Below the pieces are notes generated by a model that saw only the letters and a list, made by a program, of their open reading frames with translations, had not been told where the DNA came from and ran no database searches. 64,000 nucleotides of DNA from Pseudobdellovibrionaceae bacterium. Its GTDB lineage: Bacteria > Bdellovibrionota > Bdellovibrionia > Bdellovibrionales > UBA1609. The stretch covers positions 65,375-129,374 of the forward strand of contig CANEZP010000013.1 in NCBI GenBank assembly GCA_947444305.1. The letters are read 5' to 3'. Positions 1 to 64,000 of this stretch are shown here, piece after piece; within the stretch, counting starts at the first letter, position 1, and every line of letters begins with the position of its first letter. Made by a program: the position numbers and the translations under genes.

Positions 1-2
1 CG

Positions 3-206
3 GGCACGCAATCCGTCTTCGCTCGTAAATTTTTACCTGTGCTTAATCTTCCCGAGTTAAGTTTGCGCGTACCGCTCGCGGTGGGGCCGCAGTACTATTC
101 GATTCTCCGGGTGGAGAACGTGGCGTACAAACCGTTTTCTGAATTCGAAACGGAACGACAAAAGCCATGGGACTCGCGCCGTCTTGACCACCAATCGAAG
201 CCGTGA
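3..206 (+). CDS. C-terminal fragment (67 codons) of an unidentified protein whose gene starts upstream of the window
   Basis: Frame 3 is open from the window edge to TGA at 204-206. It is missing from the ORF track only because it has no start. No motif recognised. Confidence 0.3.
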   Translation, partial: GTQSVFARKFLPVLNLPELSLRVPLAVGPQYYSILRVENVAYKPFSEFETERQKPWDSRRLDHQSKP

Positions 207-218
207 GGATAATGGGCC

Positions 219-1148
219 ATGGCGCACGGCTCAGGACACCACCATCATCATCACCACAGTCATGGTCACCATTCCCACGGATCGGGTGACAGCGCGACCC
301 GCAACATCGGCGTCGCGTTTTGGCTTAATCTTTCCTTCGCGGTCATCGAATTGGCCGGCGGGCTTTACACACAAAGCTTAGCGGTATTATCCGACGCGCT
401 CCATGACTTCGGCGACGCGATTTCGCTCGGCATGGGCTACTTTCTGCAACGTAAATCGAGCGAAGGCCCCTCCGAACACTACTCGTACGGCAAACGCCGT
501 TTCTCGCTTTTGTCGGCCTGCATTTCGGGCATGGTCATTTCCGGCGGCGCCATTTTTATTTTGATTGAAAGTATCTCCGGCTTCAACGATCCACGCGAGC
601 CCAACGGCGTCGGCATGTTCGGCCTGGCGATCTTCGGCATCGCGGTCAACGGTTTCGCGGCCTGGCGCCTCGGCCATGGGCATACGCACAACGAGAAGAT
701 GCTGAAATGGCATTTACTCGAAGACGTTTTAGGCTGGGTCGCGGTTCTCATCGGTAGCGGGCTGATCTACTTTTTCGGATGGGTTTGGATTGATCCGTTG
801 TTGGCGATCGGCATTTCGCTTTTTGTTTTGTACAACGTCGTTCGCCACCTTATCGAAACCGTAAATCTGTTCTTACAAGCGAACCCTGATCCCGAAGGCT
901 TACGCACGTTCCGTCTGCAGGCCGAGGGCATCACCGGCGTTTCGGGAATTCACGATCTGCACTTCTGGAGCTTGGACGGCGTTCGTCACATCCTTTCGCT
1001 CCACGCGGTACTCATCGATCTTGGCCAAGCCGAGATGGTGAAGGAGCAGATTCGTTTGTTCAGCAAAACTTTGGGTGACTGCCACGTGACCGTCGAGGTC
1101 GAAGGCCCCGGCGAACACTGCCATGACGATTGTGAAGAGCAAAAATAA
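219..1148 (+). CDS. Cation diffusion facilitator (CDF) family divalent-metal efflux transporter (CzcD/ZitB-like) with His-rich N-terminus
   Basis: 309 aa. N-terminal HGSGHHHHHHHSHGHHSHG tract, multiple TM segments, CDF-like SDALHDFGD and HLLEDVLGW motifs, and a C-terminal cytoplasmic domain (HDLHFWSL). Confidence 0.9.
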   Translation: MAHGSGHHHHHHHSHGHHSHGSGDSATRNIGVAFWLNLSFAVIELAGGLYTQSLAVLSDALHDFGDAISLGMGYFLQRKSSEGPSEHYSYGKRRFSLLSACISGMVISGGAIFILIESISGFNDPREPNGVGMFGLAIFGIAVNGFAAWRLGHGHTHNEKMLKWHLLEDVLGWVAVLIGSGLIYFFGWVWIDPLLAIGISLFVLYNVVRHLIETVNLFLQANPDPEGLRTFRLQAEGITGVSGIHDLHFWSLDGVRHILSLHAVLIDLGQAEMVKEQIRLFSKTLGDCHVTVEVEGPGEHCHDDCEEQK

Positions 1149-2398
1149 TGATGTTCGTTTATCGTGTCCTTGTCGCGCCCCTCTTCATGCTCGCCCTGCC
1201 CGTAGCGGCGATTTTTAATAAAAAAATTAGCGCGGGCCTCAAGATGCGCCGACAAAGCCGGCAATACCCGGAGTTAAGCCAACGCCCCGTATGGATCCAC
1301 GCTTCGAGCGGTGAATTCGAGTACGCAAAATCTTTGATCCGCGAACTAAAAAACCGTTTGCCGATGGTGCCCGTGGTGGTGACCTACTTCTCGCCAACTT
1401 ACGCCAATAACGTTCACAACTTCCCGGGCGTCGATTTCGCGATGCCGCTGCCGCTCGACCTGCCGGGCCCCGTGACTTCCTTTTTGAAACGCGTGAATCC
1501 GCGCGCTCTGCTGCTCTCACGCACCGACTTCTGGCCCGAGCTTTTAACGCAAACGAGACGACGCCAAATTCCCGTCCAGGTTTTTTCGTACACGCAAAAG
1601 TCGCCGGAACAGATGTCTTGGCTAACGAAGCTCGCCGCCCAATGGCGTTTAAAACTCGTGGATCAAATCCACTGCGTCAGTGAAGAAGACAAACGCAACG
1701 TCGAAGCGCTCTCGGTGAAAACTCCCGTACGCGTCCTCGGGGACACCCGTTACGATCAAGTGCGCTTCCGGCTCGATCACCCGAAAGAGTTGCCCGCTTC
1801 GCTCAAGCCCAGGCCCGGCATTCCGTGTTTGGTCGCCGGCAGCACGTGGCCCGAAGATGAGCAGGTTTTATTGCCCGCGATCAAACCGTTATTAGCCGCG
1901 GGACGCTTGCAGCTGATCATGGCGCCTCACGAGCCGACCGAAAAACATATCGGTGAATTGAAACAGCAGATGCTCGCGCACGGGATCAACTTCACTCTTT
2001 TCTCGAGCGGTCATTCTTGGCACGAATCGCAAGTGCTCTTGATCGATCAAGTGGGTTGGCTGGCGGAGCTGTACGCCTGGGGCGACATGGCCTTCATCGG
2101 TGGATCTTTTAAGAAGACCGTACATTCGGTAATGGAAGCGCTTGGCGCCGGACTTAAAACTTTCGTCGGGCCCTTGCACACGAACAATCGTGAAGCCATT
2201 GAATTCCAGAGCGTGAAGGTCGCGGGCGTCGCCGCGGTGACGGAAGTTCGTAACAGCGAGCAGTGGCGTGAAGAGCTCGGTAAGTATGACCTCACCGAGC
2301 TGCGCGCGTTTAAAGAAGAATTCTCTAAAGAATTTGCGGCGCGCTTAGGCGCCACTCAGAAATTAGTCGACCTGGTTTCGGGCACGCTGCAGGTCTGA
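1148..2398 (+). CDS. waaA: 3-deoxy-D-manno-octulosonic acid (Kdo) transferase
   Basis: 416 aa with an N-terminal membrane anchor. WIHASSGEFEYAKSLIRELK matches the H-x-S-x-GE region of WaaA/KdtA. FIGGSF...MEALGAG...GP matches the C-terminal GGS...PLEAA...GP region. The ATG overlaps the CDF stop. Confidence 0.85.
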   Translation: MMFVYRVLVAPLFMLALPVAAIFNKKISAGLKMRRQSRQYPELSQRPVWIHASSGEFEYAKSLIRELKNRLPMVPVVVTYFSPTYANNVHNFPGVDFAMPLPLDLPGPVTSFLKRVNPRALLLSRTDFWPELLTQTRRRQIPVQVFSYTQKSPEQMSWLTKLAAQWRLKLVDQIHCVSEEDKRNVEALSVKTPVRVLGDTRYDQVRFRLDHPKELPASLKPRPGIPCLVAGSTWPEDEQVLLPAIKPLLAAGRLQLIMAPHEPTEKHIGELKQQMLAHGINFTLFSSGHSWHESQVLLIDQVGWLAELYAWGDMAFIGGSFKKTVHSVMEALGAGLKTFVGPLHTNNREAIEFQSVKVAGVAAVTEVRNSEQWREELGKYDLTELRAFKEEFSKEFAARLGATQKLVDLVSGTLQV

Positions 2399-5300
2399 GC
2401 GTTTCTCTTTCGATTTCACTTCGAAGTTCATATCCATATCGACCTTCGTCATCTCGAGAGGAAATTGCGTTAAGCCTTCTTCCTCTTCCAAGACGGTGTA
2501 AAAGCCGGGAAACGAAGGCACGATGCGCTTGTAGGTGTCGCGCATGTGCGCGAGCGGCCAATCGATCGTTCGCTCTTTGGGCGTAACCATGTTCTTGGTC
2601 ATTTCCCAGAACGAGATGCCTTCTTGCTTACGAATCAAACCGATGAAGCTGCCGAAATCGCGGTAACCACGCAGGGCCAGAAGCCACGGGTGGTTATAAA
2701 GATCCGCCTGATCCAGCATATCGCCTTCGGTAAAGTGCTGCGTGAAGTAGAAGTACATCTCGTCCACGTAGCGCGGTTGGGTCACGTGGCGTCCCTCGCA
2801 AACGAACATCGAACGAGCCGTTCCGTGTACCTTAGGTTCATAGGCAATCACGCCGTAGAGATCGAGGGATCGCAGGAATTCTGGCGTGAAACTCATCGCG
2901 TAGCAACGTTCGTACTCGTCCAAACGCACGCGGAATTTCGCGATCTGCGCGACGAGGTAAGTCGACTCACTGATCGAAGTTCCGTCCCCGCGCGAAGTGG
3001 CCGTGCTCCAGCCGGCTTTGATCGACAACGGCTTGATGAATGAAGTTAGCGGGGCAATGACTTCGGAAGCTTTCGACAGCGCACCCGCTCCCGTTGCGGC
3101 TAAGGCGCTGCCCGGTGAAGCATTGGCCAAGCGGCCCAGAGAACCCGAAACTCCGCCCGCGGCACCGATGAAGTCGGTGCCTTCGAGACCCACGCCCAAT
3201 GAATAGCCCGTCGAGCGGCCAACCGAAAAGGATTGACCGACGTTGATGTTCATTTGGTAGCCGCCCAAGAAAACGTACGAGTCATCGGCATCGCCCGTTC
3301 TAAAAACGCGAAGCTTCTGATCGAAGAAAACCGGACTTTGATTATTGGCCAAACATTTCGCTAATATTTCGCGCGAGAGCTGCCCGGTGTCTTTTATATA
3401 AGGAACACCGGTAGCGCTAAACGAGCCTACCTGAGCGTTATTAGCCGCAAGCGATTGTGAGAAGTTGGCCGTCACCAGCGAACACGCGGCGTAGCGACGC
3501 GCGTTTTCGTTCTTCGGTACGAACAAAGCGCGCTGGAGATCGCGGACATCCCACTCGGTGGCCTTGACGTCGCGAACCCCGGTCACCCAGGCTTTAATGT
3601 CCGAAACCAATCCACCGGTCAGTGCTAAATTTGAGTTTACCCATGAAAGAGCGCGATCTACCGGCACCCACCGATCGGTGGTTTCCGTCATGCAGGACAC
3701 GAGGTTATTTCCACAACGGGCAAACGTTGCCGAATCGAATTCAACGGCTTTGGGTTTCTCGTCGGCGAGCGAAAGGAAGTTCATCGAATACGCTTGCGCG
3801 TAATTGTAGACCGAGCCGACGGCCGGGATGTTGGTCTTGTAGATGTAGCGATATTTGTCTTCGCGCTCGATCAGGCTATCGACGTGTGCATAGCACAAGT
3901 GCCGAAGCGAACCGAAGTACTCGCTAAATTTGTAAAGCGTATTTTCGCGCGTTTTCGAAGCGAGCTGCTCGGACTTGCTGAAAAGTTCGCGGCGGTAATC
4001 GTCCATCGCCCGTTCACGATCGTCTTCGAACTGAACTTTTTGGTCGCACTTTGCTTCATCTAAGTTGTCGGTCGCGCGAACGGAGTCTTTGTAACCGTTC
4101 GATAAGAAGATGACCGGACCGACGAAGGTACGCCGCGCGAGACCGGGGCCTTTCTCGGTGATGTCGTCGGGTGAATCGCCTTGTTCCACGAAGTGATCGC
4201 AGTCGATTTCCGAACACGGCGGAAGTTTGATCGTCGTAAAATCATTGGTCGCGAGATTATCCGAAAGCGCCGTCTTGTTCACGTCGAGCAATTCTTGGAT
4301 TTCTTTGCCGAAAGACAAGATCTGTTCTTCGCTGATCGATACGGGCTCCATGCTTACGCCCGAAGCGTTGCCCTGCTTCAATTGTGAAGAAAGCAGCGAG
4401 AATAACGTACGCGTCTTCTCGCGGCGATTTTCGATCAACTTATCGGTGCGAGCGTCTTCTTCCGCCCGGATTTTATTCTGATCGTATTCAGAAACCTTCG
4501 AAGTTCCCAAGAGCGCGTTTCGCTCTTTGCGTTCTTTAGCGAGATTATCGAGGTAGCCGCCAAAGTTACCGCGCAGTACGTTCTCGACCTGTAACTGATG
4601 TTCGTCGACCGGCTGCAATTCGATCAAGAAGTTCGAGCGAACCCGCATCATTCGCAAATCTTGCATCGTGAATTCTACGGGCTGAATGATCACGCCGTCG
4701 GTTGAACGTACCAAAGCGGTTTGCGTGCTAATGAATTCACGCTGGGGAACGTCGATGCCCAACCGGCGAAGACGCGTACGCGCGTTCTTCGAATCCGAAG
4801 CCATCCCGTCGACCGTAACACCTTTTTGCTGCTCACCGGGCACGGGTAAAGTCTTTTGACCGGCGACCACTTCGGCGCTGTTGTCGGACTGCGCCTCTTT
4901 TAGCGCGTCGATGTGGATACCGACCTGCGCGGGATCCAGATAATTTTTCTGGATTCCGACCTTCATGAGCCAGATCCCATCCCGCAAGGGTTCGGTCAGT
5001 TTACGGGCGTTGATGATGCCTGAGTAACGAAGTACGCGCGGATCCAACTCCATGAGAACGGTCTTACGGACCTCGAGCGCCATGAGCGAGTCGATATTGT
5101 ATTGGAAACGCACGGTGTGATAGCCAAAATCCGCCAAGAAAAACCGGCTCGGAATTTTCTTACGGCCTAACAACTGTTTCCAAAAATCAGGCTGAAATTC
5201 GCGTTCGTCGAAGCCGAAGGTGAACTTGTCGTCCCACGGATTGATGTAGAAACGCAAATCCCGCGCGAAGCCGCTGGCTTTGGCAATCGTCACGTTTCGC

Positions 5301-6781
5301 TCTAAGAATTTTTCAGGCTGGTAGTATTTGTGGAATATCGAGGAGCTCCAGCGCAAGCAACCGTCTTCGCCCGTCTTCTGGTCCTTGATCACTTCGCCGG
5401 TTTCTTTATAGCTGATCTGGAACGGTAAACCGACCGGGCGCTCGCCCGTAAATGCGTCGGTGATGCAAGTCGATGCCGTGTAGGTAACGGTTCTTTGCGT
5501 CGTCGTTTCTCCCGGTTCTACTTGAGCGAAACGTAAATTCATACGGTCGAAGAGATAAGGCGAATTGTCTGAGCCGTACTGATTCTTGCGCATTTCATCG
5601 AAATTCGCAGAACCTTTTAAGTACGAAGCGATATCGCAAGGCCCGTCCTCACGGCAGTTCTTATTGAGATCACCGGAAAAAGTGGACGATAAGTTGCGGA
5701 AGGTACCAAGCTCGTAAATCCCCTCGGCCGACGAAAGGCCGCGGATGCCCTTAGGGATAACTTTAAGTACGAGCTCGAGATTCCCCTGCGGCATGCGATC
5801 GCGAACCCACGTACTTACGTGAGCGATCAGCTTACCGTCGACGACGCGGCCGGTACCGATGATGCCGAGGTCAGCGACTTTTTTCTGCTCTTCCGAGGTC
5901 TCCCCGCTCGAGGTCAGGATCAACCGCTGATTCAATTTCGGACCGGTATTGTTCAAGACGAGGTGAGCAATGACGTAAAAGTCACCATCGCGAACTTCGC
6001 GGTAGGCCGGCATTCCTTCTTGGTTTTCGAAACGGATCTTGGGCGTCATGCTGATGTTCATGCGGAAGAGCATGCCCGTTTTTTCTTCACCGCTGCGGAT
6101 CGTTTGGATGCTGACGTCACCGATGTAGAGCTTATCCTGACCGAAGGCTTCGCCCGACAAAGCGGAATCGGCTTGCGCGGGCGGCAACACGAGACTCGGA
6201 TGCAAAGGCTTATCACGGAGGAAGCGGAACTCATCGCCCGAATCACGCGCGTGGGTACCGACGGCCCATGGATTCAGCGCGACCTTTACGCGTTGACGGC
6301 CGCTATGAACGCCCGTCCCGACGATGTCGCGCTCAACCGTCACCCACTTGCTACGTTTGACGTAGTAAGTGAACGGTAGGGACTCGTGCCAGCTAAAACA
6401 GCCGTCACCCGTCGACGCCGGGATGTCTTGGATACGCGCGCGCGTTTCGGGAATTTCGATCGCGAATTGGTGGCCGATCGCGGCCGAGCGGGTCGAGCGA
6501 TCCTCGATGCAAGCGGTAAAACGGAAGCTCACGTCGCGCGGGATACGCCAAACCGAGGCGTACATAAGGTTCGTCGTAGGATCTTTCGCGGTCGTCGGAA
6601 CTTGCAAGATCTGGCCGTCGCCGATGAGACTTCGAACACGGAAGGTCGCCGAACCTTCGGCACCCTGGTTGCCGTTCACGCCGTCGGGTTTAGAGTCGGG
6701 CCGCGTACACGCGGTCAGCCCGATGAACAGCGAACAAACGATGAGTAATGCGGTTTTTGATGTTTGATTAAAACGGCGCAT
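2363..6781 (-). CDS. Very large (about 1470 aa) predicted lipoprotein of unknown function (module 3 partner)
   Basis: ORF 2363-6976 trimmed to the internal ATG at 6781 (MRRFNQTSKTALLIVCSLFIGLTAC, a signal peptide plus lipobox). This ATG lies 14 nt inside the upstream barrel gene. The protein has two copies of a ~90-aa Cys-containing domain and a Gly/Ser/Ala-rich stretch near the C-terminus. No family recognised. Confidence 0.75.
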   Translation of the reverse strand: MRRFNQTSKTALLIVCSLFIGLTACTRPDSKPDGVNGNQGAEGSATFRVRSLIGDGQILQVPTTAKDPTTNLMYASVWRIPRDVSFRFTACIEDRSTRSAAIGHQFAIEIPETRARIQDIPASTGDGCFSWHESLPFTYYVKRSKWVTVERDIVGTGVHSGRQRVKVALNPWAVGTHARDSGDEFRFLRDKPLHPSLVLPPAQADSALSGEAFGQDKLYIGDVSIQTIRSGEEKTGMLFRMNISMTPKIRFENQEGMPAYREVRDGDFYVIAHLVLNNTGPKLNQRLILTSSGETSEEQKKVADLGIIGTGRVVDGKLIAHVSTWVRDRMPQGNLELVLKVIPKGIRGLSSAEGIYELGTFRNLSSTFSGDLNKNCREDGPCDIASYLKGSANFDEMRKNQYGSDNSPYLFDRMNLRFAQVEPGETTTQRTVTYTASTCITDAFTGERPVGLPFQISYKETGEVIKDQKTGEDGCLRWSSSIFHKYYQPEKFLERNVTIAKASGFARDLRFYINPWDDKFTFGFDEREFQPDFWKQLLGRKKIPSRFFLADFGYHTVRFQYNIDSLMALEVRKTVLMELDPRVLRYSGIINARKLTEPLRDGIWLMKVGIQKNYLDPAQVGIHIDALKEAQSDNSAEVVAGQKTLPVPGEQQKGVTVDGMASDSKNARTRLRRLGIDVPQREFISTQTALVRSTDGVIIQPVEFTMQDLRMMRVRSNFLIELQPVDEHQLQVENVLRGNFGGYLDNLAKERKERNALLGTSKVSEYDQNKIRAEEDARTDKLIENRREKTRTLFSLLSSQLKQGNASGVSMEPVSISEEQILSFGKEIQELLDVNKTALSDNLATNDFTTIKLPPCSEIDCDHFVEQGDSPDDITEKGPGLARRTFVGPVIFLSNGYKDSVRATDNLDEAKCDQKVQFEDDRERAMDDYRRELFSKSEQLASKTRENTLYKFSEYFGSLRHLCYAHVDSLIEREDKYRYIYKTNIPAVGSVYNYAQAYSMNFLSLADEKPKAVEFDSATFARCGNNLVSCMTETTDRWVPVDRALSWVNSNLALTGGLVSDIKAWVTGVRDVKATEWDVRDLQRALFVPKNENARRYAACSLVTANFSQSLAANNAQVGSFSATGVPYIKDTGQLSREILAKCLANNQSPVFFDQKLRVFRTGDADDSYVFLGGYQMNINVGQSFSVGRSTGYSLGVGLEGTDFIGAAGGVSGSLGRLANASPGSALAATGAGALSKASEVIAPLTSFIKPLSIKAGWSTATSRGDGTSISESTYLVAQIAKFRVRLDEYERCYAMSFTPEFLRSLDLYGVIAYEPKVHGTARSMFVCEGRHVTQPRYVDEMYFYFTQHFTEGDMLDQADLYNHPWLLALRGYRDFGSFIGLIRKQEGISFWEMTKNMVTPKERTIDWPLAHMRDTYKRIVPSFPGFYTVLEEEEGLTQFPLEMTKVDMDMNFEVKSKEKRSDLQRARNQVD

Positions 6782-7916
6782 AATCAGTCTCCACCCCAAC
6801 GTATATAATAGATAAATCGCGCTGATTGGGATCGCGGTTGATTGGTTCGGCCTGGTAATTTTCGGCGTAAATCGAGAAGCCTTCTTTTTTGAAATGCACA
6901 TTGGCCTCGATGTTGTAACCGGTACGATTGGTGTTTCCGAATTTAGATTTACTGTACGCCGCGACCGTCGAATCACTTTCGGTAAAGAACGGACGCACGC
7001 GGAGATCGACGACGATATCGCCGAAGATCATCTTAGGTCCGATGCCGACCAACTGGGCATCGGCCGAATCGCCCGGTGCCTTCATGTTGTGAACACGTTC
7101 GTATTCGATGATCCCGCTGATCCACGATCCGGTGCAGAGACAGAGGCTTCCGGCGGCGTACCAACCTTGATGATCGTAAAGAAACCGGCTGCCGGCGATA
7201 TTCTCGCCCACGCCGACGTTACCGACCAAGCGGCTGTCACTGACGACTTTGTCGGGAATATTAGACCAATCGTAGAGTCCGACGCCGGCCTTCCATTCGA
7301 TCAATCCGAAGTTCTTGTCGGAGAGCTGTAAGGTCTGCGTGCTGAAAGTCGGCATCTTCTCTTGCGTGGCCCGTTCGGTATTTAAAGAGTGTGAAGTAGG
7401 AATGACTTGTTGAACGATCAAGCGTGCGTTGAAATCACCCGTTCCGTACTTCGCGATCGCTTGCGCGCCGGGGAACGAGCGCTGTCCCGAGATCAAAAGA
7501 CTCGTGCCGTGAAAACCTTGATTTATGGCCCCCGCGCGCAGCTCGCCGAACTTTACCGGTTCGAGCGCGACGTAACCGTCGTACATCCAAAGCCGGCTCT
7601 CTTCGCCGGAATCGGAATAACGTTCTTGAACGCGTGAGGAAAAAACACTGGCGCGCGGTTCAAGTCGTGCGCGCAACCAAGGTGCGAATTTGTAATCGAG
7701 ATTAAAGCCCGCGTAGAAGAAAGCGGCGGCTTCGTTGTCTTTGCCGTGGACGAGCGAAATCCCGCCCATAGAAAGGTTCCATTCGCCTTCGAGCTTGCGC
7801 GGCGGGAGCTCGGCACTCTTGAGCGTTGACGACGCCGAGTTCTGCCCGAACGCGGGCAAAGAAAAGGCGATCAATACGCTGAAAAGCATTTTGCTAAACT
7901 TGGACCCCACTAACAT
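6768..7916 (-). CDS. Predicted outer-membrane beta-barrel protein (module 3 barrel)
   Basis: 382 aa. Sec signal peptide MLVGSKFSKMLFSVLIAFSLPAFGQ, alternating beta-strand-like sequence, C-terminal ...GVETDYAPF (terminal Phe typical of OMPs). AGGA-type RBS upstream. Confidence 0.7.
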   Translation of the reverse strand: MLVGSKFSKMLFSVLIAFSLPAFGQNSASSTLKSAELPPRKLEGEWNLSMGGISLVHGKDNEAAAFFYAGFNLDYKFAPWLRARLEPRASVFSSRVQERYSDSGEESRLWMYDGYVALEPVKFGELRAGAINQGFHGTSLLISGQRSFPGAQAIAKYGTGDFNARLIVQQVIPTSHSLNTERATQEKMPTFSTQTLQLSDKNFGLIEWKAGVGLYDWSNIPDKVVSDSRLVGNVGVGENIAGSRFLYDHQGWYAAGSLCLCTGSWISGIIEYERVHNMKAPGDSADAQLVGIGPKMIFGDIVVDLRVRPFFTESDSTVAAYSKSKFGNTNRTGYNIEANVHFKKEGFSIYAENYQAEPINRDPNQRDLSIIYVGVETDYAPF

Positions 7917-8405
7917 TCCATCCTATTCAAGGCTTTGTCGTTAGAACCGGTTAAGTACAATTTCTATTCCAAATCGCAGACTTATCGCCGCGTGTTCAAA
8001 AATCGTTAAATTGAGCTTTGCATCGCTTATACGCATCGTGGGCACCTCAGCGCAATGGGATTTCCGTCAAGATTTGGATCGATTGTGATAACGCATGAAA
8101 TTTTTTACCGACTTGCGCGAAGTTTGATCAGGCGCACGCCGACCCCCTCATAAACGCAGGGTGGGACCACCGGAGCTGTTGCAAGAACTACCCGTTGCCA
8201 TTTTGGGTGCGTCCAAACCAGGCGGTCCGGAGGCAACCCGAACCGGGCCTCCCAGAACATTTTTTAAATACTTTTAATTTATATGCCGCCGAAGCGAGTC
8301 TTTCGTAGGTATCTAATGGGCTTACCTACACGGTAAGGACACAACGCGCATGGACTTCAGCGGCGCCGATTTGTACAAATGGAGTCAAATCATCCAGGAG
8401 CGAAC

Positions 8406-9704
8406 ATGCAAGCCTTCAAACCCCTGCGCGAAGTCCCCAAAAATTCCTACTCAGATAAAGATGTGCTCGTCATCTTCGGCGAAGTTTTCGCCCGCGGCTA
8501 CGTCAACGGGTTGATCGATGAGGCCAAGAAAGCCGGCATGAAGGTAATCTACAGCACCGTCGGGCGCCGAGACGAGAATGAACAACTTCGCCCCCTGACC
8601 GCGGAAGAGCTCGCGACCAAAGATCAACCGCTGATCAATATCCCCCTCGAATGCGGATTCGACCTGACCAAGTCTTCGAAGGGCCAATCGCCCGCCGATC
8701 AATTGAAAGGCCTGAAACTCAGCGAATGGGACAAGGCCGAAATGGATTTCGGGCAGGTCGAAGAGTCGCGCCGCAAAGGCCGGGAAGATTTCCGCAAGCG
8801 CGTGGCGCAGTACATGGTCGAACTCGAAAAAATGATTCCGGCCGGCGCCAACGTTTTGTTCGCGCACACGATGGCCGGTGGCGTTCCCCGTGCGAAAATC
8901 GTCTTGCCCGCGATGAACCGGGTTTTTAAGGGGCATGGCGAGCGCTACGCTTCGTCGAAACAGTTTTGGGAAGGCACGCTCGGCAAGTTCAGCGAAATGA
9001 GCTTTATGGACGTCACCGCGAATAGCTTAGCCGACTTGGTCGATCTTTCCTCGGCATTACGTGAAAAAACAAAAAAGTCCGGTGGCGCGGTTTCCTACGT
9101 GGCGTTCGGTTACCACGGAACCGAGATTTTAATCGACGGTGAATACCAGTGGCAATCCTACGCCCCTTACCTACAAGGCTTCGCGAAAATCGAGCTAGAA
9201 AACATCGCCCGTCGTTCGCTCGAAAAAGGTGTTCCCGTTAGCGTTTACAACGCGCCCGAAATTCTGACCAACTCGAGCTCAATTTTTTTGGGCGTCGAAG
9301 TGGCGCTCTATCCCCTGCTCGGCGCGCTGATGAAAGAAGCGCCCGACCATCCGGTCACGAAGCAATTGGTTAAGGATTGCGAAGCGCTGCTCAAGCCGGA
9401 ACACTCGCTAGAAGAAATTCTAAAAATCACCAACGATTACTTCACTTCCGACATCATTTTAAAGAATTGGACCAAGTACGAGCAGTGGCCGCAACACAAC
9501 GGCCCTGAGCAAATGGCCTTGATGCGCACGACTTCCGAGAAAATCATCGACATGCATAAGGATGAAAAGCACCTGCTCACCGCGAAGCTCAGTGAAATTG
9601 TATTCAACGCTTGCGGAAAAGCGATGATTAGCGAGGGTAAAAACCCGCGCGAGGCCGTCTGGTGGGTCGGCCACGATCTCGTTTCTAAATTGACGTTAGT
9701 ATAA
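8406..9704 (+). CDS. Conserved hypothetical protein, distantly FabV / trans-2-enoyl-CoA reductase-like
   Basis: Start moved to the ATG at 8406, preceded by AGGAG. VSVYNAPEILTNSSSIFLGVEVALYPLLGALMKE resembles the FabV/TER block SV-K-A-VT-ASS-IP--PLYL--LFKVMKE. There is a Y-x8-K spacing in YAPYLQGFAK. The N-terminal Gly-rich dinucleotide motif is not conserved (VLVIFGEVFARG). The comparison is from memory only. Confidence 0.45.
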   Translation: MQAFKPLREVPKNSYSDKDVLVIFGEVFARGYVNGLIDEAKKAGMKVIYSTVGRRDENEQLRPLTAEELATKDQPLINIPLECGFDLTKSSKGQSPADQLKGLKLSEWDKAEMDFGQVEESRRKGREDFRKRVAQYMVELEKMIPAGANVLFAHTMAGGVPRAKIVLPAMNRVFKGHGERYASSKQFWEGTLGKFSEMSFMDVTANSLADLVDLSSALREKTKKSGGAVSYVAFGYHGTEILIDGEYQWQSYAPYLQGFAKIELENIARRSLEKGVPVSVYNAPEILTNSSSIFLGVEVALYPLLGALMKEAPDHPVTKQLVKDCEALLKPEHSLEEILKITNDYFTSDIILKNWTKYEQWPQHNGPEQMALMRTTSEKIIDMHKDEKHLLTAKLSEIVFNACGKAMISEGKNPREAVWWVGHDLVSKLTLV

Positions 9705-10559
9705 CGGGCCGGCTTTCACGCCGATGTTGTAGACGAAATAAGCGAGCGGTGCCGCGCTGACGGCGCCGAGGATAAGGCCTTCGGGCAAAGTTTTCTTGGG
9801 CACGAAACCCAGCCAGTCGCGGATCCATAGGACGAAGTACGGCAGGCAAAGGTAAATCATGTGCCAGGGATTAATATCTAGATAGAAATGCCCGGCGGCC
9901 ATCAGTAAAATCACGAACACCGATAAAAACGGCACGAGGGCGTTCATACTAAGGCGCTGTGGTTTTACGAGCGCTAACACCAAGGCCGCGCCGAACAGCG
10001 CACACGCGACCGAAACGATCTGCGAATACGAAGCGCTAGCCGCGAACAACATCAAGAGACTCAAACCCGTCGCGGCGATAAGCGGCAGCAGAATCAAGGT
10101 CGTGGGCATCACCTTCGGGGCCGTTTTTTCGACGATCGACCACACGCCCAAGGCTAAGCAGAAAAACGCCACGAGATTACGATAGTAAATCGGCGCGAGG
10201 ATCGTTTGGCGAAGGGGATATAAAATTACGGCACCGAGTGCGAGCACGAAAAGCGCGCGGACCAAATACCGGTGGCCCAGCGGTTGCGGCCGCACAAAGA
10301 TGAACACCGCTAATAACAGCGCGGCGAGACTGAAGGCCTCCCCGGCGTCGGTCGGAGGAACGTGCAGGCGCCGGATCAAAACAAAAGCGCCCGCGGAGAA
10401 CGCGAGCGCGAAAACCAAACCTTGGGCGCGTGCCTTCCAAGGTTCTTTAAGAAATCCGAGAAGAAAAATCACCACCGCCGCGACCGAAGCCGGCGCAACG
10501 GCGCTCATCAAAAAGGCGCGGACGATGGGTGAATCCATATTAGATCTTTGTTCCTTCAA
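9696..10559 (-). CDS. Polytopic inner-membrane protein, unknown function
   Basis: 287 aa with about 8 hydrophobic segments. An alternative ATG at 10538 would remove the 20-nt overlap with yceI-like. It is the last gene of the same-strand run. Confidence 0.6.
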   Translation of the reverse strand: MKEQRSNMDSPIVRAFLMSAVAPASVAAVVIFLLGFLKEPWKARAQGLVFALAFSAGAFVLIRRLHVPPTDAGEAFSLAALLLAVFIFVRPQPLGHRYLVRALFVLALGAVILYPLRQTILAPIYYRNLVAFFCLALGVWSIVEKTAPKVMPTTLILLPLIAATGLSLLMLFAASASYSQIVSVACALFGAALVLALVKPQRLSMNALVPFLSVFVILLMAAGHFYLDINPWHMIYLCLPYFVLWIRDWLGFVPKKTLPEGLILGAVSAAPLAYFVYNIGVKAGPLY

Positions 10560-11115
10560 CCGAGATTTGAACTTCGACTTCGTCGCCGACTTCGCCGGGT
10601 TTAGCCATGTAGTTCATGCCGAAATCCGTGCGCTTGATCGTTAACGTCGTGATGCCGCCCGTGCGAACGTTGTTCCAGGGATCTTTGCCGGTTTTCATTT
10701 GCGTGAAAGTAAATGAAACGGGTTTGGTCACGCCGTGCAGCGTGAGGTCGGCGGTGACGTCGTACTTCGCGCCGGCTTTTTTGACCGTTTTGCTTTTCAA
10801 AGTCATGGTTGGAAACTGTTTTACGTTAAAGAAGTCAGGGCTCTTTAAGTGATCGTCGCGCTTCTTTGCCATCGTGTTGATGGTGTCGAGCTTTGCGCTC
10901 ACTTCGAAGGTCGATTTTTCGGGATTTTTTTCGTCGACGACGATCTTACCGTCGGCGCCGCCGATCATGCCGTACACATTCGAGAATCCCATGTGATCGA
11001 TTTTGAAAACGATCGCGGTGTGATCCGGATCAACTTTGTATGACGTCGTTTGTGCCTGGGCTTGTGAAACAGCGGCGAATGAAATCGCGGCTAGAGCAAT
11101 TGCTAGAACTCTCAT
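10540..11115 (-). CDS. YceI-family periplasmic (polyisoprenoid/lipid-binding) protein
   Basis: 191 aa. Signal peptide MRVLAIALAAISFAAVSQAQA, then YKVDPDHTAIVFKIDHMGFSNVYG and ...TLHGVTKPV blocks typical of the YceI-like domain. Confidence 0.85.
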   Translation of the reverse strand: MRVLAIALAAISFAAVSQAQAQTTSYKVDPDHTAIVFKIDHMGFSNVYGMIGGADGKIVVDEKNPEKSTFEVSAKLDTINTMAKKRDDHLKSPDFFNVKQFPTMTLKSKTVKKAGAKYDVTADLTLHGVTKPVSFTFTQMKTGKDPWNNVRTGGITTLTIKRTDFGMNYMAKPGEVGDEVEVQISVEGTKI

Positions 11116-11178
11116 GATGTTTACCTCCGTATAAAATTGTTCTTATATGAAACAACGTAGAAAAGGTAAGCTCAAGGA

Positions 11179-13602
11179 CTAAATGCAATTGGGTGGCATC
11201 AAGAGATCAGAACCTAGACACGGGATCTGCGGCATATCCGCGTTCGGCGGCGGTGGATCCGGTTTCTTAACGGTATCGAAAAGCTTGGCGATAATCACCT
11301 TGAACACCGTCGATAAATCTGCGCGATTTAAACTCAAGTTACCGGTTCGGACGTAAGTTAACCAAGCAATATCCCAAAAACCGGTAGGCATCTCGCGGTT
11401 CGTAAGGATGTAGTAAAACGCACCCTTGGCTTGGCGGTCGCTCAAGTTCTGGTTCATTTTATCCTTCGCAAATTTCTTGATGAAACCCATGAAAATCTCG
11501 GCCGCGGGGTCGATCTCCGGGTTGCTCAAAGTGCCGTCCCGGTCGGCGTCGAAGCGGGTCATCACGGCCTCGGCGTAGTGCATGACGACCGCGAGCGTGG
11601 TGAACTCGCTATATTCAACCCACGGCGTGACGGAGTTTTTAGGCGAGAACGCCGTTTCAAGCAGCGTTCGTGCATGCGCCTGGCGAATCGGGAGCGGCGC
11701 GACCCGCAAGAACTGCTGCAGATCAGGCATGCTGCCTAAATGAGCATCGAAGGTCGCGGGCAAATTTTCGAGTACGCAATTACGATCAAGCTTAGGACGC
11801 TTGTACATATCCGGTGGGCCATGGGGGCAGACCGCTTTGAGATCCGCGTAGAAGTCGTCGGCCAGGCGCCCGCCCGAAAGCATGAACGAAAACAACTCGA
11901 TCGCCTCAACCATTCGTAAACGGCCCTTCGGCGCGCCGGGCTCCGAATTAATACCGTCGCCCGAATAGGTGAAAAGATTGGCGGCGGTAAAATCCCGGTT
12001 CCCCATGTTTGGGTTGCGCTGATCGACCAACTTAAGCGCGATCCCGATCTCACGGAAATCGGCGTAAAACTTTTCGACCTCTTCGAGCGTGATGCCTGAG
12101 TCGAAGCCGATGCGGCTGCCCGCGTGCTCGGCGTAACCGCGGAACAACGCTTGCGCCGAAGTCCGCCATAGATTCATCAACGTTAGATTGTGGTAAGTGT
12201 GCCGCAAATTATTGCGCGCGAGATCTTCGTGCCGAACGAGTCCGACGCGGTAGCTTCCGTCCGCGAATAAGGGGCGCATAAGACCGCGCAAGGATAAGAA
12301 ATCATCCCATTCGGAACTGCCGAGGCTCTTGAGTTTCAAGCGAACATCGGGGGTCATGTACGGTCTGATCTGCACGTTCGGCACGACTTTTTGCGCAGCG
12401 AGAGTACCCGCTAAGCGTGTGTCCAAATTCATTTGGATATAGGCCCAGCGAAAGAAAATATCCCGCGCGCGAGCCACGTTGGTCAGCGCTAAGCCTTCGG
12501 TCTTACGCTGACTGGCCGGGATCTCGGGATCACCCAAAATTCGGGTGACCACGGCCGCAAGAGCCCCGTTGATGGATGACGGCGGAATGTGCGCGGGGAT
12601 CCAGCGTAAATCATAGGTCGCCTTCGTTAACTCATCGAGCTGCGCGAACCGGATCGTCAGCCCCTCTTGTTTCGAGGCGGCTTGCTCGATCAAATTAAAT
12701 ACGTCGTTCGCGAGCTGAATCGTATTTTGCAACCCTACCCCGCGTAAGATCGGCTGGTCCTTTACCCCGATTTGATATTGGAGATAGACGAGGTACCAGC
12801 GAGCGAACGATTGCAGCATGGGCGTCCACTCGAGCGGCCGCACCGTGTTCGGATCGATCGGCGCAACGGTGAGCTGGCGGAAAATACGGATGAAGCTCAC
12901 CCATTTTGCGGGCGAGATCGCGTCGGGAAAGTGTTCATCCCAACCGGCGAACGCGCGGAATTCGACCAGCAAACTTTGCAGGCTCGCCAACGTATAATTG
13001 CGCTGATTGCGCTGCAGACGCATGGCTAAAGTTTTGATCACCGAGTTGAGCGCTTCGTTCGCATCGGCTAAGCGCTTGCCGAGGGTTGCGGGATCTTGCT
13101 CCTGCGCCAAGCGCGGATTCAAAACGCGAAGGTGGGGTTTCAAGCGAATCGCTTCGTTTTTGAACTCTTCAAGCATTTCGACCAGGGCGTGCAACTCTTC
13201 GCGCGAAATCGCCGTGCTCGAACCGCCGAGGATCGCTTGTTTGAGAATCATAACTTCGCCCATGAGTTCGTCTTTCAAACGACGCTCGTTCAAAAAGAAG
13301 CTATGCAGGAACTGACGGATTTCATCGGGCGAATAAGAGGTGGCATTGCGCCCTCGGGTCAGTTGCGCGAACGTGGTGAACGCCTTTTGCAAACAGCTCA
13401 CGAACTCGGTCACTTGCTCGTTCGAAAGTTGATCGTTTACGTAGCGGTCGAAGTGCTCGGGAATTTTACCGACGCAGCTAAAACCTTTGCCGCTGTACGA
13501 GGGCGGCGGGCGTTTGGGCGCGCTTTCACCAGTGGATAACCCACAACCCGGCAGCGCCAGTGAAATCGCGACCACGAAGGACAGCGGTGTTTTAAAAAAC
13601 AT
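11179..13602 (-). CDS. Large lipoprotein B2 (807 aa), paralogue of B1, with a canonical EF-hand loop; unknown function
   Basis: Signal peptide plus lipobox MFFKTPLSFVVAISLALPGC. Aligns with the 15071-17161 product from the N-terminus (SNEQVTEFVSCLQKA) to the C-terminus. Contains DADRDGTLSNPE. The ATG lies 11 nt inside the upstream barrel gene. Confidence 0.8.
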   Translation of the reverse strand: MFFKTPLSFVVAISLALPGCGLSTGESAPKRPPPSYSGKGFSCVGKIPEHFDRYVNDQLSNEQVTEFVSCLQKAFTTFAQLTRGRNATSYSPDEIRQFLHSFFLNERRLKDELMGEVMILKQAILGGSSTAISREELHALVEMLEEFKNEAIRLKPHLRVLNPRLAQEQDPATLGKRLADANEALNSVIKTLAMRLQRNQRNYTLASLQSLLVEFRAFAGWDEHFPDAISPAKWVSFIRIFRQLTVAPIDPNTVRPLEWTPMLQSFARWYLVYLQYQIGVKDQPILRGVGLQNTIQLANDVFNLIEQAASKQEGLTIRFAQLDELTKATYDLRWIPAHIPPSSINGALAAVVTRILGDPEIPASQRKTEGLALTNVARARDIFFRWAYIQMNLDTRLAGTLAAQKVVPNVQIRPYMTPDVRLKLKSLGSSEWDDFLSLRGLMRPLFADGSYRVGLVRHEDLARNNLRHTYHNLTLMNLWRTSAQALFRGYAEHAGSRIGFDSGITLEEVEKFYADFREIGIALKLVDQRNPNMGNRDFTAANLFTYSGDGINSEPGAPKGRLRMVEAIELFSFMLSGGRLADDFYADLKAVCPHGPPDMYKRPKLDRNCVLENLPATFDAHLGSMPDLQQFLRVAPLPIRQAHARTLLETAFSPKNSVTPWVEYSEFTTLAVVMHYAEAVMTRFDADRDGTLSNPEIDPAAEIFMGFIKKFAKDKMNQNLSDRQAKGAFYYILTNREMPTGFWDIAWLTYVRTGNLSLNRADLSTVFKVIIAKLFDTVKKPDPPPPNADMPQIPCLGSDLLMPPNCI

Positions 13603-14983
13603 AACTTACGCCCCCGAAGAAGCGGTCGTTCGCGCGGTAAGTCGAGAACAATCCCGCGCGGTCGGAGTTTGAATCGACGTCGGCCCCGAGCACATCGGCC
13701 CCGAGCAACCAGGTCACGTCACCTTGGGCAAACTCAACGCTGGTCGATAGCCAACCGCCCTTTTCCGGGATCGAGTAGCTGTAGCGGCTACGTAAGGAAA
13801 GACCGTTGCTCTTCGTTTGCGAGAGCACGATGCGCCAGTCCACCGAAGCCAAGTCTTTGAAGGGATACCGGTCGAGCGAAGACTTCACTTGATCATCGGC
13901 GACGATGCCGCCGGTCGCTGATTTCCCCATCGAGAAAACGCGCATGTAAGAGTAGCCGAGCCACGACGGCTTGCCGATTACGCTGAAGACGTAATGTGAA
14001 TATCCGAGCCCCGCGACCAACATCGGATCGAGCGGCGCTTCGAGCCAAGGATCGGGGAACCCCGACTTGCTCGGCACGTCGACGGTCGCCGAGACCCACC
14101 CGTGGTCGTCGGTGCGGTCAAAACCCATCTCCCACGTTAGCACGTGGTGTTTAACGATCTTTGGATGAATCACGGCCGTGACTTCAAGCCCTTGGCCCGC
14201 GCCGATACGCGCGCAGTTCGAGCATTCGATGCCTAAATGAATTTGGTTGCGCGGCTTGTACGCGTAATTCAAATTGGTCCAGAAGTCGTTCAAGAATTCG
14301 TAACGCACCCCGAGCCCGAAGCTTGAGTGCATGATGATGTCTTCCTCGGTGGGCTTATCGATTTCGAAAAAGAGCGGGCCGTCTTTCGTGACGGGGTTAT
14401 TGCCCTGAAACTGCAAGCTTGAATGCGGTTGCTCAAACCAACGGTTTGAGGACTCGAAACGCCCGTTGGCCAGCCGGTACTGTGGCCCCTGATCCGGGAA
14501 CGCGAGCGGCGACGTGAAGAATGTAAAGCTGAGCTCGGAACCTAGCCGCCAATCGAAGAAAACGCCGGTCAAACCTTGTTGAACGGGCGCCAGGTAATCC
14601 CAGCGCAGCTGCGGTTGCCAGAGGCCGAGGTTGAATTCCTCATCCATCTTGCTCCACGTACGCTTAGCCCGTCCGATCGTCAGATTGAACCACGGCGCAA
14701 TTTTGCGCGGCATCACGTAGGCTTCGGGTACGCCGAAGTAAAACTCGTCACGGTTTTTGAAATCGCCCTGCGCACGTGAATTGAATTTGTATGTAAATCC
14801 CGAGGTTTCGGTTTCTAAGTTCAAGTCGGTCGCGATGAGCGTGTAGTTTGATTCTTGATTAGGATTGGGGACCGCCCCGAAATACCGGTTTTGGCGTAAA
14901 TCCAAATCCAGGTAATTGGCGGCGGACTTGGCGAAGAGAGGTCCGCTCATAATGAGGAGAATCAAAACAATAAAAAATCGCAT
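13592..14983 (-). CDS. Predicted outer-membrane beta-barrel A2 (463 aa), paralogue of A1
   Basis: Signal peptide MRFFIVLILLIMSGPLFAKSA, beta-rich sequence, C-terminal YRANDRFFGGVSYVF. Shares IGRAKRTWSKMDEEFNLGLWQPQL with the A1 block LGRKKERWNEWEGEWRQGLFQPRY. Confidence 0.75.
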   Translation of the reverse strand: MRFFIVLILLIMSGPLFAKSAANYLDLDLRQNRYFGAVPNPNQESNYTLIATDLNLETETSGFTYKFNSRAQGDFKNRDEFYFGVPEAYVMPRKIAPWFNLTIGRAKRTWSKMDEEFNLGLWQPQLRWDYLAPVQQGLTGVFFDWRLGSELSFTFFTSPLAFPDQGPQYRLANGRFESSNRWFEQPHSSLQFQGNNPVTKDGPLFFEIDKPTEEDIIMHSSFGLGVRYEFLNDFWTNLNYAYKPRNQIHLGIECSNCARIGAGQGLEVTAVIHPKIVKHHVLTWEMGFDRTDDHGWVSATVDVPSKSGFPDPWLEAPLDPMLVAGLGYSHYVFSVIGKPSWLGYSYMRVFSMGKSATGGIVADDQVKSSLDRYPFKDLASVDWRIVLSQTKSNGLSLRSRYSYSIPEKGGWLSTSVEFAQGDVTWLLGADVLGADVDSNSDRAGLFSTYRANDRFFGGVSYVF

Positions 14984-15070
14984 TTGATTCCGATGTTTTA
15001 CACGGATATAGGCAGTGGTTTCAATTTGGAGCCAAGTATCATGTAGTCTTTACTTGGCCGTAGTCGGCAT

Positions 15071-17161
15071 TTACAGTTTCGACAGTTGGTTCAAAATTCC
15101 CATCAAATGGGTCCGCTCGCTCTCAAAAACCCAGTCATTTTGATGCCACTTCCAGTGATTGTAAAGAATCTGCCCCCCGAACATGGTGAAAGGCGTATCG
15201 CCGTACTTCATCATGAAGGTAAAAAAACCAAAGAGTTCTTCGGGCGGAAGGCCCACCGACGACAGCATTTTGCCTAGTATTGGCCCGTATACCGTAAACG
15301 CCGGCGTAGCTTCGGGTAAAGACACTGTGTCCGTAAAGTCACGATCGTATCGCAAAAGAAAGGTTTCGACGTACTGAAAGAGCATCCAAACCTGAAGCAC
15401 ATCGGCCGTGCCGAACTCCCCTTGGGTGACTTTTTCGAGGATCGTCTCTTCACCGGCCTTGAAATAGGCCACGAAGCGCGGGACCGCGTCCTTTTGACTC
15501 AACCAATTTTGTAGACGTGGGAGTGGCGCTAAAATATCGCGGCTAAGGTCGCCGCCGATTTCGCGCATGCAAACGGCGTCGAAACCTGCGCAGGCCGATT
15601 CGGCCTCCGTCATCCAGATTTGCGCCGCCCTAAAACTCGAAGCGATGAACGCGAGGTAGCGCGAAGCTTCGAAAAGATCGATCGTCCCGTTACCGTTAGA
15701 GGCCAGCGTAAAAAGGTCGCCTTCGCGCAAAAGCTTTTTACCGATCGTGTCTTTGGTTTCGGTCAGCCAGCCGAACTTGCGCATCGTCGTTAAAATTTCG
15801 AGACCCGCCGCCTCCATAACTTTATCGTTCACCTCGGCCTCGCCGCCGGGCACGAAAGCGTCCTTAAGCAGGTTCATCACCACGAACGGCCAAACCATGT
15901 GGAGCCGGCCCACGGTGGTCCAACTCGCCGCCGGATTTTGCGGAAACGCCATGCGCCCACGCTCGTCCCACTCCTGCGCGGGACCGGCGGCTAACGTGTG
16001 CTCGAATCGCTCTTGCACCGGACCGGCCGCAATTTTTTTGTTTAAAGCAACCTCCCGAAGCGAGCGCCAATCGGCGAAGACCGTTTTTAAGTAAGCGAGG
16101 TGATCTAAAGTCACGGCGCACGCGGGTTTGCCTAAGCCTTTCGCCGCCACCCGGTCGAGAACCCAGCCCAATGTATGCATAAGGTTGTCGGTCGCAAACT
16201 TCCCGGTAAGGAATCCGGCTTCCTCTGCCCGTACAAAAAGCTCACGCCATTCGCTTAACGGAATCTCTTTCCCGTCGTGCGCGCGGGCCGAACGTTCAAG
16301 AATTCCGAGAGCGTGTTCGAAACCCGCGGGCAGAACGTCACGGCTTAAAGCGGTATTTAAGTCATCCTTGAAGGCATAGTGCACGCTTAAGAAACTGCGG
16401 TAACCTTGCCCGAGGGCCGCGGTTAACACGCGCCATTCCCGGCCGCCAATTTGGGCATTTGATCCACTCAACAATATTTGTTTTGCGGCAGGAAGAACTT
16501 TAAGGAATTTTGCGGCGGCGCCGTCTTCATTCTTTTCCAGTGCCCGGGCTAACTCCCGCAATTGCGTGAACGTGTACGCCTGTCCGTTAGTCTCGAGCCA
16601 CGAACCAAGCTTGGCGAACGATCGCTCGGCCACGGCGCCCGCCGTCTCGATCTCTTCGTCGGCGGCCTTTGAACTATTGAGAAATAAAACGTCGACGTGC
16701 GGATTGAGCTCGATCGTTATTTCTTTGAGTAGCTGCAAGAACTCCTGCATGACGGCAAGCTCATTGCGGCTAATCGAACTGTTTTCACCGGATAAGGCGA
16801 CTCGCTTTAGCTCCATCAACGCGGCGAGAAGGTCATCGCTAATACCACCGGATTTAAAGAAATATTTTTGCAAGAAACGTCGGAGCGCTTGCGGCGTGTA
16901 GCCACCCTCCGCCTGATCACCGGATGTAAGGCGTTGATAATCGCCGACCGACTTCTGCACGCAAGACCAAAACTGTCCGACCTGCGTGTCGGAAAGCTCG
17001 CCGCGTTTGTATTTTTCGACGTTCAAACCGAAGTTGCCGAGGCAATCGCCACCGTCCTTCAGCATGACTTGTACGGGTTGGGCAGGCTTTACGTTTTCTT
17101 TAGCGCAACCGGCGGTAAACCCAAAAATTAGAAGTAGCGCCGGTACGATCTTAATAAACAT
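15071..17161 (-). CDS. Large lipoprotein B1 (696 aa), paralogue of B2; unknown function
   Basis: Signal peptide plus lipobox MFIKIVPALLLIFGFTAGC. The conserved N-terminal Cys pair and the blocks SDTQVGQFWSCVQKS and ISRNELAVMQEFLQLLKEITIELNPHV align with B2. The ATG lies 11 nt inside the upstream barrel gene. Confidence 0.8.
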   Translation of the reverse strand: MFIKIVPALLLIFGFTAGCAKENVKPAQPVQVMLKDGGDCLGNFGLNVEKYKRGELSDTQVGQFWSCVQKSVGDYQRLTSGDQAEGGYTPQALRRFLQKYFFKSGGISDDLLAALMELKRVALSGENSSISRNELAVMQEFLQLLKEITIELNPHVDVLFLNSSKAADEEIETAGAVAERSFAKLGSWLETNGQAYTFTQLRELARALEKNEDGAAAKFLKVLPAAKQILLSGSNAQIGGREWRVLTAALGQGYRSFLSVHYAFKDDLNTALSRDVLPAGFEHALGILERSARAHDGKEIPLSEWRELFVRAEEAGFLTGKFATDNLMHTLGWVLDRVAAKGLGKPACAVTLDHLAYLKTVFADWRSLREVALNKKIAAGPVQERFEHTLAAGPAQEWDERGRMAFPQNPAASWTTVGRLHMVWPFVVMNLLKDAFVPGGEAEVNDKVMEAAGLEILTTMRKFGWLTETKDTIGKKLLREGDLFTLASNGNGTIDLFEASRYLAFIASSFRAAQIWMTEAESACAGFDAVCMREIGGDLSRDILAPLPRLQNWLSQKDAVPRFVAYFKAGEETILEKVTQGEFGTADVLQVWMLFQYVETFLLRYDRDFTDTVSLPEATPAFTVYGPILGKMLSSVGLPPEELFGFFTFMMKYGDTPFTMFGGQILYNHWKWHQNDWVFESERTHLMGILNQLSKL

Positions 17162-18587
17162 AGCTTAACCCCAATCCGATGCGGTCGTTCGCGCGGTAAA
17201 GCGCTAAGAAGCCGTCTTCGACTTCGGCCGGACCACTCAGTAGCCCAAGGAAATCCATTTCGATATCGCCGCGAAAGTTCTTGCCGAAATTCATGCCCGC
17301 CGACAGCCCGGCGATGCCCCCGTTTTGTAAGCGGTCGTAGACGATACGTAGTTCCGTCTCCAAAGGATAGCGCGCCGCCGTTCGCCAAGGTTTCTTAATG
17401 CCGAGTAAATAAGCTTCATTGAATTGGTAGCGCCGCTCGAAAAGCGTGCGGTTCGAAGCGAAGGCGCCGCGATCGGGGGCGTCACCGCCGTTGATTTTCA
17501 GAAAACCAAGTTTTGCCCGGGCGGCGTACGGGCCTTCCGCTTCGAGTGCGCGTGAAACCGATGCCGAAGTGATCCACGCCGGCGCCGCTTGCTGAGCGGT
17601 AAAATCGTCGCGCGCCCCTGCCCGGTCGGGAATCTCGTGCGCGACGCTGCCGGAATAGGTCCACGCGCCGGCGCGAAATACGGAATCGTGACTGACCAAC
17701 GTGTGGTACGCCAATCGCGGCGTCACCCGAATATTCACGTAATCTTCGTTAGCGCCGACAAAAAATATATTGTTCGATGGAAAGCCCAACAGGAATTGCG
17801 GCATCGGTTTGTAGGCGGCAGCTAGACGGCAGAAGTAATTTTTTGCGCCGTTCAGCTCAAGCTTTGCGACCGCGCCCACGTGAGAAGTGGCTTCCTTTAT
17901 CGTCGGCTGATCGATCGAGTAACGAATATCACCGACCACCTGCCGGTATTCAAACTGCGCGGCCGGTGGATTGAACCACGGGTTACGTGATACGAAGCGA
18001 TTATCTTCGGAAGTGAATCGTGCCGCGAGATCCGGAATATGCACCGGCAAAAAACCGATCGCGAGCGCAACGGGTTCGGTGTTCTGACTGTAAAAGAGCC
18101 CGGCGAGCCCCGCCTCTTCGTTGCGATATTTGTTGATGAGGTAGCGTGGTTGAAAAAGCCCTTGCCGCCACTCGCCTTCCCATTCGTTCCACCGTTCTTT
18201 TTTCCTGCCTAGCGAGAATGTGCTGAGATCGGTGGGTCGCCACTGAAGCGCGGCTTCGTAGATATTGACGTAATTCCATTCCTCGTTCGCCGAGTACTGA
18301 TCGCGGCCGTTTAAGCGCAGTCCGAACTTGCGCCATCGGCGATCGATATCCGCGCCGAGGGAAACACCCGGCTGGCTGCGCGCGGCCCCAGGCCGGAAAT
18401 AGTTCTGCCCGCCGGAGACATATTCGTCGTTGAAAACTTTGAACTGAGCGGCGGTCGAAGACTTCACCGCGGGCGACCCGCTTTCTAATTTCAAGCGTGA
18501 GGAATCGGCCGGTTGCGCATTCGCGCTGGTCGCAAATAAAATTATGCTTAACGATATAAACGATGAAACAAAATGTGAACGAAACAT
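17151..18587 (-). CDS. Predicted outer-membrane beta-barrel A1 (478 aa), paralogue of A2
   Basis: Signal peptide MFRSHFVSSFISLSIILFATSANAQ, beta-rich sequence, C-terminal YRANDRIGLGLSYVY. Confidence 0.75.
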   Translation of the reverse strand: MFRSHFVSSFISLSIILFATSANAQPADSSRLKLESGSPAVKSSTAAQFKVFNDEYVSGGQNYFRPGAARSQPGVSLGADIDRRWRKFGLRLNGRDQYSANEEWNYVNIYEAALQWRPTDLSTFSLGRKKERWNEWEGEWRQGLFQPRYLINKYRNEEAGLAGLFYSQNTEPVALAIGFLPVHIPDLAARFTSEDNRFVSRNPWFNPPAAQFEYRQVVGDIRYSIDQPTIKEATSHVGAVAKLELNGAKNYFCRLAAAYKPMPQFLLGFPSNNIFFVGANEDYVNIRVTPRLAYHTLVSHDSVFRAGAWTYSGSVAHEIPDRAGARDDFTAQQAAPAWITSASVSRALEAEGPYAARAKLGFLKINGGDAPDRGAFASNRTLFERRYQFNEAYLLGIKKPWRTAARYPLETELRIVYDRLQNGGIAGLSAGMNFGKNFRGDIEMDFLGLLSGPAEVEDGFLALYRANDRIGLGLSYVY

Positions 18588-18654
18588 TTAGGCCACCCCC
18601 GCCCCACTCACCGTTTTATAAAACCGGCGTCGGGAGTAGCAAGCTATTTAGTTT

Positions 18655-19449
18655 TTATATGGAAACTTCGCTGACGTGCCGCTCTGCCGATGAATTCCAC
18701 GCCACAATTTTCTGAACGGTCCACGCAGCATCATCCCACGGTAAATCGTGTCCGGCCCACGCGTGCCGCTCGATCGGCCAACCCCATTTATCGTGCAAGA
18801 CGGTTGAGCAAGATGGATCGACTAAGCGATCCCCCAAACCGTTGAGCAGAAGCACCGGAAGATTGACCGGCTTTTGCAAACCATCGAAGAACGCCGCCGC
18901 GAGCAATTGATTCGTAAAATTGAGATAAGAAATCGGCCGTTCGATCGCGAGCTTAATCCATGGCGGGAGTGCCTTGGCCCGTGCTTCTTCGCTGTTCATG
19001 ATGATTTCGATGATTTGACGTTCGCGTTCTTTCGCGGATTGGGTCGCCAACATTTTTCCAAACTTCGACCAAACTTGCCAACGCATGCGATGATACAGCG
19101 GACTCAAAGATTTAGCGCTCGTATTGATGAGGACCGCACCGGATAAATCTTCGGGCCGCTGGTTCATCCACTCCATCGCGACCATTCCGCCGAGCGAAAC
19201 GGTAAGGAGTTTAAATTGCGATTGCGATCGCGCACGTTCAATCGCTTTGGCGCGCACGAAGGTGAATATCTCGCCCATGGATTTGGGGCTGCGTTCGTCT
19301 AAGAACTCGCCACTGCCCGGAAGATCAATCGGCAGCACGTCGTCTTTCGGAAATGCCTGTTTGAATAAATCTAAAAAATTGCCCCAGTGGCCATGCTCGC
19401 GCGCGAGTCCGCGCAGTAAAATCCACGCCGTTGTTTTTTCAGTCGGCAT
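18655..19449 (-). CDS. Alpha/beta-fold hydrolase
   Basis: 264 aa. LLRGLAREHGHWG N-terminal block, nucleophile-elbow-like TVSLGGMVAM, C-terminal His region (AWAGHDLPWD). The ATG overlaps the stop of the upstream peptidase gene by 11 nt. Confidence 0.7.
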   Translation of the reverse strand: MPTEKTTAWILLRGLAREHGHWGNFLDLFKQAFPKDDVLPIDLPGSGEFLDERSPKSMGEIFTFVRAKAIERARSQSQFKLLTVSLGGMVAMEWMNQRPEDLSGAVLINTSAKSLSPLYHRMRWQVWSKFGKMLATQSAKERERQIIEIIMNSEEARAKALPPWIKLAIERPISYLNFTNQLLAAAFFDGLQKPVNLPVLLLNGLGDRLVDPSCSTVLHDKWGWPIERHAWAGHDLPWDDAAWTVQKIVAWNSSAERHVSEVSI

Positions 19450-20437
19450 ACCAAAGCTCCATCGCCTTTACGAGATTGCGTTCCCGTTGTTCATCCGTAA
19501 GGTGAACCCAAGCGTCGGGCGAAAGCAAGGCGCGGTGAAGGAAATCGAACAAACTCAAATGGCGCCGTAAGATGCGCCGCCGGCGATGCGGCATCATGGG
19601 ATCGAACATCCCGCTCTTCGAAAAAACTTGCAGCGGATTCTTTTTAAGCCAAGCCCACGATCCCATCTCGAGACAGAACGGCAAAAAGAATCCCTGTTGC
19701 GGATTTTTGCGTGACTCTTCGAACGTGTAATCCCAAGGATCACCGTGGATCGTATATTGTCGCGACATCGGTTCGTAGACGTAGAAATGATTCGAATACG
19801 TCACGTCGAGCATTGTTTTGAGTGCGTACGCTTCGGCCAAAAAAGGAAACGGGCGCCGCGTGTGCGCGTACGGAAACCAAAAACGATCACGCGCGCCGAA
19901 ACCTGAGTGCACGTCCACGGTGATGCTGATCGTAGACGTGAGCAACTCGGTCTCTAACACTTCGATCAGCGCTTTGTTCTCCACTTCCATCTCGGCGCCT
20001 TTGACGCCCCGATAGTACGGCAACTTATTCGAAACGCGGTGCCCGCGGTAAAACGGGCCCGGCTTACCTTCACCGTCGAGCGGAGAATTTCTCATAAGAT
20101 CGACGCCGTTCGCGTTCGAGCGGGTGCGATTGACCACGCCCGCGGGATTAACGATCGGCATGAACACCAACCGCGAATGCTTCAAGCGTTCCTGAAAGCT
20201 TTTGTCCCAGCGGAGCAATTCAAGCAGCGTGTGCATGTGCGACAAGACGACTTCCGAGCCGATCTTTTCTAGGCCATGCGCGCCCGCAAAAATCCCCAGT
20301 GACGGGGCCTTCGGATCGGTGCTGCCGATGGCTACGGAATAGAGCGGATAGGTTTTGTCGCCGTCATGAACTTCGGCGACGTTACGAACGCGCGCGCTTG
20401 AACCAAAACTCTCGATCAAGAGTTCAAGATCGGCCAT
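19439..20437 (-). CDS. M14-like zinc carboxypeptidase / succinylglutamate-desuccinylase-superfamily protein
   Basis: H-x-x-E in FAGAHGLEKIGSE and a later VDVHSGFG His. Start moved from 20509 to the ATG at 20437 (MADLELL), which leaves a plausible divergent promoter region with acs. Confidence 0.55.
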   Translation of the reverse strand: MADLELLIESFGSSARVRNVAEVHDGDKTYPLYSVAIGSTDPKAPSLGIFAGAHGLEKIGSEVVLSHMHTLLELLRWDKSFQERLKHSRLVFMPIVNPAGVVNRTRSNANGVDLMRNSPLDGEGKPGPFYRGHRVSNKLPYYRGVKGAEMEVENKALIEVLETELLTSTISITVDVHSGFGARDRFWFPYAHTRRPFPFLAEAYALKTMLDVTYSNHFYVYEPMSRQYTIHGDPWDYTFEESRKNPQQGFFLPFCLEMGSWAWLKKNPLQVFSKSGMFDPMMPHRRRRILRRHLSLFDFLHRALLSPDAWVHLTDEQRERNLVKAMELWYAD

Positions 20438-20529
20438 TTCTGTGAAGGTGCGTCTTGCGGGTAGTATGGACACAGCGTGATTATACAAGTTGTTGCGAGG
20501 ATGGTGCAACTAACTAACGGGGGGAATCT

Positions 20530-22389
20530 ATGTCGCAAGTGCCGGCCGATCAGGACAAGTTCTGGGATGAAATTGCCTCTCGTCTAACGTGGACGAAGCC
20601 CTGGACCAAGACCAAGAGCGTGGACTTTAAAAATCCCGTAAAAATCGAATGGTACGGCAGCGGTGAACTTAACGTCTCGTACAACTGCATCGACCGTCAC
20701 CTGCCGCGGCACAAAGACCGGGTGGCATTGTACTGGGAACCCGAGACCGACAAGCACAAGCCTTTAGCGATCACTTATCAAGAACTGCACGACCGGGTCT
20801 GCCGGCTTGCGAATAGCTATAGGAAATTGGGAATTAAGAAGGGCGACCGGGTTACGATCTATTTGCCGATGATTCCCGAAGCGGCCTACGCCATGCTCGC
20901 TTGCGCGCGCATCGGCGCCATTCATTCGGTCGTGTTCGCGGGATTTTCACCCGACTCAATCAGCGACCGCATCGAAGACGGCGAGAGTGATTACGTTATT
21001 ACCGCCGACGAAGGTTTGCGCGGGGGCAAGACCATTCCGCTTAAAGCGAACGTCGACGAAGCGCTTAAGAAATCACCGCGCGTGAGAAGTGTAATCGTCG
21101 TTAAACATACCGGCGGCCAAGTCAACTTCACTTCCGGCCGTGATCATTGGTACCATGACCTCACCGCCGGGATGCCCGCGACTTGCGCGCCTGAAAACAT
21201 GAACAGCGAAGATCCGCTCTTCCTGCTTTACACATCGGGTTCCACGAATAAACCGAAGGGTGTCTTGCACACGACCGGCGGTTACCTCACTTGGGCCGCG
21301 TACACGCACGCGCTCGTTTTCGATTACAAACCCGAAGACGTCTATTGGTGCGCGGCGGACATCGGCTGGGTGACCGGCCACTCGTACATTCTTTACGGCC
21401 CGCTCGCGAACGCGGCCACCGGCGTGATGTACGAAGGCTTGCCGACTTTCCCCACCGCCTCCCGCATTTGGGAAATCGTCGATAAATATAAAGTGAACAC
21501 GCTTTACACCGCGCCGACTTTAATCCGCGCGCTAATGGCCTTAGGCGAAGAGCCGGTGAAGAAATGCTCGCGCCAATCTTTACGTTTGCTAGGTTCGGTG
21601 GGCGAGCCGATCAATCCCGAAGCGTGGTCATGGTATCACCGGGTCGTCGGCGATTCGCGTTGCCCCGTCGTCGATACTTGGTGGCAAACCGAAACGGGCG
21701 GCATTCTTATCTCGCCGGTCCCCTTCAAAACCGAACTCAAACCCGGTTCGGCGACGAAGCCCCTACCCGGCATCAACGCGGTCATCGTGAATGAAAAAGG
21801 CGAACGACTCGAGGGTGCGTGCGAAGGGCATTTGTGCATCGACGGCTCGTGGCCCGGGCAAATGCGATCCGTATATAAAGACCACGAACGCTTTTACCAA
21901 ACTTACTTCTCTACTTATCCGGGCCTGTACTTTACCGGTGACGGCGCCCGTCGCGATGCCGACGATTATTATTGGATCACCGGCCGGGTCGATGACGTCA
22001 TCAACGTTTCCGGTCACCGCCTGGGCACGGCCGAGATCGAAAGTGCTTTGGTGGCGCACGCAAGCGTTGCCGAGAGTGCGGTGGTGGGATTCCCGCATGA
22101 TATCAAGGGCCAAGGCATTTATGCTTACGTAACTTTGAATAAGGGCGCGACGGCTTCCGAGGACTTACGTAAAGAACTTGCGGAGTGGGTGAAGAAAACT
22201 ATGGGTGGATTAGCTAGACCAGACTTCATTCAGTGGGCGCCGGCGTTGCCGAAGACCCGTAGCGGAAAAATTATGCGCCGAATTTTGCGCAAAATTGCGA
22301 GCAACGATATCGACAATCTCGGTGATGTTTCAACGTTAGCGGATCCCTCCGTCGTCAAAGATTTGATGACCGCTAGACTCCGCACCTAA
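20530..22389 (+). CDS. acs: Acetyl-CoA synthetase (AMP-forming)
   Basis: 619 aa. [14 protein letters not shown]-binding motif, [43 protein letters not shown], and a C-terminal [11 protein letters not shown] lysine motif. Confidence 0.95.
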
Positions 22390-22426
22390 ATTACCGGCGC
22401 GGCGCCGTCAGCCGCGCCAGTCGTTT

Positions 22427-22455
22427 AACTCCCGTGTTTTCTCACCGGGAGTTTT
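22427..22455 (+). terminator. Candidate intrinsic terminator of acs
   Basis: Stem aactcccg / cgggagtt (8 bp, 11-nt loop) followed by a short T run. It is preceded by a second GC hairpin, ggcgcggc / gccgcgcc, at 22396-22418. Confidence 0.45.
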
Positions 22456-22632
22456 GCGCTTTGTTGCTCACGATTTAAGCAACTCGACTTGACCCGTGCG
22501 AATGCATAACGATTCGAAAATGACCCGGACTTTTCGCAAACAAATATGCACATTTCTAGAGTCGTTTTTTGCGCATTTTGCTGAGTCCTGAAGCACCAAG
22601 AAATTTTCTTTTTCGGACGTCCCGCATCGCGA

Positions 22633-22662
22633 TTGACAGTTTCTTTCCCCTACGGGTAGCGT
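22633..22662 (+). promoter_or_regulatory. Candidate sigma70-type promoter of nrdAB
   Basis: Perfect TTGACA at 22633-22638 with a weak -10 (TAGCGT) after an 18-nt spacer. It lies just upstream of the NrdR-box-like palindrome. Confidence 0.3.
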
Positions 22663-22678
22663 TTGAATTGTCGAGCGG

Positions 22679-22695
22679 ACACAAGATATTTGGGT
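22679..22695 (+). promoter_or_regulatory. NrdR-box-like imperfect palindrome upstream of nrdA
   Basis: acacaagatatttgggt resembles the NrdR operator consensus acaCwAtATaTwGtgt. It sits about 20 nt downstream of the candidate -10, inside the long nrdA leader. Confidence 0.4.
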
Positions 22696-22825
22696 CCGCG
22701 GGATTCTCGGTCATGGCGTTAGGCTTCAAAGATGAAGCCGTAAAAACGACGAAGATTATGGATGACGCTTTTCCCAGGACCGTTTTTTCACAAAAATTAT
22801 GTTTCATCCTTTATAGGGGGTATTC

Positions 22826-25288
22826 GTGGATCTTCAACAAGAAGCCGAGGCAAAGCAGTCCGTTCAGCCTGCAGCGGCAGATGGCAAAAACACTTCCACT
22901 CGCAATGGTGATCATCCGCCCGAAGGCCCGATCGTCATGCGTGTTCGCAAGCGCGACGGCACCCTTTCGGCCGTCGACGTGAACAAAATCGTTAACGTGG
23001 CTCTGGCCTGCTCGACCGGCTTAAAAGAAGTCGATCCGATGCGCGTCGCCGCGAAGGTCATCAGCGGTCTTTACGACGGCGCGACGACCAAAGAGCTCGA
23101 TCAACTCTGCATCCAAACGGCGGCGCTCCTTATCGGTGAAGAACCGCAGTACTCGCGGCTTGCTTCGCGCTTACTCGCGCGCTTCATCGGCGAAGAAGTC
23201 ACCAATCAGCACATCCGCAATTTCTACGACTCGATCACGGTCGCGCACAAACAAGGCATCGTTAACGAAGAAAAATTCAATTTCGTTAAAGAACACAAAG
23301 AGGCCTTGAACATCATCATTGATGATTCCCGCACGACCCGCTTCGAGTACTTCGGTCTGCGCACGATTTACGACCGTTACTTGCTCAAAGACCCGCACAC
23401 TCGCCAAGTCATCGAAACGCCGCAGCACTTCTTCTTGCGCGTCGCTTGCGGTTTGGCCAAGACTTTTCAAGAAGCGCAAGAGTTCTACGAGTTGATTTCA
23501 TCGCTCGATTACATGCCCAGCTCACCGACCTTGTTCAACTCGGCGACGATGCGCCCGCAGTTGTCTTCGTGCTATTTGCTCGATTCGCCCGGCGACGATT
23601 TGTCGGCGATCTACGACAAATATAAAGATATCGCCCTGCTTTCGAAGTTTGCGGGCGGTATCGGCGTTTCCTTCTCGCGTATCCGCTCGCGCGGTTCGTT
23701 GATCAAAGGCACTAACGGCCATTCGAACGGTCTCGTACCCTGGCTCAAAACTTTGGATTCTTCGGTCGCGGCCGTAAACCAAGGTGGGCGCCGCAAAGGT
23801 GCGGCGTGTATCTATCTCGAATCGTGGCACTCCGACATCGAAGAGTTCATCGATTTGCGTGACAACACCGGTGACGAAGCGCAACGCGCGCACAATCTGA
23901 ATTTGGCCAACTGGGTTCCCGATATTTTCATGCGTCGCGTGGAAGAAGACGGAATGTGGTCGCTGTTCGATCCCAAAGACGTTCCCCAATTCGTCGACTT
24001 GTTCGGTGAGGAATTCGACGCGGCTTACGCCGCCGCCGAAGCCGAAGGCATTTTCACCCGTCAGATCAAGGCGCGTGATCTTTACGCCCGCATGATGAAG
24101 TCGCTCGCGCAAACCGGCAACGGCTGGATGACTTGGAAAGACGCTTCGAACAAAAAGTCGAATCAAACCGGCAAGCCCGGCAACGTCATTCATTTGTCGA
24201 ACCTGTGCACTGAGATTTTGGAAGTGACTTCCGACGGTGAAACCGCCGTTTGTAACCTGGGCTCGATCAACTTGGGCGCGCACGTCGTGAACGGCCAGTT
24301 CGATTTCGAAAAGCTCGCGCACACGACCGAAGTCGCGATCAAGTATCTTGACCGCGTGATCGACATCAACTTCTACCCGATCCCGACCGCGCAATCGTCC
24401 AACTCACGCTGGCGCCCCGTGGGCCTCGGCGTTATGGGTTTGCAAGACGCGTTCTTTAAATTGAACCTCCCCTTCGATTCGGCCGAAGCTTTGAAGCTTT
24501 CGACCAAAATCCAAGAGGAGATTTACTTCAACGCTCTTAAAACTTCGTGCGCCTTGGCCGAAAAAGCCGGCCCCCACCCCGCTTTCTCGGAAACCAAAGC
24601 CGCGCAAGGGATCATGCAGTTCGACCTTTGGAACATCGTGCCCGAGGACATGGAACGCTGGGAACGTTTGCGCCGCAAAGTGAAAACGATCGGCCTGCGC
24701 AATTCGCTGATGATCGCGATTGCACCGACCGCGACGATCGCTTCGATCGTCGGCGCTTACGAGGCGACCGAGCCGCAAATCTCCAACCTCTTCAAACGTG
24801 AAACGTTGAGCGGTGAGTTCATTCAAGTGAATCGCTACCTCGTCGACGAATTGAAGAAGCGTGGCATGTGGAACGACGAAGTTCGCAACAAGATCAAAAG
24901 TGCGGACGGATCCATCCAAAACATCGACGAGATTCCAGCCGACGTGAAGTTGGTTTACCGCACGGTCTGGGAAGTTCCGCAAAAGTCGTTGATCAATTTG
25001 GCCGCCGCCCGTGGCGCCTTTATCGATCAGTCGCAATCGCTCAACTTATTCATCGAGTCCCCCTCGATCGGGATTCTGTCATCGATGTACATGTACGCTT
25101 GGAAGATGGGTTGCAAAACCACTTACTACCTCCGTTCACGTCCCGCGACCCGCATTTCGAAAGTGACGACGACGTCCAGCTCCTCGGTCAAAGCCGAAGA
25201 GCCCGCAGCGCCCAAGAAAACTTTTACGGAACAAGAAGCACTCGCGTGCTCGCTTGAAAATCCGGAAGTTTGCGAAGCCTGCACTTAA
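22826..25288 (+). CDS. nrdA: Ribonucleoside-diphosphate reductase, class Ia, alpha subunit
   Basis: 820 aa. ATP-cone (VRKRDGTLSAVDVNKI), catalytic NLCTEI and the C-terminal ...CEAC tail cysteines. GTG start with a GGGGG RBS; an ATG 37 codons downstream is an alternative. Confidence 0.95.
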   Translation: MDLQQEAEAKQSVQPAAADGKNTSTRNGDHPPEGPIVMRVRKRDGTLSAVDVNKIVNVALACSTGLKEVDPMRVAAKVISGLYDGATTKELDQLCIQTAALLIGEEPQYSRLASRLLARFIGEEVTNQHIRNFYDSITVAHKQGIVNEEKFNFVKEHKEALNIIIDDSRTTRFEYFGLRTIYDRYLLKDPHTRQVIETPQHFFLRVACGLAKTFQEAQEFYELISSLDYMPSSPTLFNSATMRPQLSSCYLLDSPGDDLSAIYDKYKDIALLSKFAGGIGVSFSRIRSRGSLIKGTNGHSNGLVPWLKTLDSSVAAVNQGGRRKGAACIYLESWHSDIEEFIDLRDNTGDEAQRAHNLNLANWVPDIFMRRVEEDGMWSLFDPKDVPQFVDLFGEEFDAAYAAAEAEGIFTRQIKARDLYARMMKSLAQTGNGWMTWKDASNKKSNQTGKPGNVIHLSNLCTEILEVTSDGETAVCNLGSINLGAHVVNGQFDFEKLAHTTEVAIKYLDRVIDINFYPIPTAQSSNSRWRPVGLGVMGLQDAFFKLNLPFDSAEALKLSTKIQEEIYFNALKTSCALAEKAGPHPAFSETKAAQGIMQFDLWNIVPEDMERWERLRRKVKTIGLRNSLMIAIAPTATIASIVGAYEATEPQISNLFKRETLSGEFIQVNRYLVDELKKRGMWNDEVRNKIKSADGSIQNIDEIPADVKLVYRTVWEVPQKSLINLAAARGAFIDQSQSLNLFIESPSIGILSSMYMYAWKMGCKTTYYLRSRPATRISKVTTTSSSSVKAEEPAAPKKTFTEQEALACSLENPEVCEACT

Positions 25289-25422
25289 GTCTTTATTAAG
25301 TCGCGTGGGCTATCGCGGGCCTCCTTGCGGTCCCACGCGTTTTTCGTTTTATTGATCTCTGCTTGTTCACATTACCCCACGATTCCAATGAAGGAACCGT
25401 GGCCTTCGAGGAGTTCCCCCAC

Positions 25423-26421
25423 ATGATTCTAGATCCCGGTTTTGACCTCACCCTTCGCCCCATGAAATATCCTGAGTTCTTCGACATGTACAAAGATGCG
25501 ATCAAGAACACGTGGACCGTTGAAGAAGTTGATTTTTCTAACGACATCGTTGATTTGAATAAAAAGTTAACGGCCGCCGAACGTTTTTTGATTAGCCGCT
25601 TGGTTGCGTTCTTCGCGACCGGTGATTCGATCGTCGGTAACAACCTCGTGTTGAATTTGTACAAGCACGTCAATTCGCCCGAAGCGCGTCTTTACTTGTC
25701 ACGCCAGCTCTTCGAAGAAGCTTTGCACGTTCAGTTCTACCTGACCCTGCTCGATAGCTACATCCCCGACATGGCCGAGCGCGAGAAAGCTTTCGCCGCC
25801 ATTCACAACATCCCCTCGATCCGCAAGAAAGCGGAGTACAGCTTCAAGTGGATGGACTCGATCAACACGCTCGATACCATCAAAACTCTCGAAGACCGCC
25901 GCAAGTTCTTGATGAACTTGATTTGCTTCGCCGGCACGATCGAAGGTTTGTTCTTCTTCGGCGCATTCGCTTACGTTTATTTCTTGCGCTCCAAAGGTTT
26001 GCTCAACGGTCTTGCGACCGGCACGAACTGGGTTTTCCGTGACGAAAGCGGCCACATCGATTTCGCCTTCAAGGTCATCGAAACCGCCGTTAAAGAAGAA
26101 CCCGGCCTGATGGACCAACGCATGAAAGACATGGTCATTGTCATGATGAAGGACGCCATCGACTGCGAGATGGCCTTCGCCAACGATATCCTTGAGCACG
26201 GCGTGGCGGGCTTAAGCGCGCGCGACATGCGCACGTACCTCGAGTTCATCGCCGATCAACGCTTGGAACGCTTGGGCATCCCGCACCAGTTCGGCCGCAA
26301 GAATCCCTTCGACTTCATGGCTCTGCAAGACACCCAAGAGCTCACGAACTTTTTCGAACGTCGTGTCTCCGCTTACCAAGTCGGCGTGACCGGCGCGGTG
26401 AGTTTCGACGAGAGCTTCTAA
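25423..26421 (+). CDS. nrdB: Ribonucleoside-diphosphate reductase, class Ia, beta subunit
   Basis: Di-iron/tyrosyl block EEALHVQFYLTLLD (E-x-x-H then Tyr at +4, so class Ia rather than Ic) and a second E...H block (RDESGH). Start moved to the ATG at 25423, preceded by GAGGAG. Confidence 0.9.
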   Translation: MILDPGFDLTLRPMKYPEFFDMYKDAIKNTWTVEEVDFSNDIVDLNKKLTAAERFLISRLVAFFATGDSIVGNNLVLNLYKHVNSPEARLYLSRQLFEEALHVQFYLTLLDSYIPDMAEREKAFAAIHNIPSIRKKAEYSFKWMDSINTLDTIKTLEDRRKFLMNLICFAGTIEGLFFFGAFAYVYFLRSKGLLNGLATGTNWVFRDESGHIDFAFKVIETAVKEEPGLMDQRMKDMVIVMMKDAIDCEMAFANDILEHGVAGLSARDMRTYLEFIADQRLERLGIPHQFGRKNPFDFMALQDTQELTNFFERRVSAYQVGVTGAVSFDESF

Positions 26422-26432
26422 ATCCGTACTTG

Positions 26433-26466
26433 CGCACTGTTTAAATCCTGGGATTTAAGCGGTGCG
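26433..26466. repeat. Palindromic repeat module P1, copy A
   Basis: cgcactgtttaaatcctgggatttaagcggtgcg. It is the exact reverse complement of 30066-30099. The 16-bp arms have two G-T pairs on the + strand. It starts 12 nt after the nrdB stop. Confidence 0.9.
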
Positions 26467-26590
26467 GTAATTCGCGGTTGAATCATGCGCCGTTCGCAAC
26501 GATACGTTTGATTTTGGAATCTTCGCTTCGGTAATGTTGGTTTCTAAATCTTCTTCGACCGCCCCATCTTCTCATCACAAAGATTAAGCG

Positions 26591-26633
26591 TCCTGACAGT
26601 GGCCTTCTTCCGCCATCCCGGCGGAAGAAATTG
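26591..26633. repeat. Repeat module P2 (hairpin ttcttccgcc/ggcggaagaa plus flank), copy A
   Basis: tcctgacagtggccttcttccgccatcccggcggaagaaattg. It is the exact reverse complement of 29980-30022 (43 nt). Confidence 0.9.
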
Positions 26634-26761
26634 AAATTGAAATCGGATTTATTTTTTAAGTCGGACCGCCGGGATGGCGGTTCGAAAAGCTTTCTCATGG
26701 ATGGATGGATCGGGCGCTCATGCCAGCTGCTGTTCACGCCCGGTGCATTGAATGGCACCTA

Positions 26762-26797
26762 CTTCTGCTTCTGCTTCTGCTTCTGCTCCTGCTTCTG
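26762..26797. repeat. Hexanucleotide microsatellite (CTTCTG)x6, one unit CTCCTG
   Basis: Read directly: cttctg cttctg cttctg cttctg ctcctg cttctg, in non-coding DNA between modules P2 and P3. Confidence 0.9.
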
Positions 26798-26836
26798 AAG
26801 TTCAGACCAAACTCATCGAACAAAGCTTCTCTAAAA

Positions 26837-26876
26837 TTCAACGCAGCATTTCCTGTCCAGACAGGAAAAGGTGCGT
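26837..26876. repeat. Palindromic repeat module P3, copy A
   Basis: ttcaacgcagcatttcctgtccagacaggaaaaggtgcgt. It matches the reverse complement of 29891-29930 with 2 mismatches and abuts the stop of the minus-strand 67-aa ORF. Confidence 0.85.
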
Positions 26877-27079
26877 TAATCTTTCTTCTTCATCTCATCG
26901 CTTGAGAAAATGTCGCGGTCGTCGACCTTTGCGCCTTCTTGATGTTCATTGATGGTGCGCAAAGCTTCTTTGCCGGTGATGCCGACCCACTCCGGGAAAA
27001 AGATCATCAAAACGATGTAGCCGCCAAAGCCCACGAAAAGAAGAAATAAAACGATCCCAATCATCCACGCATTATCCAC
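26876..27079 (-). CDS. Small membrane protein (67 aa) downstream of lgt
   Basis: One strong TM segment (MIGIVLFLLFVGFGGYIVLMIFF) and a charged tail. The start codon abuts the lgt stop. Confidence 0.4.
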   Translation of the reverse strand: MDNAWMIGIVLFLLFVGFGGYIVLMIFFPEWVGITGKEALRTINEHQEGAKVDDRDIFSSDEMKKKD

Positions 27080-28224
27080 TATCTCTTCCCTTTCTTTTTC
27101 TTACGCGCCGTCGACGGTGCGGGAGCACCGGCGGGCGCTAATTCCAGGCCTTCGCCCGAGAGCCAGCCACCAAGTTTGGGCGCCGGGCGCATGAGAGCCC
27201 AAATGAGAAATACAATACCTACCGCCAGCATTCCAATCGAAATCCACTGCCCGCGGGTCAAACCCCACAGTTGAAATCCGATCTGCGCGTCGGGCATGCG
27301 GAACTGTTCGCCGAAGATACGGGCCAAGCAATAAAGCGAGCCGAACGAAGCCGCGATCACGCCGGGTTTTTGCGGACGGCGCCAGATGATGAGCAATACG
27401 ATAAAAACCAAAAGACCTTCAACCAAAGCTTGAATCAACTGCGAGGGGTAGCGCGCGGTTAATGCCTGAGCGAGCGCGTCGGTTACTGGGCCGTTCTTCT
27501 CTTGCGTGGCTTTGATCATCGCCTCGATGCCTTCTTGCACGCGCAGGCGTGATCCCAGATCGCGCGCGTAATTGTCGACCCAAGTTTGCCAAGAGCTCGC
27601 GTTGACTTGAATGACCTCGCCCGCCGAAGTTTTGAATTCTCGCAAGGCTTCGGCCGCGCCCTTTAAAGAAGAAAGCTTCGAACTGTCCTTCGCGGCCCAA
27701 AGACCCATCTCCTGCGGAAATTTAACCGCCCAACTTAAACCTTCCGGCGCGGGACGGCCGAACAATTCGCCGTTTACAAAATTGGCCAACCTCCCGAAGA
27801 AAAAACCGAGCGCCGAGCCGAAAACCGTCAAATCAAGGCAATGCAGCCAAGTCATTTTGTTGTAACGTCCGTAAAGGTAGCAGACCAACATCACACCGAG
27901 GATACCCCCGTGCGAGGCCATGCCGCCTTCGTTCACCTTCAGCACGCTCCAGAAAGGAAAGCTGCCGTCGAACGACCACAACAAATCCGGCGCGTAGAAT
28001 AAGCAGTAACCGACCCTGCCCCCACCGAGCACGCCGATCGCGCAGTAGGTAGTGAAGTCGGCAATTTGATCGACGCGGAATTGCGTGCGGCCCGCGCGGG
28101 TCATCCACAACACGGCGAAGTAACCGGTCACGAGACCCGCGAGGTAGGCTAAGCCGTACCAACGGATACCGAAAGTTTCAGTGAACTGAATCGCGAACGG
28201 ACTTAAATTGTGAACCCATGTCAT
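27079..28224 (-). CDS. lgt: Phosphatidylglycerol-prolipoprotein diacylglyceryl transferase
   Basis: 381 aa. FGIRWYGLAYLAGL, GRLANFVNGELFGRP and RYPSQLIQALVEGLLVF blocks match the Lgt signatures. It is longer than typical Lgt because of an insertion and a Lys-rich tail. Confidence 0.9.
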   Translation of the reverse strand: MTWVHNLSPFAIQFTETFGIRWYGLAYLAGLVTGYFAVLWMTRAGRTQFRVDQIADFTTYCAIGVLGGGRVGYCLFYAPDLLWSFDGSFPFWSVLKVNEGGMASHGGILGVMLVCYLYGRYNKMTWLHCLDLTVFGSALGFFFGRLANFVNGELFGRPAPEGLSWAVKFPQEMGLWAAKDSSKLSSLKGAAEALREFKTSAGEVIQVNASSWQTWVDNYARDLGSRLRVQEGIEAMIKATQEKNGPVTDALAQALTARYPSQLIQALVEGLLVFIVLLIIWRRPQKPGVIAASFGSLYCLARIFGEQFRMPDAQIGFQLWGLTRGQWISIGMLAVGIVFLIWALMRPAPKLGGWLSGEGLELAPAGAPAPSTARKKKKGKR

Positions 28225-28320
28225 AATTCAAACTGACACGTGCCCCATGGGCCGTCAAAAGGACTCATTTTTGACACAGATTGGCTTTTTGATCGTGAGA
28301 GGATTGATTACGTTCAGTGC

Positions 28321-28914
28321 ATGCCCGCGCTCATCCTCGCCAGCCAGTCGCCCTACCGCCGCCAACAGCTCGAAAATTTTGGTTTGAAATTCACCGCGCA
28401 TAAGCCCGCCGTCGATGAAGAAAAATTAAAAACCGAAGGCCCAAAAGATCTGACGGAGCTGACCCGCTTTCTCGCCGTAAAGAAAGCCGAAAGCCTCCGC
28501 GCCGAATTTCCGAATGGCGTGATCTTGGGATCGGACCAGCTCGCCGATCTGGGTGGACAACGTTTAGACAAGCCCGGATCGCACAAGAATGCATTCGCGC
28601 AGCTGAAACAAATGTCGGGCCGCGAACACCGTTTGATCACTTCGCTCGCGATGATATTCGAAGACCGTACCGAACTATTCACCGACGTGACGGTGATCAG
28701 GTTGAAAGCTTTGAGCGACGAACACATCGAAGCTTACCTGCAAAAAGACAAGCCCTACGACTGCGCCGGATCTTACAAGATTGAACGTGCCGGAATGAGT
28801 CTGGTCGAGTCCATAAAATCCGAAGATCCCAGCGCCATTCAAGGTCTGCCGATGTTGAGTTTGATGCGGGGCTTGGAAAAGTATAAAATCGCCGTATCTG
28901 ACTTCTGGGAGTAG
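28321..28914 (+). CDS. maf: Maf/YceF-like nucleoside triphosphate pyrophosphatase
   Basis: Start moved to the ATG at 28321 (MPALILASQSPYRRQQL), the canonical Maf N-terminus. Also has GSDQ and YDCAGSYKIE blocks. Confidence 0.85.
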   Translation: MPALILASQSPYRRQQLENFGLKFTAHKPAVDEEKLKTEGPKDLTELTRFLAVKKAESLRAEFPNGVILGSDQLADLGGQRLDKPGSHKNAFAQLKQMSGREHRLITSLAMIFEDRTELFTDVTVIRLKALSDEHIEAYLQKDKPYDCAGSYKIERAGMSLVESIKSEDPSAIQGLPMLSLMRGLEKYKIAVSDFWE

Positions 28915-28916
28915 CC

Positions 28917-29891
28917 ATGAAAATCACCGAACGTCCCCGCCGCCTCCGCCGCAACGCCTCGATCCGCGATCTCGTGCAAGAGAATCACTTAAGCGCCGGC
29001 GATCTCGTGTGGCCGATGTTTCTAAAAGAAGGCAGCAAACTGCGTGAGCCAATTGCGTCGCTTCCCGGCTGTTCGCGTTTGTCGATCGATACTTGCATCG
29101 AAGACGTGCGCAAGTTAGTCGACCTCGGCTTGAAGGCGGTCGAGATATTTCCCGGCATCGAAGAGAAGCTTAAGAACGACACCGCCGTCGAAGCGTTGAA
29201 TCCCAAAGGTTTGGTGCCGCAAGCGTTGCGCGCGCTTCGCAAAGCCTTCCCGCAATTGGTTTTGATTACCGACATCGCGCTTGATCCTTATTCGAGCGAC
29301 GGCCACGACGGCATCGTACGTGACGGCGAGATCATTAACGATGAGACGGTCGCGGTCCTGGTTAAGCAAGCGCAACTGCACGCCGGTTGCGGCGCCGATT
29401 TCGTAGCCCCCTCGGATATGATGGACGGTCGCATCGGCCAGATCCGTAAAGGTTTGGATGAGAAGTCATTCACCCAAACCGGAATCATCGCTTACACGGC
29501 TAAGTACGCATCAGGCTTTTACGGTCCCTTCCGCGACGCTCTCGAAAGCGCGCCCAAGTTCGGCGACAAAAAGACCTACCAGATGAACCCGATGAACTCG
29601 CGCGAAGCTCTGCGCGAAGCCAAACTCGATCAAGCGGAAGGCGCCGATATCCTGCTAGTTAAACCCGCGCTCGCCTACCTCGACATCATTTTCATGATTA
29701 AACAAAAAACGTATTTACCGATGGCGGCCTACAACGTCAGCGGCGAGTACGCGATGGTGAAAGCCGGCGCGGCTGCGGGTTGGCTCAACGAGCAGACGGC
29801 CGTCATGGAAATCCTCGGTTCAATCAAACGCGCGGGCGCCGATATGATCTTCACGTACCACACGCCCGACGTTCTGAAGTGGCTGCGTTAA
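28917..29891 (+). CDS. hemB: Porphobilinogen synthase (delta-aminolevulinic acid dehydratase)
   Basis: 324 aa. RPRRLRRNASIRDLV N-terminus, an active-site Lys region (ADILLVKPALAYLDII) and YNVSGEYAM. Confidence 0.95.
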   Translation: MKITERPRRLRRNASIRDLVQENHLSAGDLVWPMFLKEGSKLREPIASLPGCSRLSIDTCIEDVRKLVDLGLKAVEIFPGIEEKLKNDTAVEALNPKGLVPQALRALRKAFPQLVLITDIALDPYSSDGHDGIVRDGEIINDETVAVLVKQAQLHAGCGADFVAPSDMMDGRIGQIRKGLDEKSFTQTGIIAYTAKYASGFYGPFRDALESAPKFGDKKTYQMNPMNSREALREAKLDQAEGADILLVKPALAYLDIIFMIKQKTYLPMAAYNVSGEYAMVKAGAAAGWLNEQTAVMEILGSIKRAGADMIFTYHTPDVLKWLR

Positions 29892-29930
29892 CGCACTTTT
29901 TCCTGTCTGGAAAGGAAATGCTGCGTTGAA
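29891..29930. repeat. Palindromic repeat module P3, copy B
   Basis: acgcactttttcctgtctggaaaggaaatgctgcgttgaa. It begins at the last base of the hemB stop codon. Confidence 0.85.
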
Positions 29931-29979
29931 ATTGCCTTCCGGCTGCTTCGACTTCAAAAATTAAAATTCAAGAATTTTT

Positions 29980-30022
29980 CAATTTCTTCCGCCGGGATGG
30001 CGGAAGAAGGCCACTGTCAGGA
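29980..30022. repeat. Repeat module P2, copy B
   Basis: caatttcttccgccgggatggcggaagaaggccactgtcagga, the exact reverse complement of 26591-26633. Confidence 0.9.
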
Positions 30023-30065
30023 TGCTCAATTTGCGTGAATAGCAGATGAGGCTATTGAAGCCTTG

Positions 30066-30099
30066 CGCACCGCTTAAATCCCAGGATTTAAACAGTGCG
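30066..30099. repeat. Palindromic repeat module P1, copy B
   Basis: Exact reverse complement of 26433-26466. Confidence 0.9.
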
Positions 30100-30196
30100 A
30101 TAGAAGAAAGAACGCTGACCTGCGGTTCGCAATACTGAAACCAACCACTGACCTGCGGCCGCAACATAAAATAGCCGCAGACTTGCGCTCGCAATA

Positions 30197-30847
30197 TCAA
30201 GCGGCTTTGATCAAACGCGCGACGACGACTTCTTCTTTCGCTTGTTCCGCTTCGGTCTTCTTCATGAAAGGCAGGTACTCGAGAAACGCCTTCGCCAAGC
30301 GCTCGTCGAATTGTTTGCCGGAATAGGCTTTGATCTCGGCGATCGCTTTCTCTTCGGGCAAAGCATTGCGGTACGGGCGGGCGTTTGTCATGGCATCGTA
30401 GCTATCGACGATGGCGATCAAACGCGCGAAGATGGGGATCTGATCGCCGCTCATCATGTTGGGGTAGCCGCCGCCGTCGATTTTTTCGTGGTGATAGCGA
30501 ATCCCGGGCATAAGAAAGCGGAAGAACGGAACGTGATCCAAGTGTTGAATCATCTCGGCGCTCAACGTCGGATGTGATTTCATGACTTCGATCTCGGCCG
30601 AATCTAAACGCCCCGGCTTGACCAAAATTTCGGTCGGGATTTGCGCCTTGCCGATGTCATGGAACAAACCGGAGTACTCGAGAATAGCTTGTTCAAATTC
30701 GTTCAGTCCGATGGCTTTGGCGAGGGCGCGTGATCCGCGGCCGACCCGGCAGCAGTGATCAAACGTAAACGGATCTTTGGCCTTCACTTCTTCTAGAAGT
30801 TCACGTGCCGTTTCTAAAGACCATTCCGGAATATCGTCCCAAGCCAA
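30197..30847 (-). CDS. Stand-alone HD-GYP domain phosphodiesterase (c-di-GMP/cyclic-dinucleotide signalling)
   Basis: 216 aa. HD motif (GLFHDIGK) and HHEKIDGGGYP signature. No receiver or sensor domain. Confidence 0.85.
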   Translation of the reverse strand: MAWDDIPEWSLETARELLEEVKAKDPFTFDHCCRVGRGSRALAKAIGLNEFEQAILEYSGLFHDIGKAQIPTEILVKPGRLDSAEIEVMKSHPTLSAEMIQHLDHVPFFRFLMPGIRYHHEKIDGGGYPNMMSGDQIPIFARLIAIVDSYDAMTNARPYRNALPEEKAIAEIKAYSGKQFDERLAKAFLEYLPFMKKTEAEQAKEEVVVARLIKAA

Positions 30848-31004
30848 AGTCTACCTCGCGAGCAAGAGTGCAACGGGACGTAAAGCTTACGCCCCGCAAA
30901 TAGATTACGGAGACGTCACCTTACGTCCCGCAACAATGATTTATCGGCCCATGACGAGCCGGTCTTGATCATTTACGAGGTAAAATCCCGGATTGAGACG
31001 CCGT

Positions 31005-33740
31005 TTAAGCGAGATAAGGCTTCAAGTACTCGCCGGTGATGCTTTGCTTGTTCCGCGCCACGGTTTCGGGTGGTCCGGCCGCGACGATGTAGCCACCGCC
31101 CGTCCCGCCTTCGGGACCAAGGTCGATCACGTGGTCGGCCGTTTTGATCACGTCGAGGTGATGCTCGATCACCAAAACGGTGTTGCCGTGGGTCGCGAGT
31201 TCTTGCAGTAGATCGATCAGCTTGCTGACGTCTTCGAAATGCAAACCGGTTGTCGGTTCATCGAGAATGTAAAGCGTTTTGCCGGTATCGCGTTTCGACA
31301 GTTCACGCGACAACTTCACCCGCTGCGCTTCACCGCCCGACAAGGTCGTCGAACTTTGCCCGAGGCTAATGTAATCCAAGCCTACGCGATGAAGCGTATC
31401 GAGCTTGCGCGCGATGTGCCGGTTGTTCTTAAAAAACTCGAGCGCCTCTTCGACGGTCATCTCAAGAACGTCGGCGATCGACTTTTCTTTAAACTTTACG
31501 TTAAGCAATTCGCGATTGTAGCGGCGCCCTTGGCAAACTTCGCATTTCACAAAAACGTCGGAGAGAAAGTGCATTTCGACCCGCACCTGCCCGCCCCCGC
31601 GGCACGTTTCGCAGCGGCCACCTTTGACGTTGAAACTGAAGTGGCCCGGTTTAAAGCCGCGCACTTTCGCTTCGGGCAAAGCCGAGTAAAGATCGCGGAT
31701 CATCGGGAACAAACCGACGTAAGTCGCCGGTACCGAGCGCGGCGTGCGCCCGATCGGCTTTTGGTTGATCTCGATGATCTTGTCGATATTTTCGGTGCCG
31801 CTGATTTTTTTGAACGGTGCCGGCTGCAAAGACGAGTCGTTAAATTCGCGCGCGAGATGACGATAAAGAGTATCGATAATCAAAGTTGATTTACCCGAAC
31901 CCGAAACACCCGTGACGGCGGTCAAAGTGCCGAGCGGGATTTCGAGCGTGACGTCGTGCAGGTTATTGCCCGTCGCGCCTTCGAGCTTAATGAATTTACC
32001 CGTGCCCGGACGGCGTTCTTTGGGAACGGCGATCTTTTTCTTGCCCGACAAATATTGCCCGGTGAGCGAATTGTCGTCGTGGATCATGTTTTGCGGATGC
32101 CCCTGCGCCATCACGCTGCCGCCGAGACGGCCCGCACGCGGGCCCATGTCGATCAAATGATCGGCCAGTCGAATCGTTTCCTCATCGTGTTCGACCATGA
32201 GAACGGTATTGCCGCGGTCGCGAATCTCTTGAATCATTTCGAGCAAACGGTGGTGATCCCGCGGGTGCAAACCGATCGAAGGTTCATCGAGCACGTACAA
32301 AATTCCGACGAGGCCCGACCCGACTTGCGTCGCCAGCCGGATACGCTGCGCTTCACCACCGGAGAGCGTTCGCGTGGGCCGTGACAAACTTAAATACCCG
32401 GCGCCGACGCGCTCGAGGTAGGTCATGCGGCTCGAAATCTGCTGCAAGATTTTTTCACCGATCATTTGTTGTTTGGGGCCGAGATTCAAACTCGACATCC
32501 ATTTCAGAAAATCGGAGGCCGCCATATTCGACAAATCGGTGATGTTTTGCCCCTGCATCAAAACATTGCGCGCGTCTTCGTTCAGACGCGAACCTTTGCA
32601 GTCGGGGCAAACGCGAATTTTATATTCGTCGACGCCGTCTTCTTCATCTTCGTCATCAGCGTCGGCCTGAACTTTTTTGTTCTTATAATAATACTTTGTC
32701 GTGGTGAGATTGCGCCGGCCTTCGCCGGGCCCGGCGTAAGCGGAAACTTCGGCCTGCACTTCCTGAAAATCGAGAGTGCCGAGTCCGTTGCAAGTCACGC
32801 ACGCACCGCGCGGGTTATTGAAGCTGAACAAACGCGGCTCAAGATCGGGCACGGTGTGACCGCACTCGGGGCAGCTGCGGTGAATCGAGAAGGTCTCGAT
32901 CTTACCGGCGTCTTTACCGGTATCCGAGTTTTCGATCTTCACCAAACCTTGCGCGAGGCTGAGCGCGAGATTAACGCTTTCTTTCAACCGACCGCCGAAC
33001 TTGGGATCAACGACCAAACGGTCGATCATCAAGTCGATGTCGTGAGATTTATTTTTTGATAACTTCGTGGCCTTTTCAAGATCTACCCAAGTGCCGTCGA
33101 CGCGCGCGCGGGTGAAACCTTTCTTCATCCATTTCTGGAATTCGGCCATGAACTCGCCTTTTTTACCGCGGGCGACCGGAGATAAAACCATGTACTTGGT
33201 GCCGGGCTTCATTCCCGAGACCATGTCGATAATTTCTTGCGGCGTTTGCGACTCGAGCGGCACGTGGTGATTCGGGCAATGCGGCACGCCGACGCGCGCG
33301 TAGAGCAGACGTAAGTAATCGTAAACTTCCGTCACCGTACCGACCGTCGAGCGCGGATTGGTCGAAATCGATTTTTGATCGATCGCAATCGCCGGCGACA
33401 AACCTTCGATCGAATCGACATCGGGCTTTTTAAGTTGCAGCAAAAATTGGCGCGCGTACGTGCTCAAAGATTCGACGAAGCGGCGTTGGCCTTCGGCAAA
33501 GATGGTGTCGAACGCGAGCGAAGATTTACCCGAACCGCTTAAGCCCGTGATCACGGTGATGCGGTCGCGCGGGATGAAAATATCGATGTTCTTTAAGTTG
33601 TGTTCGCGGGCGCCACGAACCGTAATCCCCTCGATGGGATTACGTTTGATCATAACCGGCTTGGGTGGCGCATCCCCCGCCTTAGCCGGGATAACTTTCT
33701 TCTTCTTAGATGATTTGCGTTCGGTCTGAACACTCGACAA
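31005..33740 (-). CDS. uvrA: Excinuclease ABC subunit A
   Basis: 911 aa. Two ABC ATPase modules (GLSGSGKSS, GVSGSGKST, LSGGEAQR x2), zinc-finger CxxC pairs and the IEHHLDVIKTADHVIDLGPEGG tail. Confidence 0.97.
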   Translation of the reverse strand: MSSVQTERKSSKKKKVIPAKAGDAPPKPVMIKRNPIEGITVRGAREHNLKNIDIFIPRDRITVITGLSGSGKSSLAFDTIFAEGQRRFVESLSTYARQFLLQLKKPDVDSIEGLSPAIAIDQKSISTNPRSTVGTVTEVYDYLRLLYARVGVPHCPNHHVPLESQTPQEIIDMVSGMKPGTKYMVLSPVARGKKGEFMAEFQKWMKKGFTRARVDGTWVDLEKATKLSKNKSHDIDLMIDRLVVDPKFGGRLKESVNLALSLAQGLVKIENSDTGKDAGKIETFSIHRSCPECGHTVPDLEPRLFSFNNPRGACVTCNGLGTLDFQEVQAEVSAYAGPGEGRRNLTTTKYYYKNKKVQADADDEDEEDGVDEYKIRVCPDCKGSRLNEDARNVLMQGQNITDLSNMAASDFLKWMSSLNLGPKQQMIGEKILQQISSRMTYLERVGAGYLSLSRPTRTLSGGEAQRIRLATQVGSGLVGILYVLDEPSIGLHPRDHHRLLEMIQEIRDRGNTVLMVEHDEETIRLADHLIDMGPRAGRLGGSVMAQGHPQNMIHDDNSLTGQYLSGKKKIAVPKERRPGTGKFIKLEGATGNNLHDVTLEIPLGTLTAVTGVSGSGKSTLIIDTLYRHLAREFNDSSLQPAPFKKISGTENIDKIIEINQKPIGRTPRSVPATYVGLFPMIRDLYSALPEAKVRGFKPGHFSFNVKGGRCETCRGGGQVRVEMHFLSDVFVKCEVCQGRRYNRELLNVKFKEKSIADVLEMTVEEALEFFKNNRHIARKLDTLHRVGLDYISLGQSSTTLSGGEAQRVKLSRELSKRDTGKTLYILDEPTTGLHFEDVSKLIDLLQELATHGNTVLVIEHHLDVIKTADHVIDLGPEGGTGGGYIVAAGPPETVARNKQSITGEYLKPYLA

Positions 33741-33743
33741 TGC

Positions 33744-34253
33744 TTACTCCGTCTGACAGCGTGGACATATCCCGTACAGCTCAAGAACGTGATGGGTTAG
33801 GCGGAAATTATGCTCCTTCGCCACCATCTCTTGCAAGGTCTCGATTTGCGGACTTTCAAACTCCACGATTTGGGAGCACTGAACACACGTTAAATGATCA
33901 TGATGTCGACGGGGCGTTAACTCATACCTGGCGGGCAAGCCACCCATGCGCACTTCGGTGACCATGCTTTGCTCGGCCATCTTGCGCAAAAATCTATAAA
34001 CGGTGGCGAAGCCGATCTCGGGATATTTCGCGTTCACCATTTCGAACACTTCTTGCGCGGTCACGTGGGCCCGGCCGGCCGACAACGATTCTAAAATTGC
34101 CATTCGCTGCTGAGTGACCTTCAAACCCATCTGCCGGATCATGCGCTTGAACGCCGAAGGATCGACGGGTTCGCGGCGAATCAGTTTTTCGGGTTCGACG
34201 GGGTTGCGGCCCTTGGTCAGAATCGGTGCGGTCGTAGTGATTTCCATCTTCAT
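33744..34253 (-). CDS. Fur-family metalloregulator (Fur/Zur/PerR type)
   Basis: 169 aa. Winged-helix block (ATVYRFL), HHDHLTCVQC...CPRC metal sites. It is 3 nt upstream of uvrA. Confidence 0.85.
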   Translation of the reverse strand: MKMEITTTAPILTKGRNPVEPEKLIRREPVDPSAFKRMIRQMGLKVTQQRMAILESLSAGRAHVTAQEVFEMVNAKYPEIGFATVYRFLRKMAEQSMVTEVRMGGLPARYELTPRRHHDHLTCVQCSQIVEFESPQIETLQEMVAKEHNFRLTHHVLELYGICPRCQTE

Positions 34254-34307
34254 CTCCGGAAGTAGACGGCAGACTACGAGTAACTGATAACGATTGTCAA
34301 TTCAGTT

Positions 34308-35393
34308 TCAAGTTACCGGCAAATTCGCCAGGCCAAGCTTGAGGAGGTTCTGGGGCTGCAACTTCCCGCGATAAAACGAAAGCAGCCACGCCGGAAGCGC
34401 CGATCCACTCGCTGGAGTTTTCGGCCCGCGTGTCCAACCGAGCCGGGCGAAGGCGTCGTTGGCCAAGGCCGTGAGCGCACCGTCGTCGGCGAGCCCCTCT
34501 TCTACCGCGGCGATGATTTCGTTGGCCTTCGTTCGAGGAACCTTTAGAACTTTGCGCGCCGTCAGCGAAGCCCGGGATGCATTGACCGCCTCGAGACCTA
34601 GGAAAAGTGACCATGCACAAAAACGGCGGAACTCGAGCTGCCCGGCCGGCAACGACAGTAAAAACTCAAAGGCTTGAACCGCGTTGCTTTCGGCGCTCGC
34701 TTCAACTTCCGGGCGTGAGGGCAATAAGTGGCGGCCCGCCGTTTCGTCGGTGACCTGATCTTTCAGAAGATTCACTTTCTGTAAGAACAAACCGAAGTGG
34801 TGCGCGCGTAGCACGCTTGCTTGATCCACGGGAAACAACGGATCAACTTTCGCGAGGAGTTTGGCCAAAAGCTCGCCCACGAGGCCCGCTACAAAAAAAC
34901 AATATTGATTTACTTCATTTAAGCTGCGAAGGCGAAGGGTGCCGGGCTCATTCACCTCGGCAAAGTGTTGCATTCCCATCGACATACTATTGACCAACTC
35001 GGTCACCAGCTCGCGAACTTCGGGAGGAAGCTTATGTAAATCGCGCAAGATAACCGCCGCGTCGTCGAGCAGCGCGCGTTCGTGAGAGTTGATGTCCATC
35101 GAGAACATGGCCGACCAACCCTGAAGGGCATCGCAACGCTCAACGTGCAGCAACGCTTGATCGAACAACGCGAACGCTCTTTTTTGTTCCGGTTTTGAAA
35201 GCCAGGGAGAATCTTCGACGGTATCGAGAATGCGGCATAACAGGTAACTTAGGCCCACCCACGAGCGCAGCGGATCGGGCAATTGCCTTATACAGAACGC
35301 AAAGCTGCGGCTGACTCTGTCCAAGTGGGTTTGGTAAAATTCGGCATCCTTCAACATCAGTACGAAGATGAAGGAGGCGCGGCGTAAGGTCAA
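34308..35393 (-). CDS. Squalene/phytoene synthase family protein, closest by eye to eukaryote-type squalene synthase
   Basis: SRSFAFCIRQLPDPLRSWVGLSYLLCRILDTVEDS parallels the SQS block SRSFA..I..L......V..FYLVLRALDT.ED. YCFFVAGLVGELL parallels YC.YVAGLVG. Confidence 0.75.
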   Translation of the reverse strand: MTLRRASFIFVLMLKDAEFYQTHLDRVSRSFAFCIRQLPDPLRSWVGLSYLLCRILDTVEDSPWLSKPEQKRAFALFDQALLHVERCDALQGWSAMFSMDINSHERALLDDAAVILRDLHKLPPEVRELVTELVNSMSMGMQHFAEVNEPGTLRLRSLNEVNQYCFFVAGLVGELLAKLLAKVDPLFPVDQASVLRAHHFGLFLQKVNLLKDQVTDETAGRHLLPSRPEVEASAESNAVQAFEFLLSLPAGQLEFRRFCAWSLFLGLEAVNASRASLTARKVLKVPRTKANEIIAAVEEGLADDGALTALANDAFARLGWTRGPKTPASGSALPAWLLSFYRGKLQPQNLLKLGLANLPVT

Positions 35394-35401
35394 ATCGGAT
35401 T

Positions 35402-38215
35402 TTAGTTACCGAGCAAACCTTTAAGCGTCTTCTTCAGCTCTTTCTCGAGCTTTTGTTTTCCGTCGGCCTTCACCTTGTCGATCAGTTTTTTACCCTCGCA
35501 CTCGGCGGTCTTTACGGCGAGCTTACCGATGACGTCACTTAACAAACTGAAGCCAGGCTGCATGAGATTGCCTTTGATCGCCACGGGTACGACCATTCTC
35601 CCCTTCGCATCGGAATTGCCTTCGAGGGCACAACCTTTGACCGGCGGATCGTTCCAAAAGAAAGTGCCCGCAAAGTCACCTTCCATGGAGGCAAGAATGA
35701 CCTTACCTTTCATCTGAATTTCGCTGTTGTCGAGATCTACGCCTTCGAAGTTTGCGAGGTCGACGACCCCGCCGTGCAAATCGAACTGAGCTTTGGCGCG
35801 CCCGCGAAGAGGATCTACCTTCATAGGTTTCAAATTCAGCTGCGGCACCTTCGCGAGCTGGGCGTTGACTAACTCCCCGACCTTAACCGAATTAAAAACA
35901 ACCGGCTGGGCGTTGACGTCACCACGCACACGAAGCTGATTCATGAAGTCGGGCTGCTGAGGCATAACGGTTGAGAATTCCGCCACACCCGCCGTCCGCC
36001 CGGTCGCGAAGCCTTTGTATTCCGGTTTTGCGAACGCGATCGCATCTTCGATCACAAGATTAACCCAGTTGAGGTTGCCCAAAATTTTCGGCTTAGGCAC
36101 GAGCATGGGTACCGTCAAATCTTTAAGCTGAACACTGCCCCCGAAAACCTGGCCGACGTTCACCGCGCCGGTGAATTTGCCGCCGCCGTAGAGGCCGTTG
36201 ACGTCTATGCCCTTTGCAACGAGCGCGTCTTTCGTGAACTGGTCGACCCGCACCTTCACGTTCACGCGAGCGGACCGGGTCAGCGCTCCGTCGGGCAAGA
36301 ACGAATCGCTGACCACGCTGCCGATAGGTGCGGGGGTAGGCGAAGCCGGCGCGGCCGCCGGCGCAGAAATCATTTTGTATTCGGGAATCTTCACGTCGAC
36401 GCTCCCGTTCGCGGCCACGGCCCAATCGTTCCACGGCTTGGTCGCCTCGACCTTCCCGCGCAATTGAAAGCGGCCGCTTGCCGCACCTTTAGGAATGGTG
36501 TCGCGCAATGACGGCATCGCGATTCTTAATTCGGAAAGCGAAAGTGGATTTGCTTCTATATTGAGATCGACCACCGGCTGGGCTGCCAAGTCCACTTTAC
36601 CTTTAAGCACTAGGTTGCCGACGAAACTCGTCAAATTCATTTCGTCGATGAGTACGGAATTGCCCGAGTTGCGCACACCGAAACGTACTTTAAATATTCC
36701 CTTTTCTTCTTTTCTCAACGGACCGGCGACGAGCGCCGCGGCGCTTAGATCGGCGAATCCCCGTCCTTCGGCGGACTTGATCTGACCATCCGCAAATTCA
36801 CCCTTGCCTTGCACATCGGCCGACACCGGCCCTCGAATCTTAGCTAATCCTTCGCGTTCGAAATTTAGAACGCCCGAGAATCTTTTGAGGCCCAGCGAAT
36901 CGACTAAGATACGTGCTTTCATCGGCTCACCTAGCGGACCGTGAATAGAGCCGGCGGCGCCGAGCTCACCCTGCACGGGCGATGCACGCAAAGGGAGCAA
37001 AAGCTTTTCGCTACCGGCGAGGTTAGCGGGCGTTAAAACGAACTGCAGATCACCGGGGTACGGCGCTTTGAGGTCGACGCTGCCGCTCACTTTTCCGGCG
37101 AAATTCCAGAATTCAAAGAGCAACTCTTGCAAGTTTAGCTTTTGCGGATCACCGCCCGCGAGGACCGAAACTTTCATCGGCACGCCGGCAGGCTTGTTTA
37201 ACATTTCATCGTAAAGCACCGCGGCCTTCGTGAAATCGGCCGCTGCTTTCAGATTAGGCAGCCCGGGCCGATCGTTCGCGTAAGTAAATTTGCCTTCGGC
37301 GTCGAGTTGGAAAGGGCCGCTCACCGAGAGCTTGTCCTGCTTTAAGGCGACGTCCGCGCCGACGTTCTTGGCCAGAAAGCTGCCGTCGGCCGTCCACGTT
37401 TTATCAGGCCCATCTTTATTCACTTCAGCTTTAAGTTGTACTTCGCCACGCCAATTTTTAGCGGGCACGTTCGCCATCGGCGGCTGCGGAAGTTGCGCGA
37501 GATCCTTCGCGGAAATCTCAATCACCCAGCGATGGCGGCCTTCGTCGAGTAAACTTGTGCCTTGAACGGCCGAATTCAATCCGCCGAGACTTAACGTGAG
37601 ATCCGAGGTTTTCACCGCTTGCTCGCTAAACGTCAGCTTGTCTGTGTCGACTTGCAGCGGAAGATCGACCGGCAAAAGTTTTACTTTAAGGGCTGCGCTA
37701 AGGTGCACGGAAGCCGGCGTTTTCATCAAGAGCTTTTGCTCGAACCGCATGTTGATTTTTTTAAGGTCGGCGTAGTCGCTTTTTATTTCGCCGTCGATCG
37801 TTTGAATCTTCAACGAAAGCTGAACCGGTTTGCCTTTGGCACCGCCGTTCCCCGCGGACGTGGCGCTCGGGGGCGGATTTTTCGGGGGCGGTTTAAGAAT
37901 AATCTGCGGCTGATTCAAACTCAACGATACGGCGTAGGGCGCGCGGACTTTTAAAATCTCGGCTTCTAAATTTTGCCATTGCACATTTGCCGCGGGCAAA
38001 TCGACGACGCTAGGTCCGATACGCAGAAGTGGAGGCCAGCGATAAAGTAGATTCATCGGGCCGAGGTGCACGCTAGCGTCGGGCCCCATGGCCGCGCGAA
38101 CTTCTTTTTCCACGTAATCGTGAAAGAGCCCCGCGTTGAACGCGGCAAGCAGACCAACGGCGGTGAGAAGAACCAGAACGGGAATGATAAACAATGCGCG
38201 CTTAAGATTTTTCAA
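35402..38215 (-). CDS. AsmA-family large periplasmic/envelope protein
   Basis: 937 aa with a single N-terminal TM anchor. The N-terminal region (NAGLFHDYVEKEVRAAMG...HLGPMNLLYRWPPLLRIGPSVVDL) parallels the E. coli AsmA N-terminus. The rest is a long beta-rich body. Confidence 0.65.
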   Translation of the reverse strand: MKNLKRALFIIPVLVLLTAVGLLAAFNAGLFHDYVEKEVRAAMGPDASVHLGPMNLLYRWPPLLRIGPSVVDLPAANVQWQNLEAEILKVRAPYAVSLSLNQPQIILKPPPKNPPPSATSAGNGGAKGKPVQLSLKIQTIDGEIKSDYADLKKINMRFEQKLLMKTPASVHLSAALKVKLLPVDLPLQVDTDKLTFSEQAVKTSDLTLSLGGLNSAVQGTSLLDEGRHRWVIEISAKDLAQLPQPPMANVPAKNWRGEVQLKAEVNKDGPDKTWTADGSFLAKNVGADVALKQDKLSVSGPFQLDAEGKFTYANDRPGLPNLKAAADFTKAAVLYDEMLNKPAGVPMKVSVLAGGDPQKLNLQELLFEFWNFAGKVSGSVDLKAPYPGDLQFVLTPANLAGSEKLLLPLRASPVQGELGAAGSIHGPLGEPMKARILVDSLGLKRFSGVLNFEREGLAKIRGPVSADVQGKGEFADGQIKSAEGRGFADLSAAALVAGPLRKEEKGIFKVRFGVRNSGNSVLIDEMNLTSFVGNLVLKGKVDLAAQPVVDLNIEANPLSLSELRIAMPSLRDTIPKGAASGRFQLRGKVEATKPWNDWAVAANGSVDVKIPEYKMISAPAAAPASPTPAPIGSVVSDSFLPDGALTRSARVNVKVRVDQFTKDALVAKGIDVNGLYGGGKFTGAVNVGQVFGGSVQLKDLTVPMLVPKPKILGNLNWVNLVIEDAIAFAKPEYKGFATGRTAGVAEFSTVMPQQPDFMNQLRVRGDVNAQPVVFNSVKVGELVNAQLAKVPQLNLKPMKVDPLRGRAKAQFDLHGGVVDLANFEGVDLDNSEIQMKGKVILASMEGDFAGTFFWNDPPVKGCALEGNSDAKGRMVVPVAIKGNLMQPGFSLLSDVIGKLAVKTAECEGKKLIDKVKADGKQKLEKELKKTLKGLLGN

Positions 38216-38394
38216 CCAGATTTCCTCGGCTAGGCCCAGTATAGAAGTATCGACGCGAAGATATCACCGACTCTCGTCTGAGATTGATCAATTATGCATC
38301 GCATTTAAAAGGCAGACCTTTCGATTAGTCACTGACCCACCCGCACTCTTCTTGATATAAATAAGGGGTTGCCTAATTCAAATGGAGTGCACGA

Positions 38395-41163
38395 TTGGAA
38401 CGTATCAGTTCGCTTAACCGTTCAAATTTAGAATTCATCGAAAACCTTTACCAAACGTTTCTCGAAAATCCCGACGCGTTAGAACCGCAGTGGAAGCTCT
38501 TCTTCGAGGGTGTCGAATTCGCGCAGAAGATGCCGGGACAAAGCACCTTCTCCGAGAAAGAGCTCGGCGTTTACAATCTGATCGAGCACTATCGCGACTA
38601 CGGCCATCTCAAAGCCAAACTCGATCCCCTAGACCTTAATCCACCTCATGGTGAAAGTTTTGAACTCGCCCGTTACGGACTCAGCCAAGCCGACCTCGAC
38701 CATTCGTTTTCGGTCGGCAACTTGTTGGGCATGGGCGGCGGCGGTAAACTTCGCGACATCATTGCCTTTCTTGAAAACGCCTACTGCCAGACCCTCACGA
38801 CCCAAGTGGCCGAGTGCGTGCCCACGGTGCGCGATTGGTTCCGCAAAGAATTTGAAAAAAGTCCCGCTCCGCTTAATCTTTCGAAAGACGATCGCCGCGA
38901 GATCTTCAAACAGCTTGCGCGCACCGAGAGTCTCGAAAAATTCATCCACACCCGCTACGTGGGCACGAAGCGCTTTTCCATCGAGGGCGGCGACGCTTTG
39001 ATCCCCATGCTTGAACGCGGCGTTTCGAAAGGTACCGCCTTAGGCTTAGAAGAAATCGTCGTCGGCATGGCTCACCGCGGGCGCATCAACGTTTTGGCCA
39101 ACTTCATGGACAAAGGCTTGCCGATTATCTTTTCGGAGTTTGACGGAACCGCCTTTGAAAACACCGACTACGACGGTGACGTGAAGTACCACATGGGTTT
39201 TTCGACCGACCGGCAAACGACGAACGGTCCCTGCCACATTTCGCTCGCGTTCAACCCTTCGCACTTGGAAGTCGTTAACCCCGTCGTCATGGGGATGGCG
39301 CGCGCGAAACAACGCCGCCGCCTCGACACCAAAGAACGCAAAAAAGTTTTGCCGATCCTGATCCACGGGGACGCGGCCTTCGTCGGCCAGGGCGTCGTAG
39401 CCGAAACCTTACAGATGTCGAAGCTCCCCGGCTACACCGTCGGCGGCACGATCCACATTATCGTAAATAACCAAGTCGGGTTTACGACTTCACCCAAAGA
39501 TGCACGCTCGACGACTTACTCGTCCGACGTCGCGAAAACCATCAAGGCACCCGTTCTGTTGGTTAACGGTGACGACGCCGAAGCTTGCGTTCGCGCCATG
39601 GACATCGCGTTGCGCTTCCGCCAAGAATTCGGCGAGGACATCGTGATCGATCAAATCTGCTATCGCCGTTACGGTCACAACGAAGGCGACGAACCCGCGT
39701 TCACTCAGCCGGTTATGTACGATCACATCAAAGCGCATCCGACGCTCATGAAAATTTATCTTGAGCAGCTCGCCGCGAACGGCACCATGACCAAAGAAGA
39801 AGGCGAAGCTTTCTACGAAGAAAAAATCCAGAACTTGCAAAATGCTTTGGACAACACCCGCAAGAACCGCCCGGTCGTCAAACCCAATGCGTTCGCCGGT
39901 CAGTGGGAAGGTTTTCGCCGCGGTAAACTCGAGGACTTCGACAAAAGCGTCGACACCAAAGTTCCGATGAAGACCTTAGAGAAAGTGGCCAACGTACTCA
40001 CCACCGAGCCCAAAGACTTTCATCTGCACCCCAAGTTGAGCAAACTGCTGCAGGCGCGCAAAGACATGGTGACCAAAGGTTCGCTCGACTGGGCGATGGG
40101 CGAATTGCTCAGCTACGGTTCACTATGCGTTGAAGGCACCCCCGTCCGCGTTAGCGGTCAAGATTGTAAACGCGGCACGTTTACCCATCGTCAAGCCGTG
40201 TATTTCGATACGACGGACGATTCCGAGTACACGCCCCTATCCACGTTGAATCCCGACAAAGGTGAGTTTGTTATTTATAACTCGCTTCTTTCCGAGATGG
40301 CCTGCGTCGGCTTTGAATACGGAAACTCGTGTTCGGACCCCACTTACCTTACCATTTGGGAAGCGCAGTTCGGAGATTTCGCCAACGGCGCACAGATCGT
40401 GATCGATCAATTCTTAAGCTCAGGCGAAGAAAAGTGGATGCGCGGTACCGGTTTAGTGTTGCTGTTACCCCACGGCTACGAAGGTCAAGGACCCGAGCAC
40501 TCCTCGGCCAGACTCGAACGCTTCCTTCAATTGTGCGCGCAAGCGAACATGCAGGTCTGCAATCTTTCGACGCCCGCTAACTTATTCCACGCCATGCGCC
40601 GCCAAGTGAAACGCGACTTCCGCAAACCGTTGATTATCATGTCGCCCAAATCTTTGCTTCGCCACCCAAAGGTTGTTTCCACTTGGAAAGACTTCACCGA
40701 CGGCGTTTTCCAAGAAGTCATCGGCGATCCCAAAGTGCAGAACATGAAGGATGTCGAGACGCTCGTCTTGTGTTCCGGCAAACTCTACTACGATCTCGAC
40801 GCCGCCCGCGAGCCTAGCGTGAACAAAGAAGGCGGCAAAGAAGCCGCTAAGTACAAGAATACCGAACACATCGCGCTCGTGCGCATCGAGCAATTTTACC
40901 CCTTCCCGCGTGTGCAATTGACGCCTTTCCTCAGCGGCATGCCTAAGCTCAAAAAAGTAATTTGGGCGCAAGAAGAGCCGCGCAACATGGGGGCTTACTC
41001 GAATATGTTGCCGCGACTTGAAGATTTACTTTCGGAAGTCGGCAAAAAGAATTTGCGCGTCGAATACATCGGACGAACCGAACGGGCCAGCCCCGCGGTT
41101 GGTTCACCCTATCAACATCAAAAAGAACAAGCCGCGATCATCGACGCGGTTTTTAAGAGCTAG
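38395..41163 (+). CDS. sucA: 2-oxoglutarate dehydrogenase E1 component
   Basis: 922 aa. Typical SucA blocks (KRFSIEGGD, MAHRGRINVL, YRRYGHNEGDEP, LLLPHGYEGQGPEHSSARLERFLQ). TTG start as given in the ORF track. Confidence 0.95.
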   Translation: MERISSLNRSNLEFIENLYQTFLENPDALEPQWKLFFEGVEFAQKMPGQSTFSEKELGVYNLIEHYRDYGHLKAKLDPLDLNPPHGESFELARYGLSQADLDHSFSVGNLLGMGGGGKLRDIIAFLENAYCQTLTTQVAECVPTVRDWFRKEFEKSPAPLNLSKDDRREIFKQLARTESLEKFIHTRYVGTKRFSIEGGDALIPMLERGVSKGTALGLEEIVVGMAHRGRINVLANFMDKGLPIIFSEFDGTAFENTDYDGDVKYHMGFSTDRQTTNGPCHISLAFNPSHLEVVNPVVMGMARAKQRRRLDTKERKKVLPILIHGDAAFVGQGVVAETLQMSKLPGYTVGGTIHIIVNNQVGFTTSPKDARSTTYSSDVAKTIKAPVLLVNGDDAEACVRAMDIALRFRQEFGEDIVIDQICYRRYGHNEGDEPAFTQPVMYDHIKAHPTLMKIYLEQLAANGTMTKEEGEAFYEEKIQNLQNALDNTRKNRPVVKPNAFAGQWEGFRRGKLEDFDKSVDTKVPMKTLEKVANVLTTEPKDFHLHPKLSKLLQARKDMVTKGSLDWAMGELLSYGSLCVEGTPVRVSGQDCKRGTFTHRQAVYFDTTDDSEYTPLSTLNPDKGEFVIYNSLLSEMACVGFEYGNSCSDPTYLTIWEAQFGDFANGAQIVIDQFLSSGEEKWMRGTGLVLLLPHGYEGQGPEHSSARLERFLQLCAQANMQVCNLSTPANLFHAMRRQVKRDFRKPLIIMSPKSLLRHPKVVSTWKDFTDGVFQEVIGDPKVQNMKDVETLVLCSGKLYYDLDAAREPSVNKEGGKEAAKYKNTEHIALVRIEQFYPFPRVQLTPFLSGMPKLKKVIWAQEEPRNMGAYSNMLPRLEDLLSEVGKKNLRVEYIGRTERASPAVGSPYQHQKEQAAIIDAVFKS

Positions 41164-41172
41164 GAGCACAAC

Positions 41173-42489
41173 GTGGCGAAGACACAAATTAAAGTTCCGA
41201 CGGTCGGCGAGTCCATCACCGAAGGCACGATTGCCAACTGGACAAAAAAAGCCGGAGACTTCGTTAAGCAAGGCGAAGTGATCATGGTTCTAGAAACCGA
41301 TAAGGCGAGCGTAGAAGTCGTCGCCGAATCGGCCGGCACGCTCAGCATGAAAGCGAAAGCCGGTGACGTCGTGCAGATCGGCTCGGTCATCGGTGAAATC
41401 GACACCGACGGCAAAGCGGCCGCCGCGCCTGCCGCCGAGGCCGCGCCCGCTCCCGCCGCCGCTAAAGCTTCGGCGGGCGAGCCCGCGAAATCTGCAGCTC
41501 CTGCGGGCGAGCCCGCCAAAGCCGCGACGACGGCAGGCGGACTTTCGCGCACGAACACGATGAGCCCGGCCGTTCGCCGCATCGTTAGCGAAAATAATTT
41601 GAATCCTGAAAATATCAGCGGCTCGGGCCGCGGCGGCCGCTTAACGAAAAGCGACGCCATGAATGCCGATGCCGGTGGTGGCGCTTCCGCCTCTGCCTCG
41701 CCTACACCCGCTCCCGCCGCTCAAGCCCCGGCCGGCGCGAGCATCTCGCCCGCCCCGTTCAAAGCGCCGGCCGCGAAAACGGGGATGAGCGAAGAGATCA
41801 CCCGCGAACCGATGACGACCATTCGCAAGCGCATTGCGCAAAGACTGGTCGAAGCGCAATCGACCGCGGCGATCCTTACCACCTTCAACGAAATCGACAT
41901 GACCGAAGTCATGGCTTTGCGGACGAAGTACAAAGAGAAGTTCGAGAAGAAGTTCGGCATCGGCCTTGGTTTCATGGGCTTCTTCGTCAAAGCCGTGGTC
42001 GAAGCGTTGCGCGCTTACCCGAAAGTGAACGCGTTCATCGACGGCAGCGATATCGTTTATCACAACTACAACAACATCGGCGTTGCCGTCGGTACCGAGA
42101 AGGGCCTCATGGTCCCCGTCTTGAAACACGCCGAGCATATGTCTTTGGCCGAAATCGAAATGACGATCAAAAACTACGCGCAGAAAGCCCGCGACGGAAA
42201 AATTTCGATCGACGACTTGAGCGGCGGTACGTTCACGATCTCGAACGGCGGGACCTACGGTTCACTTATGTCGACGCCGATCTTGAATCCCCCGCAAAGC
42301 GGAATTTTAGGCATGCACAAAATCGAAGAACGCCCCATCGCCGTCAAAGGCCAAGTGGTGATTCGCCCGATGATGTACGTCGCCCTTTCTTACGATCACC
42401 GCATCGTCGACGGCGGCGAAAGCGTCAGCTTCCTCGTTCGCGTAAAAGACTGCATCGAAGACCCTTCGCGCTTACTCCTGGAGATATAA
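41173..42489 (+). CDS. sucB: Dihydrolipoyllysine-residue succinyltransferase (E2) of 2-oxoglutarate dehydrogenase
   Basis: Single lipoyl domain ([11 protein letters not shown]), Ala/Pro-rich linkers with an AGEPAK repeat, an E3-binding segment, and a catalytic domain ending SYDHRIVDG. Confidence 0.95.
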
Positions 42490-43920
42490 ATGGCCAAAGA
42501 CAATGCTGCGCCTTCGGAAACTTTTGACTTCATCGTGATCGGCGCCGGCCCCGGCGGCTACACGGGCGCGATCCGCGCTTCGCAGCTCGGGCTTAAGACG
42601 GCGATCATCGAGAAGGACAAAACGCTCGGTGGAACGTGTCTCAACGTAGGCTGCATTCCCTCGAAAGCGTTGCTCGATTCCAGCGAACACTTCGCGATGG
42701 CAAATCACGATTTCAAAACTCACGGTATCGACGTGAGCGGCGTAAAATTGAATTTGCCCGCGATGATGGCGCGCAAGAGCAAGATCGTTAGCGATCTTAC
42801 CGGCGGCGTCGCCTTCCTGATGAAGAAAAATAAGATCGCGCACTACAACGGCAAAGGGAAATTGCTTTCACCTACCCAAGTCGAAGTCACGATGGCCGAC
42901 GGCTCGAAGCAAGTACTTGAGGCCAAGAACATCATGCTCGCCACCGGCAGCGTGGTAAACGAACTTCCTTCCGTCCCCTACGACGGCAAACGCATCATCT
43001 CGTCGACCGAAGCCTTGTCGCTGCCCGAAGTGCCCAAGCACTTGTTGGTGGTCGGCGGCGGCGTCATCGGGCTCGAGCTTGGTTCGGTGTGGCTACGCCT
43101 CGGCGCGAAGGTCACCGTTCTAGAATACGCGGATCGTTTGGTTTCGAACATGGATTCGCAAATGACCAAACGCATGGAATCGGTCCTCGCCAAGCAAGGC
43201 ATGGAGTTCATGTTCCAAGTCAAAGTCACCGGTTCGAAATCTTCGAAGTACGCCGTGCAGCTGACTTACGAAGACATGAAAGACAATAACGCCGCTAAAC
43301 AAATCGAAGGTGACGTCGTGCTGGTCGCGACCGGCCGCCGACCTTACTCCGACGGCCTTGGCTTAGAAGAGCTCGGCATCGAAAAAGACAAACGCGGCTT
43401 CGTCATGGTGAATGAACATTTGCAAACCAAACATCCGAACGTCTTCGCGATCGGCGACCTTGTTCCCGGCTGGATGCTCGCGCACAAAGCCGAAGAAGAA
43501 GGCGTGGCCGTGGCCGAATTCATCGGCACCGGCGTCGGTCACGTGAATTACGAGACCGTGCCCGGCGTGGTCTACACCTGGCCCGAACTGGCTTCGGTCG
43601 GCGCTACGGAAGAAGAATTGAAAGCCAAGGGCGTTGCGTACAAAGCCGGCTCGTTCAACTTCGCGGCCAACGCGCGCGCGAAGGCGATCGGTACGACCGA
43701 CGGCATGGTTAAGGTCTTGGCCGATGCCTCCACCGATCGTTTGCTGGGGGTGCACATCCTCGGTCCCCGCGCTTCCGATATGATCGCCGAAGCGGTCGTC
43801 GCGATGGAATTCGGCGGTTCGAGCGAAGACTTGGCCCGCTCTTTCCACGCGCATCCGACCCTAAGCGAAGTCATGCGCGAAGCCGCGCTCGCCGTCGACA
43901 AGCGCGCCCGTCAGAGCTAA
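42490..43920 (+). CDS. lpdA: Dihydrolipoyl dehydrogenase (E3)
   Basis: 476 aa. GAGPGGY FAD motif, redox-active GGTCLNVGCIPSK and a C-terminal HAHPTLSE. Confidence 0.95.
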   Translation: MAKDNAAPSETFDFIVIGAGPGGYTGAIRASQLGLKTAIIEKDKTLGGTCLNVGCIPSKALLDSSEHFAMANHDFKTHGIDVSGVKLNLPAMMARKSKIVSDLTGGVAFLMKKNKIAHYNGKGKLLSPTQVEVTMADGSKQVLEAKNIMLATGSVVNELPSVPYDGKRIISSTEALSLPEVPKHLLVVGGGVIGLELGSVWLRLGAKVTVLEYADRLVSNMDSQMTKRMESVLAKQGMEFMFQVKVTGSKSSKYAVQLTYEDMKDNNAAKQIEGDVVLVATGRRPYSDGLGLEELGIEKDKRGFVMVNEHLQTKHPNVFAIGDLVPGWMLAHKAEEEGVAVAEFIGTGVGHVNYETVPGVVYTWPELASVGATEEELKAKGVAYKAGSFNFAANARAKAIGTTDGMVKVLADASTDRLLGVHILGPRASDMIAEAVVAMEFGGSSEDLARSFHAHPTLSEVMREAALAVDKRARQS

Positions 43921-43951
43921 TCCACCCGCGCCGGCGCGGGTAAATTCATGT

Positions 43952-43985
43952 CGCACCATTTCCTTTCCAGACAGGAAATGGTGCG
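43952..43985. repeat. Palindromic repeat module P3, copy C
   Basis: cgcaccatttcctttccagacaggaaatggtgcg with a 13-bp perfect stem. It shares the tttcct-ccag-aggaaa core with copies A and B. Confidence 0.8.
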
Positions 43986-44005
43986 TAATCCGAAACCCGA
44001 ATTAT

Positions 44006-44024
44006 CGCGCTGTTTAAATTCCAG
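44006..44024. repeat. Partial P1-like module, copy C
   Basis: cgcgctgtttaaattccag compared with P1 gcgcactgtttaaatcctgg; only the left arm is present. Confidence 0.5.
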
Positions 44025-44224
44025 AAAAGAAGAGATGCGTTAAGAAGGTGAAGCCGGCAACGGTCGCGCTGTATGGCTAGGCTTAGCTGAACGAATCCAC
44101 TACGCACGTTAAGCCGAACCATCACGCCGAGTTTAGCATTTCTAAGCCGAGCTTTACCGGTTTGGAGAAGCGCCGACCTCATGCTTCGCAAGCGCATTGA
44201 AGATGCGTCGCGCTCCCCTCACAC

Positions 44225-45013
44225 TTAGATCAAATTTAAATTATCACCCGAGCGCACGCGGCCCGTGCCCATGTTCGCGTAGTAGTAACCGAAGGTGATG
44301 CCGTTTTCTTGTTGGCGGTAGGTGCTCAAAGTCTGAAGCGGTTCTTCACCCATGTCGCCCGTCAACGGGTGCACGGTGGTCAGCTTGCAGCGATTGCAGG
44401 CCGAAACGGCTTTGAACTCGAGCGAGCCGACTTTGAAGCCGTTCCAATTGTCTTCGGCGTGCGCCAAGACTTGATCGACCACGATGTTCGGGCGAAAGCG
44501 CGCGATCGACATATGGGTCTTCAAACGATCTTCAAGCCCCTTCATCGAACCGGTCGAAATAACCAAAACAGGTTTAGCATCAACGAAGCGAACCGTCCCG
44601 TCGGGAAACTCTTCGCTAAACGAACGTTTCGCCGTATCGCTCAAACGTACCAGACGAACTTTTTGACCGACGGCCTCCGACAACCAATCCGACACTTCGC
44701 CGCTGACTTCGAAAGCGGGCACTTGATCCTTAAAGATCTGCACCTGGAACTCATCGCCTTCACGCTCTTCAAGCGCGAACTCAGAAGTGCCGAGCTCGGG
44801 CGTGGATAACTCGATCTCGATTTCGTCAGCCATGCGCAGGCCGATCTTGGCCAAGTGAGGCATCGTGCGCTGGGTAATCGAGCGATTCTCTTTATCGACC
44901 AGCATCCACTGGCGATCTAAACGCGGGCCCATTTTGTCCATGTAAAGTTCGTTGGTACGAAGCCCACGGAAGCTCTTGATCGGATAGAAATACAGATCTT
45001 TGATTGTTGCCAT
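44225..45013 (-). CDS. MOSC domain-containing protein (MOSC_N beta-barrel plus MOSC)
   Basis: Start moved to the ATG at 45013 (MATIKDLYFYPIKSFRG), the typical MOSC_N start. RFRPNIVV and a conserved Cys region (ACNRCKLTTV). Confidence 0.8.
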   Translation of the reverse strand: MATIKDLYFYPIKSFRGLRTNELYMDKMGPRLDRQWMLVDKENRSITQRTMPHLAKIGLRMADEIEIELSTPELGTSEFALEEREGDEFQVQIFKDQVPAFEVSGEVSDWLSEAVGQKVRLVRLSDTAKRSFSEEFPDGTVRFVDAKPVLVISTGSMKGLEDRLKTHMSIARFRPNIVVDQVLAHAEDNWNGFKVGSLEFKAVSACNRCKLTTVHPLTGDMGEEPLQTLSTYRQQENGITFGYYYANMGTGRVRSGDNLNLI

Positions 45014-45120
45014 GGGCGTGAACCTAGTAGGTCCGCTCCTCCAAGACAACGACTATCCCTTAGTCGTGTTGCACTGGACTGCCGCTCAGGCCACAATAAT
45101 AAATAGATAGAGGGGGATTT

Positions 45121-46074
45121 ATGTTTTTGCGTCTATGCGTCGTCGTTTCTTTGTTCACTGTTCAAGCGGCCTTGGCCCAGACTCCGGATGATCAGCAGCG
45201 GGCGATCGCCCTATCCGGTAGCTTCGAAGGCGAATTGAAAATGAACCAACAAGATATGCCCGCAGGCTGCCAAATTAAAAGCCCCGCGATGAAAGTAGCC
45301 TATGCCTGCTCTAAACTTCAGACTGAAAAATCTAACCCTCGCTTCTACGGATCTATCGATGCGGGCGAGAAGGGTTCACCCTCGTCTACGCAAGACGGGG
45401 TCAATTACTGTTACAACAGTTTGGTAAACGTTGAGAAGAACGGCGACGTCGTTCGTGTTCAAGTTTTACGTGACGTCGGCAGCAGCGCTAACCGCACGAG
45501 CTACACGGTGAAACAAAGCAACTTGAAAGCCGAGGGTGGCGAGTACGTACTGCCGTTAGCGAATCAAAAAGGTCAGTGTTTTGCGAGAGGCGCCGCCAAC
45601 GCCGGAAATTGCGGAAGCGACGTTGAGATGACCCCGAAGGTCACCTTTGATTCGCAAGGCAACGTTACCCAATCGATGACCGCCGATCGCCGTGCGATTA
45701 CCGCCGCCCGCCGCAACGGCGCTCAGTTGAACAGCCCCGGTCCCGAGGTCAATAGTGATGAGTCTTCCTCTGCCGTCATCGCTTACGGCCGTCAGCAGCT
45801 CGTCGCCCGCGCAAAAGAAAAAATGGCGAATCCCGGCCCCATGCCCGGAAGTAAGGGACTCGGCGGAAACTTGTTCGCCGCCCGCGAGTTGGACGCGTAT
45901 AAGCTCTGCGATCAAATGGTTATCAATATGGAAAATAGCCTGAAGACAAAAGTGACGAAGGATCCCGAGGAAGAGAAAACCTTGAATTCGTACCGCGCCC
46001 AAATCAAAAGCACGAATCCCTACGACAAAGCCGGCGGCAAGGGCGACGGCAGCGGCGTTCGCGAAGGTAAGTGA
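45121..46074 (+). CDS. Secreted hypothetical protein
   Basis: 317 aa. Signal peptide MFLRLCVVVSLFTVQAALAQ, several Cys, a Gly/Lys-rich tail. No family recognised. Confidence 0.55.
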   Translation: MFLRLCVVVSLFTVQAALAQTPDDQQRAIALSGSFEGELKMNQQDMPAGCQIKSPAMKVAYACSKLQTEKSNPRFYGSIDAGEKGSPSSTQDGVNYCYNSLVNVEKNGDVVRVQVLRDVGSSANRTSYTVKQSNLKAEGGEYVLPLANQKGQCFARGAANAGNCGSDVEMTPKVTFDSQGNVTQSMTADRRAITAARRNGAQLNSPGPEVNSDESSSAVIAYGRQQLVARAKEKMANPGPMPGSKGLGGNLFAARELDAYKLCDQMVINMENSLKTKVTKDPEEEKTLNSYRAQIKSTNPYDKAGGKGDGSGVREGK

Positions 46075-46082
46075 ATTTGAAA

Positions 46083-46103
46083 CGCCGGCACTTCCCGCCG
46101 GCT
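46083..46103. terminator. Weak bidirectional terminator-like hairpin between convergent genes
   Basis: gccggc-acttccc-gccggc (6-bp GC stem) flanked by A/T-rich sequence. Confidence 0.3.
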
Positions 46104-46104
46104 T

Positions 46105-46980
46105 CTACCTGACCGCTAAGCTCGGGCTGAAGTCCCAGCGAAGGGTCATGACCGTCGAGAAGCTCTCCCTTTTTAAACTTGATTCGAACATGCCCCCGCC
46201 CAGCGCGACCGTGAGCGGGCCGTCTTTATAGCGGAGCATCCCGTACGGAAAGCGCGACCACCCACCAAGTTGATCGTTCTCGGAATAGCGAACGATGCCC
46301 AGCACGCTCCACTTAGGGTTTAAATTCACGCCCGCGATCCCGAAGTAAACGGTTTGGCTATCGCCGTTGCTTTTGATCAGCACGGCCGAGGTGGGATCGA
46401 TGAAATCACCGTCCCCGGGATTTTTCTGCGTCCAACGCTCGCGGCGCCAGCGTCCCTGCACGAACACCGGGCCGGCGCCGAGATTTAGTTCGCCCTCTAT
46501 ATATGTACGATAATACCGGCCCACGCATTCGTACTTGCCGCATTCGTGCGCGCTGTACTCGGTGTCGTTCTGGATGGCTTCACCGCCGGCGCGCACGCCC
46601 GCGATGGCCAGCGGGAACAATTCGACCGCGGCGTCGAGCGAATTGTAGATCACCGCGGAGGAGCCGTACAATTTCAAGCGCGTGTAGGATGAAAACGGAG
46701 AGTTCGCATCGCCACGAAGCAAAACTCCGTAGCCCGCTTCGCCTTCAGCGACGCCCGAAAGCGGGTACGAACGAAAAATTCCTCCGCCGTACGCATCGAA
46801 ACCGGCAAAAACTTTTTGCGGAGCGATGATCGCGCACGAAAAAATCAGCGCGAAAAAGACAATTGTCGGTCGCACCTTCCGCAAATGGTCACGAGCAACA
46901 CCCACGCGGAATTTTCTTCGCAAAGCGTACACAAGTTCGTCAGCGACAATTCTAAGTTCGTTTTTTTTGTTCACGGCCAC
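46105..46980 (-). CDS. Hypothetical beta-rich envelope protein (possible small OM barrel)
   Basis: 291 aa. Hydrophobic segment TIVFFALIFSCAIIAPQKVFA after a charged N-terminal extension, so the true start is uncertain. The remainder is alternating beta-like sequence. Confidence 0.45.
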   Translation of the reverse strand: MAVNKKNELRIVADELVYALRRKFRVGVARDHLRKVRPTIVFFALIFSCAIIAPQKVFAGFDAYGGGIFRSYPLSGVAEGEAGYGVLLRGDANSPFSSYTRLKLYGSSAVIYNSLDAAVELFPLAIAGVRAGGEAIQNDTEYSAHECGKYECVGRYYRTYIEGELNLGAGPVFVQGRWRRERWTQKNPGDGDFIDPTSAVLIKSNGDSQTVYFGIAGVNLNPKWSVLGIVRYSENDQLGGWSRFPYGMLRYKDGPLTVALGGGMFESSLKRESFSTVMTLRWDFSPSLAVR

Positions 46981-47181
46981 ATTGAACTTCAGCCGGTGAA
47001 TTTTTTCAAACTAATAGACGTAATTCGTCACGCTGAAATTGTAACAAAAACTTTTGAAAGTCTCGCTGGTCCCGAAAACGGGAACATCGCTTGCTCTAGT
47101 GATCGAGCGAAGCATGACGCTTCACGAATGAACCAACCCATAACCGCGAAGTCCAGGATGGACTTTTCGGCCCTCCTGCCG

Positions 47182-47220
47182 CGCTCGCCTTCTTGTGAAA
47201 GGGAAGGCGGGCGTTTCTTT
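47182..47220 (+). terminator. Orphan intrinsic-terminator-like hairpin 1
   Basis: cgctcgccttc / gaaggcgggcg (11-bp stem with one G-T pair) followed by tttcttt. There is no + strand CDS upstream. Confidence 0.4.
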
Positions 47221-47292
47221 AAAACGGGCTGACCCATGGTCGCTCATCAAACAAAAACCACCTAACTTTCATCTGCGACTCACCCGGATCCC

Positions 47293-47325
47293 AAAGGGAA
47301 CCCCGGGGAGGCAGTTCCCTTTTTA
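47293..47325 (+). terminator. Orphan intrinsic-terminator-like hairpin 2
   Basis: aaagggaac / gttcccttt (9-bp stem, 12-nt loop) running into ttttt. There is no + strand CDS upstream. Confidence 0.45.
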
Positions 47326-47471
47326 TGAGAGCCGAGAATCGTCACCGCTTTTCCCTTTATTTCACGACGATGGGCACTCGCGGACCTGGTTACGGAGACT
47401 TAGCGCCGGTCCCCACATTGCTTTTAGATCGAAACGTAATTGAAGAAATTGAACGCATAAGGAGTTGTGTC

Positions 47472-48206
47472 ATGATGTTGGAATTCGGAGCTTGCCCTCA
47501 GTGCAAGCTGGATCTTTCTGCCGAGAGAAAAAATATTAAGCCGTTGGTGTGCAATCACTGCGGTTTCACTTCGTCGAACGATGAGCTCGTGACGAAACAA
47601 TACGAAAAGCAAATCATCTTTGCGTTTAGCGGATTAGCGATCTTCGTTGTCGCCGCGTTCATCCAGTTGATGAATTGGGATCAACACTCGCTAGGCATTT
47701 TGCCGATCACGTTGAAAGAAACGATCGGCATGGCTTCACCTTCGGATTACGAAGCGAAGGCCGCGATGTGCATGGATCTTAAAAAATGGGATTGCGTTGA
47801 AGCTTCGTACATCGAAACCGCGAAGAAAGACGTTCAGCTTTCGAAGCGCACCGGCGACTTCCAGATGAAACGTTCGAAGTTCGCGGAAGCCGCGCGTAGC
47901 TACTATCCTTTGTTCCAGTCGGGTGTCGCTCAAGATATCGAAGTGAGCTACAGCTATGCTAAAGCCTTGGCCGCAACCGGACAGGTCGACGAAGCCGTTT
48001 CGTACTTCGACGCGATCCTAGCCGCACGTCCCGAGACTTTGCAAATCACGGTAGTAAACAATTACGTGAAGCTCCTTATGGAACACCAACGTTTTGACCA
48101 AGCAAAAGTTTTGATCTCGAAGATCCGCAAGAACAGCGGTCCTGCCGGCGAGTCGTTCATGGACGACGAGTTGAAAAAGATCAAAGAGCTCGCGAGTCGC
48201 GACTAG
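47472..48206 (+). CDS. Zinc-ribbon membrane protein with TPR-like C-terminal region
   Basis: Start moved to the ATG at 47472, preceded by AAGGAG. CPQC...CNHC zinc ribbon, one TM (IIFAFSGLAIFVVAAFIQLM), then helical-repeat-like sequence. Confidence 0.6.
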   Translation: MMLEFGACPQCKLDLSAERKNIKPLVCNHCGFTSSNDELVTKQYEKQIIFAFSGLAIFVVAAFIQLMNWDQHSLGILPITLKETIGMASPSDYEAKAAMCMDLKKWDCVEASYIETAKKDVQLSKRTGDFQMKRSKFAEAARSYYPLFQSGVAQDIEVSYSYAKALAATGQVDEAVSYFDAILAARPETLQITVVNNYVKLLMEHQRFDQAKVLISKIRKNSGPAGESFMDDELKKIKELASRD

Positions 48207-48261
48207 ATAAAAAATCACTTTGTGTTACTCTGATGTGGATTACAGCATCGGAGTAACACAA

Positions 48262-49413
48262 ATGACTCAGGCCCCGAAGCCCTCACCGTACAAAGATAAA
48301 ACGATCAATTGGACCGGCCTTCTCTTTCTCACTCTGTCACCGATTGCCGCCGTCGTCCTCACCGCACTTCACATCTACCTCGACGGTTTTCAGTGGTCCA
48401 TCTGGGGGCTGGCGATCGTGTTCTACGTTCTCACCGTGGGCAGCATCACGGGCGGGTATCACCGTTACTTCTCTCATCGCACTTACGAAGCACGGCCCTG
48501 GCTCAAATGGTTTTGGGCTTTGTTCGGCGCGGCCGCTTTTCAGAATTCAATTTGGGTATGGGCGCGTGATCACCGCGTGCATCACCGCTTCGTCGATACC
48601 GATCAAGATCCGTACTCGATCAACAAAGGATTTTTGTGGGCGCACTTCGGTTGGATGCTCATTAACGATCCTTCAACCGCCGACTTGAAACCTTACGGCC
48701 GCGATCTCGAAAAAGATAAGATCGTGATGTTCCAAGATAAGCATTACGTCTCGCTTGCGATACTGATGGGCTTTGTTCTGCCCGCGGTACTCGGATATTT
48801 TTGCGGCTCGTTGCTCGGTGGCTTGGCCGTCGCGGGTTTTTTGCGCATCGTCGTCGTTCACCACATGACGTTCTTTATCAATTCGTGGTGCCACTACTTC
48901 GGCAAGCAAGGCTACACCGACACGAACACCGCGCGTGATTCTTTCTTGATGGCGGTCGCCACGTTCGGCGAAGGCTATCATAACTTTCACCACATCTTCG
49001 CCAGCGATTACCGCAACGGCGTTCGCTGGTATCATTGGGATCCGACCAAGTGGATGATCCAAGGTTTTCGTTTACTCGGCGGCGCCCATTCCCTACGCCG
49101 CACGCCTTGGTCCGAGATCATGCGCATGCAGCTGGCCATGGACGAGAAGCGTTTAAAAAATCGTTTGAACAACCAATGGCAAGGTCAGTTTCAAGTTCAG
49201 CTCGACAATCTCAAAGGCCGGGTCGAGAGCGCACACGCCCGCTTTGAACAACTGCGCGAAGAGTATCGCAAATTGGCTTCGTCCTACGCGACGATCTCGC
49301 TCGATAAGCTGAAGGAATTAAAATTCCAGATCCGCATGGCGCAGATTGAATTCCGCGCGGCCTTGAAGCAATGGCGTGCATTCAATTCGTTCCTGCTTGA
49401 AACCGCGAACTAA
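48262..49413 (+). CDS. Acyl-CoA (delta-9 type) fatty-acid desaturase
   Basis: Three His boxes (HRYFSH, HRVHHRF, EGYHNFHHIF) and four TM segments. Start moved to the ATG at 48262. It has a C-terminal coiled-coil-like extension. Confidence 0.9.
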   Translation: MTQAPKPSPYKDKTINWTGLLFLTLSPIAAVVLTALHIYLDGFQWSIWGLAIVFYVLTVGSITGGYHRYFSHRTYEARPWLKWFWALFGAAAFQNSIWVWARDHRVHHRFVDTDQDPYSINKGFLWAHFGWMLINDPSTADLKPYGRDLEKDKIVMFQDKHYVSLAILMGFVLPAVLGYFCGSLLGGLAVAGFLRIVVVHHMTFFINSWCHYFGKQGYTDTNTARDSFLMAVATFGEGYHNFHHIFASDYRNGVRWYHWDPTKWMIQGFRLLGGAHSLRRTPWSEIMRMQLAMDEKRLKNRLNNQWQGQFQVQLDNLKGRVESAHARFEQLREEYRKLASSYATISLDKLKELKFQIRMAQIEFRAALKQWRAFNSFLLETAN

Positions 49414-50639
49414 TCTAAATTCTTTTTCTGCAAATAGTGAAGGTAGCCCGCCAAAGCCTTAGAGCGAGTCTCTAAGGTGGGTATGCGTACGTATTCATGG
49501 TGCGTATGCATCTCGCCGCCCACGGGGCCCAATCCGTCTAAAACGAAATTACCCGGCCGCGAGAGGTAATTCACGTCACCCGCCCCGCCCGCGGGCTCCG
49601 ATTTCACTTTTCGATTTTCGAGCCGGCCGACCAACGAAGCGTACTGCGCGGCCATGCGCCGTGACGGCTTGGTTAGCGAAAACGGCGGGCAATCGTCGAC
49701 GACTTGGTAGGTCGTCTCGGTACGAAACTTCCCGCTGACCGAGACCTCCAGGGGCCGCGCCAAGATCTTTTCGATCTTGCGATGAAGTTTATCGCGCGCT
49801 TCCATCGACGGAAAACGCGTATCGAGTTTAATCTTCGCGGAACCGCAAATGATGTTGTGCCGGTTCTTGCCGCCTTCGATATGGCCGACGTTCACGCTTA
49901 ATTCTTTTTTGTAGTTCGTAAGCTTGGCCAGCTTCACGATCTTGCGTGCGGCATCGTGGGCGGCGTTGGCGTGCTCGCCGTAGCTTCGGCCCGCGTGCGC
50001 CTCACGGCCTTTGATTTCAACGTCGTACCAGCGATTGCCACGGCGTTGGTGGATAATCGAGCCGTTGTCGAGCGCGGGCTCAAGACCGAACGCTACGGAA
50101 GTGTCGGCGCCGAGTTCACGAAAAATTTCGTTGAAGCCGACGGAGCCGATCTCTTCGTTAGGCGAACAGATAAATCGCAATGAATATTCGGTCTTCGGAA
50201 AGCTTTTAAGAAAACGCGAAAGACCGCTGAGACCGACGATCAAACCGCCTTTGTTGTCGATAACGCCCGACCCGAAAGCTTTTTCCTCGGCGAGCTCGAT
50301 CTTGAATTCGCGGTAATTCGCCAAAACGGTATCGCTATGGGTGATCAAGGAAATGAACTTCTTAGTGCGGCCGGGCCGCTCGGCCACCAGCAGTTTGCCG
50401 AAGCGGTCTTCGCCCTGGATCAGCTCGATCTTGAAACCGAGATCATCGAGAAACGCGGCCACGTGATCTTGCATTGCCGTGACGCCGGCTTTGTTCATCG
50501 TCGCCGAATCGATCGCCGAATACTCTTTGAGCAGCTTGATTTCCGACAACGGAAATTCGGCCGTGAGAAACGACAAATCCTGATCGCGCAGTTCGGTGCC
50601 CAGGATTTTTTCGATCTTGAGGATTCGGTTAAGAGCCAT
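49410..50639 (-). CDS. M20-family metallopeptidase (carboxypeptidase G2 / ArgE-DapE-like)
   Basis: LITHSDTV, DNKGG, NEEIGS and HAG blocks. Start moved to the ATG at 50639. Confidence 0.8.
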   Translation of the reverse strand: MALNRILKIEKILGTELRDQDLSFLTAEFPLSEIKLLKEYSAIDSATMNKAGVTAMQDHVAAFLDDLGFKIELIQGEDRFGKLLVAERPGRTKKFISLITHSDTVLANYREFKIELAEEKAFGSGVIDNKGGLIVGLSGLSRFLKSFPKTEYSLRFICSPNEEIGSVGFNEIFRELGADTSVAFGLEPALDNGSIIHQRRGNRWYDVEIKGREAHAGRSYGEHANAAHDAARKIVKLAKLTNYKKELSVNVGHIEGGKNRHNIICGSAKIKLDTRFPSMEARDKLHRKIEKILARPLEVSVSGKFRTETTYQVVDDCPPFSLTKPSRRMAAQYASLVGRLENRKVKSEPAGGAGDVNYLSRPGNFVLDGLGPVGGEMHTHHEYVRIPTLETRSKALAGYLHYLQKKNLD

Positions 50640-50774
50640 GGCGGTAATTCTTGATCTTTTGACCTCCGCGAGCAACTTGTTTCAGTGCCAAAATGAGTTT
50701 GGACAACCTTATTTTAGCCGCATTTTACCGGCAGCCTTGATGATCCTCACCGTGTCTGGTTAAAGTCATAAGCT

Positions 50775-51482
50775 ATGTTCAATTATTTTTTAGTCGCGTT
50801 CCCGGCCATTTTCACGATCGTTAATCCGCTCGGCGCCGTCGGCCCCTTCTTAGCCATGACGGCGGGTGACTCTATCGAGAAGCGCCAGTCGACGGCCTAC
50901 CGCGCCTGCGTGCTGGCCACGATTGTTCTCGCGGTGTGCGCGGCTATCGGCGGGATCCTCTTTCAGTTTCTGGGCATAACGCTCCCCGCTTTGAAGATCG
51001 CCGGCGGGATTCTTTTGTTCATGGTCGCGGTCGACATGTTGAACGCGCGTGAGTCCGGCAGCCGCGCCACCGATGAAGAGCGTCAAGAGGGCGCGATGAA
51101 AGACGACATCGCCATTTTCCCGCTCGGCATTCCCCTGCTCAGCGGTCCCGGCTCCATGATCTCGGTTTTCATTCTGATGGAAAAAGCGAAGCCCGGGATG
51201 GACCAAGCGCTCATCTTCGTTTCGATCGGCGCGACGATGCTCGTCTCGTTTATCTTGTTGAGGCAGGCTTCACGCTTCGCTCGGCTGTTCGGCGCTACGG
51301 GCATCAACGTCATGTCACGGATGATGGGTCTAGTGTTGGCGGCAATCGCCGTGCAATTCATTTTGACCGGGCTGACGGATGCCATGCCCGGCCTCAAAGG
51401 ATCGATCAAAACCTCAATGGGGCTTCGTTCGCTCGATACTCACGTTTGTACCGCCGTCGGCGGGAATCATCATCGTATCTAA
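50775..51482 (+). CDS. MarC-family (UPF0056) integral membrane protein
   Basis: N-terminal FPAIFTIVNPLGAVGPF motif and six hydrophobic segments. The 3' end overlaps the convergent SPFH gene by 69 nt. Confidence 0.8.
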   Translation: MFNYFLVAFPAIFTIVNPLGAVGPFLAMTAGDSIEKRQSTAYRACVLATIVLAVCAAIGGILFQFLGITLPALKIAGGILLFMVAVDMLNARESGSRATDEERQEGAMKDDIAIFPLGIPLLSGPGSMISVFILMEKAKPGMDQALIFVSIGATMLVSFILLRQASRFARLFGATGINVMSRMMGLVLAAIAVQFILTGLTDAMPGLKGSIKTSMGLRSLDTHVCTAVGGNHHRI

Positions 51483-52328
51483 GGCCCGGACTTCACCTTT
51501 ACCGAATCCCACGAACGAGATCACTCGCCCCGGGGGCAACAGCGATAAATGGTGCAACTCTTGGAAACCGGTAAGCACGCCTTCTTTCTTGTCCATGGTG
51601 GCGTAAGCGCGCGACACGGCGAGCGGGTGCACCGACTTCGCCTGCGCTTGGAGTTTGGATACGCGCACTTCGGTTTCCGCTTCGAGCGTCTGCACGTCGA
51701 TACGGCCTTGTTCCTCGATCCGCGCTTTCTTCATTTCGATCTGCGCGGCGACGCGATTGAAAAGCTGGCGGGAAATTTCGGAAAGCACTCGCACATCTTG
51801 GATGTACAAAGACTCGACCGATATCCCCCATTGCGATGAATCTTCGCGGATCTCTTGCAGCACGGCAAGCGCAACGCTTTCACGATCGGCGAGCAAATTT
51901 TCAAGTCTGACTTTGCCGGCTTGATTCATCATCGCGTGCGGCACGAGCTGGGTCATGGCTTCGTGCCAGTCCTCAACCGCGAAAACGCTTTTGTGCGCGT
52001 CGGTCACTTTGAAATCCATCCACACGTCTAAACGTAGCGTGGTTCCGGCGGCGTCGTTGACGTGCACGTCCCGGATCAATTGGTGGTCCAGACGTCGGGT
52101 CACGCGGATGACTCGGTAACCGGGAATCCACAAGGCGGGTCGGAAATGGTAGCCGGGTTCATTCAGCTGCTCGATGCAGCGCCCGAACGCTAAGAGCAGC
52201 GCCGATTCTTCGGGCTCGAGGATGACCGAAGCCCGGCGAATAACGAAATAGGTCACCAACAAGAACGCGATCGTCCCGCCGAAGGCACCGATAAAAATAT
52301 ACTGGTTGAAATCTTCCATGTGCGTCAC
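51414..52328 (-). CDS. SPFH/band-7 (stomatin/prohibitin-like) membrane protein 2
   Basis: 304 aa. N-terminal TM, SPFH-like core (LLLAFGRCIEQLNEPGYHFRP...RLDVWMDFKVTD), coiled-coil tail. Confidence 0.8.
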   Translation of the reverse strand: MTHMEDFNQYIFIGAFGGTIAFLLVTYFVIRRASVILEPEESALLLAFGRCIEQLNEPGYHFRPALWIPGYRVIRVTRRLDHQLIRDVHVNDAAGTTLRLDVWMDFKVTDAHKSVFAVEDWHEAMTQLVPHAMMNQAGKVRLENLLADRESVALAVLQEIREDSSQWGISVESLYIQDVRVLSEISRQLFNRVAAQIEMKKARIEEQGRIDVQTLEAETEVRVSKLQAQAKSVHPLAVSRAYATMDKKEGVLTGFQELHHLSLLPPGRVISFVGFGKGEVRALDTMMIPADGGTNVSIERTKPH

Positions 52329-53177
52329 CTAAGCCTTGAAGTAGAGAGTTTTCGAATTCGAGGTCACTTCGTCACGACGACGCTGAAGGTAGGCTTCCAA
52401 AACACCGTTGTCCTGCATCTCAGAAACCGCGCGGCCTAAAATGTCGATTTCGGTTTCGACCGCTTCGCCCTTTAGAGTCGCGATTTGCACCGCGTGTTCG
52501 GCCGCCGCGATCCGCTGTTCACAATCGGCACGAAAACGATTGAGCAAAGTTGTGTTTTCGGCCTCGATTTTTTGCACCGAGTTCAAAGCCTGCGCGAGAT
52601 CCGCGGGCGGTAAGATCTCGGTGATTTCGGCGGCTTTGAAAAGTACGCCGTACTTTTGATCGAGTCCGCTTTGCACGAATTTCGCTTTGAGCTGCGAATG
52701 AAGTTCGGATTGATTACGGCGAATCTCGGCGTAAGAACCCTCTTCGGAATCCGGCTGACCAAATTTCGAAACTTGCGTACTCAAAAGACTGCGGAACAGT
52801 TCGCGAATATGGGAAGTCGGATGCCGCATGCCGAAAATGAACGCCGGAAATAACTCTTTACGAAATTGGAAGCGGATCTGCGGATTCATTCGCAACAAGG
52901 TTCCGTCGCGCGTGAGGATCTCAACTTCCCGCTTTTCCTCGCGGATGGAAAGGCTGCGTTCCATGATGGAGAATTGATGGACCTTTTCCCAAGGTTTTTT
53001 GGAGTTAAGCCCGGGGCCCGTTACCTCGAGCTTACCTTGCGAATCGATTCGCGGCCGGCCGAAACTGGTGACGGCGGCGGCGTGGCCCTCTTCGACCCGG
53101 TAAACCGATTTTAGAAACAAGACGATGAGGGCCACGCCGATCGCGGCCGACACCCCTAAAATGATTTCCATAAACAA
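52329..53177 (-). CDS. SPFH/band-7 membrane protein 1
   Basis: 282 aa. N-terminal TM, SPFH-like core (VEEGHAAAVTSFGRP...GPGLNSKKPWEKV...ILTRDGTLLRMNPQIRFQ), coiled-coil tail. Confidence 0.8.
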   Translation of the reverse strand: MFMEIILGVSAAIGVALIVLFLKSVYRVEEGHAAAVTSFGRPRIDSQGKLEVTGPGLNSKKPWEKVHQFSIMERSLSIREEKREVEILTRDGTLLRMNPQIRFQFRKELFPAFIFGMRHPTSHIRELFRSLLSTQVSKFGQPDSEEGSYAEIRRNQSELHSQLKAKFVQSGLDQKYGVLFKAAEITEILPPADLAQALNSVQKIEAENTTLLNRFRADCEQRIAAAEHAVQIATLKGEAVETEIDILGRAVSEMQDNGVLEAYLQRRRDEVTSNSKTLYFKA

Positions 53178-53190
53178 CGACCCCTTTTGG

Positions 53191-55272
53191 TTAAAACTTT
53201 AAAACTTCTAATCGTGGTTTCGGAATGTAAGTCCCGTCACCTTTGTACGCCGAGGCTAGTCCTAAATTCACGCCGACGACGTCTTCGTTAAAATGGTGAT
53301 GATGCGCTTCGGCCGGCGGCAACGCCTGAGCTTTTTCTTGGCTATCGACCAGCGAACCCGGCGGCACGAACTTGCCGTCGGGGATTTCGACACCTACGAC
53401 GATCGCGCCGATACCTACCGAGCAATGCGAACCGATAACCGCGTTGTGCACGACCGCTTTGAAACCTACGAACGTGTCGTCACCGATGAAGCACGGCCCG
53501 TGAATCAGCGCTTGATGCGCGAGCGAAACCCGCTCCCCAACGTAGATGGCCCACTTCTTCTCACCAACTTGCACCCACTGAGATTTCAGCGCGTGTAAGA
53601 CCACACCGTCTTGAATGTTGGTGTCGGAGCCGACGAAGAACGGCGTGCCTTCGTCGGCACGGAGCGCGGCTTCGCTCGCCACGTGAACGCGCGGCCCGAG
53701 CACGACGTGCCCGATTACCGAAGCGTTCGGGTGCACGAAGGCCGTGGGGTGCACGATCGGATCACTTTCGACGTGCGTTTGCCAATCTTCCTCGGGGGCC
53801 GCGAACATCGCCGGCGTTGGTTTTTGGAAATGATCGATGCGGCTGGCCGGTAGATGCGCGCGGATCCCGGGCGCTAACGCCGCGCCGGTTTTGCTCGCTT
53901 GACGGGCTTGGCGTTGCAACGAAACTCGCTTCTTCCACCAAATATCCAAGGCGGAAATCACGCCCGCCGCGATCAATCCTAAGCTCAAGTGACCGCTGAC
54001 CACGCCGGCCGCCGCCAGCACGAAAGCCAGAAACTGCACGCGGTTTTCCAGCAACAAATGTTTCATCGTTTCGAAATCGATGAGGCGAAAACCGATCAAG
54101 CACAACAGCCCGGCCAACGCCGCGACCGGAATCGAGCCGATCCAAACCGCCGCGAACAATGGTGCGACCAACAAAATGGTCGCGTGAGTGAGCGACGAGA
54201 GCCGCGAGCGGCCACCCGATTGAACGTTCACGCTCGACCGCACGATTACGCCCGAGACCGTCAGGCCCCCGAAAAAACCCGCGCCGAGGTTCGCAAGCCC
54301 CTGCCCAAGTGTTTCGAGGTTGGGCGCGTGTGGCTTTTCATTCGGCATCATCCGATCGACCGCTTGCGCGGACAAAAGCGATTCGGCCGTAGCTAAAATT
54401 GCGAGCGGAATGCACGCCACAAACAGATTCAACCACTGCATCAACGAAAGTTCGGGGAGCGAAAACACGGGTAAAGTGGCGGGTACCGCGCCGACGCGAT
54501 GTACATCCCAGTTCAGGTAGGTGGAGATTGCGGTGGCTAAAGTTAAGCCGACGATCGCGGCGGGAAACTTTTTGTAGCGCGCAAGCCCCAACATAAAGAG
54601 AATGACGAATAAACCCGCGAGCACCGCGAACCAATTCACGTCGCTCAACCAAACCGGCGCCGCGAGACTAAAAAACAATTCACTGACCTGGTGATCAACG
54701 TCCAAAAGCATGGGGATTTGCTGATCGAGCAGTTTCAAACCCACGCCGGTGACGAAGCCCCCGAGAACCGATTCGGGTACGAAGCGCGCCAAAGAGCCCG
54801 CGCGCGCGGCAAAGAAAATAAGTTGAAACACGCCCACCGCGATGGCGCCGGCGGCGGCCCCCGCCATGCCGAATTTGCTCACCAACGCGAATACTAAAAT
54901 ATTGAGCGCGGCCGCGGGACCCGTAACCTGCAAAGGTGCGCCGCCAAAAATCGCCGCGATCGCGCCGCCGACGGCACCCGCGATCAAACCCGCCGAAGCC
55001 GGCAATCCGCAAGCCACCGCGAGCGCAACGTTTAGAGGTAATGCCACCGCGGCAACCGTCAAACCGGCGACGACGTCTGAGCCCAGGCGTGCGTTACTGA
55101 AAGTGTCGCGCCAGCTGTCGCTCCAAATTTCAAAATCTTGTGCGTATTGCCCGATCACGCCTTTTTTAGCCGGTGTTCGCCGCAGATCGCGCCGGCTATA
55201 GCTGTTCCGAAGAATCTCGCGGTCTTGTAAATAGGATCTATTTTCTTCCGGGCGCAGCAGCTCGTTCATCAA
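53191..55272 (-). CDS. SulP-family anion transporter fused to a C-terminal gamma-class carbonic anhydrase (Cam/CcmM-like) domain
   Basis: 693 aa. SulP N-terminus and about 10-12 TM segments (VAGLTVAAVALPLNVALAVACGLP...). After a ~60-aa linker there is a left-handed-beta-helix domain, LRADEGTPFFVGSDTNIQDGVVLHAL...VSLAHQALIHGP, carrying the three Cam zinc histidines. No STAS-sized segment is present. Confidence 0.85.
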   Translation of the reverse strand: MMNELLRPEENRSYLQDREILRNSYSRRDLRRTPAKKGVIGQYAQDFEIWSDSWRDTFSNARLGSDVVAGLTVAAVALPLNVALAVACGLPASAGLIAGAVGGAIAAIFGGAPLQVTGPAAALNILVFALVSKFGMAGAAAGAIAVGVFQLIFFAARAGSLARFVPESVLGGFVTGVGLKLLDQQIPMLLDVDHQVSELFFSLAAPVWLSDVNWFAVLAGLFVILFMLGLARYKKFPAAIVGLTLATAISTYLNWDVHRVGAVPATLPVFSLPELSLMQWLNLFVACIPLAILATAESLLSAQAVDRMMPNEKPHAPNLETLGQGLANLGAGFFGGLTVSGVIVRSSVNVQSGGRSRLSSLTHATILLVAPLFAAVWIGSIPVAALAGLLCLIGFRLIDFETMKHLLLENRVQFLAFVLAAAGVVSGHLSLGLIAAGVISALDIWWKKRVSLQRQARQASKTGAALAPGIRAHLPASRIDHFQKPTPAMFAAPEEDWQTHVESDPIVHPTAFVHPNASVIGHVVLGPRVHVASEAALRADEGTPFFVGSDTNIQDGVVLHALKSQWVQVGEKKWAIYVGERVSLAHQALIHGPCFIGDDTFVGFKAVVHNAVIGSHCSVGIGAIVVGVEIPDGKFVPPGSLVDSQEKAQALPPAEAHHHHFNEDVVGVNLGLASAYKGDGTYIPKPRLEVLKF

Positions 55273-55396
55273 TCACCCTTTACCGAAATGTTCTTGAATA
55301 GAAGATCAGCGAAAGGATACCCCGCCGCGCGCCGCGGGGACAAACATTACAAATATTGATAAATACGTTCGATTGGTTCGTTTTTCTAAAACTAAA

Positions 55397-56377
55397 TCAA
55401 AAGATCGAAAAGACCGTGCTAAAGCTGGCCGAAGTAGTGCGGATCGCGGGTTGCATGGTAAAGAAGCTCACGTAAGGCGAAAAATAGATATCCCTCGTGA
55501 TCGCCCAACCAAGACCGGCGCGTGCCGACGGTTGCAACGACTCCCAATCCCAATCGTTGTCGGCCCGGCGCAATTGCGAGAACGACCAAGCGCTCGAAGC
55601 GCGCAGATTCAAATTGTCGAGCAGCTTATATTCTAAACTCGGAATGAGCGAAAAGTTATAACTCGAGATATTGCCCGCATCCCCGCGGCGAAATTCACGG
55701 TCGAAAAAATAATAATCGAAATCAAAGACGTTGCCCACGATGAACCGGCTTTGCATCACCGTCCACTTCACGCCCTGACTTAAGCCTACCGAAGAGTTCT
55801 CGGCCTGCTCGCGGTAAAAGTCTGAAGTGATGAACGTGGCCTTCACGCTCGAACGCATCTGCGTCGGACCGGCGGCGTAGGTGCGATCGTAACTGATTTG
55901 CGGATTGGAGATTTCGTAGTTCTTATCGGTTGGACGTTTCTCAACCCTTTCGCCCGCAACTTGGTGATACGGCGTAAACCAGCGTGCGCCCGTCGAAAGA
56001 TTAATCGCGTCGGCCGAGGTAATCCGGTAGCGCAGTCCCATGAGCCCGCCGAGCGAGGTACGGTTCGGGCGCGGGCGATTGTCGGGATTAGGCATCTGAG
56101 GATCGCTCAAATTATCAACCGGTGGACCCGAATAACTGAGATCAAATTTTAAACTGTATCTAGAAAGCGAACCGGCTTGCGCCTTAAGTTCAATATCGGT
56201 GATGCGTCCGTCTTCGCGAAACTTTTTATTCTCAATCGCCTCTTCAATTTTAATTTTGGTTTTTGATTCTACAGATTCGTCGGCCGCCCTTGCGAGATCG
56301 CCCACTCCGAAAACGGCGAATCCTAATGCAACTAAACCCAGACGAAAGCCTTGTACCGACCGCGTTGCGAACTTCAT
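55397..56377 (-). CDS. Predicted outer-membrane beta-barrel protein
   Basis: 326 aa. Signal peptide (...FAVFGVGDLARA), beta-rich sequence, C-terminal ...STVFSIF. Confidence 0.6.
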   Translation of the reverse strand: MKFATRSVQGFRLGLVALGFAVFGVGDLARAADESVESKTKIKIEEAIENKKFREDGRITDIELKAQAGSLSRYSLKFDLSYSGPPVDNLSDPQMPNPDNRPRPNRTSLGGLMGLRYRITSADAINLSTGARWFTPYHQVAGERVEKRPTDKNYEISNPQISYDRTYAAGPTQMRSSVKATFITSDFYREQAENSSVGLSQGVKWTVMQSRFIVGNVFDFDYYFFDREFRRGDAGNISSYNFSLIPSLEYKLLDNLNLRASSAWSFSQLRRADNDWDWESLQPSARAGLGWAITRDIYFSPYVSFFTMQPAIRTTSASFSTVFSIF

Positions 56378-56594
56378 GCGTTCTCCCCCCAGAAAACTCC
56401 CGATAAACCGGGATCATTTTGTCCAACCGTGCTGAAGTCATACCGTCTGACACCAGAGATAAGCAAATTTTGATTCTGTTCAGGGTCAAGTCGACACCGA
56501 AGTTGACCAAAGCTTGGGCAAATACGCTGGCCCCGAATTTGTATTAGTGAATCGCGGGTAACGAGGGGGAGAGCGCCCTCCAGGACGGAGTCTC

Positions 56595-56951
56595 ATGACG
56601 AATGTTTTGCGAGTTGTAATGGTTGCGATGCTGGTTTGGGGAAACTTGGCTTTCGCAACTTTACCGACAAAGGCTTCGAACGCCGGTCAAGACTTGCGAA
56701 TCATTTCCTCCTGGATGGCGCATCTCAATTATTTCTACCCCGGGCTCGAAGTGGCCCCGGCCCGCGATGCGGATCTCAGCCGCGATGAAGTTCGCCGTCA
56801 GTTATTGCAAGACCTATCCTATCTAGAGCAAAGTCTCGGCGGCACGGTACGTGTTCCGCATTCATCTTTAAAGCAAATCGCTTGCGGGCGCCCCGAATGC
56901 ACCGGCGGTGGCGGCGGCGGTAAATGCAGCACCTGCGAAGTTGATAAATAA
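56595..56951 (+). CDS. Small secreted protein with a Cys/Gly-rich C-terminus
   Basis: 118 aa. Signal peptide MTNVLRVVMVAMLVWGNLAFA. C-terminal ACGRPECTGGGGGGKCSTCEVDK. Confidence 0.5.
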   Translation: MTNVLRVVMVAMLVWGNLAFATLPTKASNAGQDLRIISSWMAHLNYFYPGLEVAPARDADLSRDEVRRQLLQDLSYLEQSLGGTVRVPHSSLKQIACGRPECTGGGGGGKCSTCEVDK

Positions 56952-56987
56952 GCGGGAGTCCGCTATTTTTCTTCGTTGGAGGTCCGC

Positions 56988-57302
56988 ATGCGCATACTAC
57001 TCATCCTTACGTCCCTATTCTTTTTCTCGGCCGTAGCTTCGACCGAAGACAACACGTTCGAAAAAAGCCTGCAAACCGTCGGCAAGAAAATCGATCAAGC
57101 TAAAGCAAAGGGCGAAAAGCTCGGGACCGAAGCGAAGAACGAATGGAAGGCGATCCAAGCTAAGACCGAAAAAGCCACCGACGACATCGGCGAAAAAACC
57201 GAAGCTAAGGGAAAAGACTGGGGCACGCGCGTTAAGGGGGCTTTCACCGAGTTCGGTGCCGGGGTAAAAAATGCGTGGAACAAACTCAAAGGTGATTCAT
57301 AA
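56988..57302 (+). CDS. Small secreted Lys/Glu-rich helical protein
   Basis: Start moved to the ATG at 56988, preceded by GGAGG. Signal peptide MRILLILTSLFFFSAVAS, then low-complexity amphipathic sequence. Confidence 0.5.
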   Translation: MRILLILTSLFFFSAVASTEDNTFEKSLQTVGKKIDQAKAKGEKLGTEAKNEWKAIQAKTEKATDDIGEKTEAKGKDWGTRVKGAFTEFGAGVKNAWNKLKGDS

Positions 57303-58333
57303 TGCTCGGACGTTTAGTTAAAAATGCCTCGATCGCACGCAGTGGCGTATACTTCCTCGAAAACTTACCCGTGCAGTTACTCAACCGCTTCATCGGCCCC
57401 GCCGATCTCGATAAACCGACGCCCGAACAGCTCAAAACTCTATGGCCACAAGTCGTCGCCCTTCACGAGCGTGAGGCGAACAACATCGAACAAGGCATCT
57501 ATCCGTTAAGCGCCATTCAAATCGAAAATCCGTTGCGCCACGCACGCTCTTTTATTGAAGTCATGGGCGACGGTCTCCGGGTCGCTTGGCGCATGCGTAA
57601 CAACAAGAACAAAGACTTCAAAGGTAAAGCCGCGCAAACCGCGAGCGGAATGCCCGAATACTACGCGCGCAATTTCCATTTCCAAACCGACGGCTACTTT
57701 AGCGAAGCTTCGGCACGCCGTTATGATCACCAAGTTGAGATCCTCTTCAGCGGCACGGCGGGCGCGATGCGCCGGTGTATTTTGCCGGTCTTAAAGCGCG
57801 ACACGACCGGTGCGGGCCGTTGGCTTGAAATCGGTTGCGGGGCCGGCTCGGCAACCCGCTCGGTCTTAGCGACGTTCCCGAAGGCGCGTTTGACCGCGCT
57901 TGACCTCAGCGCTTCGTACTTAAAAGTAGCGCAAGAAAATCTTCGCGAGTTCGACAACGTCGATTTCGCGCAAGGTGACGGCACGCAATTGGACTACAAA
58001 GACGGAACGTTCGAAGCCGTGTTCAGCGTTTTTCAGTTGCACGAGATGCCGCGCGAAGAACGCGAGAAACTCGTGGCCGAAGCGTTTCGCGTCTTGAAAC
58101 CGGGCGGCGTTTTGATTTTTGCGGATTCATTGCAAAAAGATGACGACCCTGAACTGAATTGGGCGCTCGAGCGTTTTCCTAAGATTTACCATGAACCGTT
58201 CTACGCCAACTACAGCAAAGACAAGATGGAAAGTCTGCTTAAGCGCACGACGGGCGTGACGGCGCATACCGAACTCGTCTTCTTAACGAAGATGTGCTGG
58301 CTTCAGAAACCTTCGAGCTCCGCTGAGAGCTGA
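57302..58333 (+). CDS. Class I SAM-dependent methyltransferase
   Basis: 343 aa. Motif I LEIGCGAGSAT, post-I LDLS, motif III-like LKPGGVLIFAD. The ATG overlaps the upstream stop. Confidence 0.8.
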   Translation: MLGRLVKNASIARSGVYFLENLPVQLLNRFIGPADLDKPTPEQLKTLWPQVVALHEREANNIEQGIYPLSAIQIENPLRHARSFIEVMGDGLRVAWRMRNNKNKDFKGKAAQTASGMPEYYARNFHFQTDGYFSEASARRYDHQVEILFSGTAGAMRRCILPVLKRDTTGAGRWLEIGCGAGSATRSVLATFPKARLTALDLSASYLKVAQENLREFDNVDFAQGDGTQLDYKDGTFEAVFSVFQLHEMPREEREKLVAEAFRVLKPGGVLIFADSLQKDDDPELNWALERFPKIYHEPFYANYSKDKMESLLKRTTGVTAHTELVFLTKMCWLQKPSSSAES

Positions 58334-59085
58334 CGGTACACCGGAGCCATCTGGTCCCGTACTTTTTCAACCAACGATTCAACCTGTTCGATCGCGATGC
58401 CCGCGGTCGGTACGCGCGGCAAGATTTGCATAATGATGTTGTTGCGCCAGCGTCCCGCACCCAACAAAAAACCATCCTTCGGTAAAGTGTCGTAAGCGCC
58501 GGCCAAGATGACCGGCACGATGTCCATCTGCGCGTTGATCGCGAACTCAAACGGACCACGCTTGAATTTACCGAGCTCGGCCATTTTTTGCCGCGTGCCT
58601 TCCGGGGCTAACGCAAAAGCCTCTCCGTTTTCAACGCGAGCAATGGCGCTTTCGTAAACCTTCATGACTTTGTTGCGATTGCGGCGATCGATCGGCAGAA
58701 CTCCGCAAAGCTCCATCGCCTTACCGAACAACGGAATTCTAAACAGCTCGATCTTGGCACCGAAGCGAAAGCTCCGCGGAAAGTAAGCGTACAGAACCGG
58801 TATATCCACCAGGCTGCTGTGATTAAACAGGATAAGAAAGCCCTTCTTTTGCTGCCCGACGGTTTCGGCGCCACGAACATCGACTTTGACGCCGGCCAAC
58901 CGAACGAGCGGCAACGACCACATATATATGATCACCCAGTCGATCACTTTGCGTGAACGGATCACGCCCGCGACGAACAAAACCACGAAGGACATCACGA
59001 AAGTGTGCAGCAATCCGACCGTGGTTCCGACAAAACCCCGCGGGTACGACAAGACATCGAGGATGGATTTGAAGGCTTTTTTCAT
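58303..59085 (-). CDS. plsC: 1-acyl-sn-glycerol-3-phosphate acyltransferase
   Basis: NHSSLVDIP (NHxxxxD) and APEGTR motifs with an N-terminal TM. Start moved to the ATG at 59085. Confidence 0.85.
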   Translation of the reverse strand: MKKAFKSILDVLSYPRGFVGTTVGLLHTFVMSFVVLFVAGVIRSRKVIDWVIIYMWSLPLVRLAGVKVDVRGAETVGQQKKGFLILFNHSSLVDIPVLYAYFPRSFRFGAKIELFRIPLFGKAMELCGVLPIDRRNRNKVMKVYESAIARVENGEAFALAPEGTRQKMAELGKFKRGPFEFAINAQMDIVPVILAGAYDTLPKDGFLLGAGRWRNNIIMQILPRVPTAGIAIEQVESLVEKVRDQMAPVYRQLSAELEGF

Positions 59086-59263
59086 TGCCACGAATCTAGC
59101 CGAAGCGGTCGCAAAAACAAGCAAAGACAGGCGCTTCTCGTCGCGGAGTGACTTTTCACGGCCCTCCCGCGGCTTGGCGAGCGATTAAAGCGAGTCCCGC
59201 GCTGGCACCCCGGTTGCTCAAAGGACCGTGTCGAATGGATTCTTACAGTACGTGGGGTACAAA

Positions 59264-59896
59264 ATGAATAAATGGATTTTAGTAATCGCCGTAGCCTTGT
59301 CACCTTTCCACGCTTTTGCCGATCGTTCAGAGGATCTGAGCGCCGAAGCCGAAGCTGAGGAAATGGAAGTTTTCGATCAAAAGAAGATCGACGAAGCTCA
59401 GAAAAAAGAAACCGCGCAAAACGAGCGCAACACTAAAGATTTGGAACGCCAAATCCAAAGACTTCAGGCCGAGAGCAAGTCGTTGTCGACTCGCATCGAC
59501 TCCGCTTCCGAGCGTTTCGCGCAAACTCACAAACGTGCGCAAGAAACTCAAGCGATCGCCAAGAAGTTCGAATCGCAACGCAATCAATTGAAGGGTCAAT
59601 TGGAAGCTTTGCGCGCCCGCACTCAACAAGCGCAAAACAAATTGCAAGGCGCCCAAGAGCTACAATCTTCGATGAAGTCAGAAATCTCTTCGTCGGAACG
59701 CGAACAGCGCGACCTCAACAACAAATTGAAGTCAGCCAACGCCCGCCTAGCCCGCGCCCAAAAAGACATCAAAAACTCACGCGGCAAACAACGCCGCCTG
59801 AGCCAGCAGAACCGCGCTTTGTCGAACAAAGTAGCCTCTGTTGAATCCCGCGCGTCGGCTCTCGAAGAGCGTTCGCTCGGCAGCGATTTCCGTTAA
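59264..59896 (+). CDS. Secreted coiled-coil protein
   Basis: Start moved to the ATG at 59264 (MNKWILVIAVALSPFHAFA signal peptide). The rest is Gln/Glu/Arg/Lys-rich heptad-like sequence. Confidence 0.6.
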   Translation: MNKWILVIAVALSPFHAFADRSEDLSAEAEAEEMEVFDQKKIDEAQKKETAQNERNTKDLERQIQRLQAESKSLSTRIDSASERFAQTHKRAQETQAIAKKFESQRNQLKGQLEALRARTQQAQNKLQGAQELQSSMKSEISSSEREQRDLNNKLKSANARLARAQKDIKNSRGKQRRLSQQNRALSNKVASVESRASALEERSLGSDFR

Positions 59897-59924
59897 TTTT
59901 CGTTTTAAAGAATTCGTTCGTTCA

Positions 59925-59951
59925 AGGGGAGCCGGTGGCTCCCCTTTTTTT
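59925..59951 (+). terminator. Strong intrinsic terminator
   Basis: aggggagcc-ggt-ggctcccct followed by tttttttg, 29 nt after the stop at 59894-59896. Confidence 0.85.
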
Positions 59952-60041
59952 GTTTTGCGTGAAGCTTGAGTTTACGCGGGGACCTCACCGGTGAACGCCC
60001 ATCGCATTGGCGCGTGAACCTGTCCATCCGTGCGAGTGCCG

Positions 60042-60066
60042 CCTCTCCGCCGTCCGGGCGGAGAGG
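60042..60066. repeat. P2-family hairpin, copy D1 (A orientation)
   Basis: cctctccgcc-gtccg-ggcggagagg (10-bp stem). The flanks (cgagtgcc... / ...gaatgaaatgaag) parallel the flanks of copy A (gacagtggcc... / ...attgaaattgaaat). Confidence 0.7.
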
Positions 60067-60135
60067 GAATGAAATGAAGAGATAGAATTTTTGGGAAAGA
60101 TTCGGAGGGACGCACATCGTCCATGCCAAATAAAT

Positions 60136-60167
60136 CTTCCTCCTTCTTTCCTTCTTTTCCTTCTTCC
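60136..60167. repeat. 32-nt pure polypyrimidine (CT) tract
   Basis: cttcctccttctttccttcttttccttcttcc, read directly, between the two P2-family hairpins. Confidence 0.9.
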
Positions 60168-60192
60168 AAAGAAATCCTCCCAAATATATAAC

Positions 60193-60218
60193 TCTTGCGG
60201 CCGCGGACGGCCGCAAGA
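60193..60218. repeat. P2-family hairpin, copy D2 (B orientation)
   Basis: tcttgcggccg-cgga-cggccgcaaga (11-bp stem) followed by agccactctcaaggacg, which parallels ggccactgtcaggatg of copy B. Confidence 0.7.
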
Positions 60219-60279
60219 AGCCACTCTCAAGGACGGAAAATCTATGCGACTAGAAGATGAGGCCATCGAAGCCACCAAC

Positions 60280-60293
60280 TCTGCGCGCGCAGA
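60280..60293. repeat. 14-bp perfect palindrome TCTGCGCGCGCAGA, copy 1
   Basis: Read directly; non-coding, upstream of the HNH gene. Confidence 0.95.
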
Positions 60294-60316
60294 ATTTAAA
60301 CCAGCATATCGAAAGC

Positions 60317-60330
60317 TCTGCGCGCGCAGA
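60317..60330. repeat. 14-bp perfect palindrome TCTGCGCGCGCAGA, copy 2
   Basis: Read directly. The extended context aagctctgcgcgcgcagaaa is shared with copy 3. Confidence 0.95.
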
Positions 60331-60565
60331 AACTTTTAACATTTTTTTATCCAACATAAATATAATTTGACGATGTTAGCAACTCACCAATGAAGCGCTG
60401 ACACGTTTCATTTTCAAAATCTGATTTGCAAATTATGATTGTAAATCAATTCACCGCAATGGCCCGATCCGTAGCTTTAACAATGAACTATGAATAGGAT
60501 GCACCAACCTCAAAACGTCGATTTTAAAACCCATGTTAGCTTCACGCCATCGCAAGGAGTTTAAG

Positions 60566-61519
60566 ATGAATGCTGAACAAAAATGGATTCATGAGTGTGC
60601 GTTAGCCGCGAAAATTCGTTATCACAAATTCGAACTTGAGTTTGTGCAGATCCTTAAGGACGTCGAGCGGAGTAAAACGCATAAGGCTTTGGATAAATCG
60701 AGTATTCATGCTTACGCCGTTGAGATACTCGGATTTACCGATGCGGTCGCTTACAGTTTCATCGCGGTGGCTCGCAAATCGCGGGAGGTGCCTGAGATTC
60801 TAACTTCCGGGCTTTCGGTTTTTGTTTTGAATCGGATGGTTTCTACGCTTAAGCCTGAGAATGCGGCTGAGCTTATTCGTTTCGCCCAAACGCATTCGAG
60901 TCGCGAGCTTGAACGAGAGTTGGGGCGGCGCAATCCGCGGAGCAGATGTGAGCGGGTCAAATTCATTTCGGAAGAGTGCGTTGAGATCTCGGCGCATGTG
61001 TCGGTTGCGTTTTTGGAAAAGCTAAAACGCGTCGAAGCTCTGCGCGCGCAGAAAAATCAGCCGCAAGGTGTAGGGTCTGCGCTTGAAGCGGCTCTGGAAG
61101 AATATTTGCGTAAGCACGATCCTGTGCGGAAAGCGGAGCGGGCCCAAGGTCGCAAGGCCCGGGAACATAAAGCAGAGATGCAAAAAGCAGAGAAAGAACC
61201 CGAAAGCACGAACGTTAAAGAGATACGACAACCGGATGGTCCATCGACTAAACCCGAAGAGCTCTGCGCGCACAGAGTTCGGAAGCGCGTTCCGTTGACC
61301 GCGGCGCAGAAGCACGCGGTGTTCGAGCGGGATTCTGGGCGGTGTACTCATTTGGGTATAAACGGTAAACGTTGTGGCTCGGATCAGTGGATTCAAATTC
61401 ATCACATTATTGAGGTCGCGCATGGGGGTGGGAACGAACCCGAGAACCTCACAACGCTTTGTTCGTTTCACCATGATCAGGTTCATCAAATGCATTTTCA
61501 ACTGGAGCAATGGGGCTAA
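60566..61519 (+). CDS. HNH endonuclease (DUF222-like N-terminal region plus C-terminal HNH nuclease)
   Basis: C-terminal CTHLGINGKRCGSDQWIQIHHIIEVAHGGGNEPENLTTLCSFHHDQVH (H-N-H with flanking Cys/His). Start moved to the ATG at 60566, preceded by AAGGAG; 60533 is an alternative. Confidence 0.8.
   Translation: MNAEQKWIHECALAAKIRYHKFELEFVQILKDVERSKTHKALDKSSIHAYAVEILGFTDAVAYSFIAVARKSREVPEILTSGLSVFVLNRMVSTLKPENAAELIRFAQTHSSRELERELGRRNPRSRCERVKFISEECVEISAHVSVAFLEKLKRVEALRAQKNQPQGVGSALEAALEEYLRKHDPVRKAERAQGRKAREHKAEMQKAEKEPESTNVKEIRQPDGPSTKPEELCAHRVRKRVPLTAAQKHAVFERDSGRCTHLGINGKRCGSDQWIQIHHIIEVAHGGGNEPENLTTLCSFHHDQVHQMHFQLEQWG
61039..61052. repeat. 14-bp perfect palindrome TCTGCGCGCGCAGA, copy 3 (inside the HNH CDS)
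   Basis: Encodes A-L-R-A-Q in the HNH reading frame. Confidence 0.95.
61263..61276. repeat. Palindrome variant TCTGCGCGCACAGA, copy 4 (inside the HNH CDS)
   Basis: One substitution relative to copies 1-3; encodes L-C-A-H-R. Confidence 0.9.
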
Positions 61520-61718
61520 GGTCAATGGTGCGCCAGGGATTGCGCGGCGGCTCGTGGTTGAGGAGTTTACAGTCGCGGGCGTAGACCTGCTCTCAAAGTT
61601 GCGCACAGAAACCGGCTTAGTCTTTTTTTGGTTAGTTCTCTCCTCAACTGAAATATTTTGGCGTGGTCCGTGCAATGTTCTGGTCGCAGATCACAAATCA
61701 AATATTTGAGGGGTAGTT

Positions 61719-62129
61719 GTGCGTACGTTAGCCGTTCTTTTTTTCATGATGACTATTTGTTCTTCAGGATTTGCGCAGGAGTCGCAGGCGCGTATTCAGA
61801 TCGACGCGACCGGTAAAGCTAGGGTCGGGACGACCATTTCGGGGCTTGTTGAACTTACGATCAAAAATCAAATCGAGGTCGTTAAGGTGACTTGCGGCGC
61901 GATCAAGAACGGAAGTCAGACCGTTTGGATCACTAAGGAGCCGCGCGAAATGATGGGGATCAAAACTTCCGATAGCCCGGAAGTTTCTCTGCAGTTCTTG
62001 GCGAAAGCTGATTGCGCCCAAAAGGTTCACGCCCTACGCGCCAGAACCTACGAACCCGGTGAGCAGAAGTACGGCATTCAGGTTGATATGCCCTCGCCGA
62101 CTTCATTATCGGACATGCAGCTTCTTTAA
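61719..62129 (+). CDS. Small secreted hypothetical protein
   Basis: 136 aa. GTG start after a GAGGGG RBS. Signal peptide MRTLAVLFFMMTICSSGFAQE. Confidence 0.5.
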   Translation: MRTLAVLFFMMTICSSGFAQESQARIQIDATGKARVGTTISGLVELTIKNQIEVVKVTCGAIKNGSQTVWITKEPREMMGIKTSDSPEVSLQFLAKADCAQKVHALRARTYEPGEQKYGIQVDMPSPTSLSDMQLL

Positions 62130-62166
62130 TCTGCTTAATCTGTAATCTGCTCGATCTTTAATCCGC

Positions 62167-63324
62167 TTAATCTTTGAGCGGCTTATAAATCTTCGGGATA
62201 AACGCGGCGCTCATCCAAGCGAGGGCCGCGAACATCAGAAACACGCCTTCGAAGCCGATGCGCGGAACTAACGGCGCGCCAAGCCCCTCTCCCAAAGAAT
62301 TACCGATGTTCGAGAAGATCATGGCGCCCGCGAACAACGTCGCGGCCCAGCGGCCCTCGGCGAAACGCATGGCCAACGTCACGAAGGCCGTTTCTTGAAA
62401 GCCCCACGCCGCGCCCCAAACTAGCGCGGCGACCGGCGCCGGCCAGCCTAGCAGCGGAATACCGCAACCAAGACCGAGCATGAACAAGGCGAGAAATTGC
62501 GTCGGTTTGTTGCCCAAGCGTGGATTAAGCAAAGCAAAAAGCACGGCCCCGAGCAGCGCTCCCCCACCCCGCCACATGCCGAAGAAACCGACTTCAACGG
62601 AAGATGCACCGGTGGTCTCGCTTAAGTGAAGCGTGAGCAAACCGTCGGTGCCGAACGAAGCGGTTGCGTAGACGACCGCGAAGAGCGCGAAGAATACGTA
62701 GTAATCCTTGAGCAGCGAGGCCCAACCCTTGACCAGTGCTCCGCTTTTCTTAACGGGCGCAGAGTGAGGAACGAACAACACGATCGCCAAAACCACGGCC
62801 GCGAGTCCCGCGATCAACTGAAAGATAATTCCGAACCCGTGGCGCATGGCCAAGAATCCAAAGAGCGCCGACATCGTCACGAGCCCGAGCGATTTGCCCG
62901 CGATCATCGAGGCCTGCACCGACCCGTGCTCATGCCCGGCCGAGGTATCGACCGCCCAACCGTCGGCGCAAGTGTCGAACCACGCAAGACCGAGCGAAGC
63001 CAGCCACACCAGCGATGCGTAAGCAAAAAAGTTTTTCCCGGGATCAACGAACGACGTAGCGAAAAACGCCGACGCGAACAAAGTTAACCCGATCACCATG
63101 TACGGTTTGCGCGATCCCCAACGCCCCACGGGGAAGCGATCACTGACGTAACCCAAGCCCACCTTCACGATGAACGGGATCAACAATAGACCCGTAAATA
63201 ATCCAAGTGCTTCTTTACTGACGCCGTTTGCGGCGAGATAAGGCTTTTGAAAATTGACGATGTAGGCCAACGCGGCCCCTTGAACAAAATAAAGCATCGA
63301 GAAAAACAGGAGTTTGCGCCACAT
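62167..63324 (-). CDS. MFS transporter (folate-biopterin/BT1-like by N-terminal motif)
   Basis: 385 aa with about 12 TM segments. N-terminal LYFVQGAALAYIVNFQKPYL resembles the BT1/FBT YFVQG block. Confidence 0.75.
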   Translation of the reverse strand: MWRKLLFFSMLYFVQGAALAYIVNFQKPYLAANGVSKEALGLFTGLLLIPFIVKVGLGYVSDRFPVGRWGSRKPYMVIGLTLFASAFFATSFVDPGKNFFAYASLVWLASLGLAWFDTCADGWAVDTSAGHEHGSVQASMIAGKSLGLVTMSALFGFLAMRHGFGIIFQLIAGLAAVVLAIVLFVPHSAPVKKSGALVKGWASLLKDYYVFFALFAVVYATASFGTDGLLTLHLSETTGASSVEVGFFGMWRGGGALLGAVLFALLNPRLGNKPTQFLALFMLGLGCGIPLLGWPAPVAALVWGAAWGFQETAFVTLAMRFAEGRWAATLFAGAMIFSNIGNSLGEGLGAPLVPRIGFEGVFLMFAALAWMSAAFIPKIYKPLKD

Positions 63325-63352
63325 CCTTGAAGTTTGCTAGGGTTGGGTCCAG

Positions 63353-64000
63353 ATGCCAACTTCATTCGACTCAATCATGATCTTCAGCGACGGTGCGTGC
63401 ACCGGAAACCCCGGGCCCGGCGGCTGGGGCACGGTCATCGTCTACCCCGAGGGCCGCGTGCGCGAACTCGGCGGGGGCAACCCCGAAACGACGAACAACC
63501 GTATGGAAATGGTCGGTGCCCTGCGCGGACTCGCCGCGCTCGAAGCGCCCGTGAACAGTGAGATCGAGATGTTCACCGATTCCACCTACGTCATCCGTGG
63601 GATCACGCAATGGATCTGGGGTTGGCGCAACCGCGGCTGGAAAAATGCCGAGGGCAAAGAAGTTTCGAACCGCGACTTGTGGGAGGAACTCTCACGACAA
63701 GTCGCGAGGCTAAAACCCACCGTGATCCATTGGCGTTACGTCCGCGGTCATACCGGCGTGCCCGGCAACGAACGCTGCGACGAAATTTCGGTCGCGTTCG
63801 CGAAGGGCCGCAAAATAAATTTATTCGACGGCCCACTGCTCGAATACCCGCTGGCGATCCACGATCTGCCCGACAGTCTCGAGTTACCGCCAATGAAAAC
63901 AGCGGAGCAGCAAAAGAAAAAAGAACCGGCATTTTCGTATTTAAGTTATCACGGGGGCATCGTTTTTAGGCACAAGACCTGGGCCGAATGCGAACGCCGA
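63353..64000 (+). CDS. rnhA: Ribonuclease HI with C-terminal extension (3' end beyond the window)
   Basis: The frame is open from the ATG at 63353 (alternative 63377, MIFSDGACTGNPGPGGWG) to the window edge. DEDD residues lie in SDGAC, NNRMEM, FTDSTY and NERCDE. It is missing from the ORF track because there is no stop in the window. Confidence 0.9.
   Translation, partial: MPTSFDSIMIFSDGACTGNPGPGGWGTVIVYPEGRVRELGGGNPETTNNRMEMVGALRGLAALEAPVNSEIEMFTDSTYVIRGITQWIWGWRNRGWKNAEGKEVSNRDLWEELSRQVARLKPTVIHWRYVRGHTGVPGNERCDEISVAFAKGRKINLFDGPLLEYPLAIHDLPDSLELPPMKTAEQQKKKEPAFSYLSYHGGIVFRHKTWAECERR

Follow-up and report, generated by a model that had tools for sequence, protein, structure and literature searches.

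A locus near the start of the window (the whole 64,000-nucleotide stretch of Pseudobdellovibrionaceae DNA analyzed here) raises the question of why a small outer membrane barrel should be encoded directly ahead of a very large lipoprotein. Both genes lie on the minus strand. The first (6768..7916) encodes a 382-amino acid predicted outer membrane beta-barrel, identified from the ORF list and its translation, an AF2 model, Foldseek searches and 34 homologs. The second (2363..6781) encodes a lipoprotein of 1,472 amino acids, identified from the ORF list and translation, 37 homologs and a profile search with its C-terminal part. The junction reads GATTATGCGCCGTTTTAA; the lipoprotein ATG is at 6781 and the barrel stop codon ends at 6768, giving a 14-nt overlap (ATGCGCCGTTTTAA; 6768..6781, minus strand), and a GGAG precedes the ATG by 7 nt. 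This start codon is inside a longer mechanical ORF (2363-6976, minus strand), and the protein read from it begins MRRFNQTSKTALLIVCSLFIGLTAC. The ORF list and translations confirmed the coordinates that the initial annotation had proposed for both ORFs, as well as the LTAC lipobox and the 14-nt overlap.

The overlap is a conserved feature of the pair. Among the 34 loci in which the lipoprotein start could be placed, the two genes overlapped in 33, by 4-20 nt, and in 24 of the 34 the overlap was exactly 14 nt. Conservation of this start/stop arrangement indicates that translation of the barrel and the lipoprotein is coupled. Judged from the alignments, the arrangement of the two ORFs is not due to chance: both have homologs, and M1 and the lipobox cysteine (Cys25) of the lipoprotein are invariant in the family alignment.

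The barrel protein begins with MLVGSKFSKMLFSVLIAFSLPAFG/QNSAS and ends with VGVETDYAPF. Its predicted signal peptide, MLVGSKFSKMLFSVLIAFSLPAFG (7845..7916, minus strand), was called from the translation and from the hydrophobic N-terminus present in most full-length rows of the family alignment, and it is unstructured or helical with low pLDDT in the AF2 model. The rest of the protein was modeled as 16 strands (pLDDT 86.3, pTM 0.81), with strand 1 starting at about residue 41, about 15 mature residues into the protein. The turns on the periplasmic side are 2-5 residues long, the inferred extracellular loops are up to 31 residues, and the family shares a C-terminal signal, GVETDYAxF, in which F382 is invariant. 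With its signal peptide, 16 modeled strands, short turns and aromatic C-terminus, the protein can be assigned with confidence, on the strength of the model, as an outer membrane beta-barrel, as had been anticipated for the 382-residue ORF.

The nearest structures to this model were themselves 16-stranded porins: the best Foldseek matches in the PDB were OmpF/OmpC/OmpK36, PorB, OmpM1 and OprB (E 4e-10 to 1e-8, TM 0.5-0.63, about 11% identity). No Pfam porin family (Porin_1, Porin_4, Porin_5, OprB) matched the protein above its gathering threshold. The window barrel scored 16 bits against Porin_5 (cutoff 22, E 0.0047), and similarly sub-threshold matches were found to Porin_5 in 9 of 31 family members and to Porin_4 in one of the 31 (E 0.12); the barrel family profile found nothing significant among PDB sequences. 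The structural resemblance and the weak Porin_5 similarity would suit an ordinary diffusion porin that shares a vertically inherited operon with an unrelated envelope lipoprotein, the two having independent functions. The pattern of conservation within the barrel argues against this. The inferred extracellular loops were the most conserved class of columns (0.68), ahead of the strands (0.60) and the periplasmic turns (0.45), and they contained 33 of the 63 positions conserved at 90% or more. General porins show the opposite pattern.

A second argument against independent functions comes from the distribution of the pair. A set of 5.8 billion proteins contained 37 homologs of the lipoprotein (1,372-1,633 amino acids) and 34 of the barrel, so that the two families are similar in size, and they occur on common contigs. 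A profile of the lipoprotein C-terminal part found 408 clusters at E ≤ 0.001 among 1.84 billion representatives. All named sources of the pair were metagenome-assembled genomes of Bdellovibrionota, without exception, and no named cultured organism was present among the 10 clusters examined or the 50 loci found in GTDB by a scan with two exact peptide patterns, one of which, a 30-residue motif described below, recovered all 50. Neither protein matched an entry in Pfam, NCBIfam, PHROGs or PADLOC above threshold, the same was true of five distant long members of the lipoprotein family, and the full-length lipoprotein profile found nothing significant among PDB sequences. By these searches both families are unannotated and match no described protein family.

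The initial annotation had left it to be seen whether the pair is syntenic elsewhere, and it is: in all 40 of the loci for which upstream DNA is available, a barrel gene on the same strand immediately precedes the lipoprotein gene. The adjacency persists where lipoprotein identity falls to about 24-30%, and no barrel homolog was seen outside this pairing in the loci examined. Adjacency could in principle reflect strong conservation of gene order in the clade, given that most loci also retain fabMG and kdtA beside the pair, and synteny alone is therefore weak evidence for a shared function. However, the pair stays together where its flanks have changed (loci L003 and L004, and 17 loci that do not have kdtA), and the overlap is conserved along with it. 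The best structural matches do place the barrel with the general porins, but it differs from them in its missing above-threshold Pfam match, in its loop conservation and in the constant presence of a partner lipoprotein. Taken together, independent functions appear improbable.

In the window the pair sits among genes for lipid and LPS synthesis (fabMG, kdtA and a GT9 heptosyltransferase). The 462-bp intergenic region between the barrel gene and the divergent fabMG (7917..8378, from the ORF list and sequence) is the presumed promoter region of the operon. A promoter scan found no sigma-70-like site there. A GC-rich terminator-like hairpin immediately after the lipoprotein stop (2336..2355, minus strand) lies within the 3' end of kdtA, which is convergent, and was called solely by its match to a consensus; promoter and terminator scans of the region gave site counts no higher than those of shuffled sequence. 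A candidate attack-phase sigma-28 promoter (TTAAC-N16-GGCGATAA), 65 nt upstream of the barrel ATG, was rejected since it was found in 3 of 38 orthologous upstream regions, where chance would give about 3. Rfam detected no RNA element in positions 1-20000.

The same window contains two further modules, A1/B1 and A2/B2, in which A1 and A2 are paralogous to each other and B1 and B2 likewise. All three modules consist of a signal-peptide protein with a C-terminal aromatic residue followed by an overlapping candidate lipoprotein gene (overlap 11 or 14 nt); for the A/B modules, the A proteins are barrel candidates and a candidate lipoprotein is one with a cysteine closing the signal peptide. Homology of the pair to these modules was rejected, with BLASTP giving E ≥ 0.19 and hhalign giving probabilities of 0.1% for the barrel family against the A family and 0.2% for the lipoprotein family against B1 and B2. 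The earlier suspicion that neither protein resembles the A/B paralogs was thus well founded, and the profile-profile comparison proposed for the 382-residue barrel returned no sign of distant kinship to A1 and A2. What is conserved among the three modules is the organization rather than the sequence, as first suggested. The A-family profile found nothing significant among PDB sequences.

The lipoprotein starts with a signal peptide and lipobox (LFIGLTAC; 6707..6781, minus strand) in which Cys25 is the predicted lipidated residue. A signal peptide and lipobox cysteine were present in all 34 loci with a placeable start, and the lipobox noted in the large ORF is thus conserved in the family; LTAC fits the lipobox pattern [LVI][ASTVI][GAS]C, and the product can be classed from its sequence as a bacterial lipoprotein. 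The cysteine is followed by a conserved tether, C-T-K-P-D-x-K-P-D-G. The mature protein contains 16 cysteines, mostly conserved, which fits an extracytoplasmic protein. In its layout, two homologous beta-sandwich domains with disulfides are followed by a helical stalk that varies and by a C-terminal domain that is strongly conserved. The first Cys-pair beta-sandwich (residues 82-172; 6266..6538, minus strand) includes C91/C128, a conserved tryptophan and a terminal NPW, and the second (residues 430-516; 5234..5494, minus strand) includes C439/C475 and was modeled by AF2 with a pLDDT of about 87. They were recognized as repeats with hhalign, which aligned residues 26-420 to residues 400-740 with a probability of 97% (E 1e-10). 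The stalk (residues 727-845; 4247..4603, minus strand) is poorly conserved (column conservation 0.27-0.36) and was predicted to form long, coiled-coil-like helices (model residues 455-486, 496-531 and 546-573). The AF2 model of the lipoprotein was of only moderate quality overall (pLDDT 67, pTM 0.41).

This model had no Foldseek match at E ≤ 0.001 in the PDB or in the viral BFVD library. Its top matches were the MG2 domain of alpha2-macroglobulin (E 0.026, the best match and not significant) and complement C3/C4. Bacterial alpha2-macroglobulins are lipoproteins of a size similar to this 1,472-residue protein, and the lipoprotein might accordingly be read as a protease trap built of MG-type beta-sandwich domains. 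However, no Pfam A2M, MG or thioester-domain family matched it, no C-x-E-Q thioester motif is present in the sequence, and its C-terminal half matched none of the alpha2-macroglobulin domains. With the thioester motif and the matching domains missing, this reading is essentially refuted and can be given very little credence. The sequence also contains no HExxH zinc-protease motif and no heme-binding CxxCH motif, and a porin-cytochrome complex of the MtrCAB type was rejected on the latter ground.

The most invariant segment of the family is within the C-terminal domain (residues 850-1472; 2366..4234, minus strand), which was delimited with the conservation profile and the profile search. It comprises about 620 residues and forms the C-terminal end of the listed full-length members of the family, whose lengths are about 1,200 to 2,137 amino acids. 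AF2 gave it a mixed alpha/beta structure in which the strands are long and the hairpin is disordered, and it had no sequence match in the PDB by profile search and no significant structural match. Coronavirus spike proteins appeared in the PDB profile searches at E about 1, which is noise.

Two elements of this domain stand out. The first is a Ser/Gly-rich amphipathic beta-hairpin (2951..3256, minus strand), with arms at residues 1176-1200 and 1248-1277 and a variable, hydrophobic, Gly/Ala-rich tip. A period-2 alternation runs through the arms across 140 family members; the region is 54-110 residues long with 18.5% serine and 16.3% glycine, and in 68% of members it reaches a hydrophobic maximum above 1.0. 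Membership of the tip in the glycine-zipper families (SlyB/YMGG/Gly-zipper_Omp) was rejected, the Pfam matches being sub-threshold (E 0.004-0.6) and confined to some homologs, with none in the window protein. The second element is the 30-residue motif YFYFTQHFTEGDMLDQADLYNHPWLLALRG (residues 1343-1372; 2666..2755, minus strand), in which 25 positions are invariant in the family alignment. AF2 placed the hairpin at a pLDDT of about 30 and part of the motif, HFTEGDMLDQADLYNHPW, with low confidence (pLDDT < 50). That the most distinctive conserved elements are unplaced in the monomer model is what would be expected of segments that depend on a partner or on a membrane.

The observations made directly (both genes, the barrel fold, the lipoprotein signal, the strict co-occurrence with its overlap and the conservation patterns) suggest an explanation in which the pair is a two-gene operon, with the barrel translated first and the translationally coupled lipoprotein second. 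The barrel would be an obligate partner of the lipoprotein (its anchor, its conduit or both) rather than a general diffusion porin. The lipoprotein would be docked through its conserved C-terminal module, namely the largely invariant HFTEGDMLDQADLYNHPW motif and the long Ser/Gly-rich hairpin with its hydrophobic tip, on the unusually conserved loops that the barrel turns to the outside or to its lumen. The resulting complex would cross the outer membrane, following a logic like that of LptD-LptE, of RcsF with OmpA/C/F, or of Slam with surface lipoproteins, and the N-terminal beta-sandwich domains and the stalk would extend away from the membrane, most probably at the surface of the cell; the bacteria are presumably predators. 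That the two proteins form a physical complex is probable. The explanation as a whole, an obligate outer membrane complex in which the barrel is the dedicated anchor or conduit of the lipoprotein, is more tentative, its chances falling a little short of even. Surface exposure of the lipoprotein is possible but doubtful, and a role of the pair in prey contact is unlikely. The surface-exposed or periplasm-spanning cargo or partner that the initial annotation had tentatively suggested is likewise a hypothesis. Counting against a complex is the fact that the conserved barrel loops could instead fold inward and narrow the lumen, like porin loop L3.

The lipoprotein might also face the other way, as an envelope strut that stays in the periplasm and is anchored in the outer membrane's inner leaflet, with its stalk and C-terminal domain directed toward the peptidoglycan or the inner membrane and the barrel serving only as a fixed anchor. 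Outer membrane lipoproteins carried by the Lol route end by default on the periplasmic face, and MlaA sits on OmpC/F in much this manner. With about 30-35 residues apiece, the long helices of the AF2 model could bridge several nm; the Gly/Ala-rich hydrophobic hairpin tip recalls, at a sub-threshold level and in some homologs, glycine-zipper membrane hairpins; and the neighboring fabMG, kdtA and GT9 heptosyltransferase are lipid and LPS genes. On the other hand, the periplasmic turns of the barrel are short and are its least conserved part, and the concentration of conservation on the opposite, extracellular or lumen side is hard to square with purely periplasmic docking. Pfam also gave no match for the lipoprotein, either to a peptidoglycan-binding domain (OmpA_C, LysM, SPOR) or to any other domain. 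A periplasmic strut is on balance rather unlikely.

Another alternative is that the barrel is a Slam-like translocon, catalytically flipping or exporting the lipoprotein to the surface by way of its conserved C-terminal domain and not staying bound to it. Slam (DUF560) defines type XI secretion, and its substrates are TbpB-like surface lipoproteins with an eight-stranded C-terminal beta-barrel domain. Slam proteins are made up of an N-terminal TPR domain and a 14-stranded DUF560 barrel; their genes frequently adjoin those of their substrates, in which the C-terminal domain is conserved and the N-terminal region variable (PMC5449769). The pair described here follows the same genetic logic, with a barrel gene that is always adjacent and a lipoprotein that is most invariant at its C-terminus and variable in N-terminal length. 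Unlike Slam, however, the barrel has no DUF560 or N-terminal TPR match in Pfam, with only the 15 or so residues between signal peptide and barrel to hold a periplasmic domain, and its strands number 16, against a predicted 14 in Slam. The lipoprotein exceeds Slam substrates in size by a factor of 5-10, comes from a different phylum, has no eight-stranded C-terminal barrel in its AF2 model and matches neither TbpB nor fHbp in Pfam or the PDB. Tight translational coupling is also more in keeping with production of the two proteins in stoichiometric, equal amounts than with a catalytic role. A Slam-like translocon is unlikely. Two-partner secretion, in which a 16-stranded TpsB/Omp85 barrel follows POTRA domains and exports a TpsA substrate with a TPS domain, was rejected: the mature residues ahead of strand 1 leave no space for POTRA domains, and there was no Pfam match to ShlB, POTRA or Haemagg_act.

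The obligate complex can be compared with several known pairings of a barrel and a lipoprotein. LptD has 26 strands and a periplasmic beta-jellyroll, and LptE is a protein of about 190 amino acids. LptD-LptE is itself an obligate barrel-lipoprotein complex, and the locus described here lies beside the LPS genes kdtA and heptosyltransferase, but its barrel has 16 strands in 382 residues, and no LptD or LptE match in Pfam or NCBIfam and no structural similarity were found. SlyB, another lipoprotein, associates with outer membrane proteins. A segment of RcsF is reported to thread the lumen of the barrel (8 strands in OmpA, 16 in OmpC/F), so that RcsF spans the outer membrane (PMC4942254). The tether that follows Cys25 and the long hairpin are candidate lumen-threading segments of the lipoprotein described here. 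RcsF is small and its partners are housekeeping porins encoded elsewhere, whereas this barrel is dedicated, co-transcribed and family-specific, and threading in the present case is putative. SlyB and YfgH are described as glycine-zipper lipoproteins, and YfgH is reported to associate with outer membrane proteins (bioRxiv 10.64898/2025.12.22.696046). The Gly/Ala-rich tip resembles such a zipper in some homologs, below threshold.

The hairpin also resembles, in composition and pattern only, the stems of beta-pore-forming toxins of the aerolysin and alpha-hemolysin type, being long, rich in Ser/Thr/Gly, amphipathic with period 2 and unplaced in the monomer model. No sequence or fold match to a pore-forming toxin was found in Pfam or the PDB (aerolysin/ETX-MTX2, leukocidin, MACPF/CDC; a CDC-like match had a probability of 0.02). 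A far-reaching extension of the obligate complex would be a contact weapon or attachment device, in which the barrel holds the giant lipoprotein on the predator surface and, upon contact, the C-terminal module extends the Ser-rich hairpin, hydrophobic tip included, into the outer membrane of the prey. There the hairpin would behave as a fusion loop or a pore-forming toxin stem does, making a predator-prey junction or pore. This is speculative and improbable as it stands; if true, the pair would be an envelope machine of a class not known before.

To our knowledge, the holding or moving of large lipoproteins in or across the outer membrane has been described for few systems only (LptDE, RcsF-OMP, Slam and SusCD), and the way in which Bdellovibrio-like bacteria attach to and breach the envelopes of their prey is, as far as we know, still largely open. 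The pair is a clade-wide module with no homology to any characterized family, and it offers concrete elements for further study in the conserved barrel loops, the largely invariant 30-residue motif and the stem-like hairpin. Even if the two proteins form no complex, they would make up a large unannotated family that is worth naming in domain databases. If they do form one and it spans the outer membrane, the pair would represent an architecture new among barrel-lipoprotein complexes and would also provide a defined candidate for the surface biology of predatory bacteria.

The ORF list placed the 382-aa barrel gene at 6768-7916 (-), and a mechanical ORF at 2363-6976 (-) contained the lipoprotein gene (2363-6781 (-)). 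Translation from an in-frame ATG at 6781 gave a 1,472-aa product with the N-terminus MRRFNQTSKTALLIVCSLFIGLTAC, and translation of the barrel candidate gave a typical signal peptide at the N-terminus (MLVGSKFSKMLFSVLIAFSLPAFG) and GVETDYAPF at the C-terminus. In the junction sequence, GGAGACTGATTATGCGCCGTTTTAA, the lipoprotein ATG was 14 nt inside the barrel gene and was preceded by GGAG. The coordinates and details of this pair in the initial annotation were all correct. The G+C content of the window was approximately 54%, and composition did not shift at the locus. A sigma-28-like site (TTAAC-N16-GGCGATAA) was present at approximately 7982-8009 (-), 65 nt upstream of the barrel ATG. This site is probably fortuitous, because its frequency in orthologous upstream regions (3 of 38) equaled the chance expectation.

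HMMs of the barrel and lipoprotein families were used to examine 54 fetched loci carrying the lipoprotein family. Upstream DNA was available in 40 loci, and each of them encoded a barrel homolog directly upstream of the lipoprotein gene and in the same orientation; the other 14 were interrupted by a contig end. Of 34 loci, 33 had a lipoprotein start that overlapped the barrel stop; the overlap measured exactly 14 nt in 24 loci, and a signal peptide and lipobox were found at each of the 34 starts. The pair was also retained in two loci in which the flanks differed (L003 and L004). These are two real, conserved, translationally coupled genes, and they are strictly co-inherited. An explanation in which the two proteins are functionally independent is improbable beside this record of adjacency.

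The genes surrounding the pair were conserved as well. In the window, the convergent kdtA/waaA gene (1148-2398 (+)) overlapped the lipoprotein gene by 36 nt at its 3' end, and fabMG, encoding an enoyl-ACP reductase (8379-9704 (+)), was divergent from the pair. The divergent fabMG flanked the pair in 28 of 35 loci and the convergent kdtA/waaA in 33 of 50, often with overlapping 3' ends; in nine loci a GT9 heptosyltransferase was encoded past kdtA. Because the pair usually lies between fabMG and kdtA/waaA, the locus has the appearance of an ancient chromosomal segment that the Bdellovibrionales inherit vertically, with lipid and LPS genes around it. The locus was compared with phage and defence-system protein families and matched none. 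This gene neighborhood may reflect a functional connection with LPS or lipid biogenesis.

Scanning GTDB at one genome per species identified 50 loci, every one from a metagenome-assembled genome (MAG) and labeled Bdellovibrionales, Pseudobdellovibrionaceae, Bdellovibrionaceae, Bacteriovoracaceae or Bdellovibrionia. One MAG (CBDHDF01) encoded two members of the lipoprotein family, on separate contigs (L027 and L053), the second ending at a contig end, and therefore there are paralogous copies in some genomes. A profile of the C-terminal domain of the lipoprotein (residues 850-1472) was searched against 1.84 billion proteins; 408 clusters (representatives at 50% identity) matched at E ≤ 0.001, of which 183 were at E ≤ 1e-30. 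Among the full-length members listed (approximately 1,200 to 2,137 aa), the domain occupied the C-terminus or a position close to it. Ten sampled clusters were metagenomic singletons, and Pseudobdellovibrionaceae was the only name among them. Five distant long members of the lipoprotein family contained no Pfam domain.

The barrel had 34 homologs of similar length, all unannotated. The C-terminal GVETDYAxF was conserved among them, its terminal Phe was invariant, and the protein had the generic features of an outer-membrane protein (OMP). AlphaFold2 gave a confident model from the family alignment (mean pLDDT 86.3, pTM 0.81), in which the barrel is 16-stranded and porin-like, with strand 1 starting at residue 41 and no periplasmic domain. 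Foldseek found 225 matches to this model in the PDB at E ≤ 0.001; the best were mainly 16-stranded porins (Omp36, OmpK36, PorB, OmpM1, OmpF/C, OprB), with E from 4e-10, TM 0.5-0.63 and approximately 11% identity. By sequence, no porin family scored above threshold, and membership in a Pfam porin family was rejected; Porin_5 was weakly similar (16 bits versus a cutoff of 22) and was seen in 9 of 31 family members. With both termini assigned to the periplasm by the standard OMP convention, the periplasmic turns were 2-5 residues and the extracellular loops were up to 31. Conservation was higher in the loops (0.68) than in the strands (0.60) or the turns (0.45), and 33 of the 63 positions with at least 90% conservation were loop positions. 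Loops L4 (IPTSHSLNTER..E..P) and L7 (ESDATVAAYNKSKFGNTN) were the best conserved parts. This pattern is opposite to that of general porins, which indicates that the loops are constrained, whether by binding to a partner, by folding inward as a constriction, or by the two together. Cysteine is an uncommon residue in outer-membrane barrels. A Cys-x-Cys motif (LCLC, residues 259-261, 7132-7140 (-)) was located at the predicted periplasmic turn T5, in most close homologs and missing from distant ones.

The lipoprotein had 37 homologs of 1,372-1,633 aa in a word-indexed database, with no Pfam domains and with 'hypothetical protein', from Bdellovibrionaceae MAGs, as the sole name. The 1,472-aa protein had the features of a bacterial lipoprotein, and M1 and Cys25 were invariant in the family alignment. 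Its anatomy was drawn from conservation, internal profile comparison and an AF2 model of residues 273-1472 (pLDDT 66.9, pTM 0.41), in which the domains were good and their relative placement unreliable. The lipid Cys is followed by a conserved Pro/Asp/Lys/Gly-rich tether (residues 25-45, consensus C-T-K-P-D-x-K-P-D-G-V-N-G). There are two homologous beta-sandwich domains (residues 82-172 and 430-516; hhalign probability 97%, E 1e-10) that both contain a conserved pair of Cys residues and finish in NPW, further well-conserved beta-rich segments (residues 545-587 and 683-725) with strands of 19 residues, a poorly conserved helical stalk (residues ~727-845, helices of ~30-35 residues), and the C-terminal alpha/beta domain, which includes the segment that varies least across the family. 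The mature protein contained 16 Cys, mostly conserved.

The Bacteroidota lipoprotein export signal consists of Lys plus acidic residues. The recurring, family-wide pattern C-[TV]-K-[AP]-D after the lipid Cys (residues 26-36, 6674-6706 (-)) faintly resembles it, a lead that may offer a clue to surface sorting. No PDB sequence match to the lipoprotein was found, nor any significant structural match in the PDB or BFVD; the best structural matches were Ig-like or MG-type sandwiches (E 0.026, below significance). The sequence contained no heme, HExxH or thioester motifs. An alpha2-macroglobulin-like trap is thus a reading to which the MG-type matches might point, and it is extremely improbable: without the thioester motif, the protein was rejected as a bacterial alpha2-macroglobulin. 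It was also rejected as a TbpB-like surface lipoprotein, as a glycine-zipper lipoprotein and, lacking heme motifs, as a multiheme lipoprotein. In the comparison of the family profile with PDB sequences, residues 949-1103 (~3473-3937) matched the S2 region of coronavirus spike glycoproteins at E ~1, which was not significant and was taken as noise, though a fusion-protein-like reading of this region would be striking.

Two segments of the C-terminal domain were unusual. In 140 family members, residues 1176-1277 formed two arms, each ~24 residues long and strictly alternating with a period of 2 (L-N-I-N-V-G-x-S-F-S-V-S ... F-S-L-K ... S-V-S-E-S-T-Y-L-V), rich in Ser (18.5%) and Gly (16.3%), around a hydrophobic, Gly- and Ala-rich tip of variable length. 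AF2 did not place this hairpin (pLDDT ~30), and the strands on either side were of high confidence. The motif YFYFTQHFTEGDMLDQADLYNHPWLLALRG (residues 1343-1372) was invariant at 25 of 30 positions, and its core had pLDDT < 50 despite this invariance. The hairpin is like the stem of pore-forming toxins in composition and pattern only, and it is very unlikely that the pair is a surface device with which predators insert this hairpin into the membranes of prey.

Two more tandem operons, each encoding a barrel candidate and a candidate lipoprotein, were found at 11179-18587 (-): A1 (13592-14983 (-)) with B1 (11179-13602 (-)), and A2 (17151-18587 (-)) with B2 (15071-17161 (-)). A1 and A2 were paralogous (E 2e-19), as were B1 and B2 (E 8e-28). 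In each module a signal-peptide protein with an aromatic C-terminal residue is followed by a candidate lipoprotein gene, with a stop/start overlap of 11 nt. The signal peptides of B1 and B2 have the endings LPGC and TAGC, which are only loosely lipobox-like, and from their sequences both proteins appear largely alpha-helical. The A family had 103 homologs and no Pfam or PDB match; A and B are uncharacterised families specific to Bdellovibrionota. BLASTP detected no relationship between the A/B proteins and the pair, and hhalign gave a probability of 0.2% for the lipoprotein family versus B1 and B2. Kinship of the 382-aa barrel with A1/A2, a question raised by the initial annotation, was addressed by the same profile-profile comparison (0.1%), and no relationship was detected. 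As the initial annotation had held, organisation is conserved here rather than sequence.

Barrel and lipoprotein probably form an obligate complex, because their adjacency was perfect across deep divergence and changes of flanking genes, translational coupling was conserved, the extracellular or lumen-side loops were the most constrained parts of the barrel, the C-terminal module carried the most invariant segment of the lipoprotein, and monomer prediction could not place the hairpin and motif, as expected for segments that fold with a partner or a membrane. On these arguments the barrel is proposed to be a dedicated anchor or conduit for the lipoprotein in the outer membrane. The barrel lumen would take up the hairpin or the N-terminal tether, or the barrel loops would bind one of them, and the resulting assembly would span the outer membrane. 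As a tentative suggestion, most of the lipoprotein may be exposed at the surface; a periplasm-facing strut, which would likewise use the barrel as anchor, is rather unlikely, and a role in prey contact is doubtful.

The logic of the proposed membrane-spanning assembly is analogous to that of LptDE, of Slam, and of RcsF-OMP (PMC4942254). Surface lipoproteins are adjacent to Slam (PMC5449769), as the lipoprotein is to the barrel; with no TPR, no DUF560 and 16 strands versus 14, the barrel was rejected as a Slam/DUF560 protein, and a catalytic Slam-like exporter is quite unlikely. The barrel was also rejected as a TpsB, lacking POTRA, and as an LptD. Because the tests for named families failed, the pair resembles known barrel-lipoprotein pairs in genetic logic and belongs to none. 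No paper describing either family was found, and both are uncharacterised. A dedicated outer-membrane barrel with a cognate lipoprotein is already known as a kind; the present version pairs a 16-stranded barrel that has conserved loops and neither POTRA nor TPR with a lipoprotein of ~1,450 aa whose C-terminal module is new. The pair is confined to Bdellovibrionota, where it has so far been seen only in uncultured genomes, and represents a conserved, well-defined and testable system.

Follow-up and report, generated by a model that had tools for sequence, protein, structure and literature searches.

A conserved barrel–lipoprotein gene module, present as two paralogous copies and probably encoding a new kind of outer-membrane complex in predatory-type Bdellovibrionota

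What envelope system is encoded by two consecutive gene pairs, each specifying a putative outer-membrane β-barrel (A) and a large lipoprotein (B), and does it belong to any described family? The pairs lie on the minus strand of the window, the 64,000-nucleotide stretch of DNA analysed here: A1 (17151–18587, 478 aa) is followed by B1 (15071–17161, 696 aa), and A2 (13592–14983, 463 aa) by B2 (11179–13602, 807 aa). These open reading frames agree exactly in coordinates and length with those of a first-pass annotation, which had also described a stop/start overlap within each pair. Both junctions have it. A1 and B1 share 11 nt (17151–17161, minus strand, TATGTTTATTAA), as do A2 and B2 (13592–13602, minus strand, TATGTTTTTTAA), which places the B start ATG within the Tyr-Val codons at the A C-terminus, Y-V-[YF]-stop (Y-V-Y-stop in A1).

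The pairs are paralogous far beyond chance, as the annotation had proposed from alignment blocks that are recovered in our BLASTP alignments. A1 and A2 match with E = 2e-19 (22% identity, 368 columns), and B1 and B2 with E = 8e-28 (22% identity, 709 columns). The A2 sequences form a separate clade in every two-pair genome, and the branching of the A tree is mirrored in the B tree, which argues for a single ancient duplication. The region holds a conserved A-B two-gene module in two copies that are ancient paralogues. Some lineages, exemplified by locus L023, retain a single pair, a point that the annotation overlooked.

The annotation had called for a survey of A-B adjacency across related genomes, and the answer is uniform. 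The A gene lies directly 5' of B in 46 of 46 cases from ~27 loci, and all loci with names derive from Bdellovibrionales, Pseudobdellovibrionaceae or Oligoflexia. In each of these pairs the B start codon is placed exactly 11 nt ahead of the A stop, among the codons that specify the Y-V-F β-signal. The start..stop combinations are ATG..TAA (33), ATG..TAG (10), ATG..TGA (2) and TTG..TAA (1). Adjacency and the 11-nt overlap remain constant while the flanking genes vary.

Both barrel proteins have the Sec signal peptides and aromatic C-termini that had been assigned to them. The A1 peptide (residues 1–24; 18516–18587, minus strand) ends in ANA and that of A2 (14930–14983, minus strand) in LFA; the C-terminal β-signals are YRANDRIGLGLSYVY (17154–17198, minus strand) and YRANDRFFGGVSYVF (13595–13639, minus strand), respectively. 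AlphaFold2 models were generated for A1 and B1, each as a monomer. The A1 model (pLDDT 88.5, pTM 0.83) backs the outer-membrane barrel identity claimed earlier, with ~18–20 strands (~20 long strands according to DSSP). The barrel begins at residue 44, immediately after a short disordered stretch that follows the signal peptide, and the model contains no plug, helical plug or periplasmic/N-terminal domain. Together, the Sec signal peptide, barrel model and Y-V-[YF] aromatic terminus are the features of a Bam-dependent outer-membrane β-barrel.

Conservation in A is concentrated in long loops, not in the membrane strands. Per-column analysis of 30 A1, A2 and single-pair sequences gives peaks at loops 127–163 and 181–210, at 256–270 and at the C-terminus, whose mean conservation of 0.70 is the highest of any strand. 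In A1, the most conserved part comprises two long loops, residues 126–149 (LGRKKERWNEWEGEWRQGLFQPRY) and 184–208 (IPDLAARFTSEDNRFVSRNPWFNPP), encoded at 17964–18212 on the minus strand. They sit between strands 5/6 and 7/8, are predicted to be extracellular from strand parity, and could occlude the barrel lumen.

Foldseek identifies AlgE as the closest match to A1 in the PDB (E = 1.4e-12, TM 0.48–0.55, rmsd ~9 Å, 10% identity), though a TM of ~0.5 appears generic for large barrels. General porins follow close behind; the nearest solved folds, AlgE, OmpC/F, OccK and chitoporin, are all channel-forming barrels. A sequence search with A1 returned 44 homologues, none carrying an assigned name.

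The lipoboxes reported for the partner proteins are confirmed as FTAGC in B1 (17105–17119, minus strand) and LPGC in B2 (13543–13554, minus strand), and the lipidated Cys is kept in 117 of 120 aligned family members. The N-terminal Cys pair noted earlier is likewise conserved (Cys40 in 118/120, Cys67 in 120/120), and B1 has a second conserved pair, Cys524/Cys531; such pairs point to an oxidising, extracytoplasmic compartment. Taken together, A is almost certainly an outer-membrane barrel and B a lipoprotein. Of 159 B-family sequences, 136 yielded a lipid-Cys motif. Within this subset, where the selection itself makes the Cys invariant, L/V/I predominate at position -3 and G/S/A account for 97–100% at position -1. 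The tether past the lipidated Cys is unusually conserved, reading C-G-L-x-x-G-E-K-P-P or C-A-[KR]-E-N. B2 has C-G-L-x-x-G-E, with E at +6 in 96% of the tether logo. The family comprises 1,574 representatives at 50% clustering, a size that the annotation overlooked, and its members range from 660 to 1,480 aa with 1–4 repeated modules, the 1,000–1,480-aa forms containing module repeats.

The B1 model is all-α (pLDDT 75.7 overall, falling below 70 over the last 90 residues) and features recurring helix-short strand-helix units. No structure in the PDB matches its fold in Foldseek at E ≤ 0.001, and the weak matches are enriched in EF-hand proteins. Residues 40–140 align with 140–250 as an internal repeat (HHalign probability 95%). 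B is modeled as a stack of four-helix EF-hand-like units of ~100 aa each, with two conserved disulfides. Near the C-terminus, family consensus and profile matches identify an EF-hand loop at residues 606–617 of B1 (DRDFTDTVSLPE; 15311–15346, minus strand), and B2 has a canonical loop, DADRDGTLSNPE, at residues 685–696 (11515–11550, minus strand). The motif D-x-[DNS]-x-[DNS]-G-x-[ILV]-x-x-x-E is found in B1, in B2 and in the family consensus, and the model places helices on either side of the loop and a short strand within it. Across 120 sequences the loop has D1 in 94%, D/N3 in 88%, S/D/N5 in 85%, I/L/V8 in 95% and E12 in 95%. Through this C-terminal segment, the B-family profile matches ALG-2, neurocalcin, recoverin and polcalcin with E = 6.8e-6 (best) to 1e-3. 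The family consensus also reveals a second, non-canonical EF-type loop in B1 (residues 487–498, ASNGNGTIDLFE; 15668–15703, minus strand), with N/D3 in 87%, G4 in 96%, D/N5 in 72% and E12 in 95%; no ligand residue occupies position 1, and the loop aligns weakly with the C-terminal one. The Pfam EF-hand gathering score is missed by B2 (residues 678–696, 11.7–13.2 bits against a cut-off of ~25) and by other members (17–23 bits, below cut-offs of 25–30). B carries at least one canonical EF-hand loop, predicted to bind Ca2+. The helix-loop-helix fits the canonical 12-residue loop of ALG-2/penta-EF-hand proteins, neuronal calcium sensors and polcalcins, but B has only one canonical and one partial loop, the rest of its 700–800 aa is without detectable EF-hand sequence signature, and it is lipidated, disulfide-bonded and extracytoplasmic. 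Neither the canonical loop nor the EF-hand-like repeats had been noticed in the first-pass annotation.

Neither protein family had been recognised earlier, and database searches yield the same outcome. None of the four proteins matches a Pfam or NCBIfam family, and A1 and B1 find no match among PDB sequences. For the barrels this extends to E ≤ 1 in Pfam for A1 and A2, and to E ≤ 5 for 35 family members. The module therefore lies, as far as such searches reach, outside described families; it is conserved across predatory-type Bdellovibrionota and probably represents a new kind of outer-membrane complex. The searches also reveal no link to SusC/SusD, Slam or LptD/LptE, systems to which the annotation had drawn an analogy while seeing no homology. 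Of the outcomes that the annotation had listed as counting against its reading, neither matches to characterised families nor loss of A-B adjacency is observed.

One organizational parallel is SusC/SusD (RagA/RagB) of Bacteroidota, in which a barrel gene is tightly linked to a following gene for a large α-helical lipoprotein, several paralogous pairs occur per genome, and pairing is 1:1, as would be expected for A-B. The resemblance does not extend to sequence or fold, and the phylum differs. A lacks a TonB-dependent plug and TonB box and has ~18–20 strands, compared with 22 in SusC. No Plug or TonB_dep_Rec Pfam match is found, and the A1 model is plug-less from residue 44. B has no SusD-like Pfam match, and no SusD of the TPR-like SusD/RagB fold appears among the best Foldseek matches listed for B1, none of which reaches E ≤ 0.001.

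The most likely reading, though a tentative one, is that of an equimolar barrel–lipoprotein complex acting as a conduit. Coupled translation would supply A and B in equal amounts, A would reach the outer membrane via Bam and B via Lol, and the two would assemble 1:1, with Ca2+-stabilised B capping or extending the barrel to bind substrate or act as a gate. Substrate would then be moved by the complex across the outer membrane, and the two pairs could either differ in specificity or each form half of a larger assembly. That A and B form a physical complex is likely; that the complex is a conduit we put at somewhat less than an even chance. The size of B counts against the cap role: a family of 660–1,480 aa with 1–4 modules is unlike uniform caps such as SusD, and a scaffold or cargo fits at least as well.

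Cargo is the role B would have if A were its private translocon or assembly partner, carrying or threading the cognate lipoprotein to the cell surface in the manner of Slam/type 11 secretion or of RcsF through OMPs. B, a Ca2+-dependent surface protein of variable length, would then be the effector, for instance in adhesion or in recognising prey or surfaces. Here too a barrel gene adjoins a lipoprotein gene, and the strict one-to-one pairing of coupled genes is consistent with a dedicated exporter. The conserved stretch after the lipidated Cys suggests a recognised tether or export signal, the variable module number is what one would look for in a displayed cargo or adhesin and not in a cap, and the conserved A loops lie on the predicted extracellular side. 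Slam itself combines a 14-strand DUF560 barrel with TPRs at the N-terminus, its cargo has a β-barrel domain, and surface-lipoprotein translocons outside Proteobacteria are, according to the same review, still to be discovered (PMC7857515). However, A has no DUF560 or TPR Pfam match, its model has ~20 strands and no N-terminal domain, and a barrel of this size exceeds what tether threading would need; the all-α B1 has no C-terminal β-barrel domain, a typical feature of Slam cargo. We consider export of this kind possible but unlikely. Its fuller version is a longer shot still: the barrel of an unrecognised Bdellovibrionota-specific machine would take its own translationally coupled lipoprotein, a Ca2+-switched EF-hand protein, to the surface by export or threading, and there the 1–4-module B would mediate contact with prey or substrate. 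If barrel A does export B, surface lipoproteins would have a new translocation route, distinct from the Slam and Bam-RcsF paradigms.

The AlgE match raises another arrangement, a polymer-secretion porin with a periplasmic scaffold, as in AlgE/AlgK or a split form of the fused porin-TPR exporters BcsC, PgaA and PelB. A would be the exit pore, and B, like AlgK an all-helical repeat lipoprotein, would reach into the periplasm to receive exopolysaccharide or another polymer. Growth of the module number in some lineages recalls TPR scaffolds. Ca2+ sites are common among polyanion-handling proteins, and the predicted site in B would fit such a role. This reading is the least probable of those weighed here. 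The fold similarity of A1 to AlgE appears to be of the generic kind, none of 35 A-family members matches Pfam Alginate_exp at E ≤ 5, and a profile search of PDB sequences does not retrieve AlgE. B has no TPR or Sel1 match and is built from EF-hand-like units instead of TPRs, and the genes run in the opposite order to algK-algE. No polymer synthase, glycosyltransferase, polymerase or OPX gene lies beside the module in any of ~27 loci.

Two further barrel systems were compared. In LptD, a β-jellyroll (OstA) domain accompanies a barrel of 26 strands, which is plugged by the small β-sandwich lipoprotein LptE. Although A-B would likewise be a barrel–lipoprotein complex of the outer membrane, there is no OstA, LptD or LptE match in Pfam or NCBIfam, A lacks an N-terminal domain, and B is a 700–800-aa all-α protein. 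The PopA lipid-trapping porin-like superfamily of Bdellovibrio forms homo-oligomers of a 16-strand barrel with a tight α-helical plug and no lipoprotein partner (PMC12228718). The A1 model has no helical plug, and PopA is absent from its best 50 PDB fold matches.

The genomic position of the module bears on whether transport is involved at all. The locus lies in a conserved, housekeeping-like position between RNR/AcsA and FabMG and is near-universal in the sampled lineage, as might be expected if A-B were a structural element that transported nothing and gave the outer membrane stability or an anchor, for instance through Ca2+-dependent organisation or a cell-wall link. The conserved A loops could then plug the lumen, and Ca2+ at the EF-hand could play a structural part. 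We regard this as unlikely, though slightly ahead of polymer secretion: neither A nor B has a peptidoglycan-binding domain of the OmpA_C, LysM or SPOR type, and the long maintenance of two diverged pairs suggests specificity, not bulk structure.

For the preferred conduit, the immediate neighbours offer no substrate clue common to all contexts. Upstream of A1 on the minus strand are genes for an M14 carboxypeptidase-like protein (19439–20509; Pfam and a weak MpaA-like match) and an α/β-hydrolase (18655–19449; Pfam), which overlap by 11 nt and lack signal peptides. In most loci, the single-pair L023 among them, they immediately precede A, and they are absent from L005, L018 and L021; they may be co-transcribed with A1 and are not core to the module. 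Cytoplasmic enzymes of this type fit, loosely, an uptake/catabolism unit; flanking enzyme genes are missing from L018, L029 and L032. Downstream of B2, also on the minus strand, a YceI-family periplasmic protein gene (10540–11115; Pfam YceI, 1.9e-46) and a gene for a 287-aa multi-pass membrane protein (9696–10559) recur in many loci; both are missing from L005, L017, L021 and L022 and are outside the core of the module. Finally, the window holds another, unrelated barrel–lipoprotein pair with the same junction design at 2363–7916, which the annotation overlooked.

The minus strand of the window carries two copies of a module in which an outer-membrane β-barrel gene (A) is followed by a lipoprotein gene (B). 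The four ORFs are A1 (17151-18587, 478 aa), B1 (15071-17161, 696 aa), A2 (13592-14983, 463 aa), and B2 (11179-13602, 807 aa), in exact agreement with the first-pass annotation, which had proposed duplicated barrel-lipoprotein pairs as a candidate envelope system. Each A protein begins with a cleavable signal peptide and has an aromatic C-terminus, and lipoboxes are found in B1 (FTAGC) and B2 (LPGC), all as that annotation reported. Pairwise alignments bear out the paralogy it claimed, with E = 2e-19 and 22% identity for A1 and A2, and E = 8e-28 and 22% identity for B1 and B2; the sequence blocks quoted are present in these alignments. The reported stop/start overlap measures 11 nt at both the A1/B1 (TATGTTTATTAA) and the A2/B2 (TATGTTTTTTAA) junctions, so that the B start codon lies within the Tyr-Val codons of the terminal Y-V-[YF]-stop of A. 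An 87-nt gap lies between B1 and A2. The original observation is real and its interpretation is correct. The EF-hand, the repeat architecture, the large B family, and the universality of the 11-nt overlap go beyond what it described. Within 9500-20700, predicted promoters and terminators are as numerous as expected from shuffling and hence define no operon boundaries, and Rfam detects no RNA families over the window.

Scanning of species-representative genomes recovered 14 loci, all from Bdellovibrionales, Pseudobdellovibrionaceae, or Oligoflexia MAGs, and contig look-ups together with a metagenome scan raised the total to ~27. The true taxonomic range is perhaps wider, because the genome scan relied on A1-clade patterns. 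All 46 B genes for which upstream sequence is available have A immediately 5' of them, and the B start codon is always exactly 11 nt before the last base of A. The start..stop combinations of these pairs are ATG..TAA (33), ATG..TAG (10), ATG..TGA (2), and TTG..TAA (1). Eighteen loci have the A-B-A-B arrangement, and five (L018, L020, L023, L029, and L032) contain a genuine single pair, two of them with a long, multi-module B. Neighbor-joining trees separate the A1 from the A2 clade and the B1 from the B2 clade with mirrored topologies, indicating a single ancient duplication of the whole A-B pair. The single Oligoflexia pair (L018) is basal on the A2/B2 side. At one Bdellovibrionales MAG locus (L010, 8962-11326), A1 is divided between two ORFs and only 312 aa of B1 remain, with the second pair intact; the apparent disruption of the first pair may reflect pseudogenization or faulty assembly.

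Word-indexed searches returned only 44 A1 and 10 B1 relatives, unlabelled or from Bdellovibrionales, and a further search of this kind with the A profile added solely the window's own A2. The B family proves large in an exhaustive profile search: clustered at 50%, it comprises 1,574 representatives with E ≤ 1e-3, of which 927 reach E ≤ 1e-30. Proteins of 660-860 aa are accompanied by forms of ~1,000, 1,220, and 1,450 aa, and in the longer forms a module of ~220 aa (profile positions 105-325) is present 2-4 times. Representatives of 1,220-1,480 aa (P0108, P0128, P0131, P0152, and P0176) carry it three or four times. The long B genes of this type at L020 (1742-6112) and L023 (8001-11663) each belong to a single A-B pair, not to two pairs.

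The first-pass annotation recognized neither family, and Pfam and NCBIfam likewise yield no assignment for any of the four proteins. For A1 and A2 there are no matches at E ≤ 1, and the 35 A-family members produce only scattered single Pfam matches to Porin_3 and OmpG with E > 0.01. Searches of PDB sequences with A1 and with the A-family profile give nothing meaningful. The AlphaFold2 model of A1, computed from the 35-sequence alignment (pLDDT 88.5, pTM 0.83), is all-β, with ~20 long strands from residue 44, a count that is approximate as read from the DSSP string. It contains no plug, POTRA, TPR, or jellyroll domains. Foldseek identifies AlgE as the best match in the PDB (E = 1.4e-12), followed by OmpC/OmpF-type porins, OccK, and chitoporins, with TM of ~0.4-0.55, rmsd of ~9 Å, and ~10% identity throughout. 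The model shows A1 as a predicted large outer-membrane channel-type barrel, though membership in the matched families is not thereby established. The rank of AlgE is the point in favor of an AlgE/AlgK-like polymer exporter, which we consider improbable given that none of the loci examined contains a synthase gene. Across 30 sequences, conservation of A peaks in two long loops (127-163 and 181-210), in residues 256-270, and in the C-terminal β-signal, and the transmembrane strands are less conserved than the loops and the β-signal. Strand parity in the DSSP string places both long loops on the putative extracellular side.

For B1 and B2, Pfam and NCBIfam at E ≤ 1 give nothing except faint EF-hand matches at B2 residues 678-696, and B1 matches no PDB sequence. 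The B1 model (pLDDT 75.7, pTM 0.72) is all-α and displays a recurring pattern of helix, a strand of 2-3 residues, and helix. Its fold search against the PDB finds nothing at E ≤ 0.001; the weak matches are enriched in EF-hand proteins, including PR70, SOS3, KChIP1, calpain PEF, and CDPK. Weak fold matches to ACE and M32 raised the possibility of a zinc peptidase, which was rejected as B1 has no HExxH motif and the match probabilities are ≤0.1. An EF-hand loop is found at B1 residues 606-617, equivalent to B2 residues 685-696 (DADRDGTLSNPE). Over 120 members, its positions are kept as D1 in 94%, D/N3 in 88%, S/D/N5 in 85%, I/L/V8 in 95%, and E12 in 95%. A 94-sequence B profile matches solved EF-hand proteins exactly through this segment (ALG-2 at 6.8e-6, and also neurocalcin, GCAP2, recoverin, and polcalcins). 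A second loop (residues 487-498) retains positions 3, 5, 9, and 12, and not position 1. Residues 40-140 and 140-250 form an internal repeat (HHalign probability 95%, E = 3.7e-8).

A canonical lipobox is present across the whole B family, and the lipid-bearing Cys is kept in 117 of the 120 members. The pairs Cys40/Cys67 and Cys524/Cys531 are kept in at least 94% of these and indicate an oxidizing, extracytoplasmic location. Lipoprotein tethers are normally variable. In B the residues following the Cys are conserved, as C-G-L-x-x-G-E-K-P-P-P in the B2 type (window 13525-13545; E in 96%) and as C-A-[KR]-E-N in the B1 type (window 17090-17107). Such a tether is unusual for lipoproteins and, judged from sequence conservation, may serve as a sorting or docking signal. 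It also fits an arrangement in which A is a private surface-export device for B, as does the variable and modular character of B; we regard this explanation as unlikely overall.

The module combines a plug-less outer-membrane barrel with a disulfide-bonded helical lipoprotein that carries a predicted Ca2+ loop, and both the overlap and the gene order are invariant across deep divergence. Coupled translation would yield A and B in equimolar amounts, and the two would then assemble into a 1:1 outer-membrane complex. The role of this complex could be purely structural, which seems to us rather unlikely. We lean, with somewhat less than even confidence for the chain of inference as a whole, toward a conduit in which A would be the channel and B its cap, adaptor, or gate. 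The conduit is favored because the nearest folds of A are all channels, because its conserved loops would line or cover the pore or bind a partner, and because the long persistence of paralogous pairs suggests distinct specificities.

To move large or specific cargo across the outer membrane, diderms rely chiefly on pairs of a barrel and a lipoprotein, among them SusCD, LptDE, AlgEK, and Slam with its cargo. A-B would most resemble SusC/SusD or AlgE/AlgK, in the outline of its working only. Outside the AlgE-like barrel fold, where AlgE ranks first at a TM of ~0.5 with general porins close behind, it lacks the membership features tested for SusCD, Slam, LptDE, AlgEK, and PopA, and falls into generic classes only (Bam-type outer-membrane barrel, lipoprotein, EF-hand motif). 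Membership in the PopA superfamily was considered and rejected. A-B is therefore an outer-membrane barrel with its cognate lipoprotein, from two undescribed families, neither of which is represented in Pfam, NCBIfam, or the PDB. No description of the module was found in the literature on Bdellovibrio, EF-hand, and lipoprotein. In pattern-based scans it has so far been seen in Bdellovibrionota only, a predatory phylum with a poorly understood envelope biology. If A-B is a Ca2+-dependent conduit or a device for lipoprotein surface export, it would represent a new type of outer-membrane system and might partly explain how such predators take up or present material. Experimental handles are offered by the strict overlap, in which the β-signal codons of the barrel double as the lipoprotein start, by the conserved post-Cys tether, and by the canonical EF-hand.

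The A-B genes are part of a conserved block consisting of RNR, AcsA, (M14 peptidase and α/β-hydrolase), A-B-A-B, (YceI and a 287-aa membrane protein), and, on the other strand, FabMG. Those in brackets share the orientation of A-B and are often present; they are missing in several lineages (L005, L018, and L021), leaving A-B alone as the core. The M14 carboxypeptidase-like and α/β-hydrolase genes (18655-20509, minus strand) share an 11-nt overlap at 19439-19449. Both products have no signal peptide, and the M14 protein is weakly MpaA-like. These genes lie immediately 5' of A1 in most relatives, the single-pair locus L023 among them, and this position hints at co-transcription with the module. 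Downstream of B2, a YceI-family periplasmic protein gene and an overlapping gene for the 287-aa multi-pass membrane protein, which has no family assignment, occupy 9696-11115 on the minus strand, and this pair follows B2 in many, not all, relatives. The FabMG-type enoyl-ACP reductase gene (8379-9704, plus strand; Pfam PF22046, E = 3e-179) keeps its position in nearly all related loci.

In the window, FabMG separates the A/B cluster from a third barrel-lipoprotein pair, C/D, also on the minus strand. Its barrel gene (6768-7916) encodes a β-rich protein of 382 aa with a signal peptide and the C-terminus ...ETDYAPF, and its lipoprotein gene (2363-6781) encodes ~1,472 aa beginning MRRFNQ...LTAC. 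Neither protein has Pfam or NCBIfam matches, and homology of C/D to A/B was rejected at an HHalign probability of <1%. The C/D junction is a 14-nt overlap (TATGCGCCGTTTTAA) of the same design as the A/B junctions. The pair is kept at four of the related loci (L025, L026, L028, and L030), where the ATG is likewise inside a Tyr codon.
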